64,000 nucleotides of DNA. Origin: a virus. Within the stretch, counting starts at the first letter, position 1; each line of letters opens with the position of its first letter. Under the pieces are notes generated by a model. That model was given only the letters and a program-made list of their open reading frames with translations, ran no database searches and was not told where the DNA came from. This document shows, in pieces, positions 1 to 64,000 of the stretch. Position numbers and translations under genes: made by a program. The stretch lies in IMG/VR virus record IMGVR_UViG_3300032323_003202, positions 7,077-71,076 of that record. One strand, 5' to 3'.

Positions 1-1
1 T

Positions 2-433
2 GATTTTAAGACAAAGAAACCACAAATTGATACTTTGTATAAGACAATTAAAGATCCTGTTCAAATTGAAGCTGGTTTAGTTAAAATACTTGGTACTGAT
101 GTTAAAAATAGAAATCCATTTTTAGTAGATTATGCTACTATTTCTAAAATGAATAAAGATATAGATAACATGCAACAAGAGAATGTTATGGATAAAGTTA
201 GAATTGATGATTTTCAACAAGATTTAAAAATGACAACAGATCCAAATACAAAACAATCATTGACTACTAAAGTAGCCGATATTACTAAGAGAATGAATGA
301 TAGAGTCACTAATATAACTAAGATTCAAAATGATTTTAATCTTGCTGATAAGGCATATAAAGATAAAATGTTAAAAATAGAGAAAGATATAAAGGATAAT
401 ATCACAAAAATATCTAATGTTAATCAAAAATAG
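2..433 (+). CDS. 5'-truncated coiled-coil hypothetical protein
   Basis: Frame is open from the window edge to TAG at 431-433; heptad-like K/D/N-rich sequence. Confidence 0.6.
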   Translation, partial: DFKTKKPQIDTLYKTIKDPVQIEAGLVKILGTDVKNRNPFLVDYATISKMNKDIDNMQQENVMDKVRIDDFQQDLKMTTDPNTKQSLTTKVADITKRMNDRVTNITKIQNDFNLADKAYKDKMLKIEKDIKDNITKISNVNQK

Positions 434-492
434 AAAAAATATGATTTTTTTCTTTTAATATATACATTAAAATAAAAATTAAAATATACAAT

Positions 493-3400
493 ATGGCAAT
501 TCAAATTGGAAAATACAAAAGACCTGGTATCTTCATTGAAGAAATTGACAGATCAATTTTTAGTGCAGCTGCAGCAGCAGAATCAATAACTAACCTTGTT
601 ATTGGTGTATCTAAAAAAGGACCAGTTAACACACCAATTAGATTAACTACTGTTACAGACTTGGAAGCAGTTTTTGGTCAATTAGATAGAAATTTAGAAA
701 GAAAAGGATCTTTCTTTCACAGAACTATATCAAAAATGTTAGAAACTACACCAGTTTTTGCAATGAACTTACTGGTTACTGACGATACATTAGATAAGAT
801 TGAATACAAATCTTTATCTTCATCTGCAGTTTATAAAAATGATATTAAGAGAGAAGGACCTTATAGAAGATTCTTTGATACTACAGGATTCTGGAGTAGA
901 GATACTGAGTCATTCATTAACTTAACAAAAGGTGATGTAGGATATGCAGATAGAGCATTAGGTTTAACTAACTTATCTGATAGACATATTTCTGTATTTG
1001 TTGTTAAGACATCTGTTACTGGTTTTGATAGAACTTTACTTGAATGGTATGGTTCTGTTGAGAAGATGCCTGCTTATGTTAGTCAATTAGACTATGCATC
1101 TGATTATATGGTTGATGTTATTGTTGTTGGTGGTGATTGGTCTAACTACCGTGAACTAGCGGTTGATTCAAGATGGGCAGCATATTTTAATACAAATGGT
1201 TTAATAAAAGGACAATTAAGAAACTTTGCAAATGATAGAAATATCACTTTGTTAGCTTACTATGAAGGATTGTCACTTATTCCATATTTTAGAGATTTGA
1301 ATGGTAGAAATATATTTATAGAAACATCAATTAATAGAGATACTGATAAAACAGGTTTATTCTGTCAATTCAATGCAGAATTAGTTGAACAAGATTATTA
1401 TACTGGTTTAGTTGACCTTATTGGTAATACATTAGCTGATACTAATGCTACTGAAATAGATTTCTTATCATATAAAGAAAAAATCACTGAAAGTGTTGAA
1501 TTAACACAAGTTCCACTTGATTTACCAGGAAATGTTACATCATTATTTGGTAATATATTTGGATTAGATGGTGATTTATATGATTCTACAATTGTTTCAC
1601 CAAGTTTTGGTGGTTATGCTATATTTACAAGTGGAACTCCAGGTACACAGACTTTATCAATAAATAGTGGTTCTTATAGTTCTGGTGCAACTGCTGAAAT
1701 AGAACTTGATTATAGTGGTAGAATTAACAATGGTGTTACATTTAGTGCAACATCTAATACTACTGATGGTATTTATGGTACTCATACAGGAGTTGGATTT
1801 ACAACTGGTGATGCATTAGCAACTATATTTATTGATACTACAAACAAATTGAAATTACAAACTATTGCTACATCTTCATTAAGTACTCAAATAGTAAGTT
1901 CTTCCGCATCAACAACATTTAGTTATGCATTAGGAACAGCAACTGCAAGTTTTGCTTTTGGTGTTACTGGTTTAATCAATACAATTACTGTTACAAGTGA
2001 AGGTAGTAATATTGCACCTGGTGCAACATTTGCAATTCCTGCTAATACATTTGGTGCTACTTCAAGTGCATCAATATTAACAATAGGAACAAGTTCTGTT
2101 CAGGCAGAAGTTAAAAGAATTACTATAACAAATGGTGGTTCATTAGGTGATTATACTGCAGGTACATTAACATTAGATACTGCTTCTCCTATTAATGGTA
2201 CAGTTAATGTAACATTAACAACTGCAAAACAAGAAAGATATGCATCAATTGTTGATATAGTTGATGCTGGTTCTAACTATCAAATAGGTGAGACTATTAC
2301 AATAAATACAATAGGTGCATTTGGAACTAATACTAATACAATATTTACACTTAGAAGTGCTAACTTAGTATCTGTATCAGACTACTCATACTATGGTCAA
2401 CCTAATCATGCATTTGATCCTAATAATGGTATACCTTTAACATCTGGTGTGATTCAGAATGGTAATTTTAGAACTGGTTATTTTGGTGAAGGTTCTGTAT
2501 TTGATATTACTAGAAATGGTGGTACTACAACAGGTTCTTCTACATATGATATAACATATGATATTGGTACCAATGCATTTGCAATTATGAATGATGTAAA
2601 AGTTAATGTTACTAGTACTTTAGGATATAAATCATTTAGTATTTCTGTTACTGCTTATCCTGTTACTGCAATTCCAGCTACATATAGATCAGTATTTTAT
2701 TTAGATACAACAGGAAATATTAATATCAAAAATAGTTTAGTTAAAGACATTAATCCAACTGTTAGTCAAGATGATATAGTACTTGGTTATGTTAAATTAA
2801 CCGTTGTTTCAGGTAGTTTCACAAATTGTGTATTTACTGATATATCTGTTGATGCAAATGGTTATAAAGATTTTGTATTTGGTGAAGAAATTATAGATAC
2901 AAATACTCCTGACAATAGAACTGCACCTGACTTTTATATTGAGTCATTGACTCCAGCAGATGGATTTGATTCATCTATTAAAGTTACATTTATTGGAACT
3001 AATACTGTAAGTTCATTAAGAAACTATGCGCAATTAAGAAAGTATAAAATGTTTAACTGGTTAATTGATAAAATTGATAGTACTAATAAAAATAAACTTA
3101 CATTATTAGTAGATCAAAATCCAACATCAATGACTAAACATAGTTTAGTTGATGCTACTATTACAGACATTGAATTTTCTCCAATAAGAAACAAATCATT
3201 TGTTTTAAACTTGATGACATCATCAACAACAGATTTAGAAAATGGTTGGTTAACTTTATACACAGAAGACAATGAATTTATATTAGGTTCTAATGCTGTT
3301 GTAACAAAAGATGCCCCTGCTGATTCTGGTATAGGTTTAACAGGTTCAGTTGGTAAATATTCTGACTTCTATTTAGAATTCTATAATGGTAAAATTAATA

Positions 3401-5289
3401 CAGAAGATTTCTTCTATGATAATAGATTATATGTTGATACTAATGGGGATTCAACAGATTTAGATCCTGCAAATGATACAATTTCATTTACTTTTATAGG
3501 TGGTGAAACTGCAACAAATGATGTTTATTCAGAGTATTCTGGTTATAACTATATTATATTAAGTGAGAATATTTCTCTAACTTCACAAGAACATATTATA
3601 GTTCCTTCTTCTGAATTAAACACAGGAGTATTTACAATAGTTAATAATTCTGTTAATCCAACAGGACAAACTCCTGCACAATTAGCAATAGCATTAAATT
3701 CAAATTATAATGGTTGGTTTGCTTATGAAGTTGCTGAGAATGTTACTTATGAGTCATTAACTGATGTGAATATTATATTTGCAGTTGATAATAAAAACTA
3801 TCTTAGTATGTATATTGATACTGATGGTAATTTACAAGCAGCATTTGTAGATGAGACATTAACTGCATCATCAACAGTTGATGTTATGGCAAATAATACA
3901 TTCTATGTTCAGTCTGGATTATCAAACTTGAAACAAACTATTGAAATTGAAACTCCTACTGGATATGTTCAAGTTCCTAATAAAGTATTAGTTAATGGTG
4001 CAAGATATACTGAATTAAAAGTTGGTGATTTCTTAGAAGCAGATACTGATGGTATTGTTTTACCACTTGGTCAACAATATGCTAGAAAACTTACAAGAGT
4101 TTTAAGTAAAAGACAATATGCTTTAGATACTTCATTAACTGAAATCACTTGTGATGCTAAAATATTAAAGACAGAATTAGTTCAAGGTACTGGAGACTTT
4201 CAAACAACAAGATATGTAACTATTGACCAATATGCAACCACTTATAAAACTATTTCATTAAAAGGATTTAGAATTAGAGAAGCTTCATTACCTGATGGTA
4301 CAGAAGCAAGACAAAATACTATTTTGAATTCTGTTGCTAAAGGAACTCCATTGTTCAAAGCTTTAACAAATAAAGAAGCATTTGACTTTAGATATTTAGT
4401 TGATGCATTTGGATTAGGATTAACAGAAAGATCTAAACAACAATTAGTTGATATTTGTGGTGAGAGATTAGATGCATTTGGTTTCATTAATATGCCATCA
4501 ATCAGATCATTCAAAAACTCATCTTCACCAAGTTTTGTTAACTCAGAAGGTGTATTACAAGCAGAGTTTATTGCAAAAGGAGGAGATCCAGAAAGCAATC
4601 CAGCATTCTTGTATTCATTTGGTGAAGGAACTGGTGTTTCTGCAGTAGGTTACTTTACTCCATATGTAGTGGTAAATGATAATGGTAGACCATTAAACTT
4701 CCCACCTGCATCTTATGTAGCAACTACATATGTTAGAAAACACATTTCTAATGTTAGCTCAGTTACTCCTTGGACTATTGCAGCTGGTGTTACAAATGGT
4801 AGAGTTACAAACATTGCAGGATTAGAGATTGATTGGGATCCAACAGATATTGAGTTCTTAAATCCAGCTCAAATTAATCCAATTGTGTTGAAAAAGAATA
4901 GAGGTTTTGTTATTGAAACAGAAAATACTGCTTTAGTATTATACAGATCTGCACTTTCTTATATTCACACTAGAGAGGTATTAATTGAACTTGAAAGAGA
5001 ATTATCAAGTATGTTACTTGACTACCAATGGAAATTCAATACTCCAGATGTTAGAGCTGAAATTAAACTAAGAGCAGATGTTATCTGTGAGACTTATGTA
5101 AGTAGAAATGGATTATTCAATTACTTTAACAAAATGGATGATGAGAATAATACAGCAGAAATCATTGACAACCAAATTGGTGTTCTTGATACTTATGTAG
5201 AACCAATCAAAGGTATGGGAATCATTGTAAATAACATTACAATATTAAGAACTGGTGCTATTGCAGCAGGAGGATTCTTAAATGCATAA
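493..5289 (+). CDS. Contractile tail sheath protein (T4 gp18-like) with very large central insertion
   Basis: N-terminal RPGIFIEEID..GVSKKGPVNTP..FG; C-terminal sheath motifs PWTIAAGVTNG, INPIV, SALSYIHTREVL, FNTPDVR, DDENNTAEIID, VEPIKG. Confidence 0.93.
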   Translation: MAIQIGKYKRPGIFIEEIDRSIFSAAAAAESITNLVIGVSKKGPVNTPIRLTTVTDLEAVFGQLDRNLERKGSFFHRTISKMLETTPVFAMNLLVTDDTLDKIEYKSLSSSAVYKNDIKREGPYRRFFDTTGFWSRDTESFINLTKGDVGYADRALGLTNLSDRHISVFVVKTSVTGFDRTLLEWYGSVEKMPAYVSQLDYASDYMVDVIVVGGDWSNYRELAVDSRWAAYFNTNGLIKGQLRNFANDRNITLLAYYEGLSLIPYFRDLNGRNIFIETSINRDTDKTGLFCQFNAELVEQDYYTGLVDLIGNTLADTNATEIDFLSYKEKITESVELTQVPLDLPGNVTSLFGNIFGLDGDLYDSTIVSPSFGGYAIFTSGTPGTQTLSINSGSYSSGATAEIELDYSGRINNGVTFSATSNTTDGIYGTHTGVGFTTGDALATIFIDTTNKLKLQTIATSSLSTQIVSSSASTTFSYALGTATASFAFGVTGLINTITVTSEGSNIAPGATFAIPANTFGATSSASILTIGTSSVQAEVKRITITNGGSLGDYTAGTLTLDTASPINGTVNVTLTTAKQERYASIVDIVDAGSNYQIGETITINTIGAFGTNTNTIFTLRSANLVSVSDYSYYGQPNHAFDPNNGIPLTSGVIQNGNFRTGYFGEGSVFDITRNGGTTTGSSTYDITYDIGTNAFAIMNDVKVNVTSTLGYKSFSISVTAYPVTAIPATYRSVFYLDTTGNINIKNSLVKDINPTVSQDDIVLGYVKLTVVSGSFTNCVFTDISVDANGYKDFVFGEEIIDTNTPDNRTAPDFYIESLTPADGFDSSIKVTFIGTNTVSSLRNYAQLRKYKMFNWLIDKIDSTNKNKLTLLVDQNPTSMTKHSLVDATITDIEFSPIRNKSFVLNLMTSSTTDLENGWLTLYTEDNEFILGSNAVVTKDAPADSGIGLTGSVGKYSDFYLEFYNGKINTEDFFYDNRLYVDTNGDSTDLDPANDTISFTFIGGETATNDVYSEYSGYNYIILSENISLTSQEHIIVPSSELNTGVFTIVNNSVNPTGQTPAQLAIALNSNYNGWFAYEVAENVTYESLTDVNIIFAVDNKNYLSMYIDTDGNLQAAFVDETLTASSTVDVMANNTFYVQSGLSNLKQTIEIETPTGYVQVPNKVLVNGARYTELKVGDFLEADTDGIVLPLGQQYARKLTRVLSKRQYALDTSLTEITCDAKILKTELVQGTGDFQTTRYVTIDQYATTYKTISLKGFRIREASLPDGTEARQNTILNSVAKGTPLFKALTNKEAFDFRYLVDAFGLGLTERSKQQLVDICGERLDAFGFINMPSIRSFKNSSSPSFVNSEGVLQAEFIAKGGDPESNPAFLYSFGEGTGVSAVGYFTPYVVVNDNGRPLNFPPASYVATTYVRKHISNVSSVTPWTIAAGVTNGRVTNIAGLEIDWDPTDIEFLNPAQINPIVLKKNRGFVIETENTALVLYRSALSYIHTREVLIELERELSSMLLDYQWKFNTPDVRAEIKLRADVICETYVSRNGLFNYFNKMDDENNTAEIIDNQIGVLDTYVEPIKGMGIIVNNITILRTGAIAAGGFLNA

Positions 5290-5305
5290 TTCATAATAAA
5301 TTAAA

Positions 5306-5339
5306 TAAAAAACCCTTAGAGAAATCTAAGGGTTTTTTT
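5306..5339 (+). terminator. Intrinsic terminator
   Basis: A-tract, ACCCTTAGA-gaaa-TCTAAGGGT hairpin and T-tract after the sheath gene. Confidence 0.85.
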
Positions 5340-5429
5340 GTAAACATAATTTAGATTATTTTATATAATAAACATAGAGAAAGAATACATATCAATATAT
5401 AATATGTAGAAAAAAATAATAAAATAAAT

Positions 5430-6374
5430 ATGTCAAATAAAAAAGATGAGATGTCAGAAGAAGATTACTTAAAAAGACACTTAGGAGATATGGAAGCTGG
5501 TAAAAATACACCTTTTTCATCAGATATTCCTTTTAATAAAGAACCTCAAGTTGAGGTAGCAAGAGTTGATGATTTACAATATTTCAATTGTGATATTAGA
5601 GAATTACCTTGTGGTCAATTCTATCCAACAGGAACTTTATTTATGGTAAGACCTGCTAAAGTAAAAGAAATTCAAGCATACTCAATGGTTGATGATAACA
5701 ATTTCTATGATATTGTAGAGAAAATGAATGACATGTTACAAGCATGTGTTAGAATTAAATATCCAGATGGTAAAATTGGTTCATTTTTAGAAGTAAAGGA
5801 TCAAGACAGATTATTCTTAATTTTCTTAATTAGAGAATTAACATTCCAACAAGGTAATACATTGAATGTTCCTGCAGTAAATTCTAAAGGTGAAGAAGTT
5901 CAAATTGAATTAACTAGAAAAAACTTTGTTTTTCACAAAATTGATGATAATTTAGGTAAGTATTTCAGCACTGCACGTAATTGTTATTATTTTGAAACTA
6001 AGTCAGGTGGTCAATTTGAATTAACACCACCAAATATTGGTTTACAAAAGTCATTTACTGATTATATTATCAAAGAAAATAACAATAAAGTTACACCAAA
6101 CTTATCATTTTTGAAAATTATACCATTTATGTTAGGTAATAGAACAAGTATTACTTATGATGGAATTAAAGCTAAACTTGTAGAGTTTCAAAATATGAGT
6201 GATACTGACTTTCAGTTTTTAAATGCTGCAGTTGGTAAATTAACATTTGGTATCAAAGAATTAAAAAAGGTTTTTGATGACGGTGAGGAGGTCGTGGCAG
6301 AAATGCAGTTTCCCAACGGAACATCAAGTATTTTCGTTATTCATGATGCCTTTGAAGCATATATTAAAGAATAA
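5430..6374 (+). CDS. Baseplate hub / tail assembly protein (T4 gp26-like)
   Basis: LPCGQFYP..VRPAKVKE..DRLFLIFLIRELT pattern; adjacent to sheath and tube genes. Confidence 0.6.
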   Translation: MSNKKDEMSEEDYLKRHLGDMEAGKNTPFSSDIPFNKEPQVEVARVDDLQYFNCDIRELPCGQFYPTGTLFMVRPAKVKEIQAYSMVDDNNFYDIVEKMNDMLQACVRIKYPDGKIGSFLEVKDQDRLFLIFLIRELTFQQGNTLNVPAVNSKGEEVQIELTRKNFVFHKIDDNLGKYFSTARNCYYFETKSGGQFELTPPNIGLQKSFTDYIIKENNNKVTPNLSFLKIIPFMLGNRTSITYDGIKAKLVEFQNMSDTDFQFLNAAVGKLTFGIKELKKVFDDGEEVVAEMQFPNGTSSIFVIHDAFEAYIKE

Positions 6375-6597
6375 GTTACTACTTCAAAAACACTTTCATA
6401 CACAGGAAATTTCTATGGATGAGTGGCCTTATTGGATGTTAGAAGAAAATATTAACATTGTAAATGAAATCATTGAGGAAGAAGATAATCAACGTAAAAA
6501 AGATGAGGAATCTCAATCAGCATCAATGCCTGATACAGGTTCAATGATGAAAAGTGCACAGAATATGACAAGTAATATGCAAATGCCAAAGTTCTAA
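6343..6597 (+). CDS. Baseplate hub assembly chaperone (T4 gp51-like)
   Basis: Small ORF (ATG 6343) overlapping the gp26-like gene end; LQKHFH..MDEWPYW pattern. Confidence 0.5.
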   Translation: MMPLKHILKNKLLLQKHFHTQEISMDEWPYWMLEENINIVNEIIEEEDNQRKKDEESQSASMPDTGSMMKSAQNMTSNMQMPKF

Positions 6598-6600
6598 AAT

Positions 6601-6631
6601 AAAAAAAATCCATCAAATGATGGATTTTTTT
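6601..6631. terminator. Bidirectional terminator
   Basis: A8-TCCATC-aaat-GATGGA-T7 between convergent genes. Confidence 0.85.
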
Positions 6632-6644
6632 ATTTTAAATTAAA

Positions 6645-7058
6645 CTATTCTTTTAATCTTTGACAAGGTAATTTACTATAACCAGAACCCCAGTAAAAGG
6701 CACTACCTTTTGATAATTCTAAATATTCTATTAATATATTTCTATCAAGTTCAATATCCTCTCCCCAAGAATCTTTTATCTTTTGTGGTATTGACTTCTG
6801 TGTTTTATTTTTATGTTCTTTTCTCATATATTGAGAAACTTCATTAAGAATTATTTTTGAATCTTCAGTCATATCAGATATTTTCTTACCTGACTTCAAC
6901 TCACTTATCAATTTATCTACTTTTTCATTAAAAAGATAACATAAACCAATATAAAGGTGATTTTTTATTTCCTTATCAATGGTTTTGCCACTCTTTAGAC
7001 TTTCTAAATCCTTTATTTTTACAATTCTACTTTCATTAAATACCTTTATGTGTTTCAT
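6645..7058 (-). CDS. Hypothetical protein with N-terminal leader MKHIKVFNES
   Basis: ORF track; shared leader motif. Confidence 0.65.
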   Translation of the reverse strand: MKHIKVFNESRIVKIKDLESLKSGKTIDKEIKNHLYIGLCYLFNEKVDKLISELKSGKKISDMTEDSKIILNEVSQYMRKEHKNKTQKSIPQKIKDSWGEDIELDRNILIEYLELSKGSAFYWGSGYSKLPCQRLKE

Positions 7059-7087
7059 AACTTTATTAAAAATTGATTATTAAATTA

Positions 7088-7708
7088 TTAATAACCTGAA
7101 ACCAATGGAGGACTGATTGTAAAGTTATTATCAATGTATTCATCAATGAAGTAATCATAAACAAAATCACAAATAACTTCACCAACAATATCATTTTGTG
7201 ACCAATCTAATTCATATCCTGCAACTTTTTTAATCTGACAGTTTTGGAATGTAACTCTTCTTAATACAACACCTTTTTTATCATGTTGATTAACAATAAT
7301 AGTACCAATTAAATCACTTTTATAGTGAAGTGCGCCATTTTGAGAATTGAATAGTAAATCATACCATGCTTTCATAGTATTCCAGTTTTCAATAGAACCT
7401 TGTTGATTAACATTAATCTGAATAGGAATACTAATCTCACCATCAGTTTTAGATGGTGTAGTTTGAAATACTCTTGTTGAATATTTGAACCTTTGTTGTT
7501 TCTGAGTAACATCAAACTCAGTTAATGCAAGATTAATTTTAGTTGCATTTTGTAACAATAAGATTGGATCTCTACCTTGTGCTTGTAAAAGTACAGGTAA
7601 GATGAATGTAATCTCAAATAAATTTTTGTACAATACTTCATCTGGTAGTGTTCCAGGTCCCCCTGGTGAGCCTACACCTTGTATCTGTGTATAATGTGGT
7701 AATGGCAT
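7088..7708 (-). CDS. Tail tube protein (T4 gp19-like)
   Basis: NLFEITF..MKAWYDLLFN..G..YK..GTIIVNQHDKKG..RRVTFQNC..LDWS pattern. Confidence 0.85.
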   Translation of the reverse strand: MPLPHYTQIQGVGSPGGPGTLPDEVLYKNLFEITFILPVLLQAQGRDPILLLQNATKINLALTEFDVTQKQQRFKYSTRVFQTTPSKTDGEISIPIQINVNQQGSIENWNTMKAWYDLLFNSQNGALHYKSDLIGTIIVNQHDKKGVVLRRVTFQNCQIKKVAGYELDWSQNDIVGEVICDFVYDYFIDEYIDNNFTISPPLVSGY

Positions 7709-7862
7709 GTGTTTTTTATTATTTTTTAGTTAACTTCTAAAGTTATTAAATTATATATTAAATATTTTAATTTCTCTTACTACTATATATTAGTATAAAA
7801 AAATGCTTTTTTTCTAACTTATTACTTAAAATACCATATAAATAAAAAATAATTATGTAGTA

Positions 7863-8984
7863 ATGAAAGTTTATATGATAACTGATACCCATTTTGGTAT
7901 TTACTTAAATAATTTAGATAAATGGCAGAATATGATGGAATCAACTTTCTATAATTTTGTAATTCCTTATTTAAAAGAAAATGTTAAACCAGGTGATGTG
8001 TTAATACACCTTGGAGATTTATTTGATAATAGAAATAGTATTCCTATTATTACAATGAACAAAGTAGAAAAGATACTTACTGAATTGTCAAAAATATTAC
8101 CTGTTCATATTATGGTTGGTAACCATGACCTTTTCAATAAAGGAACAAATGAAGTTAATTCTGTAAGATTGTATGGTTATATTGATAATATAACAGTACA
8201 TCAAAAAACAACCACTTTAGAATTAGGTGGTAAAAAAATTGTTCTAATGCCTTGGGTTGAAAAAAGATTGGATATGATAAATGAAATTGCAATCAATCCA
8301 GGTGATTACTTAATGTGTCACTCAGACTTAAATGGTTGTAAAATGCACCTAAACTCAGTTGCACATAGAAATGCTGATAAGATTAATGTAGAAGACTTTG
8401 GTAAGTATTCAAGAGTATTCTCAGGCCATATTCATATTCGACAAATTCAAAAAAACTTTACATTCATAGGTTCATTGTATCAAATGGATAGAAATGATTA
8501 TAATGATCAAAAAGGAATAACTGTATTAGATTTAGAAGAAGATGAAGTAGATTTTATTCCAAATACTTATTCACCTGTTTTCAGAAAACATAAAGTTATT
8601 AGTGAGAAAGATGTTGAAGAATTAGACTTATTAAAGAACTCTAATGATTATATTGATATTTCAATATCAAATAACTTGTTAATATCAAACAGAAAGTTAA
8701 GAAGAAAATTAGAAATGATATTAGAGAATGGTTCTTTTGCATCAGTTGATTATATTGATGATATTGTTCTAACACCAGAGGAAGAAGAAAAGAAAAAAGA
8801 AGAGGAAGAAGAATTTGATGAAGCTAATTTAGACATCTCTATACAACTTGATTATGGAGATTACATAAAAGAGTATATTTTGAAACAAAAGTATGATAAT
8901 GAAAAATTCAAAAGTGGTGTAATGACTGAGTTTGATGAAGTTATTAGAATTTATAATGAGAACTTTAGTTCTAAAAAAGATTAA
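7863..8984 (+). CDS. Mre11/SbcD-like recombination nuclease (T4 gp47-like)
   Basis: Metallophosphoesterase motifs DTHFG, GDLFD, GNHD, SGHIH. Confidence 0.9.
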   Translation: MKVYMITDTHFGIYLNNLDKWQNMMESTFYNFVIPYLKENVKPGDVLIHLGDLFDNRNSIPIITMNKVEKILTELSKILPVHIMVGNHDLFNKGTNEVNSVRLYGYIDNITVHQKTTTLELGGKKIVLMPWVEKRLDMINEIAINPGDYLMCHSDLNGCKMHLNSVAHRNADKINVEDFGKYSRVFSGHIHIRQIQKNFTFIGSLYQMDRNDYNDQKGITVLDLEEDEVDFIPNTYSPVFRKHKVISEKDVEELDLLKNSNDYIDISISNNLLISNRKLRRKLEMILENGSFASVDYIDDIVLTPEEEEKKKEEEEEFDEANLDISIQLDYGDYIKEYILKQKYDNEKFKSGVMTEFDEVIRIYNENFSSKKD

Positions 8985-8986
8985 TT

Positions 8987-9193
8987 ATGGAAACAACTGC
9001 ATGTATAGTATTTAATAGGGTAAAATCAGGAACACCTTATGATAGAAAGTTAAAATTGTATTCTGAGAAGTATTTAACTAAAGTAGTTAAAAAACTTGAA
9101 GAAGAAGAGGAATATGAAAAATGTTCTATTCTATCTGGATATATTAAAGAAAGATTCAATCATGAATTAAATTATAAAAACCCTATTATATAA
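8987..9193 (+). CDS. Small protein with UVR-like helix
   Basis: LEEEEEYEKCSIL resembles a UvrB/C (UVR) motif. Confidence 0.45.
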   Translation: METTACIVFNRVKSGTPYDRKLKLYSEKYLTKVVKKLEEEEEYEKCSILSGYIKERFNHELNYKNPII

Positions 9194-9203
9194 TAGGGTT
9201 TTT
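9176..9203. terminator. Bidirectional terminator
   Basis: AAAAACCCTATTA-ta-TAATAGGGTTTTT. Confidence 0.8.
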
Positions 9204-9208
9204 ATTTT

Positions 9209-9352
9209 TTAAAATTTTATGAATAGTACTTGTACCAGTATACCAAGTTGAAGAGCTATGGTAGTTTTATCATCTGGTTTTTTCCAAGTAATTTCAAACT
9301 TCATCTCATTTTCATTTAGTATGAATGATTCATATACTTTTAAATACTTCAT
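9209..9352 (-). CDS. 47-aa peptide with leader MKYLKVYESF (not in ORF track)
   Basis: Read manually: MKYLKVYESFILNENEMKFEITWKKPDDKTTIALQLGILVQVLFIKF*; ATGA overlap with the upstream cupin stop. Confidence 0.6.
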   Translation of the reverse strand: MKYLKVYESFILNENEMKFEITWKKPDDKTTIALQLGILVQVLFIKF

Positions 9353-9609
9353 AACTTTTGTAATTTTATTTTCAAGTCTCCAGTTCCTTTTATAACTCTG
9401 TGATAAACACCCATTGGTATAAAAACTTCACCTTGAATAACTTTTGGTAATTCATCATCTAATTGTATTTTCCAATCTGTTTCACCAATAGATTCAATTA
9501 TTCTATCTTCTCTATCACGATGCCACATAAACTCACCAGAGTCAGTATCTTGTTTAAACTCTCTGATAAATACATTATCTGACATTACTTCTTCTTTAAA
9601 TGGTAACAT
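9349..9609 (-). CDS. Small cupin-fold protein
   Basis: WHRDRE and IPMGVYHRV metal-binding cupin motifs. Confidence 0.65.
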   Translation of the reverse strand: MLPFKEEVMSDNVFIREFKQDTDSGEFMWHRDREDRIIESIGETDWKIQLDDELPKVIQGEVFIPMGVYHRVIKGTGDLKIKLQKL

Positions 9610-10193
9610 TATAAAATCTTATTAAATTTTTCAATCGAGGATTCATCAAATATTGCCACATTTTTAGAACCTCTTTCTGCAACCATAAATCCATCATATC
9701 CTTTTGACTTTATTTGGTTGATAATTGGGTCACATTCTATTATTTGCCAAGAACCATTCTTTATTAGCCAAAGATAGTTATAAACAGTTTGTGAAACATC
9801 TTCTAAATCAAATTCCTTTTCTGTATCATAATCAAATCCTTTAAATCCTTTACCTCTATTTGCTATAAATTTTTTACCATTTGTAGGATCTTCATATTTA
9901 TCATCTATCATTTTTTGTAATATTGATTTAAGTTCTAACTCTTTCATTGTCTTTACTTGCATCGGATCACATATTTTTAGATTTGACTTTATTTTTATTT
10001 CCCAAACGGCTCCTTCTGGAAACTGTTCTCTTTCATCAAATCCTGCAAAGTTTTTTGCAAAGTCTAAATTACTTGTTAAAAATATAGCACCTGCAAATCT
10101 TTTTCTCTTTGGTGGAAAATCTCCTTTTCTATTACCATGATATAGTTTTTCCTCTATAGATTCAAATATTTTATATTCTTTTAAGTATTTCAT
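9609..10193 (-). CDS. Putative ADP-ribosyltransferase-fold protein with leader MKYLKEYKIFES
   Basis: LYHG..AIFLTSNLDFAKNFA..GYDGFMV..VAIFD resembles the phage ART-like/PolyVal pattern. Confidence 0.55.
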   Translation of the reverse strand: MKYLKEYKIFESIEEKLYHGNRKGDFPPKRKRFAGAIFLTSNLDFAKNFAGFDEREQFPEGAVWEIKIKSNLKICDPMQVKTMKELELKSILQKMIDDKYEDPTNGKKFIANRGKGFKGFDYDTEKEFDLEDVSQTVYNYLWLIKNGSWQIIECDPIINQIKSKGYDGFMVAERGSKNVAIFDESSIEKFNKIL

Positions 10194-10197
10194 ATTT

Positions 10198-11295
10198 TTA
10201 TGTTATTTTTAATGCATCAAGCTTTGGTTTTACTATCATATAGATACCCACAGATATTACCAATGTGTCTAATACATTTAGTATTGAACCAACATATGGT
10301 ATTTTCATGACTGCTGCTTTTATACCTTTTGTAATATCTTCTCCATTAAATCCTACCATTTTCCAAACCTCATCCATCGATTTATCTTGTATTGAGTTAG
10401 TTAGTTCATCAAAACCACTTGCCTTTGAGACAAAATCTTTAAATTTCTTTATACTGCCTAAAACTTTATAGAAAATGTATAACTCTAATATTTGAAATAA
10501 AAAAAAGAAGGATTTTCCAAATCTACTCACAGATTCTGATTTACCTGTTGTCAACCAACCAAAAAATTTATCCATTAGTTGTGATAGCTTACTTATTCCT
10601 TGTTTCATTAAATCCTCAATTTTTGGAATCCAATTAAATGGTGGATAAGTCATTATTTTTTCACCTAGTCTTTGTAAAAATGATTTTTTCTCTTCCTCTC
10701 CATTATCCTCTAATAAAAAATTATCATCTAAATAAATAAGTCCTTCATTAGCTCCTAAGTTTAATACACCTGAAAATGTTTCTGATAATCTAGTCACTAA
10801 ATCTGTTATAATTTGACCTGATGCTATATATTTTAGTAACTCTGATATACTCGTTATATAAGATTTTAGTTTAATTAGTTTTTTATTTTCTATAAATTCG
10901 ATTAGTGGTTCTATAAACCCGCTATCTTTTAACGCATGTTCTTTTATTTTCTGTTCCATTGATAAAAATTGTGTCTTAACATAATTACCAATTTGTCCTG
11001 CTAGTGATTTTGCAAAATCTAATACGTCTTTTGCTTTTTTTGCTAAATCAACTAATAGTTCACCTGCCTTAGATTTTACTGCTAAAACACCTCTCTTACC
11101 TTTATCTACTAAATCAGAAAACCAAGATTCATTTATCATACCATAGTTAGAATCTATTAGTATCTTCTCATTTATAGTTAAATGACTTTCATATAATGAA
11201 TTGAATATCATAGAAAAGTTAGATATATCATTACTATCAATACCCTCTAATATATTTATTTCTGAAAAATTCTCGTATGTCTTTAAGTATCTCAT
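10198..11295 (-). CDS. Helical protein with leader MRYLKTYENF and hydrophobic C-terminal segments
   Basis: ORF track; hydrophobic FFFLFQILELYIFY and LVISVGIYMIV stretches. Confidence 0.7.
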   Translation of the reverse strand: MRYLKTYENFSEINILEGIDSNDISNFSMIFNSLYESHLTINEKILIDSNYGMINESWFSDLVDKGKRGVLAVKSKAGELLVDLAKKAKDVLDFAKSLAGQIGNYVKTQFLSMEQKIKEHALKDSGFIEPLIEFIENKKLIKLKSYITSISELLKYIASGQIITDLVTRLSETFSGVLNLGANEGLIYLDDNFLLEDNGEEEKKSFLQRLGEKIMTYPPFNWIPKIEDLMKQGISKLSQLMDKFFGWLTTGKSESVSRFGKSFFFLFQILELYIFYKVLGSIKKFKDFVSKASGFDELTNSIQDKSMDEVWKMVGFNGEDITKGIKAAVMKIPYVGSILNVLDTLVISVGIYMIVKPKLDALKIT

Positions 11296-11336
11296 ATTCT
11301 ATATATAAAAATATTCAGGATAATTTTTATGACTTT

Positions 11337-12299
11337 TTACCAATAACCAGGATATGTCTTACCTCCAAATAGATGTCCAAATTTGTTAATTCTGCACGCC
11401 CAGTAGCCTGCTTTAGTTTTATCTTTCTTAGTATCACACTTATGTCTGGCTGCAAATGATTTTCTTGCTTTAGGGTCACTTACTTTAGCAGTCAAACCAC
11501 CATGAACATCACCAAATGAAATCTTTTTAACATTACCAGTTTTAGGATTTTTAACATAAACATGATATTTTTTTGTACCACCACGTCTAGGTTTATTCAA
11601 CTCTACTTCTTTACCTTTGTATTCTGCTTCATTTACTTCTTCAATAGTTTCCATTGGTAAATCTAATGGAACTATTACTCCTTCATATTCTGCAAATCGA
11701 CCTATATCAGTTGATTCAAATAATTCAGTATCTAATTCAGATAATTCAATTTGATTTGCATCAAATAATTGTCTTGCTTCTTTAATTAGGTTAAAGTATT
11801 GATTAGATCCAGGTCTAAATACATTTTCTACAATAGGTTTATTATTATCAATATGATATTGTAGATTTTCTGATATTCTACCAGAAAATGATTCAAATAG
11901 TTTTAAGTATTTCATAGTTTTTCTTTCTTGTATTTTTTTGTCTGCTTCTCTAATTGTAAACCAAGTTGGTACTTTATCCAAAATTTCTGATTTATCATAA
12001 CCATACTTTTTATAATCTTCTGGACTTGTAATCTTATAATCATCATTAGGATTTTTAGTAAATTGTTTGATTGTAAAATCAATAATCTTACCATTGATAA
12101 TAGGTGCTGTATGTGATTCTTCATCAGAATCAAAATATACTACCTTAACAGGTAATTTATTTTCTTTAGCCCAGTCACAAAAAACATTTGTAAACCAAGA
12201 ACAATTGGCTTTTTCTTTATTAAATGGTTTACCTAATCTTAAATCATACTTTTTAGAATAATCACTAATAAAATCATCTACATGTTTTTTAATGTTCAT
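11337..12299 (-). CDS. Fusion: papain/transglutaminase-like Cys-His-Asp domain + internal MKYLKLFESF leader + basic C-terminal domain
   Basis: NCSWF / SHTAP / IIDFT triad; second possible start at 11915; C-terminal SFAARHKC..AGYWAC. Confidence 0.6.
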   Translation of the reverse strand: MNIKKHVDDFISDYSKKYDLRLGKPFNKEKANCSWFTNVFCDWAKENKLPVKVVYFDSDEESHTAPIINGKIIDFTIKQFTKNPNDDYKITSPEDYKKYGYDKSEILDKVPTWFTIREADKKIQERKTMKYLKLFESFSGRISENLQYHIDNNKPIVENVFRPGSNQYFNLIKEARQLFDANQIELSELDTELFESTDIGRFAEYEGVIVPLDLPMETIEEVNEAEYKGKEVELNKPRRGGTKKYHVYVKNPKTGNVKKISFGDVHGGLTAKVSDPKARKSFAARHKCDTKKDKTKAGYWACRINKFGHLFGGKTYPGYW

Positions 12300-12388
12300 A
12301 TTATTATAAATGTTTCAATTAATTTTAATTATATATTAATTATCAAGAACCTAAAAATTAATATATACTGAAAACATAATTAAACTTA

Positions 12389-15300
12389 ATGTCAAGTCAT
12401 AAAAATCTACATTTCTTCAACAAGTCTGGTGATAGTCTAAACTTAAACTATAATGAAAATACACAATTATTTGAAGGTTCTCTTTTATTTGATGAGAACT
12501 CAACAGATACATTCAAAACATATGCTCTTTATACTTTAGAGAAAGTACCAACATTTGAATTTGAATCTATAGGTGATATGGGTACAAATAAGTTCCAATT
12601 ATTCAATGAATTTGGAATTCATTTCTATGGGTCAAAGACAAATGTTCCTGAACAAATAACTAATATAGAACCAGTTAACAATGATCCTACATTCTATTCT
12701 AAATGGATATATGGTGAAAATTTTGAAATTAAGTTTCCTGTAGGTACATTAGTTGTATTCAATAATACATTCTTAGAATTTAGTAATCCTGACAAATCAT
12801 TTGTTGTTGTAGGTTCTAAAAAAAATGCTATTATGATTATATCAACTGTTGATAATTCAACTTTTGAAACCACATATTATAATCAATATTCAACCCCATC
12901 AAATTATACTGGTAAATTTATATCAAGTGTTGATGCAATAGGTGTTTATAATTATATTGATACTGAATATGTTAATAATATATCTGATTGGTCTGAGCCA
13001 AATTTCTATGATAAACTATATGTGGGTAAAAAACTTAATGTTGTAAATACTAACTTAAATGATGGTGCATATACTATTGAGAATCCAGAGATAACTGATA
13101 TAATTAGTTTTGAGTATTCTGTTAACAGATTTAGCTTACCTTCAAATACTGATTTAATAATTGAAGTTAAATTAGGAACAGATTTACCAAAATTATATGA
13201 TGGTGGTTTGACAATAACATCAGATAGTAAAATACTTATAAATGACTATTTTAATTTTCCAAGATTATTAAAATCTGGACAAGTATTTAAGATTGTAGGA
13301 TCAGCTGAAAATCAGAATTTTTTAACTATTAAGGATAGAATAGATTTTGAAACAAATAACAATATTACATATTATAACTTATTAGATCAAGTAACTTATA
13401 AAGGTCAATTATATGAGTGTATATTGGCTTATACACATAGTCATGCATCACAAGATACATCATATTTGAATCCTGCTACTGATATAATTCACTGGTCAAA
13501 CCCAACACATCTTAAAGTAAATGAACCTACAACAGATGAATCTTTACTTTATGCACAACTATACTTAACTACAGATAGATATTATTACACTCAAGTAGGT
13601 ACATCATCTTCTGCAATTACTATGGCTTCTATTGCAGAGAAATATAAGACAGATTTTAAATTATTTAATATAGATTTATACTATGAGAATAGTTATCTTA
13701 AAGCTGATTTAATTTATCCAAGTAGATATGCAAGTGTTAACTTTTATCACACACAAATAGGTGAGACATACTCTATAGGAAGTGAATTAAAGACATTTGA
13801 GAGAATTATAGGAACAAAAGAAGTATTACAACAAGAATTAAATTATGACTTCTCTGAGAGATATAAATACAACATTGTATTTACTGATTTAGATGAATAT
13901 GGATTAAAGTTAGTAATAAATAAACAAGTTTATGAAGAAGAAATAGCTTTTATTTATAGTGGTTCAACTATAGATATGTCAAGAACTATTGATAGAACAC
14001 TAAGAAACTGGTTATCAAGAAATTATTTAGAATTATATAAATTGGGTATTAATGTAGAATTACAATATACACAAACACCTAATAATAATAATATAATGTT
14101 TTTCAATTCAATATTGATTATTACAGAATATCCAAATGTTCCAATTACAATAAATGAAATTAAAGTTGGTACTACTGCAAATTGTTATATAGAGGATTCA
14201 AGAGTTTTATTCAATGATTTAGGTCCATCATTAAATGTAAATATTAATAATAGAGATTATATTGTTCAAACATCAAACTTATATCTATTGGATATAAATG
14301 CTAATTTATTACCACTTAATAGTGAAATTATTGGTGCAACTTCTGGTATATTTGGTGTTACTTTTGATACAGGTGATACTGCAAATATATCTGTTGGTGT
14401 TGATGGAAAGGTATCATCAATTGTACTTTCATCAGTTGGTAATGTTGGTTATTCAATAGGTGCAACATTTAGTTTAGAATTTGGTGATATAAATGGTACA
14501 TCATCTATTGTATTTGAAGTTGATGTTAATGATTTAAAAAGAAAGGCTGATATTACAACAACTTTAAAAAACTGGAATGATTTATATTCTACTAATTTGT
14601 TAGAGTATGGTATTGTTACAGAAGTTAAGAATAATTTACTATTGTTTAATGTTAAACAAACTGAGAATAGATTAGATTATACTGTATCAACTGGTAAGAT
14701 TAATTTACCTGGTATAGATGATTATAAAATCACTAAGAAGATGAAAGGAAATGATGGTGTTTTAATAGCTTCTAATGAGGTCATCTTAACTGCCACTTCA
14801 TCTGCTTCATTTGAACAAGCTGGATTTGCAACTGGTATGGTATTTTCAATTAATAATACTTATTATCCTTATGTTAATCAAGAGTATAGTGTTGATTTTT
14901 TGGATCCTAAAGTATTAAATTTAAGTTATCAAGGTCCTTTCTGGGATGTTAATAATTTTATATGTAATAAGTCACCATTTGTAACTATTGCATTTAGTTT
15001 AGGATTTGGACAAACTGGTTGTGGATTTGATACATTAAATGGTACATCTGGTGAATTTGATATACAATCATTTAGTGCATCAGAATTTAATATAAATTTT
15101 GCACCTAATACTTATAGTTCATTCTCATATACAGGAGTTTCTGGAATGGTTGATATTAAATATATTGAATTATCAAATTGTATCTATGTATATGGTGATA
15201 GTAGTGTTGGTGTTATTGATTCATATTATGGGCTACCAATAACAACAATAGAATTGAGTGGTAATACACAAAGTATTAAGATGGAATATAATATAGTAAA

Positions 15301-18300
15301 TAATTATGTTTATTGTTTATCTAAAAACCTACTTAGTATATTTGATCCAGTTACAAATTTTGTAATATCAAGTATTACTTTAGCTAATGATGCATTTGAT
15401 TTAGTTATCAATAATAGTAATGGTGATGTCTATATTAGTTATAATAATTCATCTAGTATTCATATATTTAGTTATGATAATTTAACATCATTAATAACAG
15501 ATTCAGTGAATATATCATCACCAAGTGGTAAAATGGTTTTTCATCAATATGAAGAAGATATTTATATAACATCAACAACTAATATAGTTCATAGAGTCAA
15601 TGGTGATACAAGAGATATAATAGGAACTTTTACAATACCTGGTTTATTGCCTAATATATTTTATGAACCAGTAAATAAGAGTATTTATGTATATGGTAGT
15701 GATGTTTATATTATTGATAATGGTTCATTGAGTATAAGTGAATTACCATCATCTTCAAATCCTGATTTGATATTTAATAATTTAACAGGTGAATTAAACA
15801 TTTCAGATTCAAGTAATAATTTTACAAGAATAAGTGTTACTGGTAGTATGATTGATTATACTGATGTTACACATTATGGTTATATTGGATTAAATCCTTA
15901 TGATGGTTCAATTTATTTATCTGCAACAGACAATAATATAGTTATTATTGATCCACTTACAAATTCATATGTTTTTAATGTACAAACTGCAATAACAACA
16001 AAACTTACTTATAATCCAGATAGAAAGTCAATGTGGTTTATACAACCATCTACAAATAAAGTAGTTGAAATTACAGTTCAATTAAATAATAATGCAGTAG
16101 TAACACAAGTTGAGTCAATATCAATAGAAGAAAACACAATGTATGGTAGTTTACACCCTAATTATGTACCAAGACCTGATATTTGGTTAAAAACAAGAGA
16201 TTATTTTAGAAGACCAAGAGAAAACTTTAATACTGATAATCAAGTTAAATATTACTGGAAATGGTTAGCAGATAATGTACCTGAATTTTTCTTATATGAT
16301 TATTCAGGAGAACAATTACAATTAACTGAGAACATATATAAAGGTTCTCCATCATATTCATATACTGGTGTTACACCTTTATCTCCTGCAGTTTTGAATA
16401 GGAATCCTAATAATGATGTAACTAAAGTTTCATATCCTGAATATCAAAAAACAATATTTGATAAAATTGAATATACATTAAGTTATATTGATGATGAAAA
16501 TGATATTTCTACTAATGTTGAACCTCTACAATTATTTGTAGGTTTTCAATCTCAAAGTGAAGGAGCATTACGTTCTATTTTACAACTCTATAAACATGAA
16601 GATATTTCATTTACTATACCTTCAAGTCAGTCACAATATATTTCAATGGAAACATTGGATATAAATGGACCTGATAAAAGAGGACAGATAAAATTGAATG
16701 TTAATTCTGATGAAATATTTACTGGAAGAGGTTTAAAACCAGGACAACATATTGTTATTTATGTTAAAGATTCAAGTAATAAAAAAGACCAATATATTTC
16801 TCATAATAATGCATCAATGTTTATAATAAGAGAAGTTTATACAAGAACAATAATAGTTGATTTCTTTAATGTTACAAATGATATAATAGAAACAGAAAGT
16901 ACTATTATAAATAATCATCCAAAGTCAGGTAATATAACATATCTTAACTTTGGTATAAAGGTAAAAGACAAAGAAATAGGTAGATTCTACACTTATGGTC
17001 AAACAGAAGAAGAAGATATTAGATTTAAGATAGAATTAGGTAATGTTGGTAAATTGATTGATACTAATGATGTATTTATATTTAAACAATATGATATATT
17101 AGAAGGTGGAATTGACTGGACATTCCTAAATAAGAAGAGAAAAGAGATGATGATGATGAAACATCTTATTTATCCATATATTGGTTCTTATAAGTCAATT
17201 ATAAATGCAATTAACTTCTTTGGTTATAATGATCTACAATTAAATGAGTATTATAAGAATGTTGATACTACATCTCCAGAGTTCACCAAATTATTTAAGG
17301 TTGAAATTCCAGATATTTTTGACAATAGTGTTGAGGGTTGGACAGAAAATGACTTTATTAAACATACAATGCCAAATGATAAGTTTGAAGGAACTAATTT
17401 ATTTAATTTAACATATTTTATTACTGATAAAGATGGTACAAATGTATTGACATATTCATTAGATGAGGTTATTATAAAATTACAAGGATTGAAATATTGG
17501 TTAAAGAAAAATATTATACCTTTAACACATAAGATACTTGATATTACTGGTAGAGTTTATTTAAACTCAGGTAATCAAATACAACATAAAGTAAATGATG
17601 TTAGAATAATTACAATTAATGAAAATATGACTCCTATTTCATTTAAAATGAATGAAGTATATCTTATGCCTGTTAATAGTGGATCAACTGTCTATAATTG
17701 TGTATTAGACTTCTATTCTATTATTCCGGGTGTTGGTGCTGATAAAGATCCTTTAGGATTAGTTACACCACCATTACCATATAATGGAGTTAGTATAGTT
17801 CCGCCTGATTACTTTAGTATTAGAATAAGAACTTATAAGACATATAAAGAGTGGGCACCATTTAAGAATTATATGATTGGAGATAGAATTATATATTTTG
17901 GTATTTTATATGAATCTGTAATAGATAATAACAAAGTAAATAGTCCAAGAAAATATGAATTAGTTGAACCTTGGAAATCTGGTGATATTTATGAATTAAC
18001 AAGTCTTGTTGAATATAATAGTGATATTTATGTTTATGGTGCTACTGGTTCAACACAATCTACAATAAATCCTTATTTAGATTCAAATTGGAGAAATATA
18101 ACAGAATGGAAACCTATAAGTTGGGATCCAGTTCAAACAATTTCTGAGTATAGAAATGGAGATAATTTACTACCTTTTAATTTCACAGTAGATTCTAATT
18201 TGGATCCATTTTTGGTTATTGAAGTAACATCTGATAATGGTTATGGTTCTGTTTATAGAGATAAGAAAAACTATGAAGTTAGAGGATTAAAAGATTTAAT

Positions 18301-18355
18301 TTCAGTACAACAACAAGAATCAATTGGTCCATTTGTTCCAATAGTATTAAGATAA
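12389..18355 (+). CDS. Large virion structural protein (baseplate/tail-associated) with beta-propeller-like region
   Basis: 1988 aa; repeated YNxxNxxVY..IxxxD units; C-terminal YPYIGSYKSIINAINFFGY baseplate-like motif; preceded by AATATATAC. Confidence 0.65.
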   Translation: MSSHKNLHFFNKSGDSLNLNYNENTQLFEGSLLFDENSTDTFKTYALYTLEKVPTFEFESIGDMGTNKFQLFNEFGIHFYGSKTNVPEQITNIEPVNNDPTFYSKWIYGENFEIKFPVGTLVVFNNTFLEFSNPDKSFVVVGSKKNAIMIISTVDNSTFETTYYNQYSTPSNYTGKFISSVDAIGVYNYIDTEYVNNISDWSEPNFYDKLYVGKKLNVVNTNLNDGAYTIENPEITDIISFEYSVNRFSLPSNTDLIIEVKLGTDLPKLYDGGLTITSDSKILINDYFNFPRLLKSGQVFKIVGSAENQNFLTIKDRIDFETNNNITYYNLLDQVTYKGQLYECILAYTHSHASQDTSYLNPATDIIHWSNPTHLKVNEPTTDESLLYAQLYLTTDRYYYTQVGTSSSAITMASIAEKYKTDFKLFNIDLYYENSYLKADLIYPSRYASVNFYHTQIGETYSIGSELKTFERIIGTKEVLQQELNYDFSERYKYNIVFTDLDEYGLKLVINKQVYEEEIAFIYSGSTIDMSRTIDRTLRNWLSRNYLELYKLGINVELQYTQTPNNNNIMFFNSILIITEYPNVPITINEIKVGTTANCYIEDSRVLFNDLGPSLNVNINNRDYIVQTSNLYLLDINANLLPLNSEIIGATSGIFGVTFDTGDTANISVGVDGKVSSIVLSSVGNVGYSIGATFSLEFGDINGTSSIVFEVDVNDLKRKADITTTLKNWNDLYSTNLLEYGIVTEVKNNLLLFNVKQTENRLDYTVSTGKINLPGIDDYKITKKMKGNDGVLIASNEVILTATSSASFEQAGFATGMVFSINNTYYPYVNQEYSVDFLDPKVLNLSYQGPFWDVNNFICNKSPFVTIAFSLGFGQTGCGFDTLNGTSGEFDIQSFSASEFNINFAPNTYSSFSYTGVSGMVDIKYIELSNCIYVYGDSSVGVIDSYYGLPITTIELSGNTQSIKMEYNIVNNYVYCLSKNLLSIFDPVTNFVISSITLANDAFDLVINNSNGDVYISYNNSSSIHIFSYDNLTSLITDSVNISSPSGKMVFHQYEEDIYITSTTNIVHRVNGDTRDIIGTFTIPGLLPNIFYEPVNKSIYVYGSDVYIIDNGSLSISELPSSSNPDLIFNNLTGELNISDSSNNFTRISVTGSMIDYTDVTHYGYIGLNPYDGSIYLSATDNNIVIIDPLTNSYVFNVQTAITTKLTYNPDRKSMWFIQPSTNKVVEITVQLNNNAVVTQVESISIEENTMYGSLHPNYVPRPDIWLKTRDYFRRPRENFNTDNQVKYYWKWLADNVPEFFLYDYSGEQLQLTENIYKGSPSYSYTGVTPLSPAVLNRNPNNDVTKVSYPEYQKTIFDKIEYTLSYIDDENDISTNVEPLQLFVGFQSQSEGALRSILQLYKHEDISFTIPSSQSQYISMETLDINGPDKRGQIKLNVNSDEIFTGRGLKPGQHIVIYVKDSSNKKDQYISHNNASMFIIREVYTRTIIVDFFNVTNDIIETESTIINNHPKSGNITYLNFGIKVKDKEIGRFYTYGQTEEEDIRFKIELGNVGKLIDTNDVFIFKQYDILEGGIDWTFLNKKRKEMMMMKHLIYPYIGSYKSIINAINFFGYNDLQLNEYYKNVDTTSPEFTKLFKVEIPDIFDNSVEGWTENDFIKHTMPNDKFEGTNLFNLTYFITDKDGTNVLTYSLDEVIIKLQGLKYWLKKNIIPLTHKILDITGRVYLNSGNQIQHKVNDVRIITINENMTPISFKMNEVYLMPVNSGSTVYNCVLDFYSIIPGVGADKDPLGLVTPPLPYNGVSIVPPDYFSIRIRTYKTYKEWAPFKNYMIGDRIIYFGILYESVIDNNKVNSPRKYELVEPWKSGDIYELTSLVEYNSDIYVYGATGSTQSTINPYLDSNWRNITEWKPISWDPVQTISEYRNGDNLLPFNFTVDSNLDPFLVIEVTSDNGYGSVYRDKKNYEVRGLKDLISVQQQESIGPFVPIVLR

Positions 18356-18388
18356 AAAAAATCCCTTAGATTTCTCTAAGGGATTTTT
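18355..18388. terminator. Bidirectional terminator
   Basis: ATCCCTTAGA-tttc-TCTAAGGGAT flanked by A and T tracts. Confidence 0.85.
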
Positions 18389-18389
18389 G

Positions 18390-19055
18390 TTATTTTACTT
18401 CTTCTTCAAATTGAAGTTCAGTTTGTGCAGGGTTTTTAACTTCACGAGTTACACCTTCTTCAAAGGCTGCAACCCAGTCTTGAACATCACCTGAAAGGTT
18501 TTTACCAAGAGTTTCATAGTAATTAAATACTTTACTAATATCACCAATTTTTCTAAGAATTTGAGAGAATGTTTGTGCATCTTTTGTTAATCCTTTAATT
18601 TTATGAGTAGATATTAAGTGATAGATATAAGTAACTTCTGTTGCATTAACTTCAAAAGTTTTTAACTCATAATCATTTGTAAATTTAGTGCCTTTCATAC
18701 CTTCAAATAACTCTGTAAGTTCTAATCCAAGGAATACAGTATTTACATCATATTCAACTTTAGTTAAAATTAAATCAGTTATAAATTTCCATTGAGATCT
18801 ATTTAGATTAAAGTTATATTTTGTTTCTTGTAAAAGGTCTTTATATGAATTCCATATTTCTTGTGCTTGTACATAAAGTTTATCTTTTTCTTCATCTGAT
18901 TTACCTTTACCATCATTGTTATTAATGAAGTTAGTTATTTCTTGAGATTTAATATCTAATTCTTTTTCTGCTTCTTCTGTAATAAGAATATAATCTATTA
19001 GATTCTCAGTAAAGTTTATCTGAGGCTTAATTACATTAGTTTCTATTTTTGACAT
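18390..19055 (-). CDS. Hypothetical protein
   Basis: 221-aa ORF with normal composition. Confidence 0.7.
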   Translation of the reverse strand: MSKIETNVIKPQINFTENLIDYILITEEAEKELDIKSQEITNFINNNDGKGKSDEEKDKLYVQAQEIWNSYKDLLQETKYNFNLNRSQWKFITDLILTKVEYDVNTVFLGLELTELFEGMKGTKFTNDYELKTFEVNATEVTYIYHLISTHKIKGLTKDAQTFSQILRKIGDISKVFNYYETLGKNLSGDVQDWVAAFEEGVTREVKNPAQTELQFEEEVK

Positions 19056-19073
19056 TTTGTTTTATTATTTTTT

Positions 19074-19523
19074 TTAGACAATGAAATCATCATCTTCTGA
19101 GTCTTCTTTTTGTTCAATGAACAAAGATTCAACTTGGTTTGCTCTACTTACTTTTTCAACACCATATTTGTTTACTAAAGAAGCAAATGTGTTTAAGTCA
19201 GTTTTTACTAATTTGATTTTTCCACTTTCAACATTCATGTTGATTTTGTCAATTTCTTGTTCAATTAGAATAGTTCTTGATTCCTCATCAAAAGCATCCA
19301 TTAAGTCTTCATTGATTGTTACTAATAGTTCTCTTGGAGAACCTAATTCAATTGCCAATATTGCTGAATATTGGTCTGAAATTTTAGAAATTTTGATTAA
19401 ACCTTTTTGTTTTCTATGTCCTAAGAATTGAAAGTCAATTTTAATAGGGAAAGATTTTTTGTCAAAAACTTCAAAAAAATCATTAATAGTATCTTCTGAT
19501 ACCTCGTAAAAATTATCGTTCAT
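19074..19523 (-). CDS. Degenerate phage metallopeptidase-like protein
   Basis: LLVTINED..FDEESRTILIEQEIDKI..DL..F..LVNKYG; the expected HExxH is replaced by QEIDK. Confidence 0.4.
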   Translation of the reverse strand: MNDNFYEVSEDTINDFFEVFDKKSFPIKIDFQFLGHRKQKGLIKISKISDQYSAILAIELGSPRELLVTINEDLMDAFDEESRTILIEQEIDKINMNVESGKIKLVKTDLNTFASLVNKYGVEKVSRANQVESLFIEQKEDSEDDDFIV

Positions 19524-19568
19524 ATTTTGTATTTGTTTTAGTGTTATAAAATAAATACACCAAAAAGT

Positions 19569-19997
19569 TTAAGATTTTATTAAAAAATATGAAATTATTG
19601 ATACTATTACTAAAGTAGGTAAAAATTTATAATAAAGATTATTATAAAAAACATTACTTCTAAACAAAGAGTAACCTATTACTATTAAATAAGAATATTT
19701 ATCAACTTTTTTAACTTCATAAGATTCAAAAAGTTCATTTAAACCAATAGATTTTAAGAATTTTGAAACCTCAAATGTATATTCTCTTATATAGTTTTCA
19801 GATATTTTATCAATATCTGACTTTTTAAGAGTAAACTCACCATATAATTCTTCTGGTATATTTAATACAGTGTAAAGTCTATAGGCAGAGTCAATTCTAA
19901 CATTAAGTTCTCTTTCTAATCTTAATTTATTTAGTTTTAATGTTTTCTTATATAAAGAAAACAAAGTTAGTTTTTTAAAAAATGATATATTTGCCAT
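19569..19997 (-). CDS. Hypothetical protein with C-terminal transmembrane helix
   Basis: C-terminal FLPTLVIVSIISYFLI. Confidence 0.65.
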   Translation of the reverse strand: MANISFFKKLTLFSLYKKTLKLNKLRLERELNVRIDSAYRLYTVLNIPEELYGEFTLKKSDIDKISENYIREYTFEVSKFLKSIGLNELFESYEVKKVDKYSYLIVIGYSLFRSNVFYNNLYYKFLPTLVIVSIISYFLIKS

Positions 19998-20027
19998 AAT
20001 ACATTATACTATTTTATTATAATAAGT

Positions 20028-23000
20028 TTATTTTTCTTTTTTCATAGTCAAATCTTCAAGTTCACCAGTTTTAAATCCTTGTTTGTCTAAAAATTCATCT
20101 AATTGAGATGTGTTTCTATTTATATTATTAAGTAAATCAATCATAATATCTAATTGTTGATAAGTTTCACCATATTTACTTTTAGGTTTATCTTTTTGAA
20201 TATTATCAGTTTTTTTCCCTTTACCTTCACCAACTACAGGACCTTTTTTTGTTTTATCTGTATCAAGTAGTTGAGCAAATACACTTCCTTTACTTTCAAG
20301 AGTGGTCATCATACTGGCAAATGCTTGTTCATTCATTGCTGCTAATACTGCCATATTACCTGTAAGTCTTCTTATTACATCTACTTTCTGACCATCAATA
20401 GAAGCTAATGCACCACCAAATTTTTTAAGTGCATTTGCCATTTTATCATATGCATTTGCCAACTTAACCATAGAGTTTGCAGTCCTTGATACTGGATCTA
20501 AACCAAATGCAGTTTTTAGTAAACCATCTTCTTCATTAATTTCACCTAACTTTTTAGCCAGTACTGCAAATCCAATTACATTTTTTGAAAGACTTTTCAT
20601 AAAATTTGGATCTATAACTTGATTGAATTTTCCCTTGGAAAGTATTGATGCAGTTTCAACTAATTTTCTTGCTACTCTACTTACTGAATTTAATTCTATC
20701 CAATCAGTATCTTCAAGAGATTTTACAATTCCTACAAAAGAAGTAATTGTGTATTTAATTGAATTAATCCATTCTTTCTTAGGATATGAATTCCATATAT
20801 TTGCTTTAACTGATGCAAATCTTTTTGCAACTGTTATTATGGCTTGAACTACAGAATTTATTCCATATACCATATCACCTGCTGCTTCTTTACCAGATGT
20901 AAACCATCCACTATTTTCACTCATATAAGTAAATATTGGTGCAAATGCTTGTAAGGCAGAACCAACATTCTCTCCCCATGTTTTTGAAGGTACTTTTGCT
21001 ATATCAAATAATGCAACATTATCAGAAAATTTTAATGCTGCTGCAATTATACCATCTGATATAGTCAAGATTCCTGATTTCATATCTTCTGGTGTAACTT
21101 TAGTACTAAAGAATCCACCACTACTTAATGCTGCATATACAGGTGCAAATGCTGATATTGCCATACCAACACCTTCTGCCCAAGCTTTAGATGGTCCACC
21201 TGAAAATGCTACTTTTACACCTGCAAAATAGTTTGCAGCATCAACAATTCCTTGAGATACTGTTCTTATTGCATTTGCAAAGTCTTCTGGTCCAACTCCA
21301 CCACCAAACAAACTCATTATTTTATTGGCTGCTAACATTGCATAAATTGGAGAGAATGCTCCTAATGCAAGTGCAATTCCACCTGCCCATTCTAATGTAG
21401 GACCACCTGTAAAATTACCTTTTGATAAAATTGCTGCAGAATCAACTATTGTTTGTGCTATCAATAAAACTGCTTCACCACCTGCAGTTAATGCTGCCAT
21501 TCCTAATCCAAAAGATAAAAGAATTACACTACCTAATCCTGCCATAGCCAAACCAAATGCAGTTAAACTAATACCAACACCTAAAGCCCATCCTAAACCA
21601 GGATAGTTTGCATATTTACCTTCTGATAAAATATAAGAAGTTGCTACTATAGTTGCTGCTACAACTAAAATGGCAACTGCCCCTGCTAAAATTGCAACAG
21701 CACCAATACCACTTGATGCAATTGTTCCTAATACAAGTGCAGCAGTACCAAATGCTATTAATGATAATCCAACACCTAAAGACCATTTCCAGTCTGGATA
21801 TTTACCTTCACTATAATCACCTAATCCTAAAATTAATGAAGTTGCCATTATTGTTGCTGCAATAATTAATATTGATATACCACCTTTAAGATAATCTTGA
21901 GGTTTTCCTATTGCATTTACTATAACTATACCTGCTGCCATTATTGCTACTGATATAGCTAGACAAACACTAAAAAATAAAATTTTAATCATTGACATGA
22001 ATGTTATTCCATCAATCTCTTTTCTGAAATTATAGAAAACTGCAGCAGAGAGTGCAATTGCAACTGCAATTAATGTAAACATAATTGGAACTTTAATCAA
22101 ATCATCTGTTGATAGATTACCCATCATTCTCATTGCAACTCCAATTATTACTAAAACAATACCCATTGCAGCACCTAAAATAAGAACTTTTAATAACATC
22201 ATAAATGTTACTTCATTTATTTCTTTTTTATAATTTGAGAATATCACTGCAGAGAGAGCAATTGCCAATGACATTAATGTAAAGAATATTGGAATTTTTG
22301 GAACATCCTTGTAATCCATCTTACTTATACTTTTAAGAATTTTCTCCATACCATAAGAAAGAACAACAAAAACTGCTGCAATCAATATGGCAGTTAATGC
22401 TTGTCCAAGACTTATAGGAGTTATAAAACTTAATATTACTGATGACGCTGCAATTGCCAATGCCATTGCTGGAAGAATAAGTACCATTACAAATGCAGAC
22501 TTCATTGCTTGCATAGGATCTAAACCTTTGAATGCCTTTATTAGTTTACCAATACCAAATGATATTACGGTAAACATACCTGCTATTAATATAGCTGTTA
22601 ATGCTTGTCCAAATGATATAGGTGTTATAAAACTTAATACAAAAGAAGATGCTGTTATTGCCATTGCCATTGCTGGAAGAATAAGTAACATTACAAATGA
22701 AGATTTCATTGCTTCTACTAAATCAACCCCTTTGAATGCTTTTATTAATTTACCAATTCCAAATGATATTACTGTAAACATACCTGCTATTAATATTGCA
22801 GTTATTGCTTGTCCAAATGATATAGGTGTTACCATTTTTAATATCCAAGATGATAAAGTTATTGCCATTGCCATTGCTGGAAGAATAAACATAATCACTA
22901 ATGAAGTCTTCATTGTTTGTACTGGATCCATACCTTCAAATGCCTTTACTAATTTACCAATACCAAATGATATTACTGTAAACATACCTGCTATTAATAT

Positions 23001-23576
23001 TGCAGTTAATGCCTGACCAAAACCTATAGGAGTTATAAAACTTAATATAAAAGAAGAAGCAGTTATTGCAAATGCCATTATTACCATAACATATGATGTA
23101 TTCACTGCTTGTTTTATTGGTATATTCATTTCTGCAATTTTCTCAAATGCTATGGATACTAAAACTATTGCTAATGAAAGTCCAACAACTGATAAGAAAT
23201 CTATACTACCAATCAATTTGAATGCAAGACCTATTGCAAGTACACCAACTGCAATTAATAAAATAGTAGAAACTCCCTTTTTCAGGTTACTTTCTGATTT
23301 TTCATCACCACCAACGTCTTCAATTACATTACTTTTCTTGTCTTTTTTCTTAGACATTTCTAATATAGTTTGTTGATTTTCAAGAATTTTAGTAGTATCT
23401 TTTTTAATTGATTTGATACCAACATTAATTTCTTTAATCTCAGTTGTGAAGTCACCACTTACTAAAGCATTGGTTGTTGCACTATTACTTTGCTGTCCTT
23501 TTTTCTCAAGTGCTTCAGCAATCATAACAAGAGCTTCTGATAAATTATCTAATCCATCTAATAACTTTTTATCCAT
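20028..23576 (-). CDS. Tape-measure-like, multi-hydrophobic-repeat protein
   Basis: 1182 aa, Ala/Gly/Ile-rich amphipathic and hydrophobic repeats; preceded by TAATATATAC. Confidence 0.65.
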   Translation of the reverse strand: MDKKLLDGLDNLSEALVMIAEALEKKGQQSNSATTNALVSGDFTTEIKEINVGIKSIKKDTTKILENQQTILEMSKKKDKKSNVIEDVGGDEKSESNLKKGVSTILLIAVGVLAIGLAFKLIGSIDFLSVVGLSLAIVLVSIAFEKIAEMNIPIKQAVNTSYVMVIMAFAITASSFILSFITPIGFGQALTAILIAGMFTVISFGIGKLVKAFEGMDPVQTMKTSLVIMFILPAMAMAITLSSWILKMVTPISFGQAITAILIAGMFTVISFGIGKLIKAFKGVDLVEAMKSSFVMLLILPAMAMAITASSFVLSFITPISFGQALTAILIAGMFTVISFGIGKLIKAFKGLDPMQAMKSAFVMVLILPAMALAIAASSVILSFITPISLGQALTAILIAAVFVVLSYGMEKILKSISKMDYKDVPKIPIFFTLMSLAIALSAVIFSNYKKEINEVTFMMLLKVLILGAAMGIVLVIIGVAMRMMGNLSTDDLIKVPIMFTLIAVAIALSAAVFYNFRKEIDGITFMSMIKILFFSVCLAISVAIMAAGIVIVNAIGKPQDYLKGGISILIIAATIMATSLILGLGDYSEGKYPDWKWSLGVGLSLIAFGTAALVLGTIASSGIGAVAILAGAVAILVVAATIVATSYILSEGKYANYPGLGWALGVGISLTAFGLAMAGLGSVILLSFGLGMAALTAGGEAVLLIAQTIVDSAAILSKGNFTGGPTLEWAGGIALALGAFSPIYAMLAANKIMSLFGGGVGPEDFANAIRTVSQGIVDAANYFAGVKVAFSGGPSKAWAEGVGMAISAFAPVYAALSSGGFFSTKVTPEDMKSGILTISDGIIAAALKFSDNVALFDIAKVPSKTWGENVGSALQAFAPIFTYMSENSGWFTSGKEAAGDMVYGINSVVQAIITVAKRFASVKANIWNSYPKKEWINSIKYTITSFVGIVKSLEDTDWIELNSVSRVARKLVETASILSKGKFNQVIDPNFMKSLSKNVIGFAVLAKKLGEINEEDGLLKTAFGLDPVSRTANSMVKLANAYDKMANALKKFGGALASIDGQKVDVIRRLTGNMAVLAAMNEQAFASMMTTLESKGSVFAQLLDTDKTKKGPVVGEGKGKKTDNIQKDKPKSKYGETYQQLDIMIDLLNNINRNTSQLDEFLDKQGFKTGELEDLTMKKEK
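22330..23060 (-). repeat. About 204-bp (68-aa) tandem repeat, 3-4 copies, in the tape-measure-like gene
   Basis: ITPISFGQALTAILIAGMFTVISFGIGKL recurs; AACATACCTGCTATTAATAT near 22573, 22777 and 22981. Confidence 0.85.
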
Positions 23577-23667
23577 AAAGTATATATTAAAAATATTAAT
23601 CCTTTTAACATTTTATAACTTTTTTACTATAATAGATAATTAATATATAAACAATAGAAATAATCAT

Positions 23668-24123
23668 ATGGAAATGGGAATCAAAAAAGTATTGAAGTAC
23701 TATTTACTTGGAGAATCTCTTAAAGAAATTGAGGTTAATAGAATATTAAATAAAGTTTCAAAAAAGAAGATTTTAACTGAAAGAGAAAAAAAATTTCTTG
23801 AACTTTATAATCATAAAAGTGATGATAAAGATTTGATGTATCTATCTAAGAATACTACTTGTGAAAGAGTTAAGTTCTTTTTAGATGGTGGTAAAAAAGT
23901 AATGTGTGATTTACATGATAGAAATGGTTTAATAGGTTTACCAGTTTTGGATGTAGTGAACAATTATGAAGATGATTTTGGTTTGATTATAATGAAAAAT
24001 GAAACACATCAATTAAATGATAGATTTCTTTATAACTTGATTTATAATAACAAGTTAAATAGATATTCATTACAAGAACAAGATGAATATTTTGAAAAAT
24101 TAGAAGTTAAAAATGGTGATTAA
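23668..24123 (+). CDS. Hypothetical protein
   Basis: ORF track; upstream AATATATA motif. Confidence 0.65.
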   Translation: MEMGIKKVLKYYLLGESLKEIEVNRILNKVSKKKILTEREKKFLELYNHKSDDKDLMYLSKNTTCERVKFFLDGGKKVMCDLHDRNGLIGLPVLDVVNNYEDDFGLIIMKNETHQLNDRFLYNLIYNNKLNRYSLQEQDEYFEKLEVKNGD

Positions 24124-24397
24124 AAAGTATAATGATTTTATAAAAGAAGAAGTCAGTGGTACTGAACTTATTGGTCCAATTGGACCTGCATATGGTGAAA
24201 CTAGACTACAAAATAAAACAATTAACTCATTTGATACTGATGTAATTTATAGTGAGATTGGTGGTAGAATTTATACAATGGATGAGTATAATCAAATGTA
24301 TCAAGATTATCTAAAAGCAGGTGGTGGTCCATTAGATGGTTTTAGTAAAGAAAACTTAGATACAATAGTCTCATTCTTTAATGATAAACAAGAATAA
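24113..24397 (+). CDS. Small protein with leader-like MVIKKYNDFIKE
   Basis: ORF track; variant of the shared N-terminal motif. Confidence 0.6.
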   Translation: MVIKKYNDFIKEEVSGTELIGPIGPAYGETRLQNKTINSFDTDVIYSEIGGRIYTMDEYNQMYQDYLKAGGGPLDGFSKENLDTIVSFFNDKQE

Positions 24398-24436
24398 AAA
24401 CAATATATACATTTGATATAAAAAAGAAATCAAATT

Positions 24437-25771
24437 ATGAGTAAATTAGTAACATTAAATGGTCTTGATGACCAAAAACTATTAGACACTTTGTTTAATG
24501 ATGAGATAGTAATATTTGAAGACATTCAAGGTTCAAAAATATGGGTTAGTTGGAATGGTAAAGAGTTTGTAATAAAACCAAAGTCATTATCATCAGAACC
24601 TATCAATATGGTTGACTTAGCAATGCAAAATTATTATAATCCTGCAATAAATTATTTTAATAGTTTAGATGACAGGGTAAAAAGTTTACTAAATAGAAAG
24701 TGGTCTTTTTGTTTTGAATACTTTCCTGATGAACAACCTGCCAATATTCAATATAATAGAGTTCCAAAGAATAAATTAGTTTTGACATCTATAAACAAAT
24801 CTGGTAAGTATGAATTCATATTAGAAGAGTTAGAAGAATTTGCAAGATTATTTGATGTTGATATTATACCAGTTGTATTCAAAGGTAAACTTACTGATAA
24901 AATGATTGAAGCAATTAAATACTTTATTAATACTGGTGAAGATGACTTAGAATATATTTTTGGTGAAAAATCATTTACATTCTTCTTTTATAAGATTTTG
25001 AATCCTATGTTACAAAATTCATTTTTAATGGTGGATGAGTTTCAAAAGAATATAGAAAAATTAATAATTAGAAGTAGTTCAAATGATACATCATTTGAGT
25101 TGTTGAATCCATTATACAGAAGATTAAGTGAGAATAATGACACTGAGTTTGTTGAAATATACACTTTAATATTACTTAACTTTCTTAATTTCTGTCAATC
25201 AGTTGATTTAGAACAGGTGAAACTTAAAGGTGATAAAAAAGATGAGATTTATATTTACTTGATATGTAAATTATTTAACATTTATATTTCAGAAGTTAAA
25301 TCTGATTTACTTGATTTTGATTTTATAGTTCCTCAATTTTTTGATAAAGATAAGTTTAAAATAAATACAGAACTAATTAACAATAAATTAACAAAAGAAT
25401 ACATAGATGAGAGTGATAAACTTGAATACATCTTCAAAGTTATATTAGGTTCATTTAATAGAAGAAAGAAAAAACCTATTGGAGTATTTACAGAGAATAC
25501 AGTTAAATTATTTAATGTATTTGTTGATTCTATTGATAATCATATTAATGATTATATGGGTAAAATGCAAGAGATTGAACTGACAAGATCAGGATTACTT
25601 GATTTTGCTGATTTCTTTGATATTAAGTATGATACTGATTCAGAAGGACAAGTTTATCCTGATGTTTATTCAGAATTTGAAAAAGGTGTTGAGAATGATA
25701 AAAAGAAAAAAGGAAAAGGTGGTAAACTACCAATTGAACCAATGACACAAACAAAAAAACCTACTTTATAG
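24437..25771 (+). CDS. RNA-ligase/nucleotidyltransferase-fold protein, probably catalytically dead
   Basis: FEDIQGS (cf. EKxDG), FCFEY, IIPVVFKG and EKLIIR in Rnl2-like order; no motif I Lys. Confidence 0.45.
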   Translation: MSKLVTLNGLDDQKLLDTLFNDEIVIFEDIQGSKIWVSWNGKEFVIKPKSLSSEPINMVDLAMQNYYNPAINYFNSLDDRVKSLLNRKWSFCFEYFPDEQPANIQYNRVPKNKLVLTSINKSGKYEFILEELEEFARLFDVDIIPVVFKGKLTDKMIEAIKYFINTGEDDLEYIFGEKSFTFFFYKILNPMLQNSFLMVDEFQKNIEKLIIRSSSNDTSFELLNPLYRRLSENNDTEFVEIYTLILLNFLNFCQSVDLEQVKLKGDKKDEIYIYLICKLFNIYISEVKSDLLDFDFIVPQFFDKDKFKINTELINNKLTKEYIDESDKLEYIFKVILGSFNRRKKKPIGVFTENTVKLFNVFVDSIDNHINDYMGKMQEIELTRSGLLDFADFFDIKYDTDSEGQVYPDVYSEFEKGVENDKKKKGKGGKLPIEPMTQTKKPTL

Positions 25772-25784
25772 TAGGTTTTTTTTT
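25753..25784. terminator. Bidirectional terminator
   Basis: A7-CCTACT-ttat-AGTAGG-T-tract. Confidence 0.8.
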
Positions 25785-26115
25785 ATCTAAGCCACCAGTC
25801 TCCACCTTTAACTTCTTCAAATCCTTTAACATCATGAATGTATTTATATACCCAACATTCAATATCACTTGATGTGTTTATTTTTGTTCTTATATACTCA
25901 TCACCTTCAAACTCATCCAGTACAGGAAATAATTCAGGATCAATTAAATAAACATCACCTAATACTTTACCTTTACCATCTATAAACCCTGGATAAAAAT
26001 CATTGACTTTGTATATTTTACCATTAATTGTTGCTTTTCCACAATAAATAGGATCCTGTAATAACTTTTTAGCAGTATCTCTAAACTGACCATACACAAA
26101 TAAATATTCTCTCAT
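25783..26115 (-). CDS. Gamma-glutamylcyclotransferase (AIG2/GGACT-like)
   Basis: LFVYG, YPG, V.G.VY, LDEFEG..Y.R, CWVY. Confidence 0.85.
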   Translation of the reverse strand: MREYLFVYGQFRDTAKKLLQDPIYCGKATINGKIYKVNDFYPGFIDGKGKVLGDVYLIDPELFPVLDEFEGDEYIRTKINTSSDIECWVYKYIHDVKGFEEVKGGDWWLR

Positions 26116-26147
26116 AAACTATATATTTAATTTTTGATATAAAATTT

Positions 26148-26357
26148 ATGAATGGGATAAATATAAGTATGAGAGAAGTTATTGTTAAGTCAGAATCAAG
26201 ACCACTTAGAACTAAGTGGACAACTGAATTATCAACTGACTTAGATACATATATTAATAGTGATGTATCTGATGAGTTAGAAAGATTATTAGCCAATGAA
26301 ATTAGAAGAGAAATGAGAAAGAAAAAAATAGAAAAAATCTTGAAACATATTGCTTAA
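26148..26357 (+). CDS. Small hypothetical protein with C-terminal RKKKIEKIL motif
   Basis: ORF track. Confidence 0.55.
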   Translation: MNGINISMREVIVKSESRPLRTKWTTELSTDLDTYINSDVSDELERLLANEIRREMRKKKIEKILKHIA

Positions 26358-26373
26358 TTTTCATATAAAAACT

Positions 26374-27609
26374 ATGTATATTGAGAACAAAATCACTAAT
26401 AAAATACCAAGCCAAATAGTATCTAAGAGAGTAGAAGATAAAACTTTTACACTTCAATTTTTACCAGAATGTTTATATCATATTGAGAATATAAAAACTA
26501 TAAATTATAAAGAAACAAAACTAAAAACAGACTATTTAATTGATATAATTCATAGTCTAATTTTAAAGTATTATTTTAAGAAAGAAAATAGATTTGCAAT
26601 TAATGCCACTGTGTTAAAGGATAAGTATGGTTACTTATACAACTATTATATAAATTATTTAATTGATAATAACATAATTGCACTTATGACACAATATCAA
26701 ACAGGTGTTACTTCAAGAATATATTCATTGGATGATAGTATTTTTACCTCTAAAATTAAGAGGTATAAAAACTATGACAAAGTTCTTTTAAGAAAGTATA
26801 AGGGTAAATTTGTTGAAATGGTTGGAAGTTCTATTGATGAGAAAGAATCATTAATTGATATTGATGTTAAAGAAAAGTTAGTTTCTGATTTATTTAGTGT
26901 TAATATTGAGTTTGATAGAGCAATATTTTTCTTAGACTCATTGAAGTATCAAGATTATGATATTTATAACAGAAATGTTTACTCTGTTGAGTGTATAAAT
27001 AATAAACATATCTTTTATCACTTTGATGCTTATGGTAGAATGCATACTAATTACACAATATTGAAATCATTTATTAGAAAGAATTGTTTAATGATTGATG
27101 GTGAAGAAACTTGTGAAATTGATATACAGAATAGTCAACCTTTATTCTTGAGTAAATTAATTGAAGAGTCTGATAGTAAATGGGTAAGAGAAGATGAGTT
27201 TGAGTTGTTCAGAGAATTAACAACAAATGGTTATTATTATCAGTATGTTATGGAACAAACTGGAGAAGAAGATAAGAGAAGTGTTAAAGAAATGACCTAT
27301 AAAGTTTTATTTGGTAGAAATGTTGTAAATAGTAAGGCAGATAAGTTTTTCAAGACATTATTTCCAACAATTCATAATTTTATTAAATTGTATAAGAAAG
27401 AACATGGTGATTATAAAATTTTGGCTTATGATTTACAAAAAGCTGAATCTAATTTAATATTCAATAAAATGATTAAGACAATAATGAATCTTCATCCTGA
27501 AATAAAAATAATTACAATACATGATAGTATTGTTGTTCAAAAAAAATATAGAGATATTGTGAATAATATCTTTCAAAGTGAAATAAGTAAAGAATTTAAT
27601 TTAATATAA
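26374..27609 (+). CDS. Minimal family-A polymerase-like palm protein
   Basis: YGRMHT, EIDIQNSQP (motif A-like), K..TYKVLFG (motif B-like), LQKAES, TIHDSI (motif C); no exonuclease domain. Confidence 0.55.
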   Translation: MYIENKITNKIPSQIVSKRVEDKTFTLQFLPECLYHIENIKTINYKETKLKTDYLIDIIHSLILKYYFKKENRFAINATVLKDKYGYLYNYYINYLIDNNIIALMTQYQTGVTSRIYSLDDSIFTSKIKRYKNYDKVLLRKYKGKFVEMVGSSIDEKESLIDIDVKEKLVSDLFSVNIEFDRAIFFLDSLKYQDYDIYNRNVYSVECINNKHIFYHFDAYGRMHTNYTILKSFIRKNCLMIDGEETCEIDIQNSQPLFLSKLIEESDSKWVREDEFELFRELTTNGYYYQYVMEQTGEEDKRSVKEMTYKVLFGRNVVNSKADKFFKTLFPTIHNFIKLYKKEHGDYKILAYDLQKAESNLIFNKMIKTIMNLHPEIKIITIHDSIVVQKKYRDIVNNIFQSEISKEFNLI

Positions 27610-27622
27610 AAATATATAGAGT

Positions 27623-27775
27623 ATGAAAACATTTTATCTAAAAACAAAGACTTCTGATGAAGTTATTAAAAAAGGAAATTTTCCATCAAAGGACTTGGCA
27701 ATTGAATATTTTGCAGAAATAAAACAAATGAGTATGGGTAAACTATTAGAGATATTTAGAGTTACTACTAAATAA
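27623..27775 (+). CDS. 50-aa hypothetical protein (not in ORF track)
   Basis: MKTFYLKTKTSDEVIKKGNFPSKDLAIEYFAEIKQMSMGKLLEIFRVTTK*; AATATATAG immediately upstream. Confidence 0.6.
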   Translation: MKTFYLKTKTSDEVIKKGNFPSKDLAIEYFAEIKQMSMGKLLEIFRVTTK

Positions 27776-27791
27776 ATTTAATATATAGTTT

Positions 27792-28328
27792 ATGAACTTA
27801 GAAAATCCTCAAATATCATATTTATTAATATCATCTAATAAGTTGGATGATATTATATCTGTATTATATTCAAGAGATTACCAAATACTAGAAATGAAGA
27901 ACTATGAATCAGGAGTATTTAATGATTCAATTTTGGCATATGGTACTATTGATAGTGATTCATTAAGAAGTGATATTATATTTTTACTTGATAAGTTTGA
28001 TGTTAAATCTGCTATTATAAAGTATAAAGGTGAGAATAAACCAAGAAGAATATCTAATACAGGTTCAGAAAAGATATTAGGAGTAACTAAGTATAATGAA
28101 AATTGTGATAGTTCATATATTTACAAAGGAATGTCATTTTCATTTTTTGAAGAAAAAAGATATTGGATACCAAAACAAAAAGAAGATTTTAGAGTTGGTA
28201 TGATTGTTGAATACTTCAATAACAATCAATGGAATGAAAAGTTAGTTGAGAATCCTAATGAAGAATGGGATAGTATGTATAAACTAATGTTAAAATATGA
28301 TAAAATAAGAGTTCTATCAAGAAACTAA
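27792..28328 (+). CDS. Hypothetical protein
   Basis: ORF track; AATATATAG 3 nt upstream of the ATG. Confidence 0.7.
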   Translation: MNLENPQISYLLISSNKLDDIISVLYSRDYQILEMKNYESGVFNDSILAYGTIDSDSLRSDIIFLLDKFDVKSAIIKYKGENKPRRISNTGSEKILGVTKYNENCDSSYIYKGMSFSFFEEKRYWIPKQKEDFRVGMIVEYFNNNQWNEKLVENPNEEWDSMYKLMLKYDKIRVLSRN

Positions 28329-28350
28329 AAACCACTCAATGAGTGGTTTT
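28327..28350. terminator. Bidirectional terminator
   Basis: AAAAACCACTC-aat-GAGTGGTTTT. Confidence 0.8.
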
Positions 28351-28352
28351 AT

Positions 28353-29162
28353 TTATTTTATCCAGAACCATTTCATGGTCTTTTCCCAAGATTGTGGTGT
28401 TTCTACCATATAATACATTGAATCATTAGGTTTTAATATAACATTAAGTCCTACTCCTGCTGTATTTTCAGTTCTCATAACAATTATCTTATCAGGATCA
28501 ATGAAAGGTGTTACTATAAGATTCATACCACCAAGTATAGATGTATTATTATCAATTATTTGTTCATAACCCTGAATATATTGTATAACATTTTTACCAA
28601 CTATAACAGTATTTGCAATACCTTTAGCACTTTCCATTGCAATAAAATTACTACACATTGTAATTTTTGTTAAAACTCTTCTTTTAAATGATTCAAATGA
28701 ATCTAAACCATTATAAGTTGGTATGGTAAGATTTAAAGTATTACCAGGTAACTTAGCAATTGAAGTAGGTACATTTTTAGTTAAACTTTCTAACTTATTA
28801 AATACTTCATATTCTAAATCTTTGAAAGATGTAAATTTCTGAGCTCTTGTATTTACTGTGAATAATTTTGGACTTATTGTTGGATATGATCCAAACCCAG
28901 TGTTAGGTAAATTATTTCTATTTTCCCATTCAATTTCATCTTTTTCATCTAAAATGATGTCAATTGCTAATTCTCTGTTTTCTCTTTTTAACTCTCTGAG
29001 TTGAGCATCTTCATCTTCTGTAATCATATCTATATAACTTAGTGAGATTGATGGTAGATAAGGATTTTTAGTATCTTCTGTATAGTTACAGATTTTTTCT
29101 ATATTTGTTTTCATTATACTTTTAATCTTTCTTCTAAAGCAAGTAATTTCCTTTTGTTCCAA
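28353..29162 (-). CDS. Protein containing a partial major-capsid-protein (A-domain-like) paralog
   Basis: KRRVLTKITMCSNFIAMESAKGIANTVIV aligns by eye with MCP QRKLITRIAHASNYIATEGRVGPAQYLIT. Confidence 0.6.
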   Translation of the reverse strand: MEQKEITCFRRKIKSIMKTNIEKICNYTEDTKNPYLPSISLSYIDMITEDEDAQLRELKRENRELAIDIILDEKDEIEWENRNNLPNTGFGSYPTISPKLFTVNTRAQKFTSFKDLEYEVFNKLESLTKNVPTSIAKLPGNTLNLTIPTYNGLDSFESFKRRVLTKITMCSNFIAMESAKGIANTVIVGKNVIQYIQGYEQIIDNNTSILGGMNLIVTPFIDPDKIIVMRTENTAGVGLNVILKPNDSMYYMVETPQSWEKTMKWFWIK

Positions 29163-29791
29163 GTTTCTTGATCAACTTGCCACTTTAAATGATATTGTTG
29201 GTCTGCTTGATCTGGTTGTCTTAATCCAGCTGAGTGATGAACATGTAGAAATTGAACTCCATCATGATATCCATTTATTATCATTCCTAAATCTTTACAA
29301 TTTAAAAATAACTCACAATCTGAAAACATATGATTATATGCAGGATGATATATTACTTTATTTATTTTTTTCAAACAACCATAACTCATAAGAGGTATTG
29401 TTATACAAGGATCAATCATATTTGAAGAATCTTCTAATTGATAACCATCTGGAACAAATAGACATCCATCTTGGTCTTTAAATTTATTTACAAGATAAGT
29501 GTCCCAACTATCAGGTGGTAGAAAGTCATCTGATGCAAAAACTACAACATCTGAATCATTTTCACATTCTAAAGTTGAACTTAGTATATATGATGGATAA
29601 CAAACTCCTATTTTATCTGTATTTACAACTTTTACCTCAACTGGATAGTCTTTTAAAAATTCTTTATGTTCTTCCCAGTTTACTGCAACAATAGTTCTTA
29701 TATTCTCTTTATTATCTGCCTTTTCCATCCACTTCTGATGAAAATTTTTAAATTGTGTTGGTCTAATAGTACACCAAAGTATAGTTATCAT
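29114..29791 (-). CDS. GT-A fold glycosyltransferase
   Basis: ITILWCTIRP, VVFASDDF (DxD-like), YNHMFSD, HVHH. Confidence 0.75.
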   Translation of the reverse strand: MITILWCTIRPTQFKNFHQKWMEKADNKENIRTIVAVNWEEHKEFLKDYPVEVKVVNTDKIGVCYPSYILSSTLECENDSDVVVFASDDFLPPDSWDTYLVNKFKDQDGCLFVPDGYQLEDSSNMIDPCITIPLMSYGCLKKINKVIYHPAYNHMFSDCELFLNCKDLGMIINGYHDGVQFLHVHHSAGLRQPDQADQQYHLKWQVDQETWNKRKLLALEERLKV

Positions 29792-30555
29792 TATGTTATC
29801 TTTCTATTTTTATCTCCAATAAATGGTTTAACTGAATCAATATATTCTTTTAATTTATCCTTAGTTATACTTACATAGTTATTATATATCTGTAAATTTC
29901 TATAATACCATTGTTGTTCAGGTTGAACTTTGTTATGATATAAATGATAACAATTATTATCATTTTCTTTCCATTTCAAGAAGTGTTTTACTTTGATACT
30001 CATTGCATCATCTTCAGCACCCCAACCAAAGAACTCTTCTGGCCAACCCCCTATTCTTTCTAATGCTTCTTTAGTAAAAATAGTCATTGCACCACACATT
30101 GGTAATTTTTGATGGTCTAACTCACCTCTACCAGGTCTTTGAATATTAAATATTTCATTACAATCCAATTTATTTTCATTTGGGTCTAAGTCAACTAATC
30201 TAATATGTGGTGAAACAAAGTCATAATTTTCTAATTCATCTATTGATGATAGTATGTGTTTGGTATCAATTAAGTTATCCGCATCTCCAAACACAATAGT
30301 ATCAGTAGTTGCAGATTTCCAAGCAACATTTAAACTCCAAGATTTATTAAATGGTAGTGGGTTACTCATAAAAATATAATTTTCATTGGTTATTATATTT
30401 TTAGTAGGTAGTATAGGTTCTAAACCTTGTTCAATAACAATTACTTCACAATTCAAGTTTGAATCTTTTATATTTTTTAATACTTTTTCTAATGTAAGAG
30501 CTCTATCATCAGTATATTTAAAAGGTATTATATAAGTAAAATTAAAACTGGTCAT
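29791..30555 (-). CDS. Glycosyltransferase (GT2/GT7-like)
   Basis: YIIPF, FNKSWSLN, FGDAD, GGWPEEFFGWGAEDD, HLYH. Confidence 0.85.
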   Translation of the reverse strand: MTSFNFTYIIPFKYTDDRALTLEKVLKNIKDSNLNCEVIVIEQGLEPILPTKNIITNENYIFMSNPLPFNKSWSLNVAWKSATTDTIVFGDADNLIDTKHILSSIDELENYDFVSPHIRLVDLDPNENKLDCNEIFNIQRPGRGELDHQKLPMCGAMTIFTKEALERIGGWPEEFFGWGAEDDAMSIKVKHFLKWKENDNNCYHLYHNKVQPEQQWYYRNLQIYNNYVSITKDKLKEYIDSVKPFIGDKNRKIT

Positions 30556-31279
30556 ATTTATTAATTTGTGAATTTTTTGGCATACTAAGATTTATTGATT
30601 TAATTAAATCTTCTTTAGATAGATTATTTAATGTTTGAAGTAGTTGTAGATTTCTTTGTTGTAAAACCATATTAGGCATTTCTCTATTATAGTATAATTG
30701 ATAACCTTTTTGGTCAAGCTCAGTCCAATTTAGAAATTGTTTTACTTTATTTGATAAAAATTCATCTTCACCATGTCCAATAAGTTCTTCATACCAGCCA
30801 CCTATTTTTTGTATAGCATCTTTTCTGAAAATACAAAAACTCTCACATATTGATTTTTCTCTACCAAATCTATCAATATTTAAAATATCTGGTAATTGTA
30901 AACCTGATTCATTTTGTTGAAGTTCAATTTGTTTTTTATAAGGACTAACCATATCATATTTTTCTATTAGTTTAAGTCCTTCAATAAATTTATTAGGATC
31001 CATAATTATTCCTAAATCAGAAAATACTATTACATTTGATTTTGATAATTTTGTTCCAACATTAAATCCCCAGGCTTTATTATAGGGTTTATTTGATTTT
31101 AGGAAAACTTGTCTTGCTTTTAAAGGTAGGTGTGAAATTTTTGAGTGTGTATCTTGTTCAACAAGAATAACATCAACCCCTGCAAATCCATTAATCCAGT
31201 CAAGAGTTCTTTTTAGATTATTGAATTTTTCTAAAGAATGTCTATACCCTATTATAAAGGTAAAAGTGTGTGTATTCAT
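30542..31279 (-). CDS. Glycosyltransferase paralog, possibly degenerate
   Basis: YNKAWGFN, FSDLG (DxD altered), GGWYEELIGHGEDE. Confidence 0.7.
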   Translation of the reverse strand: MNTHTFTFIIGYRHSLEKFNNLKRTLDWINGFAGVDVILVEQDTHSKISHLPLKARQVFLKSNKPYNKAWGFNVGTKLSKSNVIVFSDLGIIMDPNKFIEGLKLIEKYDMVSPYKKQIELQQNESGLQLPDILNIDRFGREKSICESFCIFRKDAIQKIGGWYEELIGHGEDEFLSNKVKQFLNWTELDQKGYQLYYNREMPNMVLQQRNLQLLQTLNNLSKEDLIKSINLSMPKNSQINKYDQF

Positions 31280-31318
31280 TCATAATTAATTATTTTTTTA
31301 ATTATATGAATAAAAAAC

Positions 31319-31471
31319 TTATTGTTTAGGAGTAATATACTCTTTTTGATTAATTATAGTTAACATTTGATTAGTTGATAATTCATTATGATTCCAATTC
31401 ATCTTCTTACAGAAGTTTAATAGAAACTTTTCTCTTAATAATGAAATGTTTTCTTTTTGTGATTTATCCAT
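31319..31471 (-). CDS. 50-aa hypothetical protein (not in ORF track)
   Basis: MDKSQKENISLLREKFLLNFCKKMNWNHNELSTNQMLTIINQKEYITPKQ*. Confidence 0.55.
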   Translation of the reverse strand: MDKSQKENISLLREKFLLNFCKKMNWNHNELSTNQMLTIINQKEYITPKQ

Positions 31472-31514
31472 AATTTAATTTTTATTTTATATATAATTTT
31501 ATTATCTTTGCAGT

Positions 31515-32093
31515 ATGGTATTTAAAGTAAGAGGTATATTAGATTTCAGTCCAGAGGACAAAACTAAGAAGCATGTTAGTCAAGCTTCTTGGAAGAAAGT
31601 TGCTATGATACGTACTAATTGTGAGTTAGATAGATACTATGCTTGGTTTTTGAAAAAAAGATTTAATCTTGAGTTAGTTAGAAACTTGAGAGGTACTCAC
31701 GTTACTTTTATTAATGATAGAATGGATGCTAAAACATTCAACCAATTTGCTGAATTATTTACTGGTAAAGAAATTGACTTTTATGTTGAAACAGAACCAA
31801 GAAGTAATGGTGAACACTGGTGGTTAAGAGTTCATTGTCCGGAAGCTGAAAGTATCAGAGAAATAATGGGTTTATCAAGAGAACCATTCTTTGGTATGCA
31901 CTTAACATTAGGAAGAGCTGAAGAAAGATACCCAGAGGGTGTTGAAGAGAATAATAATTCAATTTTGAAAATTAAAAAAGATTACATAGAACACTCTGAG
32001 TATATCTTAGAATGTTGTAAAAGACATGAATTAATTTCTAATGAACCAAGAAAACCATTAAGTGAATTAAAAATAGTAGAATGGAACAAATAG
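31515..32093 (+). CDS. 2H phosphoesterase-family protein
   Basis: Two HxT motifs: GTHVTFI and GMHLTLG. Confidence 0.65.
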   Translation: MVFKVRGILDFSPEDKTKKHVSQASWKKVAMIRTNCELDRYYAWFLKKRFNLELVRNLRGTHVTFINDRMDAKTFNQFAELFTGKEIDFYVETEPRSNGEHWWLRVHCPEAESIREIMGLSREPFFGMHLTLGRAEERYPEGVEENNNSILKIKKDYIEHSEYILECCKRHELISNEPRKPLSELKIVEWNK

Positions 32094-32572
32094 TAAATTA
32101 TATAGAAAATACATATGAGTTTGAAATTGTACCTTGTTCAATTCCAGCTAGTGACTTTCAATACATAAAAAGAAACTTTTACATTTGGATAATGAATAGT
32201 GTGAGTAAGAAACTATTCTACTTTTTAAGAGATAAAGTTTCACCTATAAAGTTTTTAGAAGAAAGACCTGATGGTACTATTTGGTTGAGAAAAAGAATGT
32301 CTGATAATAAATTATGTGAAATTGAAGTTAAGACAATTTATCTATATGACCATAGTACACAAGTTAAACTACCAGATGGTAATTATTCATTTCCTACAGA
32401 ATATCATAATTATTCAATAAGATTGGTAAATGATTATCTTTATGTACATAATCTTGATGAAATACAGATAGAAAAGTTAGATACTATATTAATAGATAAA
32501 CATCTTTGTCAGATTCCTGAGTTGAAAGAGTTTAATAGAAATAAAAAACTTGAAAATATATTAAATAATTAA
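32081..32572 (+). CDS. Hypothetical protein with C-terminal RNKKLENIL motif
   Basis: ORF track. Confidence 0.6.
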   Translation: MEQIVNYIENTYEFEIVPCSIPASDFQYIKRNFYIWIMNSVSKKLFYFLRDKVSPIKFLEERPDGTIWLRKRMSDNKLCEIEVKTIYLYDHSTQVKLPDGNYSFPTEYHNYSIRLVNDYLYVHNLDEIQIEKLDTILIDKHLCQIPELKEFNRNKKLENILNN

Positions 32573-32636
32573 TCATGATGTTACATGATTAAACAAATCT
32601 ATAGTTATTCATATAACAAGAAACTAATTTTGTTAT

Positions 32637-33743
32637 ATGAATAATAATGTAGATAAACAATACCTTGATTTTTTAAGACATATTCTTAAAAATGGTGTTA
32701 AAAAAATTGATAGAACAGGTACAGGAACAATATCTGTATTTGACTACTCTATGAGATTTAATATGAGTGAAGGATTCCCTTTACTTACTTCCAAAAAAAT
32801 GTTCACTAAAGCAGTTATCATAGAACTTATGTGGTTCTTGAAAGGTGATACCAATATCAAATACCTAGTTGATAATGGTTGTAATATCTGGAATGGTGAT
32901 GCTTATAAGGCATATGAGAGATATGTTTTCTCTACAGAAGAAAAAATAAGAAAAGAAAATTGGCAATGTGATTTTCAACCAATTGAGATTATGACTAAAG
33001 AACAATTTGTTGATAATATGAGAAATGACCCTGAGTTTCATGAAAGATGGGGTGACTTAGGTCCTGTTTATGGTGCTCAATGGAGAAATTGGGAAGGTGT
33101 TTCTGCTGGTATGGCAATTTCACGTGATATGGAATGGGGTTCTAATAATGTAGAAGAAGAGAAATATGGTATAGACCAAATTGCTAATCTTATTAATGAT
33201 CTTAGAACTGATCCAGACTCAAGAAGACTTATGGTTAATGCTTGGAATGTTTCAGAAATTGAAAATATGACTTTACCACCTTGTCACTTTGGATTTCAAT
33301 GTTATACTACAGAAATGACATTTGAACAAAGACTAGAACACTGGTGTAGTTCATTAGGTAAACACATTAGTTATGGTAATGACTTTGATGAAAAGAAATT
33401 AGATGAATTGAATGTTCCAAAGAGAAAATTGGATTTGAAATGGTTTCAAAGGTCAGTTGATTCATTTTTGGGATTACCATTCAATATTACATCTTATGCA
33501 TTACTATTACATCTATTGGCAAGAGAAGTTAATATGGTTCCAAATGATTTAATATTTTCAGGTGGTGATTGTCATATATACCTTAATCATGTTGATGTTG
33601 TTAAAAAACAATTAGAACAAGAAACATATAAGTTACCAAAATTAGAATTATCTAATAAATCAATTGATGATATAAAATATGAAGATTTTAATATAATTGG
33701 ATATCAATCATCACCAACTCTTAAAGGTGAGTTGTCAAATTAA
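32637..33743 (+). CDS. thyA: Thymidylate synthase
   Basis: DRTGTGT, FPLLTSKK, LGPVYGAQWR, SRR, LPPCH, QRSVDSFLGLPFN, DCHIYLNH. Confidence 0.96.
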   Translation: MNNNVDKQYLDFLRHILKNGVKKIDRTGTGTISVFDYSMRFNMSEGFPLLTSKKMFTKAVIIELMWFLKGDTNIKYLVDNGCNIWNGDAYKAYERYVFSTEEKIRKENWQCDFQPIEIMTKEQFVDNMRNDPEFHERWGDLGPVYGAQWRNWEGVSAGMAISRDMEWGSNNVEEEKYGIDQIANLINDLRTDPDSRRLMVNAWNVSEIENMTLPPCHFGFQCYTTEMTFEQRLEHWCSSLGKHISYGNDFDEKKLDELNVPKRKLDLKWFQRSVDSFLGLPFNITSYALLLHLLAREVNMVPNDLIFSGGDCHIYLNHVDVVKKQLEQETYKLPKLELSNKSIDDIKYEDFNIIGYQSSPTLKGELSN

Positions 33744-33759
33744 AAAATAAAATAATAAA

Positions 33760-34251
33760 ATGAGTAATTTAAGCACAATGAACTATTTAGATAGTATAGT
33801 TGAACAAATAAAAACTATTGATACTACTGACTTACCAGATAAAGTAAGTGATGAAGCAGTTAATACAATTATAGAAGAACAAAAAACCTTCTTTTGGATA
33901 AGACTTTATATAAAAGATGAACAACCAAATATTGAAGTTGGTGATGATGTTACAATTCATTATACACCAAGTGGTGAAAAAATGACAACAAAGTTTATCT
34001 GTTATGGTAAACAAGGTTTAGATAAAGATAATGGTGATATAGTAACCCATTATAATACAGAGGATGATAAAAAAGTTCTTTGTTTAATGGTTGATGAAAA
34101 AACAGTTAACTTTAGTAAAGAAATTCCATTTATAAGAACTCTGTTCAAAACAGGTAGACACTTTGAATACCAATTAGTAAGAAGAGATGAATTACAATTT
34201 ATAATTGATAAAAATAATATTATTTTAGATTACTATGACACTTCTTTCTAA
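33760..34251 (+). CDS. Hypothetical protein
   Basis: ORF track; cotranscribed layout with thyA. Confidence 0.65.
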   Translation: MSNLSTMNYLDSIVEQIKTIDTTDLPDKVSDEAVNTIIEEQKTFFWIRLYIKDEQPNIEVGDDVTIHYTPSGEKMTTKFICYGKQGLDKDNGDIVTHYNTEDDKKVLCLMVDEKTVNFSKEIPFIRTLFKTGRHFEYQLVRRDELQFIIDKNNIILDYYDTSF

Positions 34252-34738
34252 AGAAATAGAAAAATACTTCAATCTTATTAAAGTTGATAGTAATCCTGTT
34301 TCTTTCAATATAAGAGAAGTATTTAAAAATAATGGTAAAGTAGAATCTTCTATAAGAGAAGAGGTATATAATTTAGAAAAATATCAGTTAGACATAACTG
34401 ATATTTCTTCTATTAAAACAATGTTATTTACCAACATGACATTATCTAATATCAAAGAGGTAAAAATATCTAAAAATACACTTATAATGCTTTTTAGAGA
34501 TAATAAGAAGATTATTTTGAAAGAACTAAAGGATATTTCATCAACTAATTTTATAATTACATCAACTGACATATTTAATAATTTTTTGACTGATATAGAT
34601 TGTGAAGTAATTATAGATAATTCAGTTAATGATATTATTGTAGGAGAAAGAACAGATTTTTTATTAAGAGAAATATCATCAACAGAAATAGAGTTTTATT
34701 TTGATAAAAGTAAGTTTAATTGTTTAATAATTAAGTAA
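34235..34738 (+). CDS. Hypothetical protein
   Basis: ORF track. Confidence 0.55.
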   Translation: MTLLSKEIEKYFNLIKVDSNPVSFNIREVFKNNGKVESSIREEVYNLEKYQLDITDISSIKTMLFTNMTLSNIKEVKISKNTLIMLFRDNKKIILKELKDISSTNFIITSTDIFNNFLTDIDCEVIIDNSVNDIIVGERTDFLLREISSTEIEFYFDKSKFNCLIIK

Positions 34739-35066
34739 TTTCAAATTCAAAAGTCTCAAAATCTCTATTACCATATTTTACACTAACTTCAATACTATTT
34801 TTAGGATTAACAGAAGATGTTCCTAATAATTGACCAATTTTCATATCTCTGGTTTCTGTTGTATCATAAAAATTAACAACAATACGATAATCAGTTATTA
34901 AACCTGTTTCATGTAATCTTTTTCTAATTTTACTTCCTATCCAAGATGAAACCTCATGAGAAAATGAATCTGATTTTCTATGTATGAAAAATTCCAATGA
35001 TTTTCTACAAAAGAACTCTATAATATCTTTAATATAGGTTCTTTCAATTTCTGCTAACTCTTTCAT
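34731..35066 (-). CDS. Hypothetical protein with RDMKIGQLL motif
   Basis: ORF track; TAATG coupling with the upstream gene. Confidence 0.6.
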   Translation of the reverse strand: MKELAEIERTYIKDIIEFFCRKSLEFFIHRKSDSFSHEVSSWIGSKIRKRLHETGLITDYRIVVNFYDTTETRDMKIGQLLGTSSVNPKNSIEVSVKYGNRDFETFEFEIT

Positions 35067-35527
35067 TAATTAATTCCTAATTTTCTTAATTTAATATCTC
35101 TTTTAATAGAATCATCTACAACAAGTTGTATTTCTTTTTTACTTACCCATTTATCTTTCATAAAATCAATAATACCTTGTTTCTTTTTAGGATCTCTTGC
35201 AATTCCATCAGTTGATGTAAAATCAACAGCTCTAACTTTTACTTTATCTTTTGATGTGTCTAAAACCTCAAGTTCATAAGTAACTTTGAAACTTTCTTCT
35301 TTGTCTGTTTTTGGATTATAACAAAGTCCATAGTCAGGATAAATAACTTTATCACCTGGCTCAATTAGCATAAGTTCTTCATTGAACTTTTCCATTTCAG
35401 TATTTTTTGCTTTTATTTCAGTAAGTTCTTTTTTTAAAGATTCATTCTTTGAGTAGAATATATGTAATAGTATTATTAGGAAGAATAAACAACCTAATGA
35501 GACTAATAGAGCAATTTGTAATATCAT
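35066..35527 (-). CDS. N-terminally membrane-anchored protein
   Basis: N-terminal hydrophobic helix, coiled coil, C-terminal RDIKLRKL. Confidence 0.7.
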   Translation of the reverse strand: MILQIALLVSLGCLFFLIILLHIFYSKNESLKKELTEIKAKNTEMEKFNEELMLIEPGDKVIYPDYGLCYNPKTDKEESFKVTYELEVLDTSKDKVKVRAVDFTSTDGIARDPKKKQGIIDFMKDKWVSKKEIQLVVDDSIKRDIKLRKLGIN

Positions 35528-35657
35528 GATTTTTAGTTTCCTATTTTAGTATTTTTTAATAGTTTAGTTTAATAATTTTCTCAGTTTGACATTTCTGCAC
35601 AAATTTAGTGAAAAAATATTTAATATATACACTACAAATAAATTTATATTAAAACAT

Positions 35658-37355
35658 ATGAAATGGATTAGAAATAGAAACAAATTCCTTAATGAAGCAA
35701 AATTAAGAGATGTTATATTCCCTACACAAGCTAAAGAAGTTGCTTCTAGATGGGGTGAAAAGTATTTAGACTATGAAGAGATAGAACCTACAAGTAGTAT
35801 AGAACAAGGAAGGTGGAAATTAGACTATGAGGATAAAATGGCAGTATTTTCAGCTTTTATGGATTGTGATATGGATGAAATAATTGAATTATTTGATAAT
35901 TTACCACAAGCTTTTGTTAATTTTATTTCTGAGGTAGCATCAGATAACATAAAAGGAATTGATATAAATAAACCTACTTTAGACCAGTTGGTATTTATTT
36001 TTAATCCTGTATTTAGAAAAATATCTGTTAATGATACATTAGCAAATAATATGATTTCTAAAGATGAGAATGGCAGACCTATAAAAGATTCTGATGGAAA
36101 TATGATTAGAGTTGAGAAAGTATCAGGTGAATTAGTTTTAACAAATAACTTAGTTAATATTAATACTATTCTTGATGATTATAATTCAATGGTTAATAAA
36201 TATGTAAATGGTAATTTAGGTGACAAGTATAAAAATTCTGATATATTGAATGATGATTTGTTCTATAATAATGACTTACAAAAATATGTAAGTGCTGCAA
36301 AAGATGATTCAAATTATGATTATGATTGGAAATATGATGTTGAAATTTTTGAAAAAGATATTTATTTATCTATTAAACATAATCCAATGGATATATTAAA
36401 TATGTCTATATCTAAATTCTACTCATCTTGTCAACATTTATATACTGGTGGTCATAGAAGTCAATTACTGGCAAATGTGTTTGATCCTAATAGTATTCCT
36501 GCATTTTTAATTTTTGATTCACCTATTTATAATAAAGAAAATCAAAAAATATCTGATGTAATGCCATTATCAAGAATGCAATTGAGAAAGATTGAAACTA
36601 TGGATGAGAATAAGAATGTTAAAATATATTTTGATAGAGCTTATCCTGATAGAATGCAAAATATTTTCCCAGAAATTGTTGAGAAATATACATCAAATAA
36701 AGAAGCTGAAACTACAAGTGGTTATAATTATATTTATGCACCAGATATTGATTCAGGTGATGAGAATACATTAGAAAGACCATATCATGATAGAATTGAA
36801 GGTAGAATTATAAATAAAAAGAGAATAGGTTCTAATATTAGAAGTCTTGACCTTTCTGCTATACATGATTGGAGTAATTTTATTATATCACCAAATAATA
36901 ATCTTAAAGAATTAGTTATTGAAACTACTCAACTACCTGAAAATCTATTAGATCTTAAACTAGAACTTGAATGGGTTAAGTTTAAATATTTGAAGTTAAA
37001 TACATTAGAACCATTTTCTAAAATATCATATTCTGCTATAGCTTTTGAAAAATGTAAATTTGATAATAAGATATTTACAGATATTTTAAAGAATACTCCA
37101 GATGTTAAAAAGATAAAACTTATAAGTTGTGATAATGCAACAACTCCTAATTTTTCTAAATTCAAAAATTTAGAAGAGTTACACTTTATTTATACATTAG
37201 ATACTATTAAACAATTAGAAAGAGCAATTAGAGGTGTTGAAAGTCTTAAAAGACTTGGAGTATCTGGTGATTTATTAACAAAAGAAACAAAACCATTTTT
37301 TGATTCATTAAAATCAAAAGGTGTAAAAATAGAAGTAACAGGACCATCTATATAA
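35658..37355 (+). CDS. Hypothetical protein with leader-like MKWIRNRNKFLNE and LRR-like C-terminus
   Basis: ATG 35658 follows TAATATATAC; LxxLxL repeats at the C-terminus. Confidence 0.65.
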   Translation: MKWIRNRNKFLNEAKLRDVIFPTQAKEVASRWGEKYLDYEEIEPTSSIEQGRWKLDYEDKMAVFSAFMDCDMDEIIELFDNLPQAFVNFISEVASDNIKGIDINKPTLDQLVFIFNPVFRKISVNDTLANNMISKDENGRPIKDSDGNMIRVEKVSGELVLTNNLVNINTILDDYNSMVNKYVNGNLGDKYKNSDILNDDLFYNNDLQKYVSAAKDDSNYDYDWKYDVEIFEKDIYLSIKHNPMDILNMSISKFYSSCQHLYTGGHRSQLLANVFDPNSIPAFLIFDSPIYNKENQKISDVMPLSRMQLRKIETMDENKNVKIYFDRAYPDRMQNIFPEIVEKYTSNKEAETTSGYNYIYAPDIDSGDENTLERPYHDRIEGRIINKKRIGSNIRSLDLSAIHDWSNFIISPNNNLKELVIETTQLPENLLDLKLELEWVKFKYLKLNTLEPFSKISYSAIAFEKCKFDNKIFTDILKNTPDVKKIKLISCDNATTPNFSKFKNLEELHFIYTLDTIKQLERAIRGVESLKRLGVSGDLLTKETKPFFDSLKSKGVKIEVTGPSI

Positions 37356-38764
37356 TGAAAGAATTAAAATATATACAACTTTTTGAAGCATTTGAATCTA
37401 GTAAACTATCTAAGACATTAAAGTTTATTAATAAACAATATAGAAGTAGATTTTTACAAGATATAAAATCATTGTGTAATTCAAAAAACTTCCCATTATC
37501 TGAGATAAGTGATGATTTGTTTGAATATCTTCCTTATAGAAAGGCACTTTCACTTCATAAAGATCCTGTTCAGAAAAAATGTAGTGCAACTTCTGAAAGT
37601 GAATTTAGTTCTGGTGTGGCAATACCTGGTGAAAAGTGTGAAGAAGGTAAACTAAAAAGAAGTTGGGGTGCTGGTAGAGTTAGAGTTATGACTTGTCCTA
37701 ATTGTAATGGCACAGGAATTGAACCATTCAGAGAAAATTGGAAATATCTTAAATTTTGGTTTAGTGCTGATAAAAAGTATGTTGCAAAAACTGCAACAAA
37801 TGGTGTCATTTATGGTGATGGTACAAGTCCATATAGATATGATAGAAATGTTGGTATAAGTTATGGTTCAATTGGTGCATCAGGATGGTATTGGAGTGAA
37901 GAAGTTCTTAAAAAGTCATTGAAAGAAGCCAATTTTGCATTAGTACTTGATTTAGATAAATTAGAAAAGAAATCTAAAAAAGTAAAAAATACAAAAATAA
38001 CACAAGATAATAGAGAGAAAAGTAGAGAAAATGCACTTGCACTACAAAGTAATCAAGATATTAAAGACCAAAACATTAGAAGATATTTTGATGCTCTTAT
38101 AGAAAAAAGTAAACTTAAAGGTAACTTAGATGATATTAAAAACTTACATAAATTAGTTTCAAGATTTATGTGTGGTAATTATCCATTATTTGCATTACAT
38201 CCTTCAAGTGATGTTGATTCTATGCGTAAGATAAATAGTATTGGTGAAGATATTTATGGTATTATGGTTTCTTTACAAAAAGATAATAGTCAAGGAAACC
38301 AAAACTCACTAATAACTAAAATACACAATGTAAATGGTAATATTAAATCATATCTTAATGGTTTGAAAGAATATAAAATTAGAATTAAGAAAAGTTTAGA
38401 ACTAACTAAATCATATCTTAATTCTCAGTCAGAAAGAACAAAAGATTATAGATCTGTTAAATTATTTAATAATATTATGGAGATAAATAATCTTATTTAT
38501 AAGTATGTATCTAATTATAAAGTTGAGACTTTATATGATTATGAGTCACTATTAGCAGATTTGACAACAATTACTGAGTTATTTGATCAAAAAAGATATT
38601 TATATGATGTTAGATATTTCTTTGAAAAAACTTCATCTAGATGGAGTTGGGATGATGCAAAAACTTATTTAACTGATAGACATCTTTATGATAGAGAAAT
38701 TGAATCTGGACTTGAAGGTAGTGAAAGATTTATACAATTCTTAAAAAATAAATATTCTTTATAA
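37355..38764 (+). CDS. Hypothetical protein with leader MKELKYIQLFEAFES and DnaJ-type Zn motif
   Basis: CPNCNGTG. Confidence 0.65.
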   Translation: MKELKYIQLFEAFESSKLSKTLKFINKQYRSRFLQDIKSLCNSKNFPLSEISDDLFEYLPYRKALSLHKDPVQKKCSATSESEFSSGVAIPGEKCEEGKLKRSWGAGRVRVMTCPNCNGTGIEPFRENWKYLKFWFSADKKYVAKTATNGVIYGDGTSPYRYDRNVGISYGSIGASGWYWSEEVLKKSLKEANFALVLDLDKLEKKSKKVKNTKITQDNREKSRENALALQSNQDIKDQNIRRYFDALIEKSKLKGNLDDIKNLHKLVSRFMCGNYPLFALHPSSDVDSMRKINSIGEDIYGIMVSLQKDNSQGNQNSLITKIHNVNGNIKSYLNGLKEYKIRIKKSLELTKSYLNSQSERTKDYRSVKLFNNIMEINNLIYKYVSNYKVETLYDYESLLADLTTITELFDQKRYLYDVRYFFEKTSSRWSWDDAKTYLTDRHLYDREIESGLEGSERFIQFLKNKYSL

Positions 38765-39385
38765 ATGAGACATTTGAAAATATATGAAGATTTTAATAAA
38801 GGTAATGGAATCTTAATTATAGTTGATGTTCAAAAGTCTTTTAAGAAATTTTTTACAGATAATTACATAACTGCACTTAATAAGTATTGTCAGAGTTTTA
38901 AGGATGTTTATCAAATATGGGATAATCATATTGATGGTAAGAATGTTGATAAAGATTATCTATATGATGAGAATCCAGATATTCCAGTTCATAATGACTT
39001 ATATAGTTTCCCTAATCAAAGAGATATGATTGAAAAAAGATATAACTATGATGTTGATGCAGATTTTTATAAAAAGATATTAGATGAAAAGGTTTATAAT
39101 GATATTAAACAAAAAGAAAAAAATCATCTATTAAATAGAGGTGATTTCTTTAAAACTACAGAAGATACCTATCTTATCTATATTGGTAACAATCATAAAT
39201 GGTATCACTTACCTAAGAAGTTACAAGAGTTATTTACTAACTTAAAAGGTAAAGAGGTTGTAATGGTTGGTGGTTCTGACCAAGAGTGTTATTTAGATGT
39301 AGAAACTGCAGCAAAAACTTTTGGTGTTAAAATTAGAAGAGATAATAATTATATTTATTCTGCTACATTTTGTCCAATAAAATAA
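38765..39385 (+). CDS. Isochorismatase/nicotinamidase-like cysteine hydrolase with leader MRHLKIYEDF
   Basis: LIIVDVQKSF, D-x-H, IEK, VVMVGG..EC catalytic pattern. Confidence 0.7.
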   Translation: MRHLKIYEDFNKGNGILIIVDVQKSFKKFFTDNYITALNKYCQSFKDVYQIWDNHIDGKNVDKDYLYDENPDIPVHNDLYSFPNQRDMIEKRYNYDVDADFYKKILDEKVYNDIKQKEKNHLLNRGDFFKTTEDTYLIYIGNNHKWYHLPKKLQELFTNLKGKEVVMVGGSDQECYLDVETAAKTFGVKIRRDNNYIYSATFCPIK

Positions 39386-39395
39386 TAAAAAAGAT

Positions 39396-39845
39396 ATGAG
39401 ATACTTAAAAACTTTTGAAAATTTTGATTTTGATAGAATTGATTCTGATGAATCAGATTATTTATATGTAGAAACTTCACAGATACCCAATTCTGGTAAA
39501 GGTTTATTTACTGCAATAGATATTGAAAAGGATGAAGTTATTTCAGTATTTAAAGGAGAAATACTTTCAGATGAAGAGATAAAATTAAGAACTGAATCAG
39601 GGAATGATGATTATTTTATGAATCTACCAAATGGTGACATATTAGATTGTAAACAAACTGATTGTTTTGCTAAATATGCTAATGATGCTGAAGGTTCTGA
39701 TACAGGATTTAAAAATAATTGTATCATTTCAATGGAAGAAGATGATGTTGTTTTAGTTGCAACAAGAAATATAGAAGCAGGTGAGGAAATATTTGTTGAA
39801 TATGGTGAAAACTATTGGCAAAATAATTCTTATAGACTTAGCTAA
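39396..39845 (+). CDS. SET-domain protein-lysine methyltransferase with leader MRYLKTFENF
   Basis: SGKGLFTA, AKYAND, ATRNIEAGEEIFVEYG..YW. Confidence 0.88.
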   Translation: MRYLKTFENFDFDRIDSDESDYLYVETSQIPNSGKGLFTAIDIEKDEVISVFKGEILSDEEIKLRTESGNDDYFMNLPNGDILDCKQTDCFAKYANDAEGSDTGFKNNCIISMEEDDVVLVATRNIEAGEEIFVEYGENYWQNNSYRLS

Positions 39846-40215
39846 TAGTGGCATAAACTTCATATCCATTAATTGTAAAATTAATTTCCATATATTCTTG
39901 ATACCTTTCTGGATCATCATAGAAATTCACAACTAGTTCATAGTTCATATTATCAATTTCAGGTATATAATCTGCAATTTGTGCCATTAAATCACCTTGT
40001 ATTGATTCTGATGATAATTTAGTTTCATGTAACAATAATGTAAGGTCTCCACCAAAGTTAGGTTCACCTAATACTTCTCCTTTATTAGTAAATAATATCA
40101 TTTCATACTTTTGTATGATAACCTTTACCACATCATCTTCAATTAGTTCTAATGGTATATAATCAGGATGTCCTGGATAATGTATATAAAAGTCTATAAA
40201 ATTGAAATTTGCCAT
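39838..40215 (-). CDS. Baseplate wedge subunit (gp25-like)
   Basis: MILFTNKGEVLGEPNFGGDL..IADYIPEI; start re-called at MANF. Confidence 0.8.
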   Translation of the reverse strand: MANFNFIDFYIHYPGHPDYIPLELIEDDVVKVIIQKYEMILFTNKGEVLGEPNFGGDLTLLLHETKLSSESIQGDLMAQIADYIPEIDNMNYELVVNFYDDPERYQEYMEINFTINGYEVYATIS

Positions 40216-40249
40216 ATAATTTATATATAAAAATTTTATATATACATTT

Positions 40250-41170
40250 ATGAAATATATGAAAACATATGAGTTTTTCTCATCAGGATTTGGTAGTTCA
40301 TCTTCACCAAGATTTTCAAGTTTAGGTAGTTTTATTACTTGGGCTGACAAAAGATATAGAGAAGAAGAATATGATGATGAAGAATTTGAGGAAATTATCT
40401 CTATATTAGAGAATGAGTGTAAACAATTTCTTGATGAGGTAAAAGAAGGTAAAGTAGGTCCTATTTTTAGAGGTGCAAAAAATATTGATGATACTTATAC
40501 TAAAGGTCTTGGAGTTAAAGGTTCTAGAATTGATAGAGCACCTCTTGATACTAGAAGAGATGTATCAAAGATTTTAGATAATTGTTTTGAGGAAAAATTT
40601 GGAGTTAAACTAAGAAGTAGTGGAGTTTTTGCTTCTAAACTACCAACTGTTGCAAGTGATTATGGTAGACCTTATTTATTTTTCCCAATTGGTGATTATG
40701 AATATTTTTGGAATCCAGATGTAAAAGATTTATATGGTGATATTGAAGGAACACATTGGTATTACATTGATGAAAGTGATTGGGAATGGCAATATGGTCC
40801 AGGAAATAATGGTGATTGGTGTTATGATGGACTTGAGTATGATAATGATATTATAACTGCAGTTAAAAGAGTTAAAGAAGATAATACTGACTTATCAAAT
40901 AAGTCATTTGAATATGTTCAAAAACTTTTAGATTGGGAACCTGCATGTAGTATTGAAGACTATATGCAAGGAGCACAAGCAGAATTACAAAATAATTTAG
41001 AAGATATAGTAAGTGGATATGTTAATAATCAAATGGATAAGATAGTTGACCAAGAAATAACATTTGTTTGTGATAAATACTATTTAGTTGATCCTGCTTT
41101 TTATGTCAAATATTTAGAATACTTAAATGATAAGAATTTAGATGAATATAAAAAAAATAACCCAGATTAA
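40250..41170 (+). CDS. Hypothetical (possible ART-fold) protein with leader MKYMKTYEFF
   Basis: PIFRG..SGVFAS..YG..Y..QEI pattern; weak. Confidence 0.5.
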   Translation: MKYMKTYEFFSSGFGSSSSPRFSSLGSFITWADKRYREEEYDDEEFEEIISILENECKQFLDEVKEGKVGPIFRGAKNIDDTYTKGLGVKGSRIDRAPLDTRRDVSKILDNCFEEKFGVKLRSSGVFASKLPTVASDYGRPYLFFPIGDYEYFWNPDVKDLYGDIEGTHWYYIDESDWEWQYGPGNNGDWCYDGLEYDNDIITAVKRVKEDNTDLSNKSFEYVQKLLDWEPACSIEDYMQGAQAELQNNLEDIVSGYVNNQMDKIVDQEITFVCDKYYLVDPAFYVKYLEYLNDKNLDEYKKNNPD

Positions 41171-41182
41171 ACTGGGTTTTTT
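41158..41182. terminator. Bidirectional terminator
   Basis: AACCCAG-attaaa-CTGGGTT followed by a T-tract. Confidence 0.65.
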
Positions 41183-42138
41183 AATATATCTCTAAATTTT
41201 CCTACTACTGTCATACCTAATATGATTGGATCAATTGCACTATCTAATTTAGGTGTAAATTCAGTTACTACATAACTTGTCTCAAATAATTTAGATATGT
41301 CTTCTCTTTTCTCATTAAAGGCCCACTCAACAAATGGTTTACCCAAAAGAGTTAACATTGAGTGTATCTTCTCAGCACCAAAGTTAGACATTAAGAAGTG
41401 ATAGATTTGTTCATAGTCTAAATCATCATATAAACTTTTGTATAAATCTAATTTTATTTTATTTGATATATTACTTGAACCATTACTTAATGAACCTGTT
41501 TCTAAATAATCTTGAACTTCAACTATTACAGACCTAAAATCTGGAAATTTCTTATTGATAATTGAGATTAAGTCTTCTTTAGGTATTTCACCACCTTCTT
41601 TAGGTAGAATAGTATTATTGATTTTTTTATAGATTTCTTGTTTTAAGAATTTTTCTTCTTCTAATCCTTGACAATCAAAGTCAATCAATTTGATTCTTGA
41701 TTTTAAACCATCAGTTACTTTGTTTATGTGGTTTGTAGTTATTATGAAACGTACATTCTTATTATATTTTTCAATAAAAGCTTTGAAGGCATCTTGGAAG
41801 TTTGTTGAAACTCTTTCAAACTCATCTAAGAATACATACTTTACATCTGAACTAACATCCATTATTGATGAGAATTTACAGAAATCATCAATTTGAGTTC
41901 TAAGAACATCAATAGAAGTATCAAAAGAACAATTAAGTTCTAAAAATGGAGTTTCTTTTGAGTATTTACCTATAAGTATTCTTGCTAAACTGGTTTTACC
42001 AGTTCCATAGTGACCATGAAAAATGTAGTGTTGAGTGACACCATCTTTGAATCTTTCTCTTATTCTTGGTAGTAAGATAACATCTTCCATATTCTTTGGT
42101 CGATATTTTTCCCACAATAATAATTTATTTACTGACAT
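41167..42138 (-). CDS. Sliding clamp loader AAA+ subunit (T4 gp44/RFC-like)
   Basis: WEKYRP, GHYGTGKT, LDEFE, SR. Confidence 0.92.
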   Translation of the reverse strand: MSVNKLLLWEKYRPKNMEDVILLPRIRERFKDGVTQHYIFHGHYGTGKTSLARILIGKYSKETPFLELNCSFDTSIDVLRTQIDDFCKFSSIMDVSSDVKYVFLDEFERVSTNFQDAFKAFIEKYNKNVRFIITTNHINKVTDGLKSRIKLIDFDCQGLEEEKFLKQEIYKKINNTILPKEGGEIPKEDLISIINKKFPDFRSVIVEVQDYLETGSLSNGSSNISNKIKLDLYKSLYDDLDYEQIYHFLMSNFGAEKIHSMLTLLGKPFVEWAFNEKREDISKLFETSYVVTEFTPKLDSAIDPIILGMTVVGKFRDILKNPV

Positions 42139-42198
42139 ATAATTTCCTTTACATGATATATTGAAATTACAAAGAAAAGTTTTTTAATATATACAAGT

Positions 42199-43101
42199 AT
42201 GATAGGAGAAAGATTTAATTTTGAAGATGTATTTTTTAGAGACCTTACAATTTGTGTACTTGATACATTAGAAGGACAAGTAAAGTGGATTAATAGATTT
42301 TCATCAGGTGATAAATATGTGAATGTACCCTTCTATTACTCAATGACAGGTGATGAAAGATTTTTATTAGATTCATTTGTTGATGATATAGTTTCTGGAG
42401 ATTCTTCTGGTAATGGTAGATATGTTGAATTAAATACAGATATTATACCAAGAGGACATGTCACAATGACTGGATTTAATATTAGAGCTGATGAGTATGC
42501 AAATCCAAATGTTTGGTTAAGAACAGTTGTTGAGAATGAAGTAGAGATAAGAAAATTAATTGGTAGAGTTAGATCTGTTCCTGTTTCAGTCACTTATGAC
42601 TTGGAAATATTATTATCAAGTGAATTAGATATATTTAAGTGTAGTCAATCAGTTATGGATACCTTATGGATTTATAAGTTTATGTATTTTGAACATAACT
42701 TTATGAATATAGATGCTGTTATTTTGATGCCTGATACAAATGGTATAGAAATATCAAGAGAAAAAAATCTGACAAGTGATAATATGGTTAAGTTAAAAGT
42801 TTCTTTTGAAGTACAAACTTATTATCCTGCATTTAGAAAAGATAGAATTGATATGCCAGGATATTCAAAAGGAACAGGACAATCAGATATGAATGGATAT
42901 TCAATTGAAGGAGGTTTCTCTGATTACTTTAACCAACCAGGTTCCACACAATCAAGCTATTACAATCAAGATAATTACTTTTTACAACCAAAAAGAACAA
43001 GATGGTTTAATAATATATTAAGAGCAAGGGAACAATCAAATGCAAGAAATGATAATCCTAGTTCAAGAGGAATACAAAATAGGAATACTAATAAAGATTA
43101 A
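42199..43101 (+). CDS. Tail terminator / sheath stabilizer (T4 gp15-like)
   Basis: VPFYY..ERFL..IPRG..VPVSVTYDLEI pattern. Confidence 0.65.
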   Translation: MIGERFNFEDVFFRDLTICVLDTLEGQVKWINRFSSGDKYVNVPFYYSMTGDERFLLDSFVDDIVSGDSSGNGRYVELNTDIIPRGHVTMTGFNIRADEYANPNVWLRTVVENEVEIRKLIGRVRSVPVSVTYDLEILLSSELDIFKCSQSVMDTLWIYKFMYFEHNFMNIDAVILMPDTNGIEISREKNLTSDNMVKLKVSFEVQTYYPAFRKDRIDMPGYSKGTGQSDMNGYSIEGGFSDYFNQPGSTQSSYYNQDNYFLQPKRTRWFNNILRAREQSNARNDNPSSRGIQNRNTNKD

Positions 43102-43169
43102 TAAAAAGTGGGAAAAAATGGCTTTTTAATATAAATATATAGTATATAAAAAAAATAATATTTAATAAT

Positions 43170-44450
43170 ATGAAGAATCTTAAACTTGAATTGTTTAACT
43201 TCAAAAAGGATCTTGCTTTAGACCAGGAAGAGATATTTGTAATTGTGGAAAGCCATATGAATGCTTGTAATCAACACTCTGAGAAAACTATAATTACTTC
43301 ACTTAATGAAAGATTAAAGCCTTATACTTATGATAAGGATGTTAAATCTTTATTAGAGAACCTTAATGATGATGTAGCAAACTATGAATTGTTATATGAA
43401 TTAAAAAACTTATATAGTGTCCTTAATTCTAAAAATCAAGGTGAACTTTATAGACAACCTATAAATGTTTTACTACAAACTATTAATTTAGAGACTGATC
43501 AAGATAGAATGTCAAAAGTTCTTAATGAGTTAGCAGTTTATGACTGGGTTCCAGAAATTAAAGTATTTGTTCATAACTTAACTAAATCTCCAGAGAAAAG
43601 AAATAATCTTTTAAGTGGTGGTAATGCTGAATCAATTTTTACAATTGTTGAGCAAGTTGAAGAAGGACACATTGCATTAGTTAGAGATTCTTGGTTTTTA
43701 TTAACTGAAAATTCAATTGAAAAAACTTTATTAGAAAACCATGTTAAAGATATGGAAGCTTTACAAAGTTTAAGAACATTGGAAACAGCTATGAAATATG
43801 CCTCAGTTACTGAAAATAGAATCAATTTCAGAATTTCTGAATATATGACTATTGGTTTAGGAGTTGGTAAAAAAGCTCTTTTCATCAATGATGATGAATT
43901 AAATGGTGAAACTACATTAGAAAGTTTATTTAATTCTCCAATTGTTCCAATTGTAAACAAAAACTTTTATCCAGTTTTATTAGAAACTTCTAAAAACTTA
44001 GATAAATTTGTTGAATTAGATGTTGTTAAAAGAGTTAATAACTTAATTAATCCTTATTTAGAAGTATTTGCATTCAATTACAAAAATAATACATTTGTTT
44101 ACAGATGTGATGAGAGATATGGTAATTCATTCTTCAAATATGAATCAGCTTTAGAATTAGTAAATGAAGTAAGAAATGAATTAAATTGTGACTTAACTTA
44201 TTTCTATGAAAATAAATTAGGTAAAGAGTTAATTGTTAAAAGAAAACTTGAAGATAAAGAAAGAGAAATTACTCTTAAATTGGAAGATATTTACTTTAAC
44301 ATTGAAAAAATTAAAGGTTCTATCCAAATGATTGGTGAGTCAGAAACTTTAACAACTGCTCTTAAAAACTTAGAGAAAAGAAGTGCAAATCTTAATACTG
44401 AATTAAATGCAGTTAAAGAATTACAATACAAAGAAAGAATTAGAGGATAA
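43170..44450 (+). CDS. Hypothetical, probably structural, protein with C-terminal coiled coil
   Basis: 426 aa; preceded by AATATATAG. Confidence 0.65.
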   Translation: MKNLKLELFNFKKDLALDQEEIFVIVESHMNACNQHSEKTIITSLNERLKPYTYDKDVKSLLENLNDDVANYELLYELKNLYSVLNSKNQGELYRQPINVLLQTINLETDQDRMSKVLNELAVYDWVPEIKVFVHNLTKSPEKRNNLLSGGNAESIFTIVEQVEEGHIALVRDSWFLLTENSIEKTLLENHVKDMEALQSLRTLETAMKYASVTENRINFRISEYMTIGLGVGKKALFINDDELNGETTLESLFNSPIVPIVNKNFYPVLLETSKNLDKFVELDVVKRVNNLINPYLEVFAFNYKNNTFVYRCDERYGNSFFKYESALELVNEVRNELNCDLTYFYENKLGKELIVKRKLEDKEREITLKLEDIYFNIEKIKGSIQMIGESETLTTALKNLEKRSANLNTELNAVKELQYKERIRG

Positions 44451-44656
44451 TGAAACATTTAAAACAATTTAATGAGGGTAAAGAAGAAATAATGGCAGCC
44501 ATTGTTGTTAAAATATTTACTTTAATAGGATTTGATGTTGATGATGATGGAATAGTTACTTGTAAAACCAAATTAGCAAGATATATGAGTGATATATTAG
44601 TTAGAGAGGGAAAATTTGAAAAGATTGAACATAATAAATATAAAGCTAAAGTATAA
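44450..44656 (+). CDS. Small protein with leader MKHLKQFNE
   Basis: TAATG-coupled to the upstream gene. Confidence 0.6.
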   Translation: MKHLKQFNEGKEEIMAAIVVKIFTLIGFDVDDDGIVTCKTKLARYMSDILVREGKFEKIEHNKYKAKV

Positions 44657-44657
44657 T

Positions 44658-44695
44658 AAAAAATACTCAAACAAAAAAGTTTGAGTATTTTTTTT
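44658..44695 (+). terminator. Intrinsic terminator
   Basis: AAAAAATACTCAAAC-aaaaaa-GTTTGAGTATTTTTTTT. Confidence 0.8.
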
Positions 44696-44706
44696 ATATA
44701 TAGATT

Positions 44707-45360
44707 ATGTATTCATTATATGTTTTAAAAGATCCAAATACTTTAATAATTAGATATGTAGGTTATTCAAATAGTCCTAAAAGAAGATTATGGGAGCATA
44801 TAAGAGATGCTAAAAAGGGTGTTAAAACACATAAATCATACTGGATAAAATCATTAATTGACAATCAGCAATCTCCATTAATTGAGATTTTATATAATTG
44901 TGATAATCATGATGATATATTACACAAAGAGATTGAACTTATAAAAGAACTTAAAGATAATGGTATTTTATTAACTAATTTAACTGATGGTGGTGATGGT
45001 CAAAGAGGTAAAAAATTAGATAGAAATCATCCAATTATAAATTACAATCTTGGTAAAAAGATGTCAGATGAAACTAAGATAAAACTATCAGAATCTAGAA
45101 AGGGTATAGTCTTTACTGATGAACATAAAAATAAATTATCAATTAAAAAAACTGGATATAAAAGGAGCTTAGATTCAATAGAGAAACAATCATTAACCAA
45201 ATCTTGTAAAATAAAAGTTCTATATAATGATGAAGTTTTCATATTTTCTAAAAAATCAGAAGCTGTTAAATTTACTGGGGTTAACTCAAACCAAATAGAT
45301 AAATTAATAGAAAAAGAAGAAAAATCTAAAAAAGGTTACTTTTTTATTAAACTTTATTAA
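44707..45360 (+). CDS. GIY-YIG homing endonuclease with NUMOD3-like repeats (free-standing)
   Basis: SLYVL..RYVGYS..RRLWEH..E..LTNLTDGGDG; MSDETKIKLSES. Confidence 0.85.
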   Translation: MYSLYVLKDPNTLIIRYVGYSNSPKRRLWEHIRDAKKGVKTHKSYWIKSLIDNQQSPLIEILYNCDNHDDILHKEIELIKELKDNGILLTNLTDGGDGQRGKKLDRNHPIINYNLGKKMSDETKIKLSESRKGIVFTDEHKNKLSIKKTGYKRSLDSIEKQSLTKSCKIKVLYNDEVFIFSKKSEAVKFTGVNSNQIDKLIEKEEKSKKGYFFIKLY

Positions 45361-45375
45361 TCATAAATATATAAC

Positions 45376-45423
45376 ATGAAACCATTAAAGGTAAATAAAG
45401 AGTTTAACTCTTATAAAAAATGA
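45376..45423 (+). other. 15-aa upstream ORF before the late sigma gene
   Basis: ATG..TAT AAA AAA TGA (MKPLKVNKEFNSYKK*), directly after AAATATATAAC. Confidence 0.5.
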
Positions 45424-45433
45424 TTTAAAGGTT

Positions 45434-45799
45434 ATTTATTTAAACAATAAAGATCTCTACATAGAGATCATAGTGTCAAAAGCACAGGGAAGACTAACAA
45501 GAAATGCTGAGAAAATGCTAGAACTTTTAGCAAAGAAAACAATCAAAAAAATGAGATACTGGTCAAATGATGACAAGTTAGATTGTTACCAAAGTGGATT
45601 ATTAGATATGTTCCAAAACTGGTATAACTTCAATGAAGACAAATCAATTAATGCATTTGCTTACTTTACAGAGATATTCAAAAGAGGATTAGCAAAAGGA
45701 TGGAATGATCTTTATAAAAAGAAAGGTGATAATGAACATCAAATTAAACTTATTTCAATAAATAGTGCAAATGATGGAAATGGACTCCACTCAATCTAA
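45434..45799 (+). CDS. Late-transcription sigma factor (T4 gp55-like); start uncertain
   Basis: YLNNKDL..IIVSKAQG..FNEDKSINAFAYFTEI; the conserved N-terminal motif lies upstream of the tracked GTG at 45473. Confidence 0.75.
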   Translation: MYLNNKDLYIEIIVSKAQGRLTRNAEKMLELLAKKTIKKMRYWSNDDKLDCYQSGLLDMFQNWYNFNEDKSINAFAYFTEIFKRGLAKGWNDLYKKKGDNEHQIKLISINSANDGNGLHSI

Positions 45800-45944
45800 T
45801 ATTAAAGTATATGATATAGTGGTAAATCCTGGATTTGGTTCTGCCACTATAACAAATACAATGTCTATTTTTCCACCAAAGAATGTTATAAGAAAGAAAA
45901 AGATAGAAAACTTATTAGTGATTTTTGATAAAAGTAGTAAATAA
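45771..45944 (+). CDS. 57-aa protein with RKKKIENLL motif (not in ORF track)
   Basis: Read manually; overlaps the sigma 3' end; start could be 45771, 45774 or 45780. Confidence 0.45.
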   Translation: MMEMDSTQSNIKVYDIVVNPGFGSATITNTMSIFPPKNVIRKKKIENLLVIFDKSSK

Positions 45945-45950
45945 AGACTA

Positions 45951-46262
45951 ATGAAAAATTTATCAGAGACTATTATTCTTCAACTTTGGGAAGAATCTAT
46001 TAAAGGAAAAGGTTCAAGACCAGATGGTTGTTCTATACATATAGACTTAGAAAGTAGATTACATTATATCAATACAGAATATGAATTAAGACAATCAAAT
46101 GTTATTCCTGATGAATATGAAGTAGCAGTTGGTACACCAATTAAAGTTCATGTAACTGATAATATCTATAATATTCTAAAAGAAGAAAAATCAATTAGAT
46201 TATTACAAACAGAACTAAGAAACTTAGTTGATTTAAAAGAAATTGAATATATTTTAAATTAA
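45951..46262 (+). CDS. Hypothetical protein
   Basis: WEES..G.RPDGCSIH motif. Confidence 0.65.
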   Translation: MKNLSETIILQLWEESIKGKGSRPDGCSIHIDLESRLHYINTEYELRQSNVIPDEYEVAVGTPIKVHVTDNIYNILKEEKSIRLLQTELRNLVDLKEIEYILN

Positions 46263-46789
46263 AGACTGAACTTTTTTAAGTGATTTTCTGTTATAATTAT
46301 AAAGTCATAACCCTTTTTATTACACCATGCAATCATAGTTTCCCACTTATTTTTATTCTTATAAGCCATCTTTAAATCATACTCAAAACTTTTTAACTTT
46401 TTCAAACTTGTTTCAGGTACATTTGCAAATTTACCTTCATTTAATTGTATAACCATATCATATTCTTTTTGTGGTTTAACCTCAACAACAACCTCTTTAA
46501 GAGTTCCATCTGCTAATCTCATTCTATAAAAGAAATCAGGATAATATCTGTGAGCTTTAACTTTTGTATCACCATTATCAAAGTGTGTCATTTGATATGG
46601 TATTTCTAAACATTCTGCACCCCATTGAAATATTTCTGGTTTCATATCCATCCAAAACATAATCTTCTTCTCCCAAGATGAACGATAATACACACCACCC
46701 TCTGTGTTAAGTTTTAAGACCTTATCTTTATTCTGAGGTATAAAGTTACCACCATGAAATTTTGAGTTGTTAGGTTTAGAATTTATCAT
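46259..46789 (-). CDS. Head completion nuclease (T4 gp4 / TnsA-like)
   Basis: YRSSWE, W..E..IPY, HRYYPDF, VEVKP, KW, FIIITE. Confidence 0.9.
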   Translation of the reverse strand: MINSKPNNSKFHGGNFIPQNKDKVLKLNTEGGVYYRSSWEKKIMFWMDMKPEIFQWGAECLEIPYQMTHFDNGDTKVKAHRYYPDFFYRMRLADGTLKEVVVEVKPQKEYDMVIQLNEGKFANVPETSLKKLKSFEYDLKMAYKNKNKWETMIAWCNKKGYDFIIITENHLKKFSL

Positions 46790-46832
46790 TGTTTGATTTA
46801 CTTTTTTTTATATATAAAAATAAAAATCCCTT

Positions 46833-47528
46833 ATGGCTGAACTACTAGAAAGAGTTAAATTAAACTTACTTGTTAATGGAGATGGAATTGTTGAGAACTT
46901 TAAGAATAACTCACTTTTCTTTTATGAAAAGTATAATCAAAGTACACCAGATGTATTGGCTATTAGTACTACTGATATTTATCCAGGAGGTTTTTATTTC
47001 TTTCATTATTTAGATGATTCAAATTGGATGAAATATTCACCAGTATTTGTTGCAGATTTTAAAAAGTTTGATGATAAAGTAGTTTTATTTGCTGTTAATT
47101 TTAATTTTATACCAATGGAGATAAGAGCAATGTTATTTGATAACTTTATTCTACCAGAAGACTTTGAAAAAAATAGTTTACTAAAAGTTGATTATAATGG
47201 TATGTATAATGAGATTAGAAGGTTAGGATTTGAATATGCTTTAATGGAGTTCAATGCAATTCAATTAGTAAGAGTTCATAGAATAAGTTTAGAGTTACTA
47301 CCAAGATTTTTATACTCACAACATCCTATAAATAAATATGATCCAAATAAATTAATTGAAATATGGGCTGCTAAGATTGGTAAAAGAGATGAAAGACATA
47401 AAGAAATAATGACATCTGCACTAGATGACTTTTATGATGTTAATAAAGAGATTTCAGAAAAGTATAATGTGATGAAGGATCATATTAAGAGATTGCAGAC
47501 AAGTCTTACCAAGTATGGGAAAAGATAA
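46833..47528 (+). CDS. DNA end protector (T4 gp2-like)
   Basis: PGGFYFFHY..SPVF..AVNFNFIP..R pattern; divergent from gp4. Confidence 0.6.
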   Translation: MAELLERVKLNLLVNGDGIVENFKNNSLFFYEKYNQSTPDVLAISTTDIYPGGFYFFHYLDDSNWMKYSPVFVADFKKFDDKVVLFAVNFNFIPMEIRAMLFDNFILPEDFEKNSLLKVDYNGMYNEIRRLGFEYALMEFNAIQLVRVHRISLELLPRFLYSQHPINKYDPNKLIEIWAAKIGKRDERHKEIMTSALDDFYDVNKEISEKYNVMKDHIKRLQTSLTKYGKR

Positions 47529-47587
47529 AATATAGAAAAATGTGTAAAATATAGAAAAAGAGGAAACACATTTTTAATATATACTAT

Positions 47588-47725
47588 ATGAAGGCAAAAG
47601 ATGTAATGTTAAAGTATAGTATAACAAGAAGAACCCTAAGTAATTGGGTTAAGAAAGGTATAATTGAAGTAGAACTTACTCCAACAGGTAGATATATTTA
47701 TATTGAAAAAAAGAAAGAAATATAA
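47588..47725 (+). CDS. 45-aa MerR/excisionase-type HTH protein (not in ORF track)
   Basis: MKAKDVMLKYSITRRTLSNWVKKGII..TPTGRYIY; TAATG-coupled to the HNH gene. Confidence 0.7.
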   Translation: MKAKDVMLKYSITRRTLSNWVKKGIIEVELTPTGRYIYIEKKKEI

Positions 47726-48417
47726 TGAAAAGTTGTAGTAAATGTAAAATTGAAAAAGAATTTATTCATTTTCATAAATGTTCAAAGAATAAGATTGGAT
47801 ATAGGTCACAATGTATTTCTTGTGGAAATGAATATAAAATTCTAAATAAAGATAAACAAAAAGAATATTTTAAAAATAGAAATAATTCAAAAAAAGAAGA
47901 ATTAAAAGTAAAAGCATCAGAGTATTATTTGATAAATAAAGAAAGAATTATATCAAAAACTAAAGAATACTATGACAATAATAAAGAATCTAAATTAGAG
48001 TATCAAAAAGAGTATCAAAAAAACAATAAAGATAAAAGAAATTCTTACCTAATTGAAAGAAGACAAAATGATCCTTTATTTAAGCTAATAACAAATGTTA
48101 GAAATTTAATATATAATTCATTCTATTATAATGGATATTCTAAAAATTCAAAGACAGAAGAACTATTAGGTTGTTCTTTTGAAGAACTAAAGCAACATTT
48201 AGAATCTAAATTTGAACCTTGGATGACTTGGGATAATAGAGGATTATATAATGGTGAATTAAACTATGGTTGGGATATTGACCATGTTATACCATTATCA
48301 AGTGTAAATGAAGAAATTGATATAATAAAATTAAATCATTATACAAATTTACAACCACTCTGTAGTAAAGTAAACAGAGATATAAAGAAAGATAATTTAG
48401 AATATGGCGTCATATAA
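47725..48417 (+). CDS. HNH-type homing endonuclease with N-terminal Zn ribbon
   Basis: CSKC..CISC; WDIDHVIPLSS..LNHYTNLQPLC..N. Confidence 0.8.
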   Translation: MKSCSKCKIEKEFIHFHKCSKNKIGYRSQCISCGNEYKILNKDKQKEYFKNRNNSKKEELKVKASEYYLINKERIISKTKEYYDNNKESKLEYQKEYQKNNKDKRNSYLIERRQNDPLFKLITNVRNLIYNSFYYNGYSKNSKTEELLGCSFEELKQHLESKFEPWMTWDNRGLYNGELNYGWDIDHVIPLSSVNEEIDIIKLNHYTNLQPLCSKVNRDIKKDNLEYGVI

Positions 48418-50158
48418 CAATTTTGACACAAATAGTAACACTGCAAACTTTGGAGCTGCTGGACAATCTGCAGTAGAAAACAAAGGACTATTTAATAGGA
48501 TATTAAGGACTTTATCATCTTATGGTATGAACTATGATGATATGATTATTAGAAATCAAGTAGGTATTGGAATTAATGAAGATCCATATGCTGCTCGTGG
48601 AAATTCGATGTATGATTTCTTCTCCCAAAGGGCTGTAGCATCTGTATTAAACAGAAAATCAATACCTTATCTAGACAAAGCTTATGCAGATAAAAGAAGA
48701 ATTTTAAGAGAGTATTCTATTAAAGATGAGATTAGAGACTTTGTGAGTTCAATTGCTGATGAGTGTATAGTTTATAATGATGAGAGAGATTTCTGTTCAC
48801 CAGTGGCTTTACCAGTAGAATATTCAACAGAGATACAAGATAAGTATCAAGAGTACTTTGAATCAATTTATAACAAGTTTGGTTTCTCTGATAACATTAC
48901 TGCATGGAATATGATGAAAGACTTTTTAGTTGATGGTTATGTTGCACTTGAGATTATATTTGATGATAAAAAGAAAAATATTATTAGTTTCAATAGATTA
49001 AGACCAGAGACTTTAGTTCCTGCATATGAACCAGCAATTGGTCATTTATGGATTCAGTTTCCTGAGGATCCACAATTAAGAAGAATATTTTTAGATTCAC
49101 AGATAGTTTATGTTTCTTATTCAACTCAAAATGAATTTTCAGAGACATCTTATGTAGAGGGTTTGATTAAGCCTTATAATCAATTAAAAATATTACAACA
49201 AACAAGAATAATGTTTAACATTATTAATGCAACTATTTATCAAAAGTTTACTATTCCAATCAAAGGTATGTCAAGACAAAGAGCAGAAGAGCAAATAGGT
49301 CAATTAATACATGATTATTCAGAAGAAGTAGAATGGGATGATTCATTGGGAACTTTAACAATTAATGGTTCTAAACACTTACCTTATAACAAACAGATTT
49401 GGTTTCCTGAGGGAGATGGTGGGACACCTAATATGGAATTAGTTTCTCCACAAGGTCATAACTTAAATGATGACACAATGTTAGATTGGTTTTTCAAGGC
49501 ACTAAAAAGGGCATCTAAAATACCAATGTCAAGATTTGAAGGTGATAATGGTGGTGGTAACTTAGTTACTGATGCAGCTGAGATGACAAGAGATGAGATT
49601 AAGTTTCACAACTTTGTAAATAGATTAAGATCTAACTTTAAAGAATTAATTGTTAAACCATTAAGACTACAGATGTTAATTGAATTTCCTGAATTAAAAG
49701 ATGACCAGTTTTTTACAAATGCTATTGATGTTAATTTCTTTACCAATCAAGTATTTGAAGAATGGAAAAAGATAAACAATTTAGAAAAGAAAGCAGGTAT
49801 AGTTGGTACTTTACTTGGTGTTATGAATGGTGAGAAACCATACTTTCACATTGAATGGATTATGGATAATGTATTCAAACTTACTCCAGAAGAAAAGGCA
49901 GAAAATGCTAAGTACTGGGCAATGGATGTTGCTAATCAAGCAGCTGCAGCAACTGGTGAACCTGGTGCTCCATCAGAAGGTGGTGGAGGTGGTGGCTTTG
50001 GTGGTTCTGGTGAAAGTGGTGAAATGCCTGGTGGTGGAGGTCAAGCAGCTCCACAAGCAGCACCTGAAGCTCCTGCACAAGGTGGAGGTCAAGCAGCACC
50101 TCAAGCAGCACCAGAAGCTCCTCCAGCACCAGAGGGTGGAGGTGAGTTTGAATTCTAA
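48404..50158 (+). CDS. Portal protein (T4 gp20-like)
   Basis: FLVDG, SYVEGLIKPYNQL, KIPMSRF, EMTRDEIKFHNFVNRLRSNF; Gly/Ala/Pro tail. Confidence 0.92.
   Translation: MASYNNFDTNSNTANFGAAGQSAVENKGLFNRILRTLSSYGMNYDDMIIRNQVGIGINEDPYAARGNSMYDFFSQRAVASVLNRKSIPYLDKAYADKRRILREYSIKDEIRDFVSSIADECIVYNDERDFCSPVALPVEYSTEIQDKYQEYFESIYNKFGFSDNITAWNMMKDFLVDGYVALEIIFDDKKKNIISFNRLRPETLVPAYEPAIGHLWIQFPEDPQLRRIFLDSQIVYVSYSTQNEFSETSYVEGLIKPYNQLKILQQTRIMFNIINATIYQKFTIPIKGMSRQRAEEQIGQLIHDYSEEVEWDDSLGTLTINGSKHLPYNKQIWFPEGDGGTPNMELVSPQGHNLNDDTMLDWFFKALKRASKIPMSRFEGDNGGGNLVTDAAEMTRDEIKFHNFVNRLRSNFKELIVKPLRLQMLIEFPELKDDQFFTNAIDVNFFTNQVFEEWKKINNLEKKAGIVGTLLGVMNGEKPYFHIEWIMDNVFKLTPEEKAENAKYWAMDVANQAAAATGEPGAPSEGGGGGGFGGSGESGEMPGGGGQAAPQAAPEAPAQGGGQAAPQAAPEAPPAPEGGGEFEF
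50030..50125 (+). repeat. Duplicated GGGQAAPQAAPEAP unit in the portal low-complexity tail
   Basis: GGTGGAGGTCAAGCAGC..CAAGCAGCACC..GAAGCTCCT occurs twice. Confidence 0.8.
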
Positions 50159-50165
50159 TAAAAAT

Positions 50166-50192
50166 AAAATCCTTTCAATTGAAAGGATTTTT
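50166..50192. terminator. Bidirectional terminator
   Basis: AAAATCCTTTC-aatt-GAAAGGATTTTT. Confidence 0.8.
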
Positions 50193-50597
50193 TGTTTCTG
50201 GTAAGTCTATTGTAAATGAAACATTTCTCTCTGTGAATACTTGTCTGACTTCAAGTTCTATACCTGCATCATAAATTTCTTTTAATTTTTTTCCACAATC
50301 AGTTTCTAAAAATTCTGCTTCTAATGTTAAGTTTTCAATATTATTATCTTTTATAATGAAAGTCATACCACTTATACTAAAAGCCATTGTTTGTAATTTA
50401 CCTGGATTTTCAAGAGTTACAAAATCTTGTACCATTCCAATCTTTTGTATATTGTCAACATCAAACTGAACTTTCTTACCTTCGAGTAGTGTAGATAGTT
50501 TAATATCTCTATAAAAAGATTTCCACTCATTATAAGTGGAAAGTGCTTTATCATACTGGTCTAAAGTATTATTGTTTAGTTTTACATTTAATTTCAT
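50175..50597 (-). CDS. Hypothetical protein with RDIKLSTLL motif
   Basis: TAATG-coupled downstream of RNase R. Confidence 0.6.
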   Translation of the reverse strand: MKLNVKLNNNTLDQYDKALSTYNEWKSFYRDIKLSTLLEGKKVQFDVDNIQKIGMVQDFVTLENPGKLQTMAFSISGMTFIIKDNNIENLTLEAEFLETDCGKKLKEIYDAGIELEVRQVFTERNVSFTIDLPETKNPFN

Positions 50598-52471
50598 TAG
50601 AATACTTCAAAATCTATTTGTTTTCTATCTAAGTCAACTGATTTAACAGTTACTTTAATTTCATCACCTAATCTTATTGAACCTCCCATTTTAGGAAATA
50701 CAATATAATTTTCAGCATCAACTGTGTAGTTATTGTTATATCTAACCATTCCTTCACATTTACTATCAATAAGTTCTACATACATACCCCATTCAGTTAC
50801 TCCTGATACAATACCTTCAAATACATTTCCAATTTTATCTTCTAAGTATTCAATTTGTTTATATTTAATTGAGTCTCTTTGTGCTTTTGCTGCTAAGATT
50901 TCTCTTTCAGAACACCATTTAGCCATATCTTCAATTTTCTTAGGACTTCCAATTGATTTTTTATTTAAGTAGTCAAATAAAACTCTATGAGTTATTAAAT
51001 CTGGATATCTTCTAATTGGTGAAGTAAAGTGAGAGTAGTGAGTAAATCCTAATCCATAGTGTCCAGAGTTTATAATTGTATAAGTTGCTTTAGACATACA
51101 TCTTGTGATTAAAGTTTCAATCATATTTTCTTCTGGTTTACCTTTAATATCTCCAACCAATTGGTTAATTGATTTTTTAAGATTTGTTGGTTCACCTTCA
51201 ACTTCTAAAGTATAACCAAAGTTTTTACATATTAAAGAAAGAGCTTGTAACTTTTCAATATTAGGAGTATCATGTACTCTATAAACATTTGGATATTTTG
51301 CTTCTGATAATTCTTTAGCAACTAATTTATTTGCAAGTAACATATATTCTTCAATAAGTTTATTTGCATCTTTTTGAGTTTTAAAATAAACACCAGTTGG
51401 TTTCTTTGTAATTGGATCCAATTGAAATCTTACTTCAATTCCACCCATTTCAATAGAACCATCTTCTATTCTTTGTTTTCTCATTTTCTTGGCAGTTGTA
51501 TCTAATAGAAGTATTTCAGTTTTGAAATCTCCATCTTTACCTTCAATTATTTCTTGAGCTTCTTCATAAGAGTATCTTCTATCTGAATGTATAATAGTTT
51601 TACCAAACCATTTATTCAATACTTCTCCTTCTCTATTTAAAGTAACTACAACTGAGAAACAAAGTTTATCTTCATTAGGTCTTAATGAACATACACCATT
51701 ACTCAATCTCTCAGGTAACATTGGTACACATCTATCAACTAAATAAACTGATGTGGCTCTGTTAATTGCTTCATCATCTAAATCAGTTCCTTCTTTAACA
51801 TAGTGAGATACATCTGCAATATGAATACCAACTTCAACAGTATCATTATCTAAAATGTTTACTGAAAGAGCATCATCAAAATCTTTAGCATCAACAGGGT
51901 CAATGGTAAAGGTTGTAATACTTCTCATATCTCTTCTTTTTTCTATTTCATCTTGTGATATTTCAAAGGGAATTAATTCTGCATCAGCTTCAACCATTAG
52001 AGGGAAACTATTAGGTAATCCATATTCATACATAATTGAGTTCATTTCGGTATTGTTATCTCCAGATTCTCCTAAGATTTCAATAATTTTACCTTTAGGT
52101 GATTTAGAACCAGGTTCCCAGCTTGAGAACTCAACCAAAACTTTTTGGTCATTCTTAGCATTGTGGTCACCTTTAATATAAAAATCTACTGGAATTTTTT
52201 GACTGTCTGGTATTACAAAGGTTAGGTCTTTGTTTAAGTGTACTTTACCAACAAATTGGGTACGGAATCTTTCTAATACTTCTATTACTTCCGCTTCTAC
52301 TTTATTATTCTTAATAATAATCTTAACTTTTACTTTATCTGAGTTAAGTGCATTCAAAGTATTTTTTTTATAGATAAAAATACTTTTATTCTCTATTGTA
52401 ATGGATGCATTACCACTATTTGAGAATTCTATAGTACCATCATAGATACTATCTTCTTTTAATTTATTCAT
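50597..52471 (-). CDS. rnr: Ribonuclease R (RNB family)
   Basis: CSD region, TIDPVDAKDFDDALS, HIADVSHYV, LIEEYMLLAN, YSHFTSPIRRYPD, C-terminal S1. Confidence 0.93.
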   Translation of the reverse strand: MNKLKEDSIYDGTIEFSNSGNASITIENKSIFIYKKNTLNALNSDKVKVKIIIKNNKVEAEVIEVLERFRTQFVGKVHLNKDLTFVIPDSQKIPVDFYIKGDHNAKNDQKVLVEFSSWEPGSKSPKGKIIEILGESGDNNTEMNSIMYEYGLPNSFPLMVEADAELIPFEISQDEIEKRRDMRSITTFTIDPVDAKDFDDALSVNILDNDTVEVGIHIADVSHYVKEGTDLDDEAINRATSVYLVDRCVPMLPERLSNGVCSLRPNEDKLCFSVVVTLNREGEVLNKWFGKTIIHSDRRYSYEEAQEIIEGKDGDFKTEILLLDTTAKKMRKQRIEDGSIEMGGIEVRFQLDPITKKPTGVYFKTQKDANKLIEEYMLLANKLVAKELSEAKYPNVYRVHDTPNIEKLQALSLICKNFGYTLEVEGEPTNLKKSINQLVGDIKGKPEENMIETLITRCMSKATYTIINSGHYGLGFTHYSHFTSPIRRYPDLITHRVLFDYLNKKSIGSPKKIEDMAKWCSEREILAAKAQRDSIKYKQIEYLEDKIGNVFEGIVSGVTEWGMYVELIDSKCEGMVRYNNNYTVDAENYIVFPKMGGSIRLGDEIKVTVKSVDLDRKQIDFEVF

Positions 52472-52853
52472 TCTTTTTTATTTTTTTGGAGATATTATCC
52501 ACTCCATATTTTTTAATTAATGTTTTTTTCATCTTATCTAAAACTCCTTTATTCTGAATAGGATAATCTACTCCAAAGTTTTTTCTAAGTGTTTCCTTCC
52601 TCTTACTCTCTGAACACTTTCTACAAAAATATTCTCCCCAAACATTATCATATTTAAGGTAATTCTTATAGATTACATCTTTCTCAACCCCACAAACATC
52701 ACATTTACATTTAATTTTATAATGAGAACCTTTTGGTAATAAATCAACTGGAATCACTATTTCTTCTCCTATATATACATCATATCCTAAATAATCATAA
52801 TAGTTGTAATTTGACTCAATTATTTTAATATTTATCTCTCTTGAAAGGATCAT
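52464..52853 (-). CDS. Zn-binding endonuclease-associated module without a nuclease domain
   Basis: CKCDVCG..CRKC and K.TL.KKYGVDN repeats. Confidence 0.55.
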   Translation of the reverse strand: MILSREINIKIIESNYNYYDYLGYDVYIGEEIVIPVDLLPKGSHYKIKCKCDVCGVEKDVIYKNYLKYDNVWGEYFCRKCSESKRKETLRKNFGVDYPIQNKGVLDKMKKTLIKKYGVDNISKKIKKNE

Positions 52854-52947
52854 AAAAAACCACTTATTTTTAAGTATTTATTAAAATATCAATCTCCCTT
52901 TTTATCAAAATTAAAACTTCCTTATTTCATAAGACTTTACAAAGATA

Positions 52948-52999
52948 CTATAAAAAATCCACTTCTCAAAAATAAGTAATTAGTAATAATTATATATAC
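52948..52999 (+). promoter_or_regulatory. CTATAAAAAATCCAC element + TATATATAC upstream of the protease gene
   Basis: Identical 15-mer at similar spacing upstream of the MCP gene. Confidence 0.55.
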
Positions 53000-53028
53000 C
53001 ACAGAACTACAAAAAATAATTATTTTAA

Positions 53029-55212
53029 ATGAAACCAGTTTTAATAGTAGAAAATTCAACAAATTCTCTTGTAAGAGAGAGTGCTTCTACAGGTAATAAG
53101 GATTTTTTCCTTAATGGTACTTTTACAGAGTTTGGTGTTAAAAATCGTAATGAAAGAATATACACTGCTGAGAAGTTCTTACCTGCATTGGCAGAGTTGA
53201 ATGAAAGAATGAGCAGCTTAGGTGCTGTTTTTGGTGAGTTTGATCACCCAGATGTTTTTGATACCTCATTGTCAAGAGCATCTCACATCATCACCAAAGC
53301 TGAATATGTTTCTGAAAAGAACACAGTTGAAGGAGAAATCAAATTGTTAAGTACATATTGGGGAAAAGAAGCAAAGGCATTAGTTAATGATGGATGTCCT
53401 GTTTTTGTATCTTCTAGAGCTGCAGGAATTACTGAATCTGATGGTTCAGTATCATTGAAAAAACTTTTTACTTATGACATTGTTGCTGATCCAGGATTTG
53501 CATCTGCAAAAATGAGTGTAAAAGTATTAAATGAATCTTTAGGTTACTGTACTGATGGACAAATTGAAAAAAATAACTTTAGGATATATGAGATGTCTGA
53601 CGAGTCCAAAATGAACGAATTATTCAAAATGAACAACAATGACTTTGTAACAAAACAACAATTAACTGATTATTCAAACTATTTAGTTAATGAGATTGCT
53701 TCTACTAAGAAAGTAGTAAACAATGCAATTACAAAAGGTAATATGCCTGCTAAGAAATTAGAGCAATTACTTGAGTATTATGAAGAGTTAAATGGAACTA
53801 ACTCACAAGTTGCTAAATATTTAGATTATTTAGCTGACAAAATTCAAGTAGTAGTTAATGAAAACAAATCATTAAAAGAAACTACTACAAAATTGGCTAA
53901 ACACAATGATTACTTAGCTGAGAACTTAGAAAAAGCTATTAATTATTCAGAATATTTAGCTGAAAACTTAGACAAAAACATTGAGTATTCAGAGTATTTA
54001 GCTGAGAACTTAGATAAAAATATCAACTACTCAGAATATATTGCTGAAAACTTAGATAAAAACATTTCTTACTCAGAATATTTGGCTGAAAACTTAGACA
54101 AAAACATTGAGTATTCAGAATATTTAGCTGAAAACTTAGACAAGAATATTGCTTACTCTGAATACATTGCTGAAAACTTAGACAAAAACATTGCTTACTC
54201 AGAATATATTGCTGAGTCAGTTGATAACTCTATTGCTTACTCAGAATACTTAGCAGAACATGTTGAAGGTAACATTGCTTACTCAGAATACATTGCTGAG
54301 CATTTAGATGATAACATTGCTTACTCTGAATATGTTGCTGAAAACTTAGACAAATCTATTTCTTACCAAGGAATGATAGTTGAAAAACTTAATGCATTTG
54401 GTAAATTAAATGAAGGATTTGGTGAAGATGATACTCAATTCCCATCTATTGAAGATGCTGGATTTGAATCTCAAGAAGATGATAAAGAAGGTCAATTTGC
54501 TGGAGAAGAAGGTGAAGAATTTGCTGGAGAAGAAGGACACAATGACTTTGCAGAAGAGGCTAAAGAATTTGCTGAAGAAGCTAAAGAATTTGCTGAAGAA
54601 GCTGAAGAATTTGCAGAAGGACATGAAGGTGAAGGACATGAAGGTGAAGAATTTACACAAGAAGAAGGTGAAGAAGAATTTGCAGGTCATGATGACTCTG
54701 AACTTTCTGAATCAATAAATAAATTAATTGAAGAAGCTAAAAAACGTAAAGTTTCTGAAAGCAGTGATTTGAACTTTTTAAAGTTCTTAAACAAATCACA
54801 AGTTGATAGTTTTTATGCTCTATCAGATGAAGAACAAGATACTGTTAAACTACACATAAACGAGAGTAGTTATTTTACACAGAAAGAAGTTCTTACTTTG
54901 ATCTCAGAAGCATTATCAACTAAAAACGAAACTCTTGAAGAAAGAGTAATCAGATTGATGCCTGATAACATTAAGCCAATCTGGGGTACTTTAAATGAAT
55001 CTGCTAAAAAATCTGTCTTATCACAAGCTAGATTATATCCAGAGGAAGTTTTAAGAACTGAAAATCAAATTGAGCATTTCTGGGGAACTAGAAATATCAA
55101 AACTAATGAAACTGTAACTAAAAAACTTGTTGCTCATGAAGGTTTAATCCAAGAGGATAAACTATCTGATAATGAAGTTTCTATGATTATGGAAAGATTT
55201 AGAAGAGTATAA
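53029..55212 (+). CDS. Prohead protease (T4 gp21-like) fused to scaffold/core-like domain
   Basis: NRNERIY, GEFDHP (His), VSSRAAG (Ser), YDIVADPG; then coiled-coil repeats and an acidic region. Confidence 0.9.
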   Translation: MKPVLIVENSTNSLVRESASTGNKDFFLNGTFTEFGVKNRNERIYTAEKFLPALAELNERMSSLGAVFGEFDHPDVFDTSLSRASHIITKAEYVSEKNTVEGEIKLLSTYWGKEAKALVNDGCPVFVSSRAAGITESDGSVSLKKLFTYDIVADPGFASAKMSVKVLNESLGYCTDGQIEKNNFRIYEMSDESKMNELFKMNNNDFVTKQQLTDYSNYLVNEIASTKKVVNNAITKGNMPAKKLEQLLEYYEELNGTNSQVAKYLDYLADKIQVVVNENKSLKETTTKLAKHNDYLAENLEKAINYSEYLAENLDKNIEYSEYLAENLDKNINYSEYIAENLDKNISYSEYLAENLDKNIEYSEYLAENLDKNIAYSEYIAENLDKNIAYSEYIAESVDNSIAYSEYLAEHVEGNIAYSEYIAEHLDDNIAYSEYVAENLDKSISYQGMIVEKLNAFGKLNEGFGEDDTQFPSIEDAGFESQEDDKEGQFAGEEGEEFAGEEGHNDFAEEAKEFAEEAKEFAEEAEEFAEGHEGEGHEGEEFTQEEGEEEFAGHDDSELSESINKLIEEAKKRKVSESSDLNFLKFLNKSQVDSFYALSDEEQDTVKLHINESSYFTQKEVLTLISEALSTKNETLEERVIRLMPDNIKPIWGTLNESAKKSVLSQARLYPEEVLRTENQIEHFWGTRNIKTNETVTKKLVAHEGLIQEDKLSDNEVSMIMERFRRV
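53908..54367 (+). repeat. 42-bp / 14-aa tandem repeat (NIAYSEYLAENLDK), 10 full copies plus flanks
   Basis: Ten YSEY units counted in the translation. Confidence 0.92.
54490..54690 (+). repeat. Acidic 7-aa repeats (EFAEEAK / EFAGEEG)
   Basis: GAATTTGCTGAAGAAGCT repeats. Confidence 0.8.
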
Positions 55213-55213
55213 T

Positions 55214-55264
55214 CTATAAAAAATCCACACTTGAAAAAAAGTGAAAAAACAAGGATATATATAC
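55214..55264 (+). promoter_or_regulatory. CTATAAAAAATCCAC element + TATATATAC upstream of the MCP gene
   Basis: Second copy of the 15-mer. Confidence 0.55.
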
Positions 55265-55307
55265 ATTTATAGATTACATAAAAAAAACAAAAAAAAATAA
55301 AATTATT

Positions 55308-56999
55308 ATGTCACAAATTAGAATAGATAATCAAAAAGCCATGAAAAAATGGTCTCCAGTGTTGGAAAACATGGGAGTAACAGGTGATAGACTTGAATGG
55401 ATGTCAGAATATGCTGAATTCCACTCTATCAATGAGAATGCATATGTTAATGCTACAAATGTAGCAGGTATGGGTAATGTAACTAACCCAGTTGTTGGTT
55501 CACTTCCAGGTAACACTTTAGGTGGTCAATTTGGTGCAGGTCTTGGTGCAGTTTCAGGTTCTGGTGATGTTGGTCAAAACTTATTACCAGTTGCAATGAA
55601 AATTGCTGCTCAAACAATTGGTTTAGACTTAGTTGCTGTAAAACCAACTCCAGGTCCAAAATTAGATTTACTTTATATTGACTTTCAATATGATGATGTT
55701 GATATGAATACTGATGTTAATGAAAGACCACAAGTTTTCAAAATTTCTGCAACTGCATCTACATTAAATGCATTAGCTGGATTAACAAATTCAGGTACAA
55801 TTACAACAGGTCAAGGTAGTTTAGTTGGTGGTAGAGTATTCCTTAGTATTGCTACATCTTCAACTACTGTTGGAACAGGTGTTTTTTATACTGAGCCAGT
55901 TAAAGGTTCTAGACAAAATATTGTTGAATTCTTAGGATTCTCAAGAATTGATGGATTACCAATGTTTAGAGCATTTAGACAAGCTAACACATCTGGTGCT
56001 TATACACCTAATACTTTTGTACAAGGTGATAATACATTTTTACCAACTGGTGCTATGACTACTCAAATATTATTTGTTGCTGGTATTGCACAAGCTTCTC
56101 CTGCAATTACATTAGTATCTGCATTAGAAGATCACCTTCCAGGTTTCTCTTCAAACTGGTCAGCTCCATTAACAGGTGCTGCTTCAGGTGCTTATCCAAT
56201 GACAAGATTAGAAGATGATCAATCTTACTCAGGTGTTATTGGACCAAAAATTTCTTCTAAAACTATTGCAGTTGGTACTATTGAAATATCTTCAGCTTTA
56301 AGAAGAACAGAAATTGAAGACATCAAAGCTAACACAGGTATGGATATTGTTCAAAAAATGGAATCAATCCTTGTTAATGAATTGTCTCAAACAATCTCTA
56401 AACAAATTGTTGCTAAAATATTTGAAATGGGAGCTTTAAATGCTACAACTGCACCTAAAAAACAAAATGGTGAGTCAATATTTGACTTAAATACAGCATA
56501 TGCATATGGTAATACTTCACCAGGTGGAGAGACTACTCACGCTATCCAAAGAAAACTTATAACTAGAATTGCTCACGCTTCTAACTATATTGCAACTGAA
56601 GGACGTGTTGGACCAGCTCAATACTTAATCACAAATGGAGGTTTAGCTGCTGCATTACAAGATATTGCTGGTTACACAATTAACCCAGTTAAATCTAAAA
56701 TTAACTCTCAAGGTCAACTTTACCCAGTTGGTTCTATCGGAGACATCTCTATCTATGTTGATCCATACATGAGATATAACGATAACAGAATCGTATTAGG
56801 TAGAAAAAATAACCCTGACCAACCAGGTATCATCTTTGTACCTTACTTAATGGCACAATCTATCTCAGTTATCTCTGAGGCTACATTTGCTCCAAGAATG
56901 TTACTAAGATCAAGATATGCTGTTGCAGAAGTGGGATGGTATCCACAAAAACAGTTCATGACTATTACAGTTACTGATGCTGTTCAATTACTTAACTAA
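55308..56999 (+). CDS. Major capsid protein (T4 gp23-like)
   Basis: KKWSPVLE, DLVAVKPTPGP, IYVDPY, GIIFVPY, TFAPRMLLRSRYA. Confidence 0.93.
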   Translation: MSQIRIDNQKAMKKWSPVLENMGVTGDRLEWMSEYAEFHSINENAYVNATNVAGMGNVTNPVVGSLPGNTLGGQFGAGLGAVSGSGDVGQNLLPVAMKIAAQTIGLDLVAVKPTPGPKLDLLYIDFQYDDVDMNTDVNERPQVFKISATASTLNALAGLTNSGTITTGQGSLVGGRVFLSIATSSTTVGTGVFYTEPVKGSRQNIVEFLGFSRIDGLPMFRAFRQANTSGAYTPNTFVQGDNTFLPTGAMTTQILFVAGIAQASPAITLVSALEDHLPGFSSNWSAPLTGAASGAYPMTRLEDDQSYSGVIGPKISSKTIAVGTIEISSALRRTEIEDIKANTGMDIVQKMESILVNELSQTISKQIVAKIFEMGALNATTAPKKQNGESIFDLNTAYAYGNTSPGGETTHAIQRKLITRIAHASNYIATEGRVGPAQYLITNGGLAAALQDIAGYTINPVKSKINSQGQLYPVGSIGDISIYVDPYMRYNDNRIVLGRKNNPDQPGIIFVPYLMAQSISVISEATFAPRMLLRSRYAVAEVGWYPQKQFMTITVTDAVQLLN

Positions 57000-57016
57000 T
57001 CATTAAATAATTATAT

Positions 57017-57044
57017 AAAAAGACTCCTTTTAGGAGTCTTTTTT
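57017..57044 (+). terminator. Intrinsic terminator after MCP
   Basis: AAAAAGACTCCT-tt-(T)AGGAGTCTTTTTT. Confidence 0.85.
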
Positions 57045-57069
57045 GTTTTATATAATTAATATATACATT

Positions 57070-57462
57070 ATGAGAATAAAGAAATATAAATCATTTAATG
57101 AGAGTAAAAATAAATTTCCAAACATAAAAACTTTGGATATTGATGGATTTATTGTATATTTGGGTCGAGATGCAAAATCTAATGACCATTTAACATTTAA
57201 TATGTCTGATTCTGATGATATTTGGATGCATACAAAAGGTGTTCCAGGTAGTCATATGTTAATTGTAGTTAAAGAAAAATTACCTACACCAGAAGTAATT
57301 AAAAGAGTTGCTGAGATTGCAAAAAAGAATAGCAAAGCAAAAGATGAAGATAAGGCAACTGTAGTTTATTGTAAAGCAAAATTTGTTAAAAAACAACCTG
57401 GTATGAATGATGGTCAAGTAAGAGTTGATTATGGTAACTCACATGAGGTAATAGTAAATTAA
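57070..57462 (+). CDS. NFACT-R (DUF814-like) RNA-binding domain protein with leader MRIKKYKSFNES
   Basis: LGRDAKSNDHLT, DIWMHTKGVPGSH, A.IA..SKA, V.Y, VKK..G..GQV. Confidence 0.85.
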   Translation: MRIKKYKSFNESKNKFPNIKTLDIDGFIVYLGRDAKSNDHLTFNMSDSDDIWMHTKGVPGSHMLIVVKEKLPTPEVIKRVAEIAKKNSKAKDEDKATVVYCKAKFVKKQPGMNDGQVRVDYGNSHEVIVN

Positions 57463-57471
57463 ATAAAAATA

Positions 57472-58818
57472 ATGGCAGATATAAAAATAAAGTTTTCACC
57501 AAGATTTATAAAAGTTATCAAAAGAATTGATGATGAGTTTGAAAATAATCTATCCTATAAGATATTAGGTCTTATTGATGGTAGTCTTAAATATGAAAAT
57601 ATTTTAAATATTTTTTATATGGATCTATCTAAAATAAATAATTGTTTTGATATTGTAGTTAAAGGTAAAAAAACAACTATAAGTATTGCAAAGTTTAGTA
57701 ATACTTATTTTCCTGATTTAAAAATTACTGACCAAGCTTTAATAGAGTTTCATACTGCTTATAATTCATTTAAAGGAGAAGCATTTGGTATTGTAGTTGG
57801 TACACCAATAGAACATAAACCATTTGTTTTTAATCCTAAAGATGTCCGTTCAACTTTCTTATCATTAGTTACAAAGACTTACCCAATGGGTCATGAGAAA
57901 GAAGTATTACAATTTCTACCTAAACTTGATACTGATATTCATGGAAATTATTATAAGATAATTCCTGGTGATACAAAAACTATGTTTACTTCTCACTTAG
58001 ATACTGCAGACTGGAAACAATTACCTACTAAATTAATGTCTAATACTATTGATAATGAAGAATTCATATTTACTGATGGTACAAGTATTCTTGGTGCAGA
58101 TGATAAAGCAGGAGTTACTATAATGCTTTATATGATGGCTAACAATGTTCCTGGATTATATTACTTCTTCTTAGGTGAAGAAAGAGGTGGTGTTGGTTCA
58201 AGATTAGTTGCAGGAGATTTTGATGAAATAGAATATCTTAAAGATATAAGAAGATGTATATCATTTGATAGAAGAAAAACAGGTTCTGTTATTACTTCTC
58301 AATATGGTAGAGTTTGTTGTTCTGATGAATTTGGTTCTGCTTTATGTAGAGAATATAATAGTAATGGTATGAAATTATCATTAGACAATACTGGAATATT
58401 TACAGATTCTGCTTCTTTTATTGATAATATACCAGAATGTACTAATATATCTGTTGGATATGACCATGAACATACATTTACTGAAATACAAAATATTACA
58501 TTCTTAGAAAAGATTGCTAAAGCATCTGCTAATGTTGAATGGAGTAAACTACCTACCATTAGAAAAGTAGGAATAAATAGTGAAGTTATTAGAAAATATA
58601 AAAACTTAATACAACAAATTAAAAAATATGCATTTGACCTTGATGTAAAAGTTATTGGTTATGATGGTAAAGTATTTATTCAGTTTGATACATTGGGTTA
58701 TGATATAAAAACAATAGGGAACACATTAAAATATCTTAATAATATCTTATTAAGATATAATATTGATGATCCTTATGTAGAATTTGAAGATACATATATT
58801 AAAATTGAAATAAGATAA
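57472..58818 (+). CDS. M28/M20-like Zn peptidase
   Basis: SHLDT, LGADDKAG, GEERG, SFDR, FTDS, NISVGY..EH. Confidence 0.8.
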   Translation: MADIKIKFSPRFIKVIKRIDDEFENNLSYKILGLIDGSLKYENILNIFYMDLSKINNCFDIVVKGKKTTISIAKFSNTYFPDLKITDQALIEFHTAYNSFKGEAFGIVVGTPIEHKPFVFNPKDVRSTFLSLVTKTYPMGHEKEVLQFLPKLDTDIHGNYYKIIPGDTKTMFTSHLDTADWKQLPTKLMSNTIDNEEFIFTDGTSILGADDKAGVTIMLYMMANNVPGLYYFFLGEERGGVGSRLVAGDFDEIEYLKDIRRCISFDRRKTGSVITSQYGRVCCSDEFGSALCREYNSNGMKLSLDNTGIFTDSASFIDNIPECTNISVGYDHEHTFTEIQNITFLEKIAKASANVEWSKLPTIRKVGINSEVIRKYKNLIQQIKKYAFDLDVKVIGYDGKVFIQFDTLGYDIKTIGNTLKYLNNILLRYNIDDPYVEFEDTYIKIEIR

Positions 58819-58819
58819 T

Positions 58820-59197
58820 ATGATAGATAATTATAAAAAGTTTACAGAGAGTGTTGATGATAGAGACCATTATGATGATGAATATTATGGTCATAATAAT
58901 GATGGTATGGAACATATAACTTACTTATTAAGAACTTCTTTAAGAAACAAAGGTATTGATGATTTTACAGTTGATTATTCTGGTTATGATATATGTATAT
59001 CAGTATTTTGTTATGAATTAGAAAGATTAAAAGATATGATTAATATATTTGATATATTACAACATCTAAAAACTGATATTATACCACAATATGATTCTGA
59101 ATTTGATATGTATCAAACTAAAAGAACAGGTGGTACTATATTAGAGTTTAATTTCTATTATAATGAAGGAAATGGTGATGATTTTGATAATGAATAA
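58820..59197 (+). CDS. Hypothetical protein with leader-like MIDNYKKFTES
   Basis: ORF track. Confidence 0.6.
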   Translation: MIDNYKKFTESVDDRDHYDDEYYGHNNDGMEHITYLLRTSLRNKGIDDFTVDYSGYDICISVFCYELERLKDMINIFDILQHLKTDIIPQYDSEFDMYQTKRTGGTILEFNFYYNEGNGDDFDNE

Positions 59198-59217
59198 AAA
59201 ATTAATATATTTGTACT

Positions 59218-60516
59218 ATGAAGAAAAATAATGAAGGTCTTTTTAATAGATTTAAGAAAAAAGAAACAGGAGATAAATTTAAAGATTTATTCTTAAAATT
59301 AACAGAATACACTATTCCATATGGTCATGAGACTAAATTAGAAAAATATTTACCTACTGGATATAAAAAAGATTCAATTGGTAATTACTATATTCAAGTT
59401 GGTAAATCAGAAACTTTATTTACAACTCACTTAGATACATATTCTGATGAATATGAAAAAGTAAATCATGTAATTGAAGGAGATATTATTAAAACTGATG
59501 GTACTACTATATTAGGTGGTGATAATAAATTAGGAATGACTATTCTATTAAATATGATAGAAAGAGGTATTCCAGGTACTTATTATTTCTTCTTAGGTGA
59601 AGAGCCAATTTTAAGTGGTGGTCTATGGGGTTCACAAAATGCATTAGAAGCCAATCCAGAGTTTTTCAAACAATTTAAGAGAGCAGTTGCATTTGATAGA
59701 AAACAAACAGGTTCTGTTGTAAGAAGACAAAAAGCAAGATATTGTTGTTCTCAAGAATTTGCAGAAGCACTTTCTGATGAATTAACAGATTTAGGAGTTG
59801 AATCAAAACCAGACCCAAATGCATATTATACTGATACTGCAACTTTCTTAGATATTATACCAGAATGTACTAATATTAGTGCTGGTGGTTGGAAAGAACA
59901 CTTTAAAGAAGAATGGGTTGATTTAGGATATACTAAAAGAGTATTAGAAGCAGCTTGTAAAGTAGATTGGGAAAACTTACCAACTGAAAGAAAAGTAACT
60001 TATTACCAACCAAAATCAAATATTATACCAAGACATAGATATGCAGGTAAAAAAACTATTTTAGCAGTTAAGAAGATATTAAATAAATATGATTTACTTC
60101 ATACTAATGAATTAGAGTTCAATACTTATAATACAGATACATTAGTATTTAACACTTGGTTTGAAGAGGTTGATATAAAAGTAACTATAGTTGATGATAT
60201 TTTACTTCAAATTGAAGGCGAAGAACCTATTAGATTTGAGTTTAATGAATTGGAAAAATTAGACCTTTACTTTGGTAACTTATTTGGTGTTGAAATTGAT
60301 CCAAACAAATATAAAATGATGGCTTATCAAGATGGTTCAATTAGTATATTAGGACAACAATTTGCAAGTGTACAAGACTATTTAGAAATGTTTGATAGTA
60401 TCAATAGTGATGATACATCTTATGTTATTAAAAAAGGTGGTGAACAATATAAATACTATGGTGATATTATCCCAAAAGAATTAGTATTTAAGTGGTTTGA
60501 AGAAAATGTTGAATAA
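59218..60516 (+). CDS. M28/M20-like Zn peptidase paralog
   Basis: THLDT, LGGDNKLG, GEEP, AFDR, YTDT, NISAGG..EH. Confidence 0.8.
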   Translation: MKKNNEGLFNRFKKKETGDKFKDLFLKLTEYTIPYGHETKLEKYLPTGYKKDSIGNYYIQVGKSETLFTTHLDTYSDEYEKVNHVIEGDIIKTDGTTILGGDNKLGMTILLNMIERGIPGTYYFFLGEEPILSGGLWGSQNALEANPEFFKQFKRAVAFDRKQTGSVVRRQKARYCCSQEFAEALSDELTDLGVESKPDPNAYYTDTATFLDIIPECTNISAGGWKEHFKEEWVDLGYTKRVLEAACKVDWENLPTERKVTYYQPKSNIIPRHRYAGKKTILAVKKILNKYDLLHTNELEFNTYNTDTLVFNTWFEEVDIKVTIVDDILLQIEGEEPIRFEFNELEKLDLYFGNLFGVEIDPNKYKMMAYQDGSISILGQQFASVQDYLEMFDSINSDDTSYVIKKGGEQYKYYGDIIPKELVFKWFEENVE

Positions 60517-60567
60517 AAAGTAAACTTTTTAGGCTTTTTAATTATAATATATAGTATTACATTATTA

Positions 60568-60932
60568 GGGGGTGTTACAGAATTGATTTGTGGTCTAATA
60601 GTGATTATGCAAGTATCGGGTGGTCTACAATGACCGATTAATAAATTAGTTGATACAATTTTAAACGGAAACGTAAACCAAGTAGGAACAAGTGAAGATA
60701 TAGTAGCTTGCTTACAAAACAACATGATCTCTGATCTAGTAGTAGCTTAATTAAGTTTAAACTATTATGCACAAAAAAGCTGTGTCACCAGTTGAAAAGT
60801 GAAACTTTTTTATTAGAGTTTTGAGATTCAAAAACTAAATATTTTGTAAGTTAAGAAAAACTTACTAAACTTGTAAATGAATAGTTATTATTAACTGAAA
60901 AAGACACGTTGGGCAGTACAACGTCACCTCCA
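60568..60932 (+). ncRNA. ssrA: Phage-encoded tmRNA (one-piece)
   Basis: 5' GGGGGTG pairs with 3' CACCTCC-A, including G3.U70; T-arm ACGTTG-GGCAGTA-CAACGT; helix 2 AATAGTGATTAT/TGCAAGT pairs with ACTTGTA/ATAGTTATTATT; internal tag ORF 60667-60750; upstream AATATATAG; downstream terminator. Confidence 0.9.
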
Positions 60933-60936
60933 CAAC

Positions 60937-60967
60937 AAAAAAGTCCATCAAATTGATGGACTTTTTT
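60937..60967. terminator. Bidirectional terminator after tmRNA
   Basis: AAAAAAGTCCATCA-aat-TGATGGACTTTTTT. Confidence 0.85.
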
Positions 60968-61439
60968 ATTTTAATTTAACATATATTTGAATTTTCTTTA
61001 TCTTTTTATTTGTTGTTCTTCCTGATAGTAGTTGCTTTCTATCATAGAAAAAATGTGTATGTTGTGTGATATACATAGGAGTTTCAAAATCCACAACTAA
61101 TTCATCTTTTATATCCTTTTGATATGAAGGAACCCAATCATTATTAAAAGTTCCACATATTTCATATTTACTATCCAACATTTCAAAAAAAGGTATAAAA
61201 TCATCTTTAATTTCTCTCCAATAAAATGAGTTTATTCTTTCAGAATCTCTTAAATGTGCTGCATCTCTTTTAACTTTTTCAAATACTAATCTCCAAGCAT
61301 TACAATTTGGTGTCCATACAACTCTTACTTGATATCCTTCATCAAGTAAATAAGCTAAGTTCTCATTACAAAATTTTTGTAATTCTTCTTTGATTTCAGA
61401 ATTACCAAATGATTCAAAAAACTTTCTTAAATATTTCAT
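60966..61439 (-). CDS. Hypothetical protein with leader MKYLRKFFESF
   Basis: ORF track; upstream TAATATATA. Confidence 0.65.
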   Translation of the reverse strand: MKYLRKFFESFGNSEIKEELQKFCNENLAYLLDEGYQVRVVWTPNCNAWRLVFEKVKRDAAHLRDSERINSFYWREIKDDFIPFFEMLDSKYEICGTFNNDWVPSYQKDIKDELVVDFETPMYITQHTHFFYDRKQLLSGRTTNKKIKKIQIYVKLK

Positions 61440-61470
61440 ATATTATATATTAAATGTTAATTTTGTAATT

Positions 61471-61977
61471 ATGATAAATAGATTTGATGGTAGATATAGT
61501 TTTCTTTCAAACTTCTACCCCTGTAAAATAGAACACCAAGGTATAACTTACCCATCTGTTGAGGCATTTTATGTTGCAATGAAATGTAATAGTAATCAAA
61601 CATTTGATGGAGTATATTATACAACAGTGGATTTTAGAGAAATGATTGCTGTTGTTAAAAGTCCTGGTCATGTAAAGAAAATAGGACAAAAAATTAAGAT
61701 AAGACCTGATTGGGATTCTAAGAAATTAGAGTTTATGACTTGGGGAGTTAATGAAAAATTTAAAGATCCTACATTAAAAGAAATGTTACTAATGACTGGT
61801 AATGTTGAAATTGTTGAAGGTAATTATTGGCACGATAATTTTTATGGTCAGTGTTCTTGTGAAAAATGTGCAGGCAAAGGTAAAAATCATTTAGGTAAAC
61901 TTTTAATGGAAATTAGAAGTGAATTAAGTGGAACAAAAAAACCAAACCTTTATGATGTCTTATTCCCAAAGAAATAA
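61471..61977 (+). CDS. NADAR (YbiA-like) family protein
   Basis: FLSNFYP, YPSVEAFY.AMK, RPDW, KF, LLMTG, E.NYWHD.FYG, GKNHLGKLLMEIR; start re-called at MINRF. Confidence 0.88.
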   Translation: MINRFDGRYSFLSNFYPCKIEHQGITYPSVEAFYVAMKCNSNQTFDGVYYTTVDFREMIAVVKSPGHVKKIGQKIKIRPDWDSKKLEFMTWGVNEKFKDPTLKEMLLMTGNVEIVEGNYWHDNFYGQCSCEKCAGKGKNHLGKLLMEIRSELSGTKKPNLYDVLFPKK

Positions 61978-62030
61978 TGAAAATAACCTAATTACTTTGG
62001 AGGGAAACTATATTATTTTATATATAGTAT

Positions 62031-62858
62031 ATGAGAAAATTAAAGGAACTTACAAAGGAAGAAGAACAAGAAATTGTTCTTAAAAGACAAAATGGATTAA
62101 AAAGGAAAGACATAATAAAGGAATATGGTATTTCAGATAGACATTACCAAAAAGTAATTGTTGAAAATGGTGGTGAATTAAATGAAAGAACTAGAAAGTT
62201 TAACTTTGATGAAAATTACTTTGAAAATATAGACACAGAGGATAAGGCATATTTTTTAGGTTTCATAGTTGCAGATGGTAGTGTTAACAATAAAACATTG
62301 AATATATCACAAAAAGAACCTGATATTTTATATGAGTTTAAAAGATATATAAATTTTGAGGGTAAAATTTTAAAAAGTAAAGGAAGAAATATACATACAA
62401 TAAATTTATATTCTGAAAAAACTATAAATGATTTATATAGATTAGGTATCTATTCAAATAAAACTATGATAGTGAAATATCCTGAAATACCTAAAGACTT
62501 AGAACATCATTTTATGAGAGGTTTATTTGATGGTGATGGTTGTATATCAATACATAAAAAGAGAAAAGGTGGAAGAGATACCACAGATAGAGGACAAGTT
62601 AATATATGCTCAGGTAGTAGAGATTTTATTGAAGAGTATGTTGAAAGATTGAATAAGTATTGTGGTATAACAAAAAATAAAATAAGATGTCCAAAGGGAA
62701 CATATAATGTAATAGATTGGGCATCATTTAGTGATATAGAGAGGTTCTATGATTTTTTCTACAAAGATGCAACTATTTATCTAAAGAGAAAAAAAGAAAC
62801 TTTTGATATGGCAATATCTATAAGTAAGAGTAAAACAAAATACAGAAAAAAAAATTAA
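62031..62858 (+). CDS. LAGLIDADG homing endonuclease (two motifs, free-standing)
   Basis: AYFLGFIVADGS and FMRGLFDGDGC; N-terminal HTH-like segment. Confidence 0.87.
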   Translation: MRKLKELTKEEEQEIVLKRQNGLKRKDIIKEYGISDRHYQKVIVENGGELNERTRKFNFDENYFENIDTEDKAYFLGFIVADGSVNNKTLNISQKEPDILYEFKRYINFEGKILKSKGRNIHTINLYSEKTINDLYRLGIYSNKTMIVKYPEIPKDLEHHFMRGLFDGDGCISIHKKRKGGRDTTDRGQVNICSGSRDFIEEYVERLNKYCGITKNKIRCPKGTYNVIDWASFSDIERFYDFFYKDATIYLKRKKETFDMAISISKSKTKYRKKN

Positions 62859-62863
62859 TAAAA

Positions 62864-63856
62864 ATGTCGATAATTTCATATTTCGGTGGTAAGGCAAACT
62901 TTCAATCCTTTATCACACCTATAATTCCAAAAGATTGTAAAACTTATGTAGAACCATTTTCTGGTTCATTCGCAATTTATTTAGATTCTAAATTAGAATT
63001 TGAAAATGTTATCTTTAATGATAGAAACAGACATCAAGCTAATTTGATGCAATGTTGTTCAAGACCAGAAGAGTTTTTGGTAGAACTTAAAAAACTAATG
63101 GATTTTGGTGGACTTCTTTATACAGAAGAAACTGAATTAGATAAGAAATGGGATTTCTATAAAGCAATTTACAGAACTTACATTACTAATGATTTCTTAG
63201 ATAATATGGACTTTGAGATTGGTGACTTAGAAGTAGGTGCTATTTATGCATTTTTAATTACATCAAGTTTCAGTTCTGTTTATCCAAGAGGTGGTGGTTT
63301 CACTGGATTTAAGAAAAAAACAAACAAGTTAAATCTACAAATTCTAATCAATAAGTTAGAGAAAAATAAATATACTGAAAGATTACAAAACATTAATGAG
63401 TTTAATAACTTAGATTTTGAAGAAGTTATTACAATGCATGATGCTGAAGATACTTATATGTATTTAGACCCGCCTTATGCTCGTTTTAATGACATTAAAA
63501 ATGATGATGATGGTAGAAGATTGTTTTGGTATGGATGTGACACAGAGAACACCTTTGGAGTTTCTTCACACAGACGTTTATTAGAGTTATTAAAGAAATC
63601 TAAATGTAGATGGTCTTTATCATACTACTACTTTCCTTTATTAGAGGAATTGTTACCTAAAGATGAATACTTTTGGACTTCAAAAGAGTTTCATAGACCA
63701 TCTGCAGTAATTAAGAATAAAGTAGAAGGTGTAGATAAAGAGAAAGGTGTTGAGTTATTGATTATGAATTACAACCCTGAGACTGGAGAAAAAATAAATG
63801 TTAATTCAGATGTTCAACAACAATCAGAACCAGAATGGGATCCATTTAGAGATTAA
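62864..63856 (+). CDS. N6-adenine DNA methyltransferase (Dam/D12-like)
   Basis: SYFGGK, YVEPFSGS, ND, YLDPPY, ELLIMNY. Confidence 0.9.
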   Translation: MSIISYFGGKANFQSFITPIIPKDCKTYVEPFSGSFAIYLDSKLEFENVIFNDRNRHQANLMQCCSRPEEFLVELKKLMDFGGLLYTEETELDKKWDFYKAIYRTYITNDFLDNMDFEIGDLEVGAIYAFLITSSFSSVYPRGGGFTGFKKKTNKLNLQILINKLEKNKYTERLQNINEFNNLDFEEVITMHDAEDTYMYLDPPYARFNDIKNDDDGRRLFWYGCDTENTFGVSSHRRLLELLKKSKCRWSLSYYYFPLLEELLPKDEYFWTSKEFHRPSAVIKNKVEGVDKEKGVELLIMNYNPETGEKINVNSDVQQQSEPEWDPFRD

Positions 63857-63860
63857 TCAA

Positions 63861-64000
63861 ATGTTCAATGATATTAAGTTGAGTGATGTTATAACATTGG
63901 ATAAAAGTGTTAATACTAACTTTACTAAATACTCTACATCTGTTCAAATGAGTTCTGATGATTTCTCACTTATTAGAGAACATATTGAAAAAGATATTGC
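63861..64000 (+). CDS. 3'-truncated hypothetical ORF
   Basis: ATG 63861, open to the window end. Confidence 0.4.
   Translation, partial: MFNDIKLSDVITLDKSVNTNFTKYSTSVQMSSDDFSLIREHIEKDI

Follow-up and report, generated by a model that had tools for sequence, protein, structure and literature searches.

A compact paralogue of the major capsid protein paired with a glycosyltransferase gene in huge phages

The gene considered here, at 28353..29114 on the minus strand of a 64,000-nucleotide stretch of viral DNA (the window), encodes a protein of 253 aa that is truly homologous to the gp23-type major capsid protein (MCP) of the same phage and counts as its paralogue. It did not arise as a recent truncation of the MCP. 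Nor is it a decayed copy, because its family is conserved at ~250 aa, and it evolves under purifying selection as judged from substitution rates and is predicted to have an HK97-like fold overall. We tentatively propose that this compact paralogue is a capsid-derived partner of a glycosyltransferase (GT) encoded upstream of it and that the two may act together, a possibility suggested by gene order, homology and predicted structure that we favour without calling it probable. As far as our searches show, such a half-size, conserved and rapidly diversifying MCP derivative tied to a GT has no description in the literature searched.

Results

The open reading frame at 28353-29162 on the minus strand is 269 aa long when read from a TTG, and comprises the gene and, ahead of it, an in-frame extension from this TTG that runs over the upstream gene. 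The true start is likely the ATG at 29114, which gives the 253-aa product. A 253-aa protein on record (P0001) is identical to the product from this ATG. The 53 relatives found each cover 53-94% of the query, with lengths of 237-262 aa in 48 cases. In addition, the ATG overlaps the stop codon of the upstream gene as TAATG.

The family is conserved at ~250 aa, comprises 116 clusters and was seen only in huge-phage contigs. A near-length search with profile A2 returned 77 matches, all of 142-270 aa and without Pfam domains; a separate A2 search for longer, fused relatives yielded none among 8000 candidates, which is weak evidence on the point. A scan of 185,579 prokaryote species genomes with patterns derived from A1 found no relatives. 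Pfam and PHROGs assign the protein to no family, with no Gp23 row at E up to 0.1. A separate family member was also not found in the more distant gp23-type jumbo phages PAU, MA9V-1 and Lak-C1, which counts against a partnership with the GT. Across a 94-member alignment, R47 is the sole invariant residue and G165, G222 and F250 are conserved in at least 90% of sequences; variation centers on loops 66-79, 112-139 and 174-195. The same alignment contains no conserved Ser, Thr or Asn, making a fixed acceptor site on the protein unlikely, and this too counts against the partnership.

The parent paralogue, the MCP at 55308..56999 on the plus strand (563 aa; Pfam Gp23, PF07068, 2.4e-29), is 69-70% identical to the MCPs of two uncultured phages of 635-642 kb. 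The first-pass annotation had called the compact protein a truncated paralogue of this MCP after matching two motifs by eye, and four kinds of comparison agree on the paralogy. BLASTP of the open reading frame against the MCP (a single comparison) aligned 54 aa at 31% identity with E 5e-5, covering the first motif only; the second motif was not recovered by this search. A 28-member family profile matches the MCP at E 8.3e-9 when the 71-kb record is searched in six frames, and a 94-member profile reaches 65 bits and E 3.5e-19 (Z=1000). HMM-HMM alignment (hhalign) of the 94-member profile with an 85-sequence MCP alignment gave Prob 98.7% and E 2.2e-16 over 224 columns, pairing residues 22-253 of the compact protein with 251-556 of the MCP. 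Both motifs stay in the proposed register, and the matches made by eye thus reflect real homology. The A2 profile also matches the MCPs of PAU (6.7e-13), LR756501 (1.4e-12) and LR756500 (2.2e-10). Against the Pfam Gp23 model itself, the protein scores 11.6 bits (E 0.004, six-frame search) and its orthologue in W01 17 bits, both under the curated cut-off of 24.4 bits. The term truncated is apt in that the protein has half the length of the MCP, is without its N-terminal ~300 residues and has gaps in the alignment with it, of 25 columns at the spine helix and 18 residues at the P-hairpin, but it is misleading for a member of a conserved, foldable ~250-aa family.

The AF2 model of the compact paralogue (pLDDT 81.1, pTM 0.79) is matched by Foldseek to HK97 gp5 (E 8.9e-7) and to T4 heads (TMq up to 0.52), with a best BFVD match at 2.9e-10. 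Among the PDB matches listed (n=33), all are phage or phage-island head entries, at modest TM-scores of 0.34-0.54, and in the ESM Atlas the named clusters nearest to it carry Phage_capsid. By sequence, profiles A1 and A2 matched no capsid protein among PDB chains and gave only chance matches, at E ≥ 0.07. The model suggests an HK97-like fold in which the E-loop strand, a shortened spine helix, the A-domain and reduced P-strands are kept. The earlier statement that the protein lacks the rest of the HK97 fold finds no confirmation here, since the model matches whole HK97-fold capsid proteins. In HK97-type shells, the spine helix and the P-hairpin build inter-capsomer contacts. Their shortening argues against a regular lattice position for the compact paralogue and, to that extent, counts against the partnership with the GT.

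In the window, the gene follows three GT genes on the same strand, as had been noted from the sequence at first. Nearest to it is a GT-like gene at 29114..29791 (minus strand; 225 aa; PHROG 14945 glycosyltransferase, 2.9e-6; no Pfam match), the stop codon of which overlaps the ATG of the compact paralogue. Next come an inserted GT paralogue at 29791..30555 (minus strand; 254 aa; Glyco_transf_7C 3.9e-9, Glycos_transf_2 6e-9), which keeps the motifs GDAD, GWGAEDD and YHLYH, and the GT that synteny identifies as the conserved partner, at 30542..31279 (minus strand; 245 aa; Pfam Glyco_tranf_2_2 9.3e-7). The conserved state, however, is a single GT. Among 29 loci, the first two genes form a two-gene insertion found only in the window and in locus L010, whereas a homologue of the partner GT lies upstream of the compact paralogue, and co-directional with it, in all 29 (23 distinct sequences). 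In 27 of these, the two genes are directly adjacent, overlapping or abutting; the exceptions are the window and L010, where the insertion fell between them with the overlapping stop/start junctions preserved. This synteny holds across divergence down to ~30% identity. Beyond the partner GT, on its upstream side, gene content differs between loci; a small ORF of 50 aa at 31319..31471 (minus strand), which heads the minus-strand gene string in the window, lies upstream of the GT in 26 of the 29. The gene lies within the broad virion-gene region, with the tail sheath (493-5289) on one side and the portal (48404-50158) on the other, a setting that counts for the partnership.

The AF2 model of the partner GT has a pLDDT of 88 and in Foldseek comes closest to beta4GalT1, GalNAc-T2 and chondroitin synthases. 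The DxD, WGGEDD and YHLYH motifs of this GT are degenerate in the window and L010 (alignment A3). Within the 12-residue C-terminal tail, K235, N240 and D243 are invariant in 22 sequences, and residues 236-245 have pLDDT values below 50 and are predicted to be disordered. A tail that is conserved yet predicted to be disordered is what one would expect of a docking peptide.

The compact paralogue is one of at least four MCP-derived genes in the lineage, together with the MCP, a second compact paralogue (MCP2) and a mini-gene. In the window, MCP2 is represented by its first ~46 codons (63861..64000, plus strand), which end at the contig end; W02, W01, G001 and G003 have full-length orthologues (243-261 aa). 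MCP2 matches the MCP by BLASTP (4.9e-14) and hhalign (Prob 99.2%, E 1.4e-19), sits in the head module 5-6 kb beyond the MCP gene and keeps the P-hairpin segment that the compact paralogue has lost. Just before it is a gene for a D12 Dam methyltransferase (62864-63856), an order seen in the window and in all four further loci, with a 66-aa ORF between the two genes in two of those four. The finding of MCP2 in the complete genomes W01 and W02 rules out that the compact paralogue is their sole second HK97-type gene. By hhalign (Prob 78.6%, E 1.7e-5), an N-terminal strand-plus-helix module of the compact paralogue (~5-58, including R47) is similar to the tail at the C terminus of MCP2. The mini-gene, at 26148..26357 on the plus strand, encodes 69 aa that match the E-loop and spine helix of Gp23 (Pfam 1.6e-8; 34.8 bits, above the 24.4-bit threshold). 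It lies in a convergent module beside the compact paralogue, is found in 25 of the 29 loci and has a dN/dS of 0.47-0.80. That the mini-gene and the compact paralogue are halves of one interrupted gene is ruled out: they lie on opposite strands, are separately conserved ORFs and both cover the E-loop strand.

A further derivative occurs in another huge phage, LR756500, in which a domain like the compact paralogue (E 5e-15; 6.4e-16) makes up the N-terminal half of a 408-aa protein. At the C terminus, the SIS domain (1e-16) of a sugar isomerase forms the other half, and the gene adjoins CMP-KDO-synthetase-type and KDO-8-P-synthase-type genes in a KDO operon. The same phage encodes a separate 313-aa gp23-like protein alongside the related domains.

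The compact paralogue has a dN/dS of 0.19-0.33, compared with 0.06-0.10 for its neighbours p178 and p411; on these rates, it is a gene under purifying selection, functional yet fast-changing. Its relatives are a median of 37% identical to it, compared with 54-74% for the neighbours and 67-80% for the MCP, and between genomes with MCPs that are 70-77% identical it is 29-43% identical. Contigs with an MCP of this clade numbered 223, of which 80 were retained. It outpaces every neighbour in divergence except the 69-aa mini-gene. Between the window and L010, its dS is 0.70, versus 0.21-0.35 for four of five neighbours, 0.54 for p411 and 0.57 for p50b. Alleles of the gene appear to be exchanged. 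Compared with close relatives, the compact paralogue is 86% and the GT 65% identical in L009, but 66% and 91%, respectively, in L010. These opposite patterns suggest that the two genes are exchanged separately, which counts against the partnership.

Discussion

Our preference for a partnership with the GT draws on the homology to the MCP, the predicted fold, the conserved cassette, the SIS fusion, the GT tail, the combination of fast change with purifying selection and the virion-region context. According to this proposal, an old duplication of the lineage's gp23-type MCP would have yielded a stripped-down but foldable HK97-core protein, encoded by the distal gene of a conserved cassette. The proximal gene would specify a small, cytosolic GT-A glycosyltransferase of beta4GalT/ppGalNAcT-like fold. 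The capsid-derived core could engage MCP capsomers or the finished shell, and the protein might then be a minor glycosylated surface subunit or a docking partner that brings the GT, or several GTs, to the capsid for virion glycosylation. The latter possibility resembles the adaptor that the first-pass annotation had listed among several roles. Synteny and the SIS fusion favour its link to the GT over the other roles proposed there, whereas its targeting to the capsid, like contact of the protein with either GT or capsid and like glycosylation itself, is a step that we infer. In tightly packed phage genomes, moreover, adjacency can persist without functional coupling, a general point that counts against the partnership.

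Duplication of an MCP is known from T4, with gp23 and the head vertex protein gp24. Like gp24, the compact paralogue stems from duplication of a gp23-type MCP encoded by the same phage, has diverged from it and has an HK97-like fold. Unlike gp24, it is not encoded beside the MCP gene, is half the size of the MCP, has a shortened spine helix and P-hairpin, falls under the Pfam Gp23 threshold (11.6 versus 24.4 bits), evolves faster than the MCP and is tied to a GT; further, the more gp24-like MCP2 of the same lineage holds the head-module position. Of the features of a gp24-type protein, it thus lacks both the place in the head module and the full P-domain and spine, if the alignment gaps have the structural meaning that we give them. 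In Family 1 encapsulin operons, a gene for a cargo enzyme with a C-terminal targeting peptide is followed by the gene for an HK97-fold shell protein. The order of an enzyme and then an HK97-fold protein of ~250-300 aa is the same here, as is the conserved, disordered enzyme tail, but the compact paralogue has no sequence or Pfam relation to these encapsulins, none of them is among the Foldseek matches listed and its family was not found in the 185,579 prokaryote species genomes.

The Family 4 "A-domain" encapsulins (PF08967, DUF1884) are described as shortened HK97 proteins encoded downstream of an enzyme gene, with a complex of the two proposed (Andreas and Giessen 2021, PMC8346489). They are given there as ~100 aa, A-domain only, and as occurring in thermophilic archaea and two Bacteroidetes genera (PMC8346489). 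The compact paralogue resembles them in its place directly downstream of an enzyme gene (adjacent in 27/29 loci; enzyme upstream and co-directional in 29/29). It differs in its length of 253 aa, its E-loop strand and P-strands, its phage origin, its derivation from gp23 and its want of a DUF1884 match at E up to 0.1. For virion glycosylation, the nearest precedent is in mycobacteriophages, where phage GTs are reported to put glycans on capsid and tail tube, the substrate being the C terminus of the MCP or tail-tube protein (Freeman et al. 2023, cited in PMC12619734). There, as here, phage GT genes lie amid virion genes, and the case is a precedent for glycosylated capsid subunits; in the part of that account drawn on here, no MCP-derived partner protein is described, and in our system glycosylation is a conjecture.

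The same gene pair could also work away from the virion. An HK97 core exapted in the way suggested for the Family 4 encapsulins might serve as an enzyme scaffold, with rings, a small shell or a chaperone-like partner binding the GT in the infected cell. We consider this unlikely, although several observations would suit it: an enzyme gene precedes the compact paralogue in every one of the 29 loci, LR756500 joins a related domain to a SIS enzyme in one protein, the inter-capsomer elements are shortened while the A-domain is kept and MCP2 likewise stands behind an enzyme gene, that for the D12 Dam methylase (window and 4/4 loci). Cargo-loading peptides also resemble conserved, disordered C-terminal tails such as that of the GT. 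The operon logic is that of the Family 4 encapsulins as described, an enzyme gene and then a truncated HK97 protein (PMC8346489). Against these points stand the lack of any Pfam DUF1884 or encapsulin match at E up to 0.1, a length of 253 aa that exceeds an A-domain alone, the lack of further fusions among the 77 near-length A2 matches and of longer relatives, and the frequency with which enzyme genes are chance neighbours in accessory-rich huge phages. A broader version supposes that the huge phages of this clade have repeatedly made their own MCP into HK97-core adaptors behind or fused to enzymes (the GT, the D12 Dam methylase and the KdsD-type SIS isomerase), tethering or packaging the enzyme on or in the capsid or forming an encapsulin-like assembly. 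This generalization seems to us rather less likely again. Doubtful too, to much the degree of the simple scaffold, is the notion that adjacency to the GT is a historical matter and that the protein is some other head factor, such as an assembly chaperone or a scaffold-interacting or internal head protein, with no tie to glycosylation. The likeness of its N-terminal module to the MCP2 tail may point to a partner in common with a head-module protein, not with the GT, and the GT and paralogue alleles assort independently. However, mere history fits poorly with synteny in 29/29 loci, by overlapping or abutting genes and down to ~30% identity, and with the independent fusion of the domain to a sugar enzyme.

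There are two further explanations. As a paralogue of the MCP that has an HK97-like fold, is encoded inside the wider virion-gene region and has the "head vertex protein" (297 aa) of Vibrio phage nt-1 at rank 22 among its structural matches, the compact paralogue could be a capsid vertex (penton) protein analogous to T4 gp24. We judge this improbable. MCP2 is the better candidate, being in the head module, more MCP-like and in possession of the P-hairpin segment; the compact paralogue has its gene last in a GT operon, 26 kb away from that of the MCP, is 29-43% identical where MCPs are 70-77% identical and, in LR756500, has related domains beside a separate 313-aa gp23-like protein. Defenses that sense the MCP are known, e.g. 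CapRel, and the protein might instead be an anti-defense decoy that titrates or blunts such host sensors. The most conserved MCP surface motifs are retained in it, it outruns every neighbour but the mini-gene in divergence, and exchange of its alleles seems to occur; the fast evolution is the one point on which the decoy for capsid sensors suggested in the first-pass annotation found support. However, CapRel-type sensors are activated, not blocked, by MCP binding, so that a mimic risks triggering them. We know of no anti-defense family of the capsid-decoy kind, and a decoy leaves both the coupling to the GT (29/29) and the SIS fusion unexplained. This explanation therefore strikes us as very improbable.

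If the compact paralogue and the GT act on the capsid, as we favour, they would suggest that virions of the largest known phages are glycosylated or display enzymes, and the two genes would be a concrete, clonable system. If they act away from it, they would be a phage case of a capsid protein turning into an enzyme scaffold, the route proposed for encapsulins, and repeated recruitment of HK97-core adaptors, were it true, would be a phage-borne and independently evolved counterpart of encapsulin systems. In either event, a lineage with at least four MCP-derived genes is a useful case for re-use of the HK97 fold.

Co-regulation of the cassette with virion genes would also bear on these alternatives. 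The motif AATATATAC has 9 matches in the window, versus 2.97 expected, and stands before eight genes, that for the sheath among them. It was not found upstream of the operon of the GT and compact paralogue; co-regulation with virion genes thus lacks motif support, which counts against the partnership. Upstream of the GT is a 20-nt box that is conserved in relatives and contains TATAAATA, which we take to be the T4 late-promoter consensus; the box has 2 loose matches within the window, not above chance. A second motif in the window, WATATATAGW, is weakly enriched (9 versus 4.0 expected) and lies mostly 3 nt ahead of start codons.

Relationship to the major capsid protein

The open reading frame at 28353-29162 (-) encodes 269 residues when read from TTG. 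The true start of the target gene is almost certainly the ATG at 29114, which makes the product 253 residues long: an identical 253-residue protein is already on record; the 53 relatives found all align to 53-94% of the query, 48 of them having 237-262 residues; and this ATG shares bases with the stop codon of the gene before it, in the sequence TAATG. Searches of Pfam and PHROGs returned no family for the protein.

The first-pass annotation had described the target as a truncated paralogue of the phage's own major capsid protein (MCP), the Gp23-family product of 55308-56999 (+) (Pfam, 2.4e-29), and had quoted two shared motifs. BLASTP of this single pair recovers the first of these motifs (54 residues, 31% identity, E 5e-5). 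When the six-frame translation of the record is searched with a profile of 28 family members (A1), the MCP is hit at E 8.3e-9. A 94-member profile (A2) scores the window MCP at 65 bits and also matches the MCPs of Sphingomonas phage PAU (6.7e-13), LR756501 (1.4e-12), LR756500 (2.2e-10), Lak-C1 (1.6e-6), and MA9V-1 (3.6e-6). The profile-profile alignment that the annotation had proposed as a check was run with hhalign, A2 against 85 aligned MCP sequences; it pairs target residues 22-253 with MCP residues 251-556 at Prob 98.7% and E 2.2e-16. Its strong blocks join target 78-93 to MCP 307-325, an E-loop strand, and target 140-253 to MCP 410-556, the A-domain and final strands; both quoted motifs lie within them, in the register proposed. 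Compared with the MCP, the target is missing 25 alignment columns of the spine helix and 18 residues of the P-hairpin, and the first ~250 residues of the MCP have no counterpart in it. Judged from these sequence comparisons, the resemblance is real.

An AF2 model built on A1 (pLDDT 81.1, pTM 0.79) gave at least 93 Foldseek matches in the PDB at E 0.001 or better, and among the matches listed all 33 are phage or phage-island head entries, including HK97 gp5 (8.9e-7) and T4 heads (TMq up to 0.52). Against BFVD there were at least 103 matches at the same threshold (best, 2.9e-10), and the named ones among those listed are almost all major capsid proteins, the exception being one Vibrio phage nt-1 entry named "head vertex protein." Because the TM-scores are modest (0.34-0.54) and the RMSDs large, we claim for the model an HK97-like core rather than a precise superposition. 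From the order of secondary-structure elements, residues 22-32 would be the first E-loop strand and residues 33-79 a small helical insertion.

Distribution and rates of change

An exhaustive search of representatives found 116 target-family clusters at E 0.001 or better, none longer than 281 residues and none an MCP. The 77 proteins of near-target length found with A2 all lack Pfam domains, and no longer relative appeared among 8000 candidates in an A2 search. By tblastn, relatives occur in only 2 of 50,697 phage records, and a scan of 185,579 prokaryote species genomes with A1-derived patterns found none. The family is conserved and stand-alone, in huge-phage contigs, and the target is not a decayed gene copy; of the original description, "paralogue" stands, while "truncated" is right about length only.

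The target also changes quickly. Its median identity to relatives is 37%, versus 54% for both the glycosyltransferase (GT) and the neighbouring 178-residue protein (p178), 64% for the 411-residue protein (p411), and 74% for the 444-residue protein (p444). In ten contigs for which both genes were compared, target identity is 34-66%, whereas that of the MCP is 70-80%. Against the three closest relatives, dN/dS is 0.19-0.33 for the target and 0.06-0.10 for p178 and p411. Between the window and L010, the related locus that shares two inserted GT genes with it, dS is 0.70 for the target, 0.21-0.35 for four of five neighbours, 0.54 for p411, and 0.57 for the neighbour p50b; this contrast suggests exchange of the target allele. 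Given these identity, dN/dS, and dS data, the gene is functional and fast-changing and has probably been swapped between genomes. Its most variable segments are the loops at 66-79, 112-139, and 174-195.

The linked glycosyltransferase

The comparison of neighbourhoods covered 29 related loci, 27 taken from IMG/VR and 2 from GenBank; several are near-duplicates, which leaves 23 distinct sequences. In all 29, a homologue of the 245-residue GT at 30542-31279 (-) lies upstream of and co-directional with the target-family gene, and in 27 no gene separates the two, which overlap or abut. The target had been said to follow three glycosyltransferases, which is correct for the window; the conserved state is a single GT, and the two further GT genes (29114-30555), inserted between that GT and the target-family gene, occur only in the window and L010. 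Ahead of the GT, 26 of 29 loci have a 50-residue ORF, and genes farther upstream vary. Downstream of the target, a conserved module on the opposite strand converges on it, comprising p444 (23/29 loci), a 69-residue mini-gene (25/29), p411 (28/29), a 50-residue ORF (20/29), and p178 (28/29), where absences include loci cut by contig ends. The mini-gene, at 26148-26357 (+) and conserved between the p444 and p411 genes in those 25 loci, itself matches Pfam Gp23 above the cut-off (1.6e-8), covering only the E-loop and spine-helix part; its dN/dS of 0.47-0.80 is the highest in the neighbourhood.

Pfam assigns the window's copy of the conserved GT to Glyco_tranf_2_2 and the inserted paralogue at 29791-30555 (-) to Glyco_transf_7C and GT2. 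The AF2 model of the conserved GT (pLDDT 88) is closest to beta4GalT1 (2.9e-9), GalNAc-T2 (5.6e-9, TMq 0.68), and chondroitin synthases. D-x-D, GWGGEDD, and YHLYH, which are catalytic motifs of GT-A enzymes, are present in 20 of the 22 orthologues aligned; the copies in the window and L010 have degenerate versions of them and lack a 6-residue segment. The inserted paralogue retains D-x-D, GWGGEDD-type, and YHLYH motifs. The two genomes with a degenerate ancestral GT are the very ones that acquired an intact paralogue of it and a third GT-like gene. The GT ends in a 12-residue stretch that is conserved yet predicted to be disordered.

Related proteins in other phages

An A2 search of PAU, MA9V-1, and Lak-C1 found no separate family member. 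In LR756501, the C-terminal part of a 479-residue protein matches A2 (5e-17). LR756500 encodes a 408-residue fusion (L042:892-2118, -) in which residues ~14-206 match A2 (5e-15; 6.4e-16 in a second search) and residues 252-378 form a SIS domain (1e-16). The adjoining genes encode a KdsB-type cytidylyltransferase (3e-53) and a DAHP/KDO-8-P-synthase-family protein (8.5e-35); with these KdsB-like and KdsA-like neighbours, the fusion gene is part of a KDO-type operon of the phage. The fusion and its neighbours form an independent link between the capsid-derived domain and sugar metabolism. The same phage carries two adjacent capsid-derived genes beside a RecA/UvsX-like gene (L048:1330-2901, -), one encoding a 313-residue gp23-like protein (MCP profile, 3e-22) and the other a 209-residue target-like protein (A2, 3e-6).

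A search with this 313-residue protein traced a second compact paralogue, MCP2, which Pfam and A1 scans of complete genomes did not detect. LR745206 has a 243-residue MCP2 ORF ~5 kb past its MCP gene, and orthologues of 249-261 residues occur in three of five further records searched; the full copies (243-261 residues) are at L135:4777-5508, L136:1489-2274, L137:1495-2244, and L138:1492-2241 (-). The LR745206 ORF matches the window MCP by BLASTP (4.9e-14) and hhalign (Prob 99.2%, E 1.4e-19), and it retains the P-hairpin segment missing from the target. MCP2 follows a D12 Dam methylase gene in all four loci examined, with a 66-residue ORF between them in two; in the window it comes directly after the methylase gene and is cut off by the window end after ~46 codons (63861-64000, +). 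MCP2 is 35-38% identical between genomes and therefore also diverges fast. The N-terminal module of the target resembles the strand-plus-helix tail at the C-terminus of MCP2 (Prob 78.6%, E 1.7e-5).

Possible function

We regard it as solid that the target is a compact HK97-core MCP paralogue of a conserved family, that this family is invariably linked to one GT, that the gene is under purifying selection yet fast-diverging, and that, in a different huge phage, a target-type domain has independently become fused to a sugar enzyme. Our favoured reading, which we hold tentatively, is that the target and the GT may act as a functional pair, the capsid-derived core being used to engage the capsid. 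Glycosylation of mycobacteriophage virions is cited in PMC12619734; a full-text literature search returned no description of an MCP paralogue coupled to a GT.

There are four rival readings. The target could be an enzyme scaffold acting away from the virion, as proposed for the Family 4 encapsulins (PMC8346489), but we consider this rather unlikely; we rate equally low some other head-related role in which its adjacency to the GT would be only historical. That it is a vertex protein seems quite improbable; MCP2 is the better, and a likely, gp24-type candidate. Least probable, and very unlikely in our judgement, is that the target serves as a decoy.

Genomic setting

The 71-kb IMG/VR fragment, of which the window takes up 64 kb, is rated 12% complete. 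Its MCP is 69-70% identical to those of two uncultured phages (635 and 642 kb), 28% identical to Lak megaphage MCPs, and 25% identical to that of PAU; gp23-type MCPs and the Prevotella megaphage have been placed in jumbo-phage group 2 (PMC7824862). The window encodes a tail sheath homologue (493-5289, +; 1598 residues, of which only the last ~500 match sheath families), a T4-type portal, a prohead protease homologue (53029-55212, +; 727 residues; PHROG head maturation protease, 1.8e-31), a full RNase II/R-type exoribonuclease (50597-52471, -; RNB domain, 3.4e-107, with CSD and S1 domains), a thymidylate synthase homologue (32637-33743, +; 368 residues), and a D12 Dam methylase (62864-63856, +). 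The target therefore sits in a virion-gene region heavily interspersed with accessory genes. The exoribonuclease gene lies between the portal and prohead protease genes, the middle of the protease consists of a long series of repeats, each of ~13 residues and nearly identical, and then an acidic, E-rich stretch, and the thymidylate synthase carries ~100 residues of insertion relative to a 266-position profile. An accessory island (57070-63856, +) separates the MCP gene from MCP2 and encodes an NFACT-R RNA-binding protein, a NADAR domain protein, a LAGLIDADG endonuclease, the methylase, and two paralogous peptidase-like proteins (57472-58818 and 59218-60516, +).

The 9-mer AATATATAC occurs nine times in the window (2.97 expected; none of 100 shuffles reached nine), at 457, 12360, 23580 (-), 24402, 35622, 37368, 42186, 47576, and 57058. 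Seven copies lie 4-28 nt ahead of a gene start (those for the sheath, the 1988-, 1182-, 444-, 565-, and 300-residue proteins, and NFACT-R), one lies 141 nt upstream of a gene, and one is inside a coding region; the 9-mer may be a promoter element. A conserved ATATATAGAT box lies ~30 nt upstream of related MCP genes. In most related loci (L012-L035), a 20-nt A/T box with TATAAATA, the T4 late-promoter consensus, lies ~20 nt before the start codon of the GT, and it is kept there regardless of what lies farther upstream.

Follow-up and report, generated by a model that had tools for sequence, protein, structure and literature searches.

The window, a stretch of 64,000 nucleotides from the virus record IMGVR_UViG_3300032323_003202, belongs to a lineage of freshwater megaphages, whose relatives LR745206 and LR756502 have genomes of 635-642 kb. 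The record that contains it has 71 kb, an estimated 12% of a genome. A tmRNA of this freshwater giant phage sits inside the head-gene block, among the following features:

48404-50158, plus strand: T4-type portal protein, start of the head module (PF07230 Portal_T4, 200.6 bits; phrog_213, portal protein)
50597-52471, minus strand: rnr, RNase R core enzyme (CSD1-CSD2-RNB-S1), 624 aa (RNB, 358.9 bits, with CSD2, OB_RNB and S1)
52464-52853, minus strand: small homing-endonuclease-like gene adjoining rnr (DUF7487, 28.6 bits; PHROG homing-endonuclease families)
53029-55212, plus strand: prohead (head-maturation) protease with a long C-terminal extension (phrog_207, 110.7 bits; weak Peptidase_S77 match)
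55308-56999, plus strand: major capsid protein (MCP), gp23-like (PF07068 Gp23, 103.3 bits; phrog_138)
57070-57462, plus strand: solo NFACT-R domain protein, 130 aa (PF05670, 52.3 bits against a cut-off of 29.8)
57472-58818, plus strand: pepA, clan-MH (PepT/M20- and TET/M42-like) aminopeptidase-like protein (phrog_4191, "peptidase", 212.5 bits)
58820-59197, plus strand: orf125, conserved small protein (relatives have a homologue at the same place, after pepA and before the tmRNA)
59218-60516, plus strand: pepB, paralogue of pepA, 38% identical (phrog_4191, 180.1 bits)
60540-60556, plus strand: A/T-rich TATAAT-like box, a possible promoter, 12-28 nt upstream of the RNA 5' end
60568-60932, plus strand: tmRNA (ssrA) of a divergent one-piece type (covariation, acceptor features, RNA-library contigs)
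60568-60574 and 60925-60931, plus strand: acceptor strands, with discriminator A at 60932
60667-60750, plus strand: tag frame of 27 codons without a start codon; resume codon GGA after UAAAC, TAA stop at 60748-60750
60906-60924, plus strand: T-arm, covarying
60937-60967, plus strand: intrinsic terminator, a 14-bp hairpin and then a T-run, starting 5 nt past the RNA 3' end
61390-61977, plus strand: NADAR-domain protein, constant neighbour of the tmRNA on its downstream side (PF08719, 81.8 bits)

All features listed by the initial annotation are thus present in the window, and head genes are indeed interleaved with the proposed rescue genes, with portal, prohead protease and MCP identified by Pfam and PHROG profiles.

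The tmRNA is an unusually divergent variant that standard tools miss. ARAGORN called 0 genes in the window, Rfam at gathering thresholds gave 0 matches there, and RF00023 scores 8.5 bits (E 0.83) at 60568-60935, where the gathering score is 47. Judged by comparative sequence analysis, 60568-60932 nevertheless encodes a genuine one-piece tmRNA, with exactly the ends first proposed for it. It is homologous to the tmRNA of the megaphage LR756504, which Rfam accepts at 65.2 bits. There is no above-cut-off RF00023 match elsewhere in LR756502 or LR745206, and no other tmRNA candidate in the complete relatives. The copies across linked loci differ by up to about 30%.

The RNA has a tRNA-Ala-like end: the 7-bp acceptor stem (7/7 pairs), G3:U70 and the discriminator A are found in 50/50 distinct homologues. 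CCA is not encoded at the 3' end, and the canonical UUC motif is missing from the T-loop in 48 of the 50 sequences. When 16 sequences are aligned, 97.5% of cells are paired, against 33-50% with the partners slid, 24 of 71 pairs have changed on both sides, and 0 of 500 shuffles reach any of five measures; in a 50-sequence MAFFT alignment, pairing is 90.6% against 33-48%, with both-side changes in 42 of 74 modelled pairs, again reached by 0 of 500 shuffles. The elements supported are the T-arm (all 5 pairs covary, 99.2% paired in the 50-sequence alignment), a long P2 helix, the pseudoknots PK1 and PK2, and further hairpins. Checked sequence by sequence in the 16 homologues, stem 2 of PK1 (4-7 bp) forms in 16/16, and PK2 is laid out as an H-type pseudoknot whose S1 varies. 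For the stop-codon helix, the share of paired cells is 96.8% in the 16-sequence alignment but only 41% with 50 sequences aligned by MAFFT.

The tag frame is open and ends in TAA in 16/16 homologues, while the other two frames contain stops; indels within it are only of 3 or 6 nt, and indels of 1-2 nt occur just upstream. Its length is conserved at 27-29 codons. The resume codon is GGC in 35, GGA in 11 and GAC in 1 of the 50 sequences, the anchor being misplaced in the remaining 3, and the Rfam alignment of the LR756504 tmRNA has a resume codon at the equivalent site (UUAAAU, then GAC). Inside the tag, E-D-L-V-x-A-L-Q-N-N is a conserved motif, in contrast to the last three residues, which differ greatly between copies (ATV, ELV, VVA, AVA, ETA and others) and do not all resemble the classical non-polar degron.

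As for the flanking signals, the TATAAT-like box is conserved across 16 homologues in a flank alignment; a sigma-70 consensus scan, itself not enriched over shuffles, does not list it. The terminator scan found 2 terminators against 0.3 expected, and the homologues also have a hairpin and T-run, of differing sequence. The tmRNA is an abundant, discrete species in RNA libraries. Contigs over 60566-60935, which match the predicted ends, have depths of 427.5 and 423 in two studies and of 36.7 and 15.2 in two more, compared with 1-10 for flanking-gene contigs of the same runs, all of these being contig-level metatranscriptome depths in which the strand is not resolved.

The initial annotation noted that the window contains no smpB, which is borne out and extends to the whole 71 kb source record, and it suggested that the host SmpB may be used. 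This suggestion is probably wrong, judging from gene content: 5/5 relatives that are complete or at least 95% complete encode a full SmpB (167-177 bits, 144-155 aa, C-terminal tail intact), more than 100 kb distant from the tmRNA. The window phage's own SmpB would then have escaped notice because only 12% of the genome was recovered. A CCA-adding-type enzyme is likewise encoded in 5/5 of these relatives.

The NFACT-R assignment of 57070-57462 is confirmed by PF05670. The reading frame has an alternative start at 57043; members of the family (588 clusters) are typically 128-130 aa long, and the ATG at 57070 is therefore the likely start. The protein aligns to residues 432-557 of Bacillus subtilis RqcH (7aqc; E 3.3e-17), and the family profile matches CCDC25 (7eoe) with E 1.4e-9. 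Foldseek searches with the predicted model (pLDDT 86.8) gave TM scores of 0.74-0.77 to RqcH and 0.72-0.74 to CCDC25, and of 0.72-0.78 for the fold matches overall. By these comparisons, the phage protein is nearest to, and probably derived from, the C-terminal domain of RqcH.

The two neighbouring peptidases had been described as M28-like, which holds for the clan (MH) but not for the family. Neither pepA nor pepB matches a Pfam family even at E 10, and one member of the family carries a precomputed Pfam M28 match. The pepA family profile matches PepT/tripeptidase (M20) structures (3rza, E 7.8e-13), and Foldseek with the predicted model (pLDDT 81.2) found PepT as best match (3gb0, E 6.8e-9), with TET/M42 aminopeptidases also matched; H175, D177, D210, E236, E237 and H334 are invariant. 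The second copy, pepB, occurs only in the window's subclade (L020, L122, L129 and similar loci). orf125 has no Pfam or PHROG match.

The product of rnr is a genuine RNase R, which passes the NCBIfam equivalog TIGR02063 at 648.8 bits (cut-off 597.85). Its match to NF008648, a model of 813 positions, spans 110-724, and, in contrast to E. coli RNase R, it is without N- and C-terminal extensions; the tail that couples the E. coli enzyme to tmRNA is missing. The link to the decay of non-stop mRNA, which the enzyme had been taken to indicate, is therefore unsupported by its anatomy. The position of the gene also varies. In 59 of 73 loci it precedes NFACT-R by no more than 10 kb; in the complete genome of LR756502, rnr is at 71 kb and the tmRNA at 232 kb, 160 kb apart, and one 95%-complete relative contig (G002) has no rnr. 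The homing-endonuclease-like gene keeps its place where rnr is missing (loci L001 and L127). RNase R is thus a real enzyme, loosely associated and variably placed, for which general RNA decay is likelier than a role as dedicated tmRNA partner.

NFACT-R and tmRNA, by contrast, stay together. The tmRNA lies 1.9-6.6 kb from NFACT-R in 70 of 80 loci; in each of the 10 others, the downstream flank is shorter than 3.9 kb. Where this flank reaches 7.5 kb or more, the two are linked in 53/53 loci, some 2 kb from each other. Between them lies pepA, found in 72/72 NFACT-R loci whose downstream flank is 2 kb or longer. The conserved neighbours include MCP, in 70 of 73 loci, and the NADAR gene, in 48 of the 52 loci whose downstream flank reaches 8 kb. 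In 5 loci, tmRNA and NADAR are jointly inverted, away from NFACT-R and pepA. The more distant megaphage LR756504 encodes tmRNA, SmpB and RNB, with the tmRNA among tRNA genes, and its genome has no NFACT-R. Of the trio proposed by the initial annotation, the NFACT-R/tmRNA pair therefore stands, while rnr, on the opposite strand, does not belong to it; the three genes are not inherited together as a unit.

Together, the data suggest a model, to which we assign a probability of about 0.75, in which a divergent phage tmRNA works with a phage SmpB, and NFACT-R and pepA probably contribute to the same task. The tmRNA would be transcribed with the late head genes and then trimmed, would receive its CCA from the phage CCA-adding-type enzyme, and would be charged by the host AlaRS. 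Phage SmpB would deliver it to ribosomes stalled on broken or non-stop mRNA, where it would add alanine and a phage-specific tail of 27-29 residues before the ribosome terminates. NFACT-R and pepA, always just upstream of the tmRNA, probably serve the same task, NFACT-R as candidate second rescue or release activity, and the PepT/TET-like aminopeptidase by possibly completing the degradation of chains that have been released or tagged. The general idea that the phage acts on ribosome rescue is retained insofar as the lineage encodes rescue functions here; use of the host SmpB, the three-gene unit and the role given to RNase R are not.

The most serious competitor, a tentative but real possibility, accepts the tmRNA but denies that the genes around it work together: NFACT-R, the aminopeptidases, NADAR and RNase R would be independent auxiliary genes, their nearness resulting from the clade's conserved gene order in the head module or, for rnr, from insertion. 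The block genes are indeed about equally conserved in position, rnr sits by a homing-endonuclease-like gene on the other strand and is relocated or missing in some genomes, the joint inversion separates the tmRNA from NFACT-R and pepA, LR756504 manages with tmRNA and SmpB without NFACT-R, and the SmpB gene itself is far away. Against this, the linkage holds in 53/53 loci across tmRNA copies as divergent as described, and NFACT-R is a ribosome-quality-control domain by homology whose solo form, according to a preprint on yeast (10.1101/2025.09.04.673968), releases peptides, so that a chance pairing with tmRNA would be a notable coincidence. It is also conceivable, if rather unlikely, that the tmRNA rescues ribosomes but that its long conserved tag, instead of being a classical degradation signal, marks or redirects chains to a phage-specified fate; a phage factor might recognize them, for instance, or they might evade the host proteases to which the host tag is addressed. 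The tag is long compared with the 13 residues reported for phage G (PMC12484599), the related tag of LR756504 is likewise long (24 codons), and the internal motif is kept while the last three residues vary. However, the majority of tags do finish with V or A, residues that are small or non-polar, and an RNA hairpin within the frame, whose covariation alters the encoded amino acids, imposes part of the internal conservation.

Two further readings deny the RNA its function. That it is a decoy which inhibits host trans-translation by titrating SmpB, EF-Tu or AlaRS is improbable. The T-loop is non-canonical, and for the ssrA of mycobacteriophage DS6A, which has only the tRNA-like domain, a possible inhibitory role has been discussed (PMC4131195); but the RNA here has a complete message domain with an open frame, in-frame indels only and a stop kept in 50/50 copies, and the lineage encodes its own full SmpB. 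That the tmRNA identity is wrong, and the locus holds a different structured non-coding RNA or a small protein gene with a chance resemblance to tmRNA, is scarcely credible despite the sub-threshold Rfam score and the silence of ARAGORN, given covariation backing the full tmRNA architecture, the universal G3:U70, the homology to the LR756504 tmRNA, and complete relatives with SmpB and no other tmRNA to serve it.

The role of NFACT-R can be judged by comparison with known systems. The initial annotation had taken it for the RNA-binding domain of RqcH/NEMF, and the homology holds, but the protein may be more than that. N38, H54 and H62 are invariant in 13/13 aligned members, and B. subtilis RqcH, for which release activity is not known to have been reported, also has the H54 histidine. 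Yeast Jlp2, a solo NFACT-R protein, is a peptidyl-tRNA release factor for which H44 is essential, according to the 2025-26 preprint cited above. The phage residues are spaced by 16 and 8, compared with 17 and 8 for N27, H44 and H52 of Jlp2, and H54 is equated with H44 from this motif spacing and the profile match rather than from a residue alignment. On this basis, the phage protein very probably retains the histidine on which peptidyl-tRNA hydrolysis by Jlp2 depends, which makes the protein a candidate second rescue or release activity. The constant proximity of a tmRNA and a Jlp2-like protein suggests that the phage carries its own set of tools with which to release stalled ribosomes.

The tmRNA lies in a T4-like head module, with rnr and a homing-endonuclease-like gene on the strand opposite to the head genes.

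Layout of the head module around the tmRNA (window positions)
48404-50158: portal
Between the portal and prohead protease genes, opposite strand: ORF of 140 aa, together with rnr and the homing-endonuclease-like gene
50597-52471, minus strand, opposite to the head genes: rnr (RNase R)
52464-52853, opposite to the head genes: homing-endonuclease-like gene (DUF7487)
53029-55212: prohead protease
55308-56999: major capsid protein (MCP)
57070-57462, plus strand: NFACT-R, a solo protein of 130 aa
57472-58818: pepA, aminopeptidase-like
58820-59197: orf125, a small protein
59218-60516: pepB, paralogue of pepA
60568-60932, plus strand: tmRNA (ssrA)
Between the tmRNA and the NADAR gene, minus strand: ORF of 157 aa
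61390-61977: NADAR-domain gene
After the NADAR gene: LAGLIDADG endonuclease and Dam-type methylase

The source contig is 71 kb long, 12% of the genome according to CheckV. Its nearest deposited relatives are the uncultured phage genomes LR745206 (635 kb) and LR756502 (642 kb); LR756504 (636 kb) is further off. Al-Shayeb et al. (2020, PMC7162821) assigned those of their genomes that exceed 634 kb to the Mahaphage clade and predicted Bacteroidetes as hosts. Several endonuclease-type genes are scattered through the head module (44707-45360, 46259-46789, 47725-48417 and 62031-62858), with GIY-YIG, TnsA-like N-terminal (also a PHROG "head closure" match), endonuclease VII-like and LAGLIDADG types represented. 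Ordinary large-phage genes are present as well (32637-33743, 41167-42138 and 62864-63856), for a thymidylate synthase, a clamp-loader-like AAA+ ATPase and a D12-class adenine methyltransferase.

The tmRNA at 60568-60932 is real, as the initial annotation had proposed, and the evidence for this is covariation. Homologues were taken from two complete relatives, from 18 IMG/VR contigs found with a 20-nt degenerate block, and from 80 contigs reached through the NFACT-R protein, giving alignments of 397-408 columns. A 15-nt conserved block matched at least 118 unrelated AT-rich contigs and was replaced as collection pattern by the degenerate block. For 16 full-length sequences (alignment A2), RNAalifold recovers the tmRNA architecture. 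As a naive scan of all compatible helices was swamped by A-U/G-U noise, an explicit structure of 71 pairs was used instead. In A2, this structure has 97.5% of its cells paired (33-50% with slid partners); both sides have changed in 24 of the 71 pairs, and none of 500 shuffles reaches any of the five measures. The same structure with PK1 stem 2 added, applied to a MAFFT alignment of 50 distinct sequences (A5), has 90.6% of cells paired (33-48% slid) and both-side changes in 42 of 74 pairs, again with 0/500 shuffles. A long-range helix suggested by RNAalifold (A2 columns 84-90 with 267-272) occurs in just two states, which track the clade split, and was left out of the structure.

Most of the individual elements are those of a tmRNA. 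At the 5' end of the window RNA, GGGGGTG pairs with CACCTCC, which is followed by an A, so that a G3:U wobble is formed. An alignment-independent check found seven of seven acceptor pairs, G3:U70 and the discriminator A in all 50 homologues; acceptor pair 5:68 can be A-U, G-C, C-G or G-U, and pair 6:67 flips once to A-U. The T-arm lies directly 5' of the 3' acceptor strand, and in A5 all five of its pairs covary, with 99.2% of cells paired. A canonical UUC-type T-loop is missing in 48/50 sequences, most loops being GGGCAGUAC-like, a form also found in the Rfam alpha_tmRNA consensus. The long P2 helix has 24 pairs (94-100% paired, both-side changes in 12, in A5). Upstream of the resume codon, PK1 stem 1 is paired in 100% of A5 cells with two covarying pairs, and PK1 stem 2 forms with 4-7 bp in 16/16 sequences when each is checked by itself, with register shifts (87% of cells in the fixed A5). 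PK2 has an H-type layout in 16/16; its S1 varies (3-6 bp), while its S2 is UCAC/GUGA throughout. A hairpin takes the place of PK3, and there may be a PK4-like stem of 4-5 bp. The stop-codon helix is the only weak element, being paired in 96.8% of A2 cells and in 41% of A5 cells; because of the high value in A2, we attribute the low one to misalignment by MAFFT in this indel-rich region. The window tmRNA does not encode CCA. Two distant copies of 353 nt (L246:12633-12985 and L249:13565-13917) have a near-canonical UUCGUC T-loop and may be intermediates between canonical and divergent tmRNAs; neither has an MCP, NADAR or rnr match nearby.

Standard tools do not report this RNA. ARAGORN finds no tmRNA in the window or at the corresponding loci of LR756502, LR745206 and LR756504, and Rfam at gathering thresholds finds none in the window. 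A permissive scan gives RF00023 8.5 bits over 60568-60935 (gathering score 47, E 0.83), and the alpha_tmRNA match is weak (11.1 bits against 50), covering the 3' tRNA-like part. These negatives are a property of the detectors, not a sign that the tmRNA is absent.

The tag reading frame has 27-29 codons and no start codon, and is open in all homologues, ending in TAA in 49/50 and in TAG in 1/50. Indels within the frame are of 3 or 6 nt, those directly upstream of 1-2 nt, and the other two frames contain stops. The frame is preceded by a conserved UAAAC/UAAAU, and the first codon is GGC in 35, GGA in 11 and GAC in 1 of the 50 sequences, the anchor falling a few codons early in the remaining 3. 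For the window, we infer a tag at 60667-60747 with its stop at 60748-60750. The exact resume codon is inferred; the assignment is supported by the Rfam alignment of the LR756504 tmRNA, which places the resume codon at the equivalent UUAAAU followed by GAC. Read from there, that tmRNA has a tag of 24 codons starting with D-N-V-N and ending with A-V-A-A. Within our family, the internal motif E-D-L-V-x-A-L-Q-N-N is conserved, and the last three residues vary (ATV, ELV, VVA, AVA, ETA and others). A hairpin inside the frame (60687-60716, A2 columns 118-151) covaries together with changes of the encoded residues, for example T-S with A-C versus T-R with A-A, so part of the tag is constrained as RNA.

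Public RNA libraries speak for expression of the tmRNA. The stretch carrying the tmRNA was found in DNA runs labelled as freshwater, lake-water and estuary metagenomes. Six metatranscriptome runs each contained 6-10% of its sampled words, and the 365-nt RNA makes up 8.7% of the stretch. Four RNA runs from four studies were compared by contig-level depth, without strand information. Contigs over 60566-60935 have depths of 427.5 (X15, from a relative that differs in the middle 125 nt), 423 (X16, 60566-60926, closing on itself from 60935 to 60566), 36.7 (X19, 60579-60931) and 15.2 (X17), against 1-10 for contigs of the flanking peptidase genes in the same runs. Contig-level and strand-blind as these depths are, they strongly hint that the tmRNA is expressed as a discrete, stable RNA, and in the four metatranscriptomes few phage RNAs match it in abundance. 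No RNA contig covers 60989-61100, a gap that was given no weight as evidence. The X16 contig of 400 nt is a cycle of 370 nt, joined no more than 2-3 nt from where the RNA is predicted to begin and end. Such a cycle may have arisen during library preparation or assembly from a short RNA of very high abundance, or could stem from end-joined molecules. A terminator, consisting of a 14-bp hairpin and a T-run, starts 5 nt past the predicted 3' end. Upstream, a TATAAT-like box is taken only as conserved sequence; a scan for sigma-70 promoters gave no enrichment (8 found, 6.4 expected).

As for the partner protein, there is no smpB in the 71-kb source fragment, which holds 12% of the genome, and use of host SmpB had been proposed. 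Comparison with the relatives makes this proposal improbable. SmpB is encoded, at 167-177 bits, in 5/5 complete or at least 95%-complete genomes (LR756502, LR745206, LR756504 and two IMG/VR contigs of 97% and 95% completeness); it was not found in two fragments of 74% and 25% completeness. The proteins have 144-155 aa and keep the C-terminal G-K-K-x-Y-D-K-R tail. Nowhere in LR756502 or LR745206 is there an RF00023 match above the cut-off, the sub-threshold matches being of tRNA size, so the divergent RNA is the only tmRNA candidate of these genomes. The SmpB partner of the tmRNA is most likely that of the phage itself. All five genomes (5/5) also have a gene for a CCA-adding-type nucleotidyltransferase, which fits with a tmRNA that lacks an encoded CCA. 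No full AlaRS is present in the five genomes (four have none, one has a fragment of 292 aa), and charging would therefore depend on the host enzyme. Pth was found in 0/5. A short protein with an RF-1 domain and a GGQ motif is found in all three genomes of 635-642 kb (L254, LR756502 107309-107629; L255, LR745206 48139-48459; L256, LR756504 568928-569242). Counted from the first Met, it has 138-142 aa in two of these genomes, an ArfB-like rather than RF1/RF2-like size; it is missing from the two smaller near-complete contigs. The tmRNA, SmpB and CCA-adding-type enzyme add up to a near-complete trans-translation kit, and these phages are thus well suited to the question of what a virus gains from bringing its own ribosome rescue to the late stage of infection.

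The grouping of ssrA, rnr and NFACT-R into one functional trio was only partly upheld by gene linkage. We anchored the test on NFACT-R in 80 viral loci, calling the tmRNA by an nhmmer profile at E ≤1e-5. The loci are not independent, as their 62 full-length tmRNA copies reduce to 46 distinct sequences. A tmRNA is present in 70/80 loci, and all 10 loci without it have less than 3.9 kb of downstream flank; where this flank is at least 7.5 kb, the count is 53/53. The distance from NFACT-R to the tmRNA is 1.9-6.6 kb (median 2.1 kb). The other neighbors were pepA in 72/72, MCP in 70/73 and NADAR in 48/52 loci. NFACT-R, pepA and the tmRNA thus form a stable block within one large clade. The rnr gene, in contrast, lies within 10 kb upstream of NFACT-R in 59/73 loci, is 160 kb away from the tmRNA in LR756502 and was not found in the 95%-complete contig G002. 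The more distant LR756504 has a tmRNA, SmpB and an RNB protein of 30% identity; NFACT-R was not found there, and the tmRNA stands among tRNA genes. Beside this tmRNA, which Rfam does detect, ARAGORN places a tRNA (L162:2039-2114) whose anticodon has four bases (tcta) and to which it assigns no amino acid. The NADAR gene at 61390-61977 is a constant downstream neighbor of the tmRNA. The two are jointly inverted in 5 loci, and together with the 48/52 presence this makes the tmRNA-NADAR pair at least as tight as that of tmRNA and NFACT-R.

RNase R itself is a genuine but loosely attached gene, sitting beside the homing-endonuclease-like gene. Its RNB domain is flanked by cold-shock and S1 domains, and the protein scores 648.8 bits against TIGR02063 (equivalog cut-off 597.85). 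At this site, LR756502 (L001) and locus L127 have the small homing-endonuclease-like gene but no rnr, which gives rnr the look of an insertion that some head modules have and others lack. The enzyme shares with E. coli RNase R the CSD1-CSD2-RNB-S1 core and consists of this core only, covering positions 110-724 of the 813-position E. coli-type model NF008648. With an S1 domain that extends to residue 623 of 624, it lacks the terminal extensions of the E. coli enzyme, namely the N-terminal HTH and the basic C-terminal tail, which serve in recruitment to ribosomes and in tmRNA-linked recruitment. In E. coli RNase R, this K-rich tail is needed for tmRNA-SmpB-dependent recruitment.

NFACT-R belongs to a family of 588 clusters whose members typically have 128-130 aa and occur on contigs as long as 641 kb. 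Its structural model (pLDDT 86.8) is closest, in sequence and fold, to the corresponding domain of the bacterial Rqc2/NEMF homologue RqcH (TM 0.74-0.77, 35-38% identity), with which it shares the motif D-D-I-W-x-H-T-K-x-x-P-G-S-H. The solo protein CCDC25 follows with TM 0.72-0.74, 22% identity and a profile match at E 1.4e-9. Going by the lower identity to CCDC25, the phage protein probably arose independently from the C-terminus of RqcH. Among 185,579 species-representative genomes, the best cellular matches are 32-49% identical. We examined 36 of the 73 cellular homologues, and in 35 the match is the C-terminal domain of a protein of 440-605 aa, some of them from Bacteroidota; the sole solo-sized ORF among the 36 has 127 aa, is 38% identical to the phage family and lies on a Candidatus Uabimicrobium sp. 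chromosome (L257, 1293958-1304260). Bacteroides thetaiotaomicron, in the control set, has no NFACT-R match. Other Bacteroidota (Pontibacter, a Chitinophaga MAG and others; L269, L302, L305, L320, L323 and L325) encode proteins of 491-530 aa that end in NFACT-R. With so patchy a distribution, the presence of RqcH in the host cannot be deduced from the phylum.

The phage protein can be compared with RqcH and with the eukaryotic solo proteins. RqcH binds tRNA and the stalk base with its NFACT-N, HhH and coiled-coil/M domains (PMC8012679). The phage protein consists of the NFACT-R domain alone, and the lack of these domains rules it out as an RqcH-type factor for Ala tailing. The yeast solo NFACT-R protein Jlp2 is reported to hydrolyze ribosome-bound peptidyl-tRNA directly; its H44 is essential, the neighboring N27 and H52 are not, and Rqc2 lacks this histidine (preprint 10.1101/2025.09.04.673968). 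The preprint also poses the question of whether NFACT-R domains that have the histidine are a release-factor class of their own. The phage protein shares the stand-alone NFACT-R fold with Jlp2 and CCDC25, but has only 130 aa and no C-terminal coiled-coil extension. In the phage family N38, H54 and H62 are invariant, with spacings of 16 and 8, compared to 17 and 8 for N27-H44-H52 of Jlp2. Judging by this motif spacing, H54 is very probably the counterpart of Jlp2 H44 (H41 in CCDC25). Jlp2 D46, however, has no Asp counterpart in the phage protein, where a Lys stands two positions past H54. Moreover, B. subtilis RqcH has the same histidine, so its presence alone is no proof of activity. The family offers a compact, abundant and non-eukaryotic test case for histidine-bearing release factors.

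The two peptidase genes had been called M28-like. The wider assignment is sound, as H175, D177, D210, E236, E237 and H334 are invariant and align with the metal-ligand motifs of PepT, and the fold matches clan MH. The narrower one to the M28 family is not, since neither pepA nor pepB matches any Pfam family, PF04389 (Peptidase M28) included, even at E 10; a precomputed PF04389 match exists for one of the 120 relatives listed. Compared to PepT (M20B) and TET (M42), the HxD, GADD, GEE and H motifs are all kept. Unlike these enzymes, the phage proteins are encoded in a phage head module, and they are longer by about 120 residues at the N-terminus and 80 at the C-terminus, with a TM of only 0.34-0.42 when the full query is counted. 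pepB is a duplicate confined to the subclade of the window.

Together, our data support part of the ribosome-rescue interpretation: there is a real tmRNA, constantly accompanied by NFACT-R and the aminopeptidase, whereas RNase R is loosely associated. It is plausible that NFACT-R and the aminopeptidase are partners of the tmRNA in disposing of stalled chains. In its fullest form, to which we give a probability of about 0.2, this model makes the block of NFACT-R, aminopeptidase and tmRNA a self-contained, phage-encoded pathway for the disposal of nascent chains. The solo NFACT-R protein, having arisen independently from the RqcH C-terminus, would be a histidine-dependent peptidyl-tRNA hydrolase of the Jlp2 type, and would free ribosomes or 50S subunits that are beyond the reach of tmRNA. 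The divergent tmRNA and phage SmpB would append a long tag peculiar to the phage, for which the readers would be factors of the phage and not of the host. From the products, the PepT/TET-like aminopeptidase would regain amino acids to feed the burst of capsid synthesis. In the accessible text of Burroughs and Aravind (2014, PMC4075521), solo NFACT-R proteins are described only from eukaryotes. If the model is right, the phage protein would be the first Jlp2-type hydrolase outside this group.

That huge phages carry tmRNAs and SmpB has been reported in general terms, with the tmRNAs called by ARAGORN (PMC7162821). As ARAGORN finds none at the LR756502, LR745206 and LR756504 loci, the divergent family was probably not counted in that study (Al-Shayeb et al., 2020). 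Our searches of the literature on phage or viral tmRNA, megaphage tmRNA and phage NFACT-R found no description of this tmRNA family, of its site in the head module, or of a phage NFACT-R. The family is missed by ARAGORN and stays below gathering scores in Rfam, although many freshwater megaphages carry it: the 80 IMG/VR loci yielded 46 full-length copies that differ from one another. Surveys of phage translation genes that use standard tools therefore undercount it, which a dedicated covariance model would mend.

Phage ssrA genes are known from mycobacteriophages of the Bxz1 group (Hudson et al., 2014, PMC4131195) and from Bacillus phage G, with a tag of 13 residues (PMC12484599). Unlike the window tmRNA, these are detectable by standard tools, and the accessible text of the two papers makes no mention of a phage SmpB, RNase R or NFACT-R beside ssrA. 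Closer to our family is the tmRNA of LR756504, which resembles it in the acceptor strand GGGGGUG, a part of P2 (GCAAGU/ACUUGUA), the x-N-V-N start of the tag and a non-canonical T-loop. It differs in passing the Rfam threshold (65.2 bits), encoding CCA, standing among tRNA genes and belonging to a genome without NFACT-R. With the bacterial one-piece tmRNA and SmpB, the window tmRNA has in common the acceptor stem with G3:U70 and discriminator A, the T-arm, P2, PK1 ahead of the resume codon, a tag frame without start codon, the stop-codon helix, an H-type layout at PK2, a length of about 365 nt and SmpB in the lineage. It departs from the bacterial form in its GGGCAGUAC-like T-loop, the absence of an encoded CCA, a PK3/PK4 region that is hairpin-like with possibly one short pseudoknot stem, its place in a phage head module, and a tag of 27-29 codons. 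Unusually long and conserved, this tag amounts to an experiment by nature on the coding possibilities of tmRNA tags.
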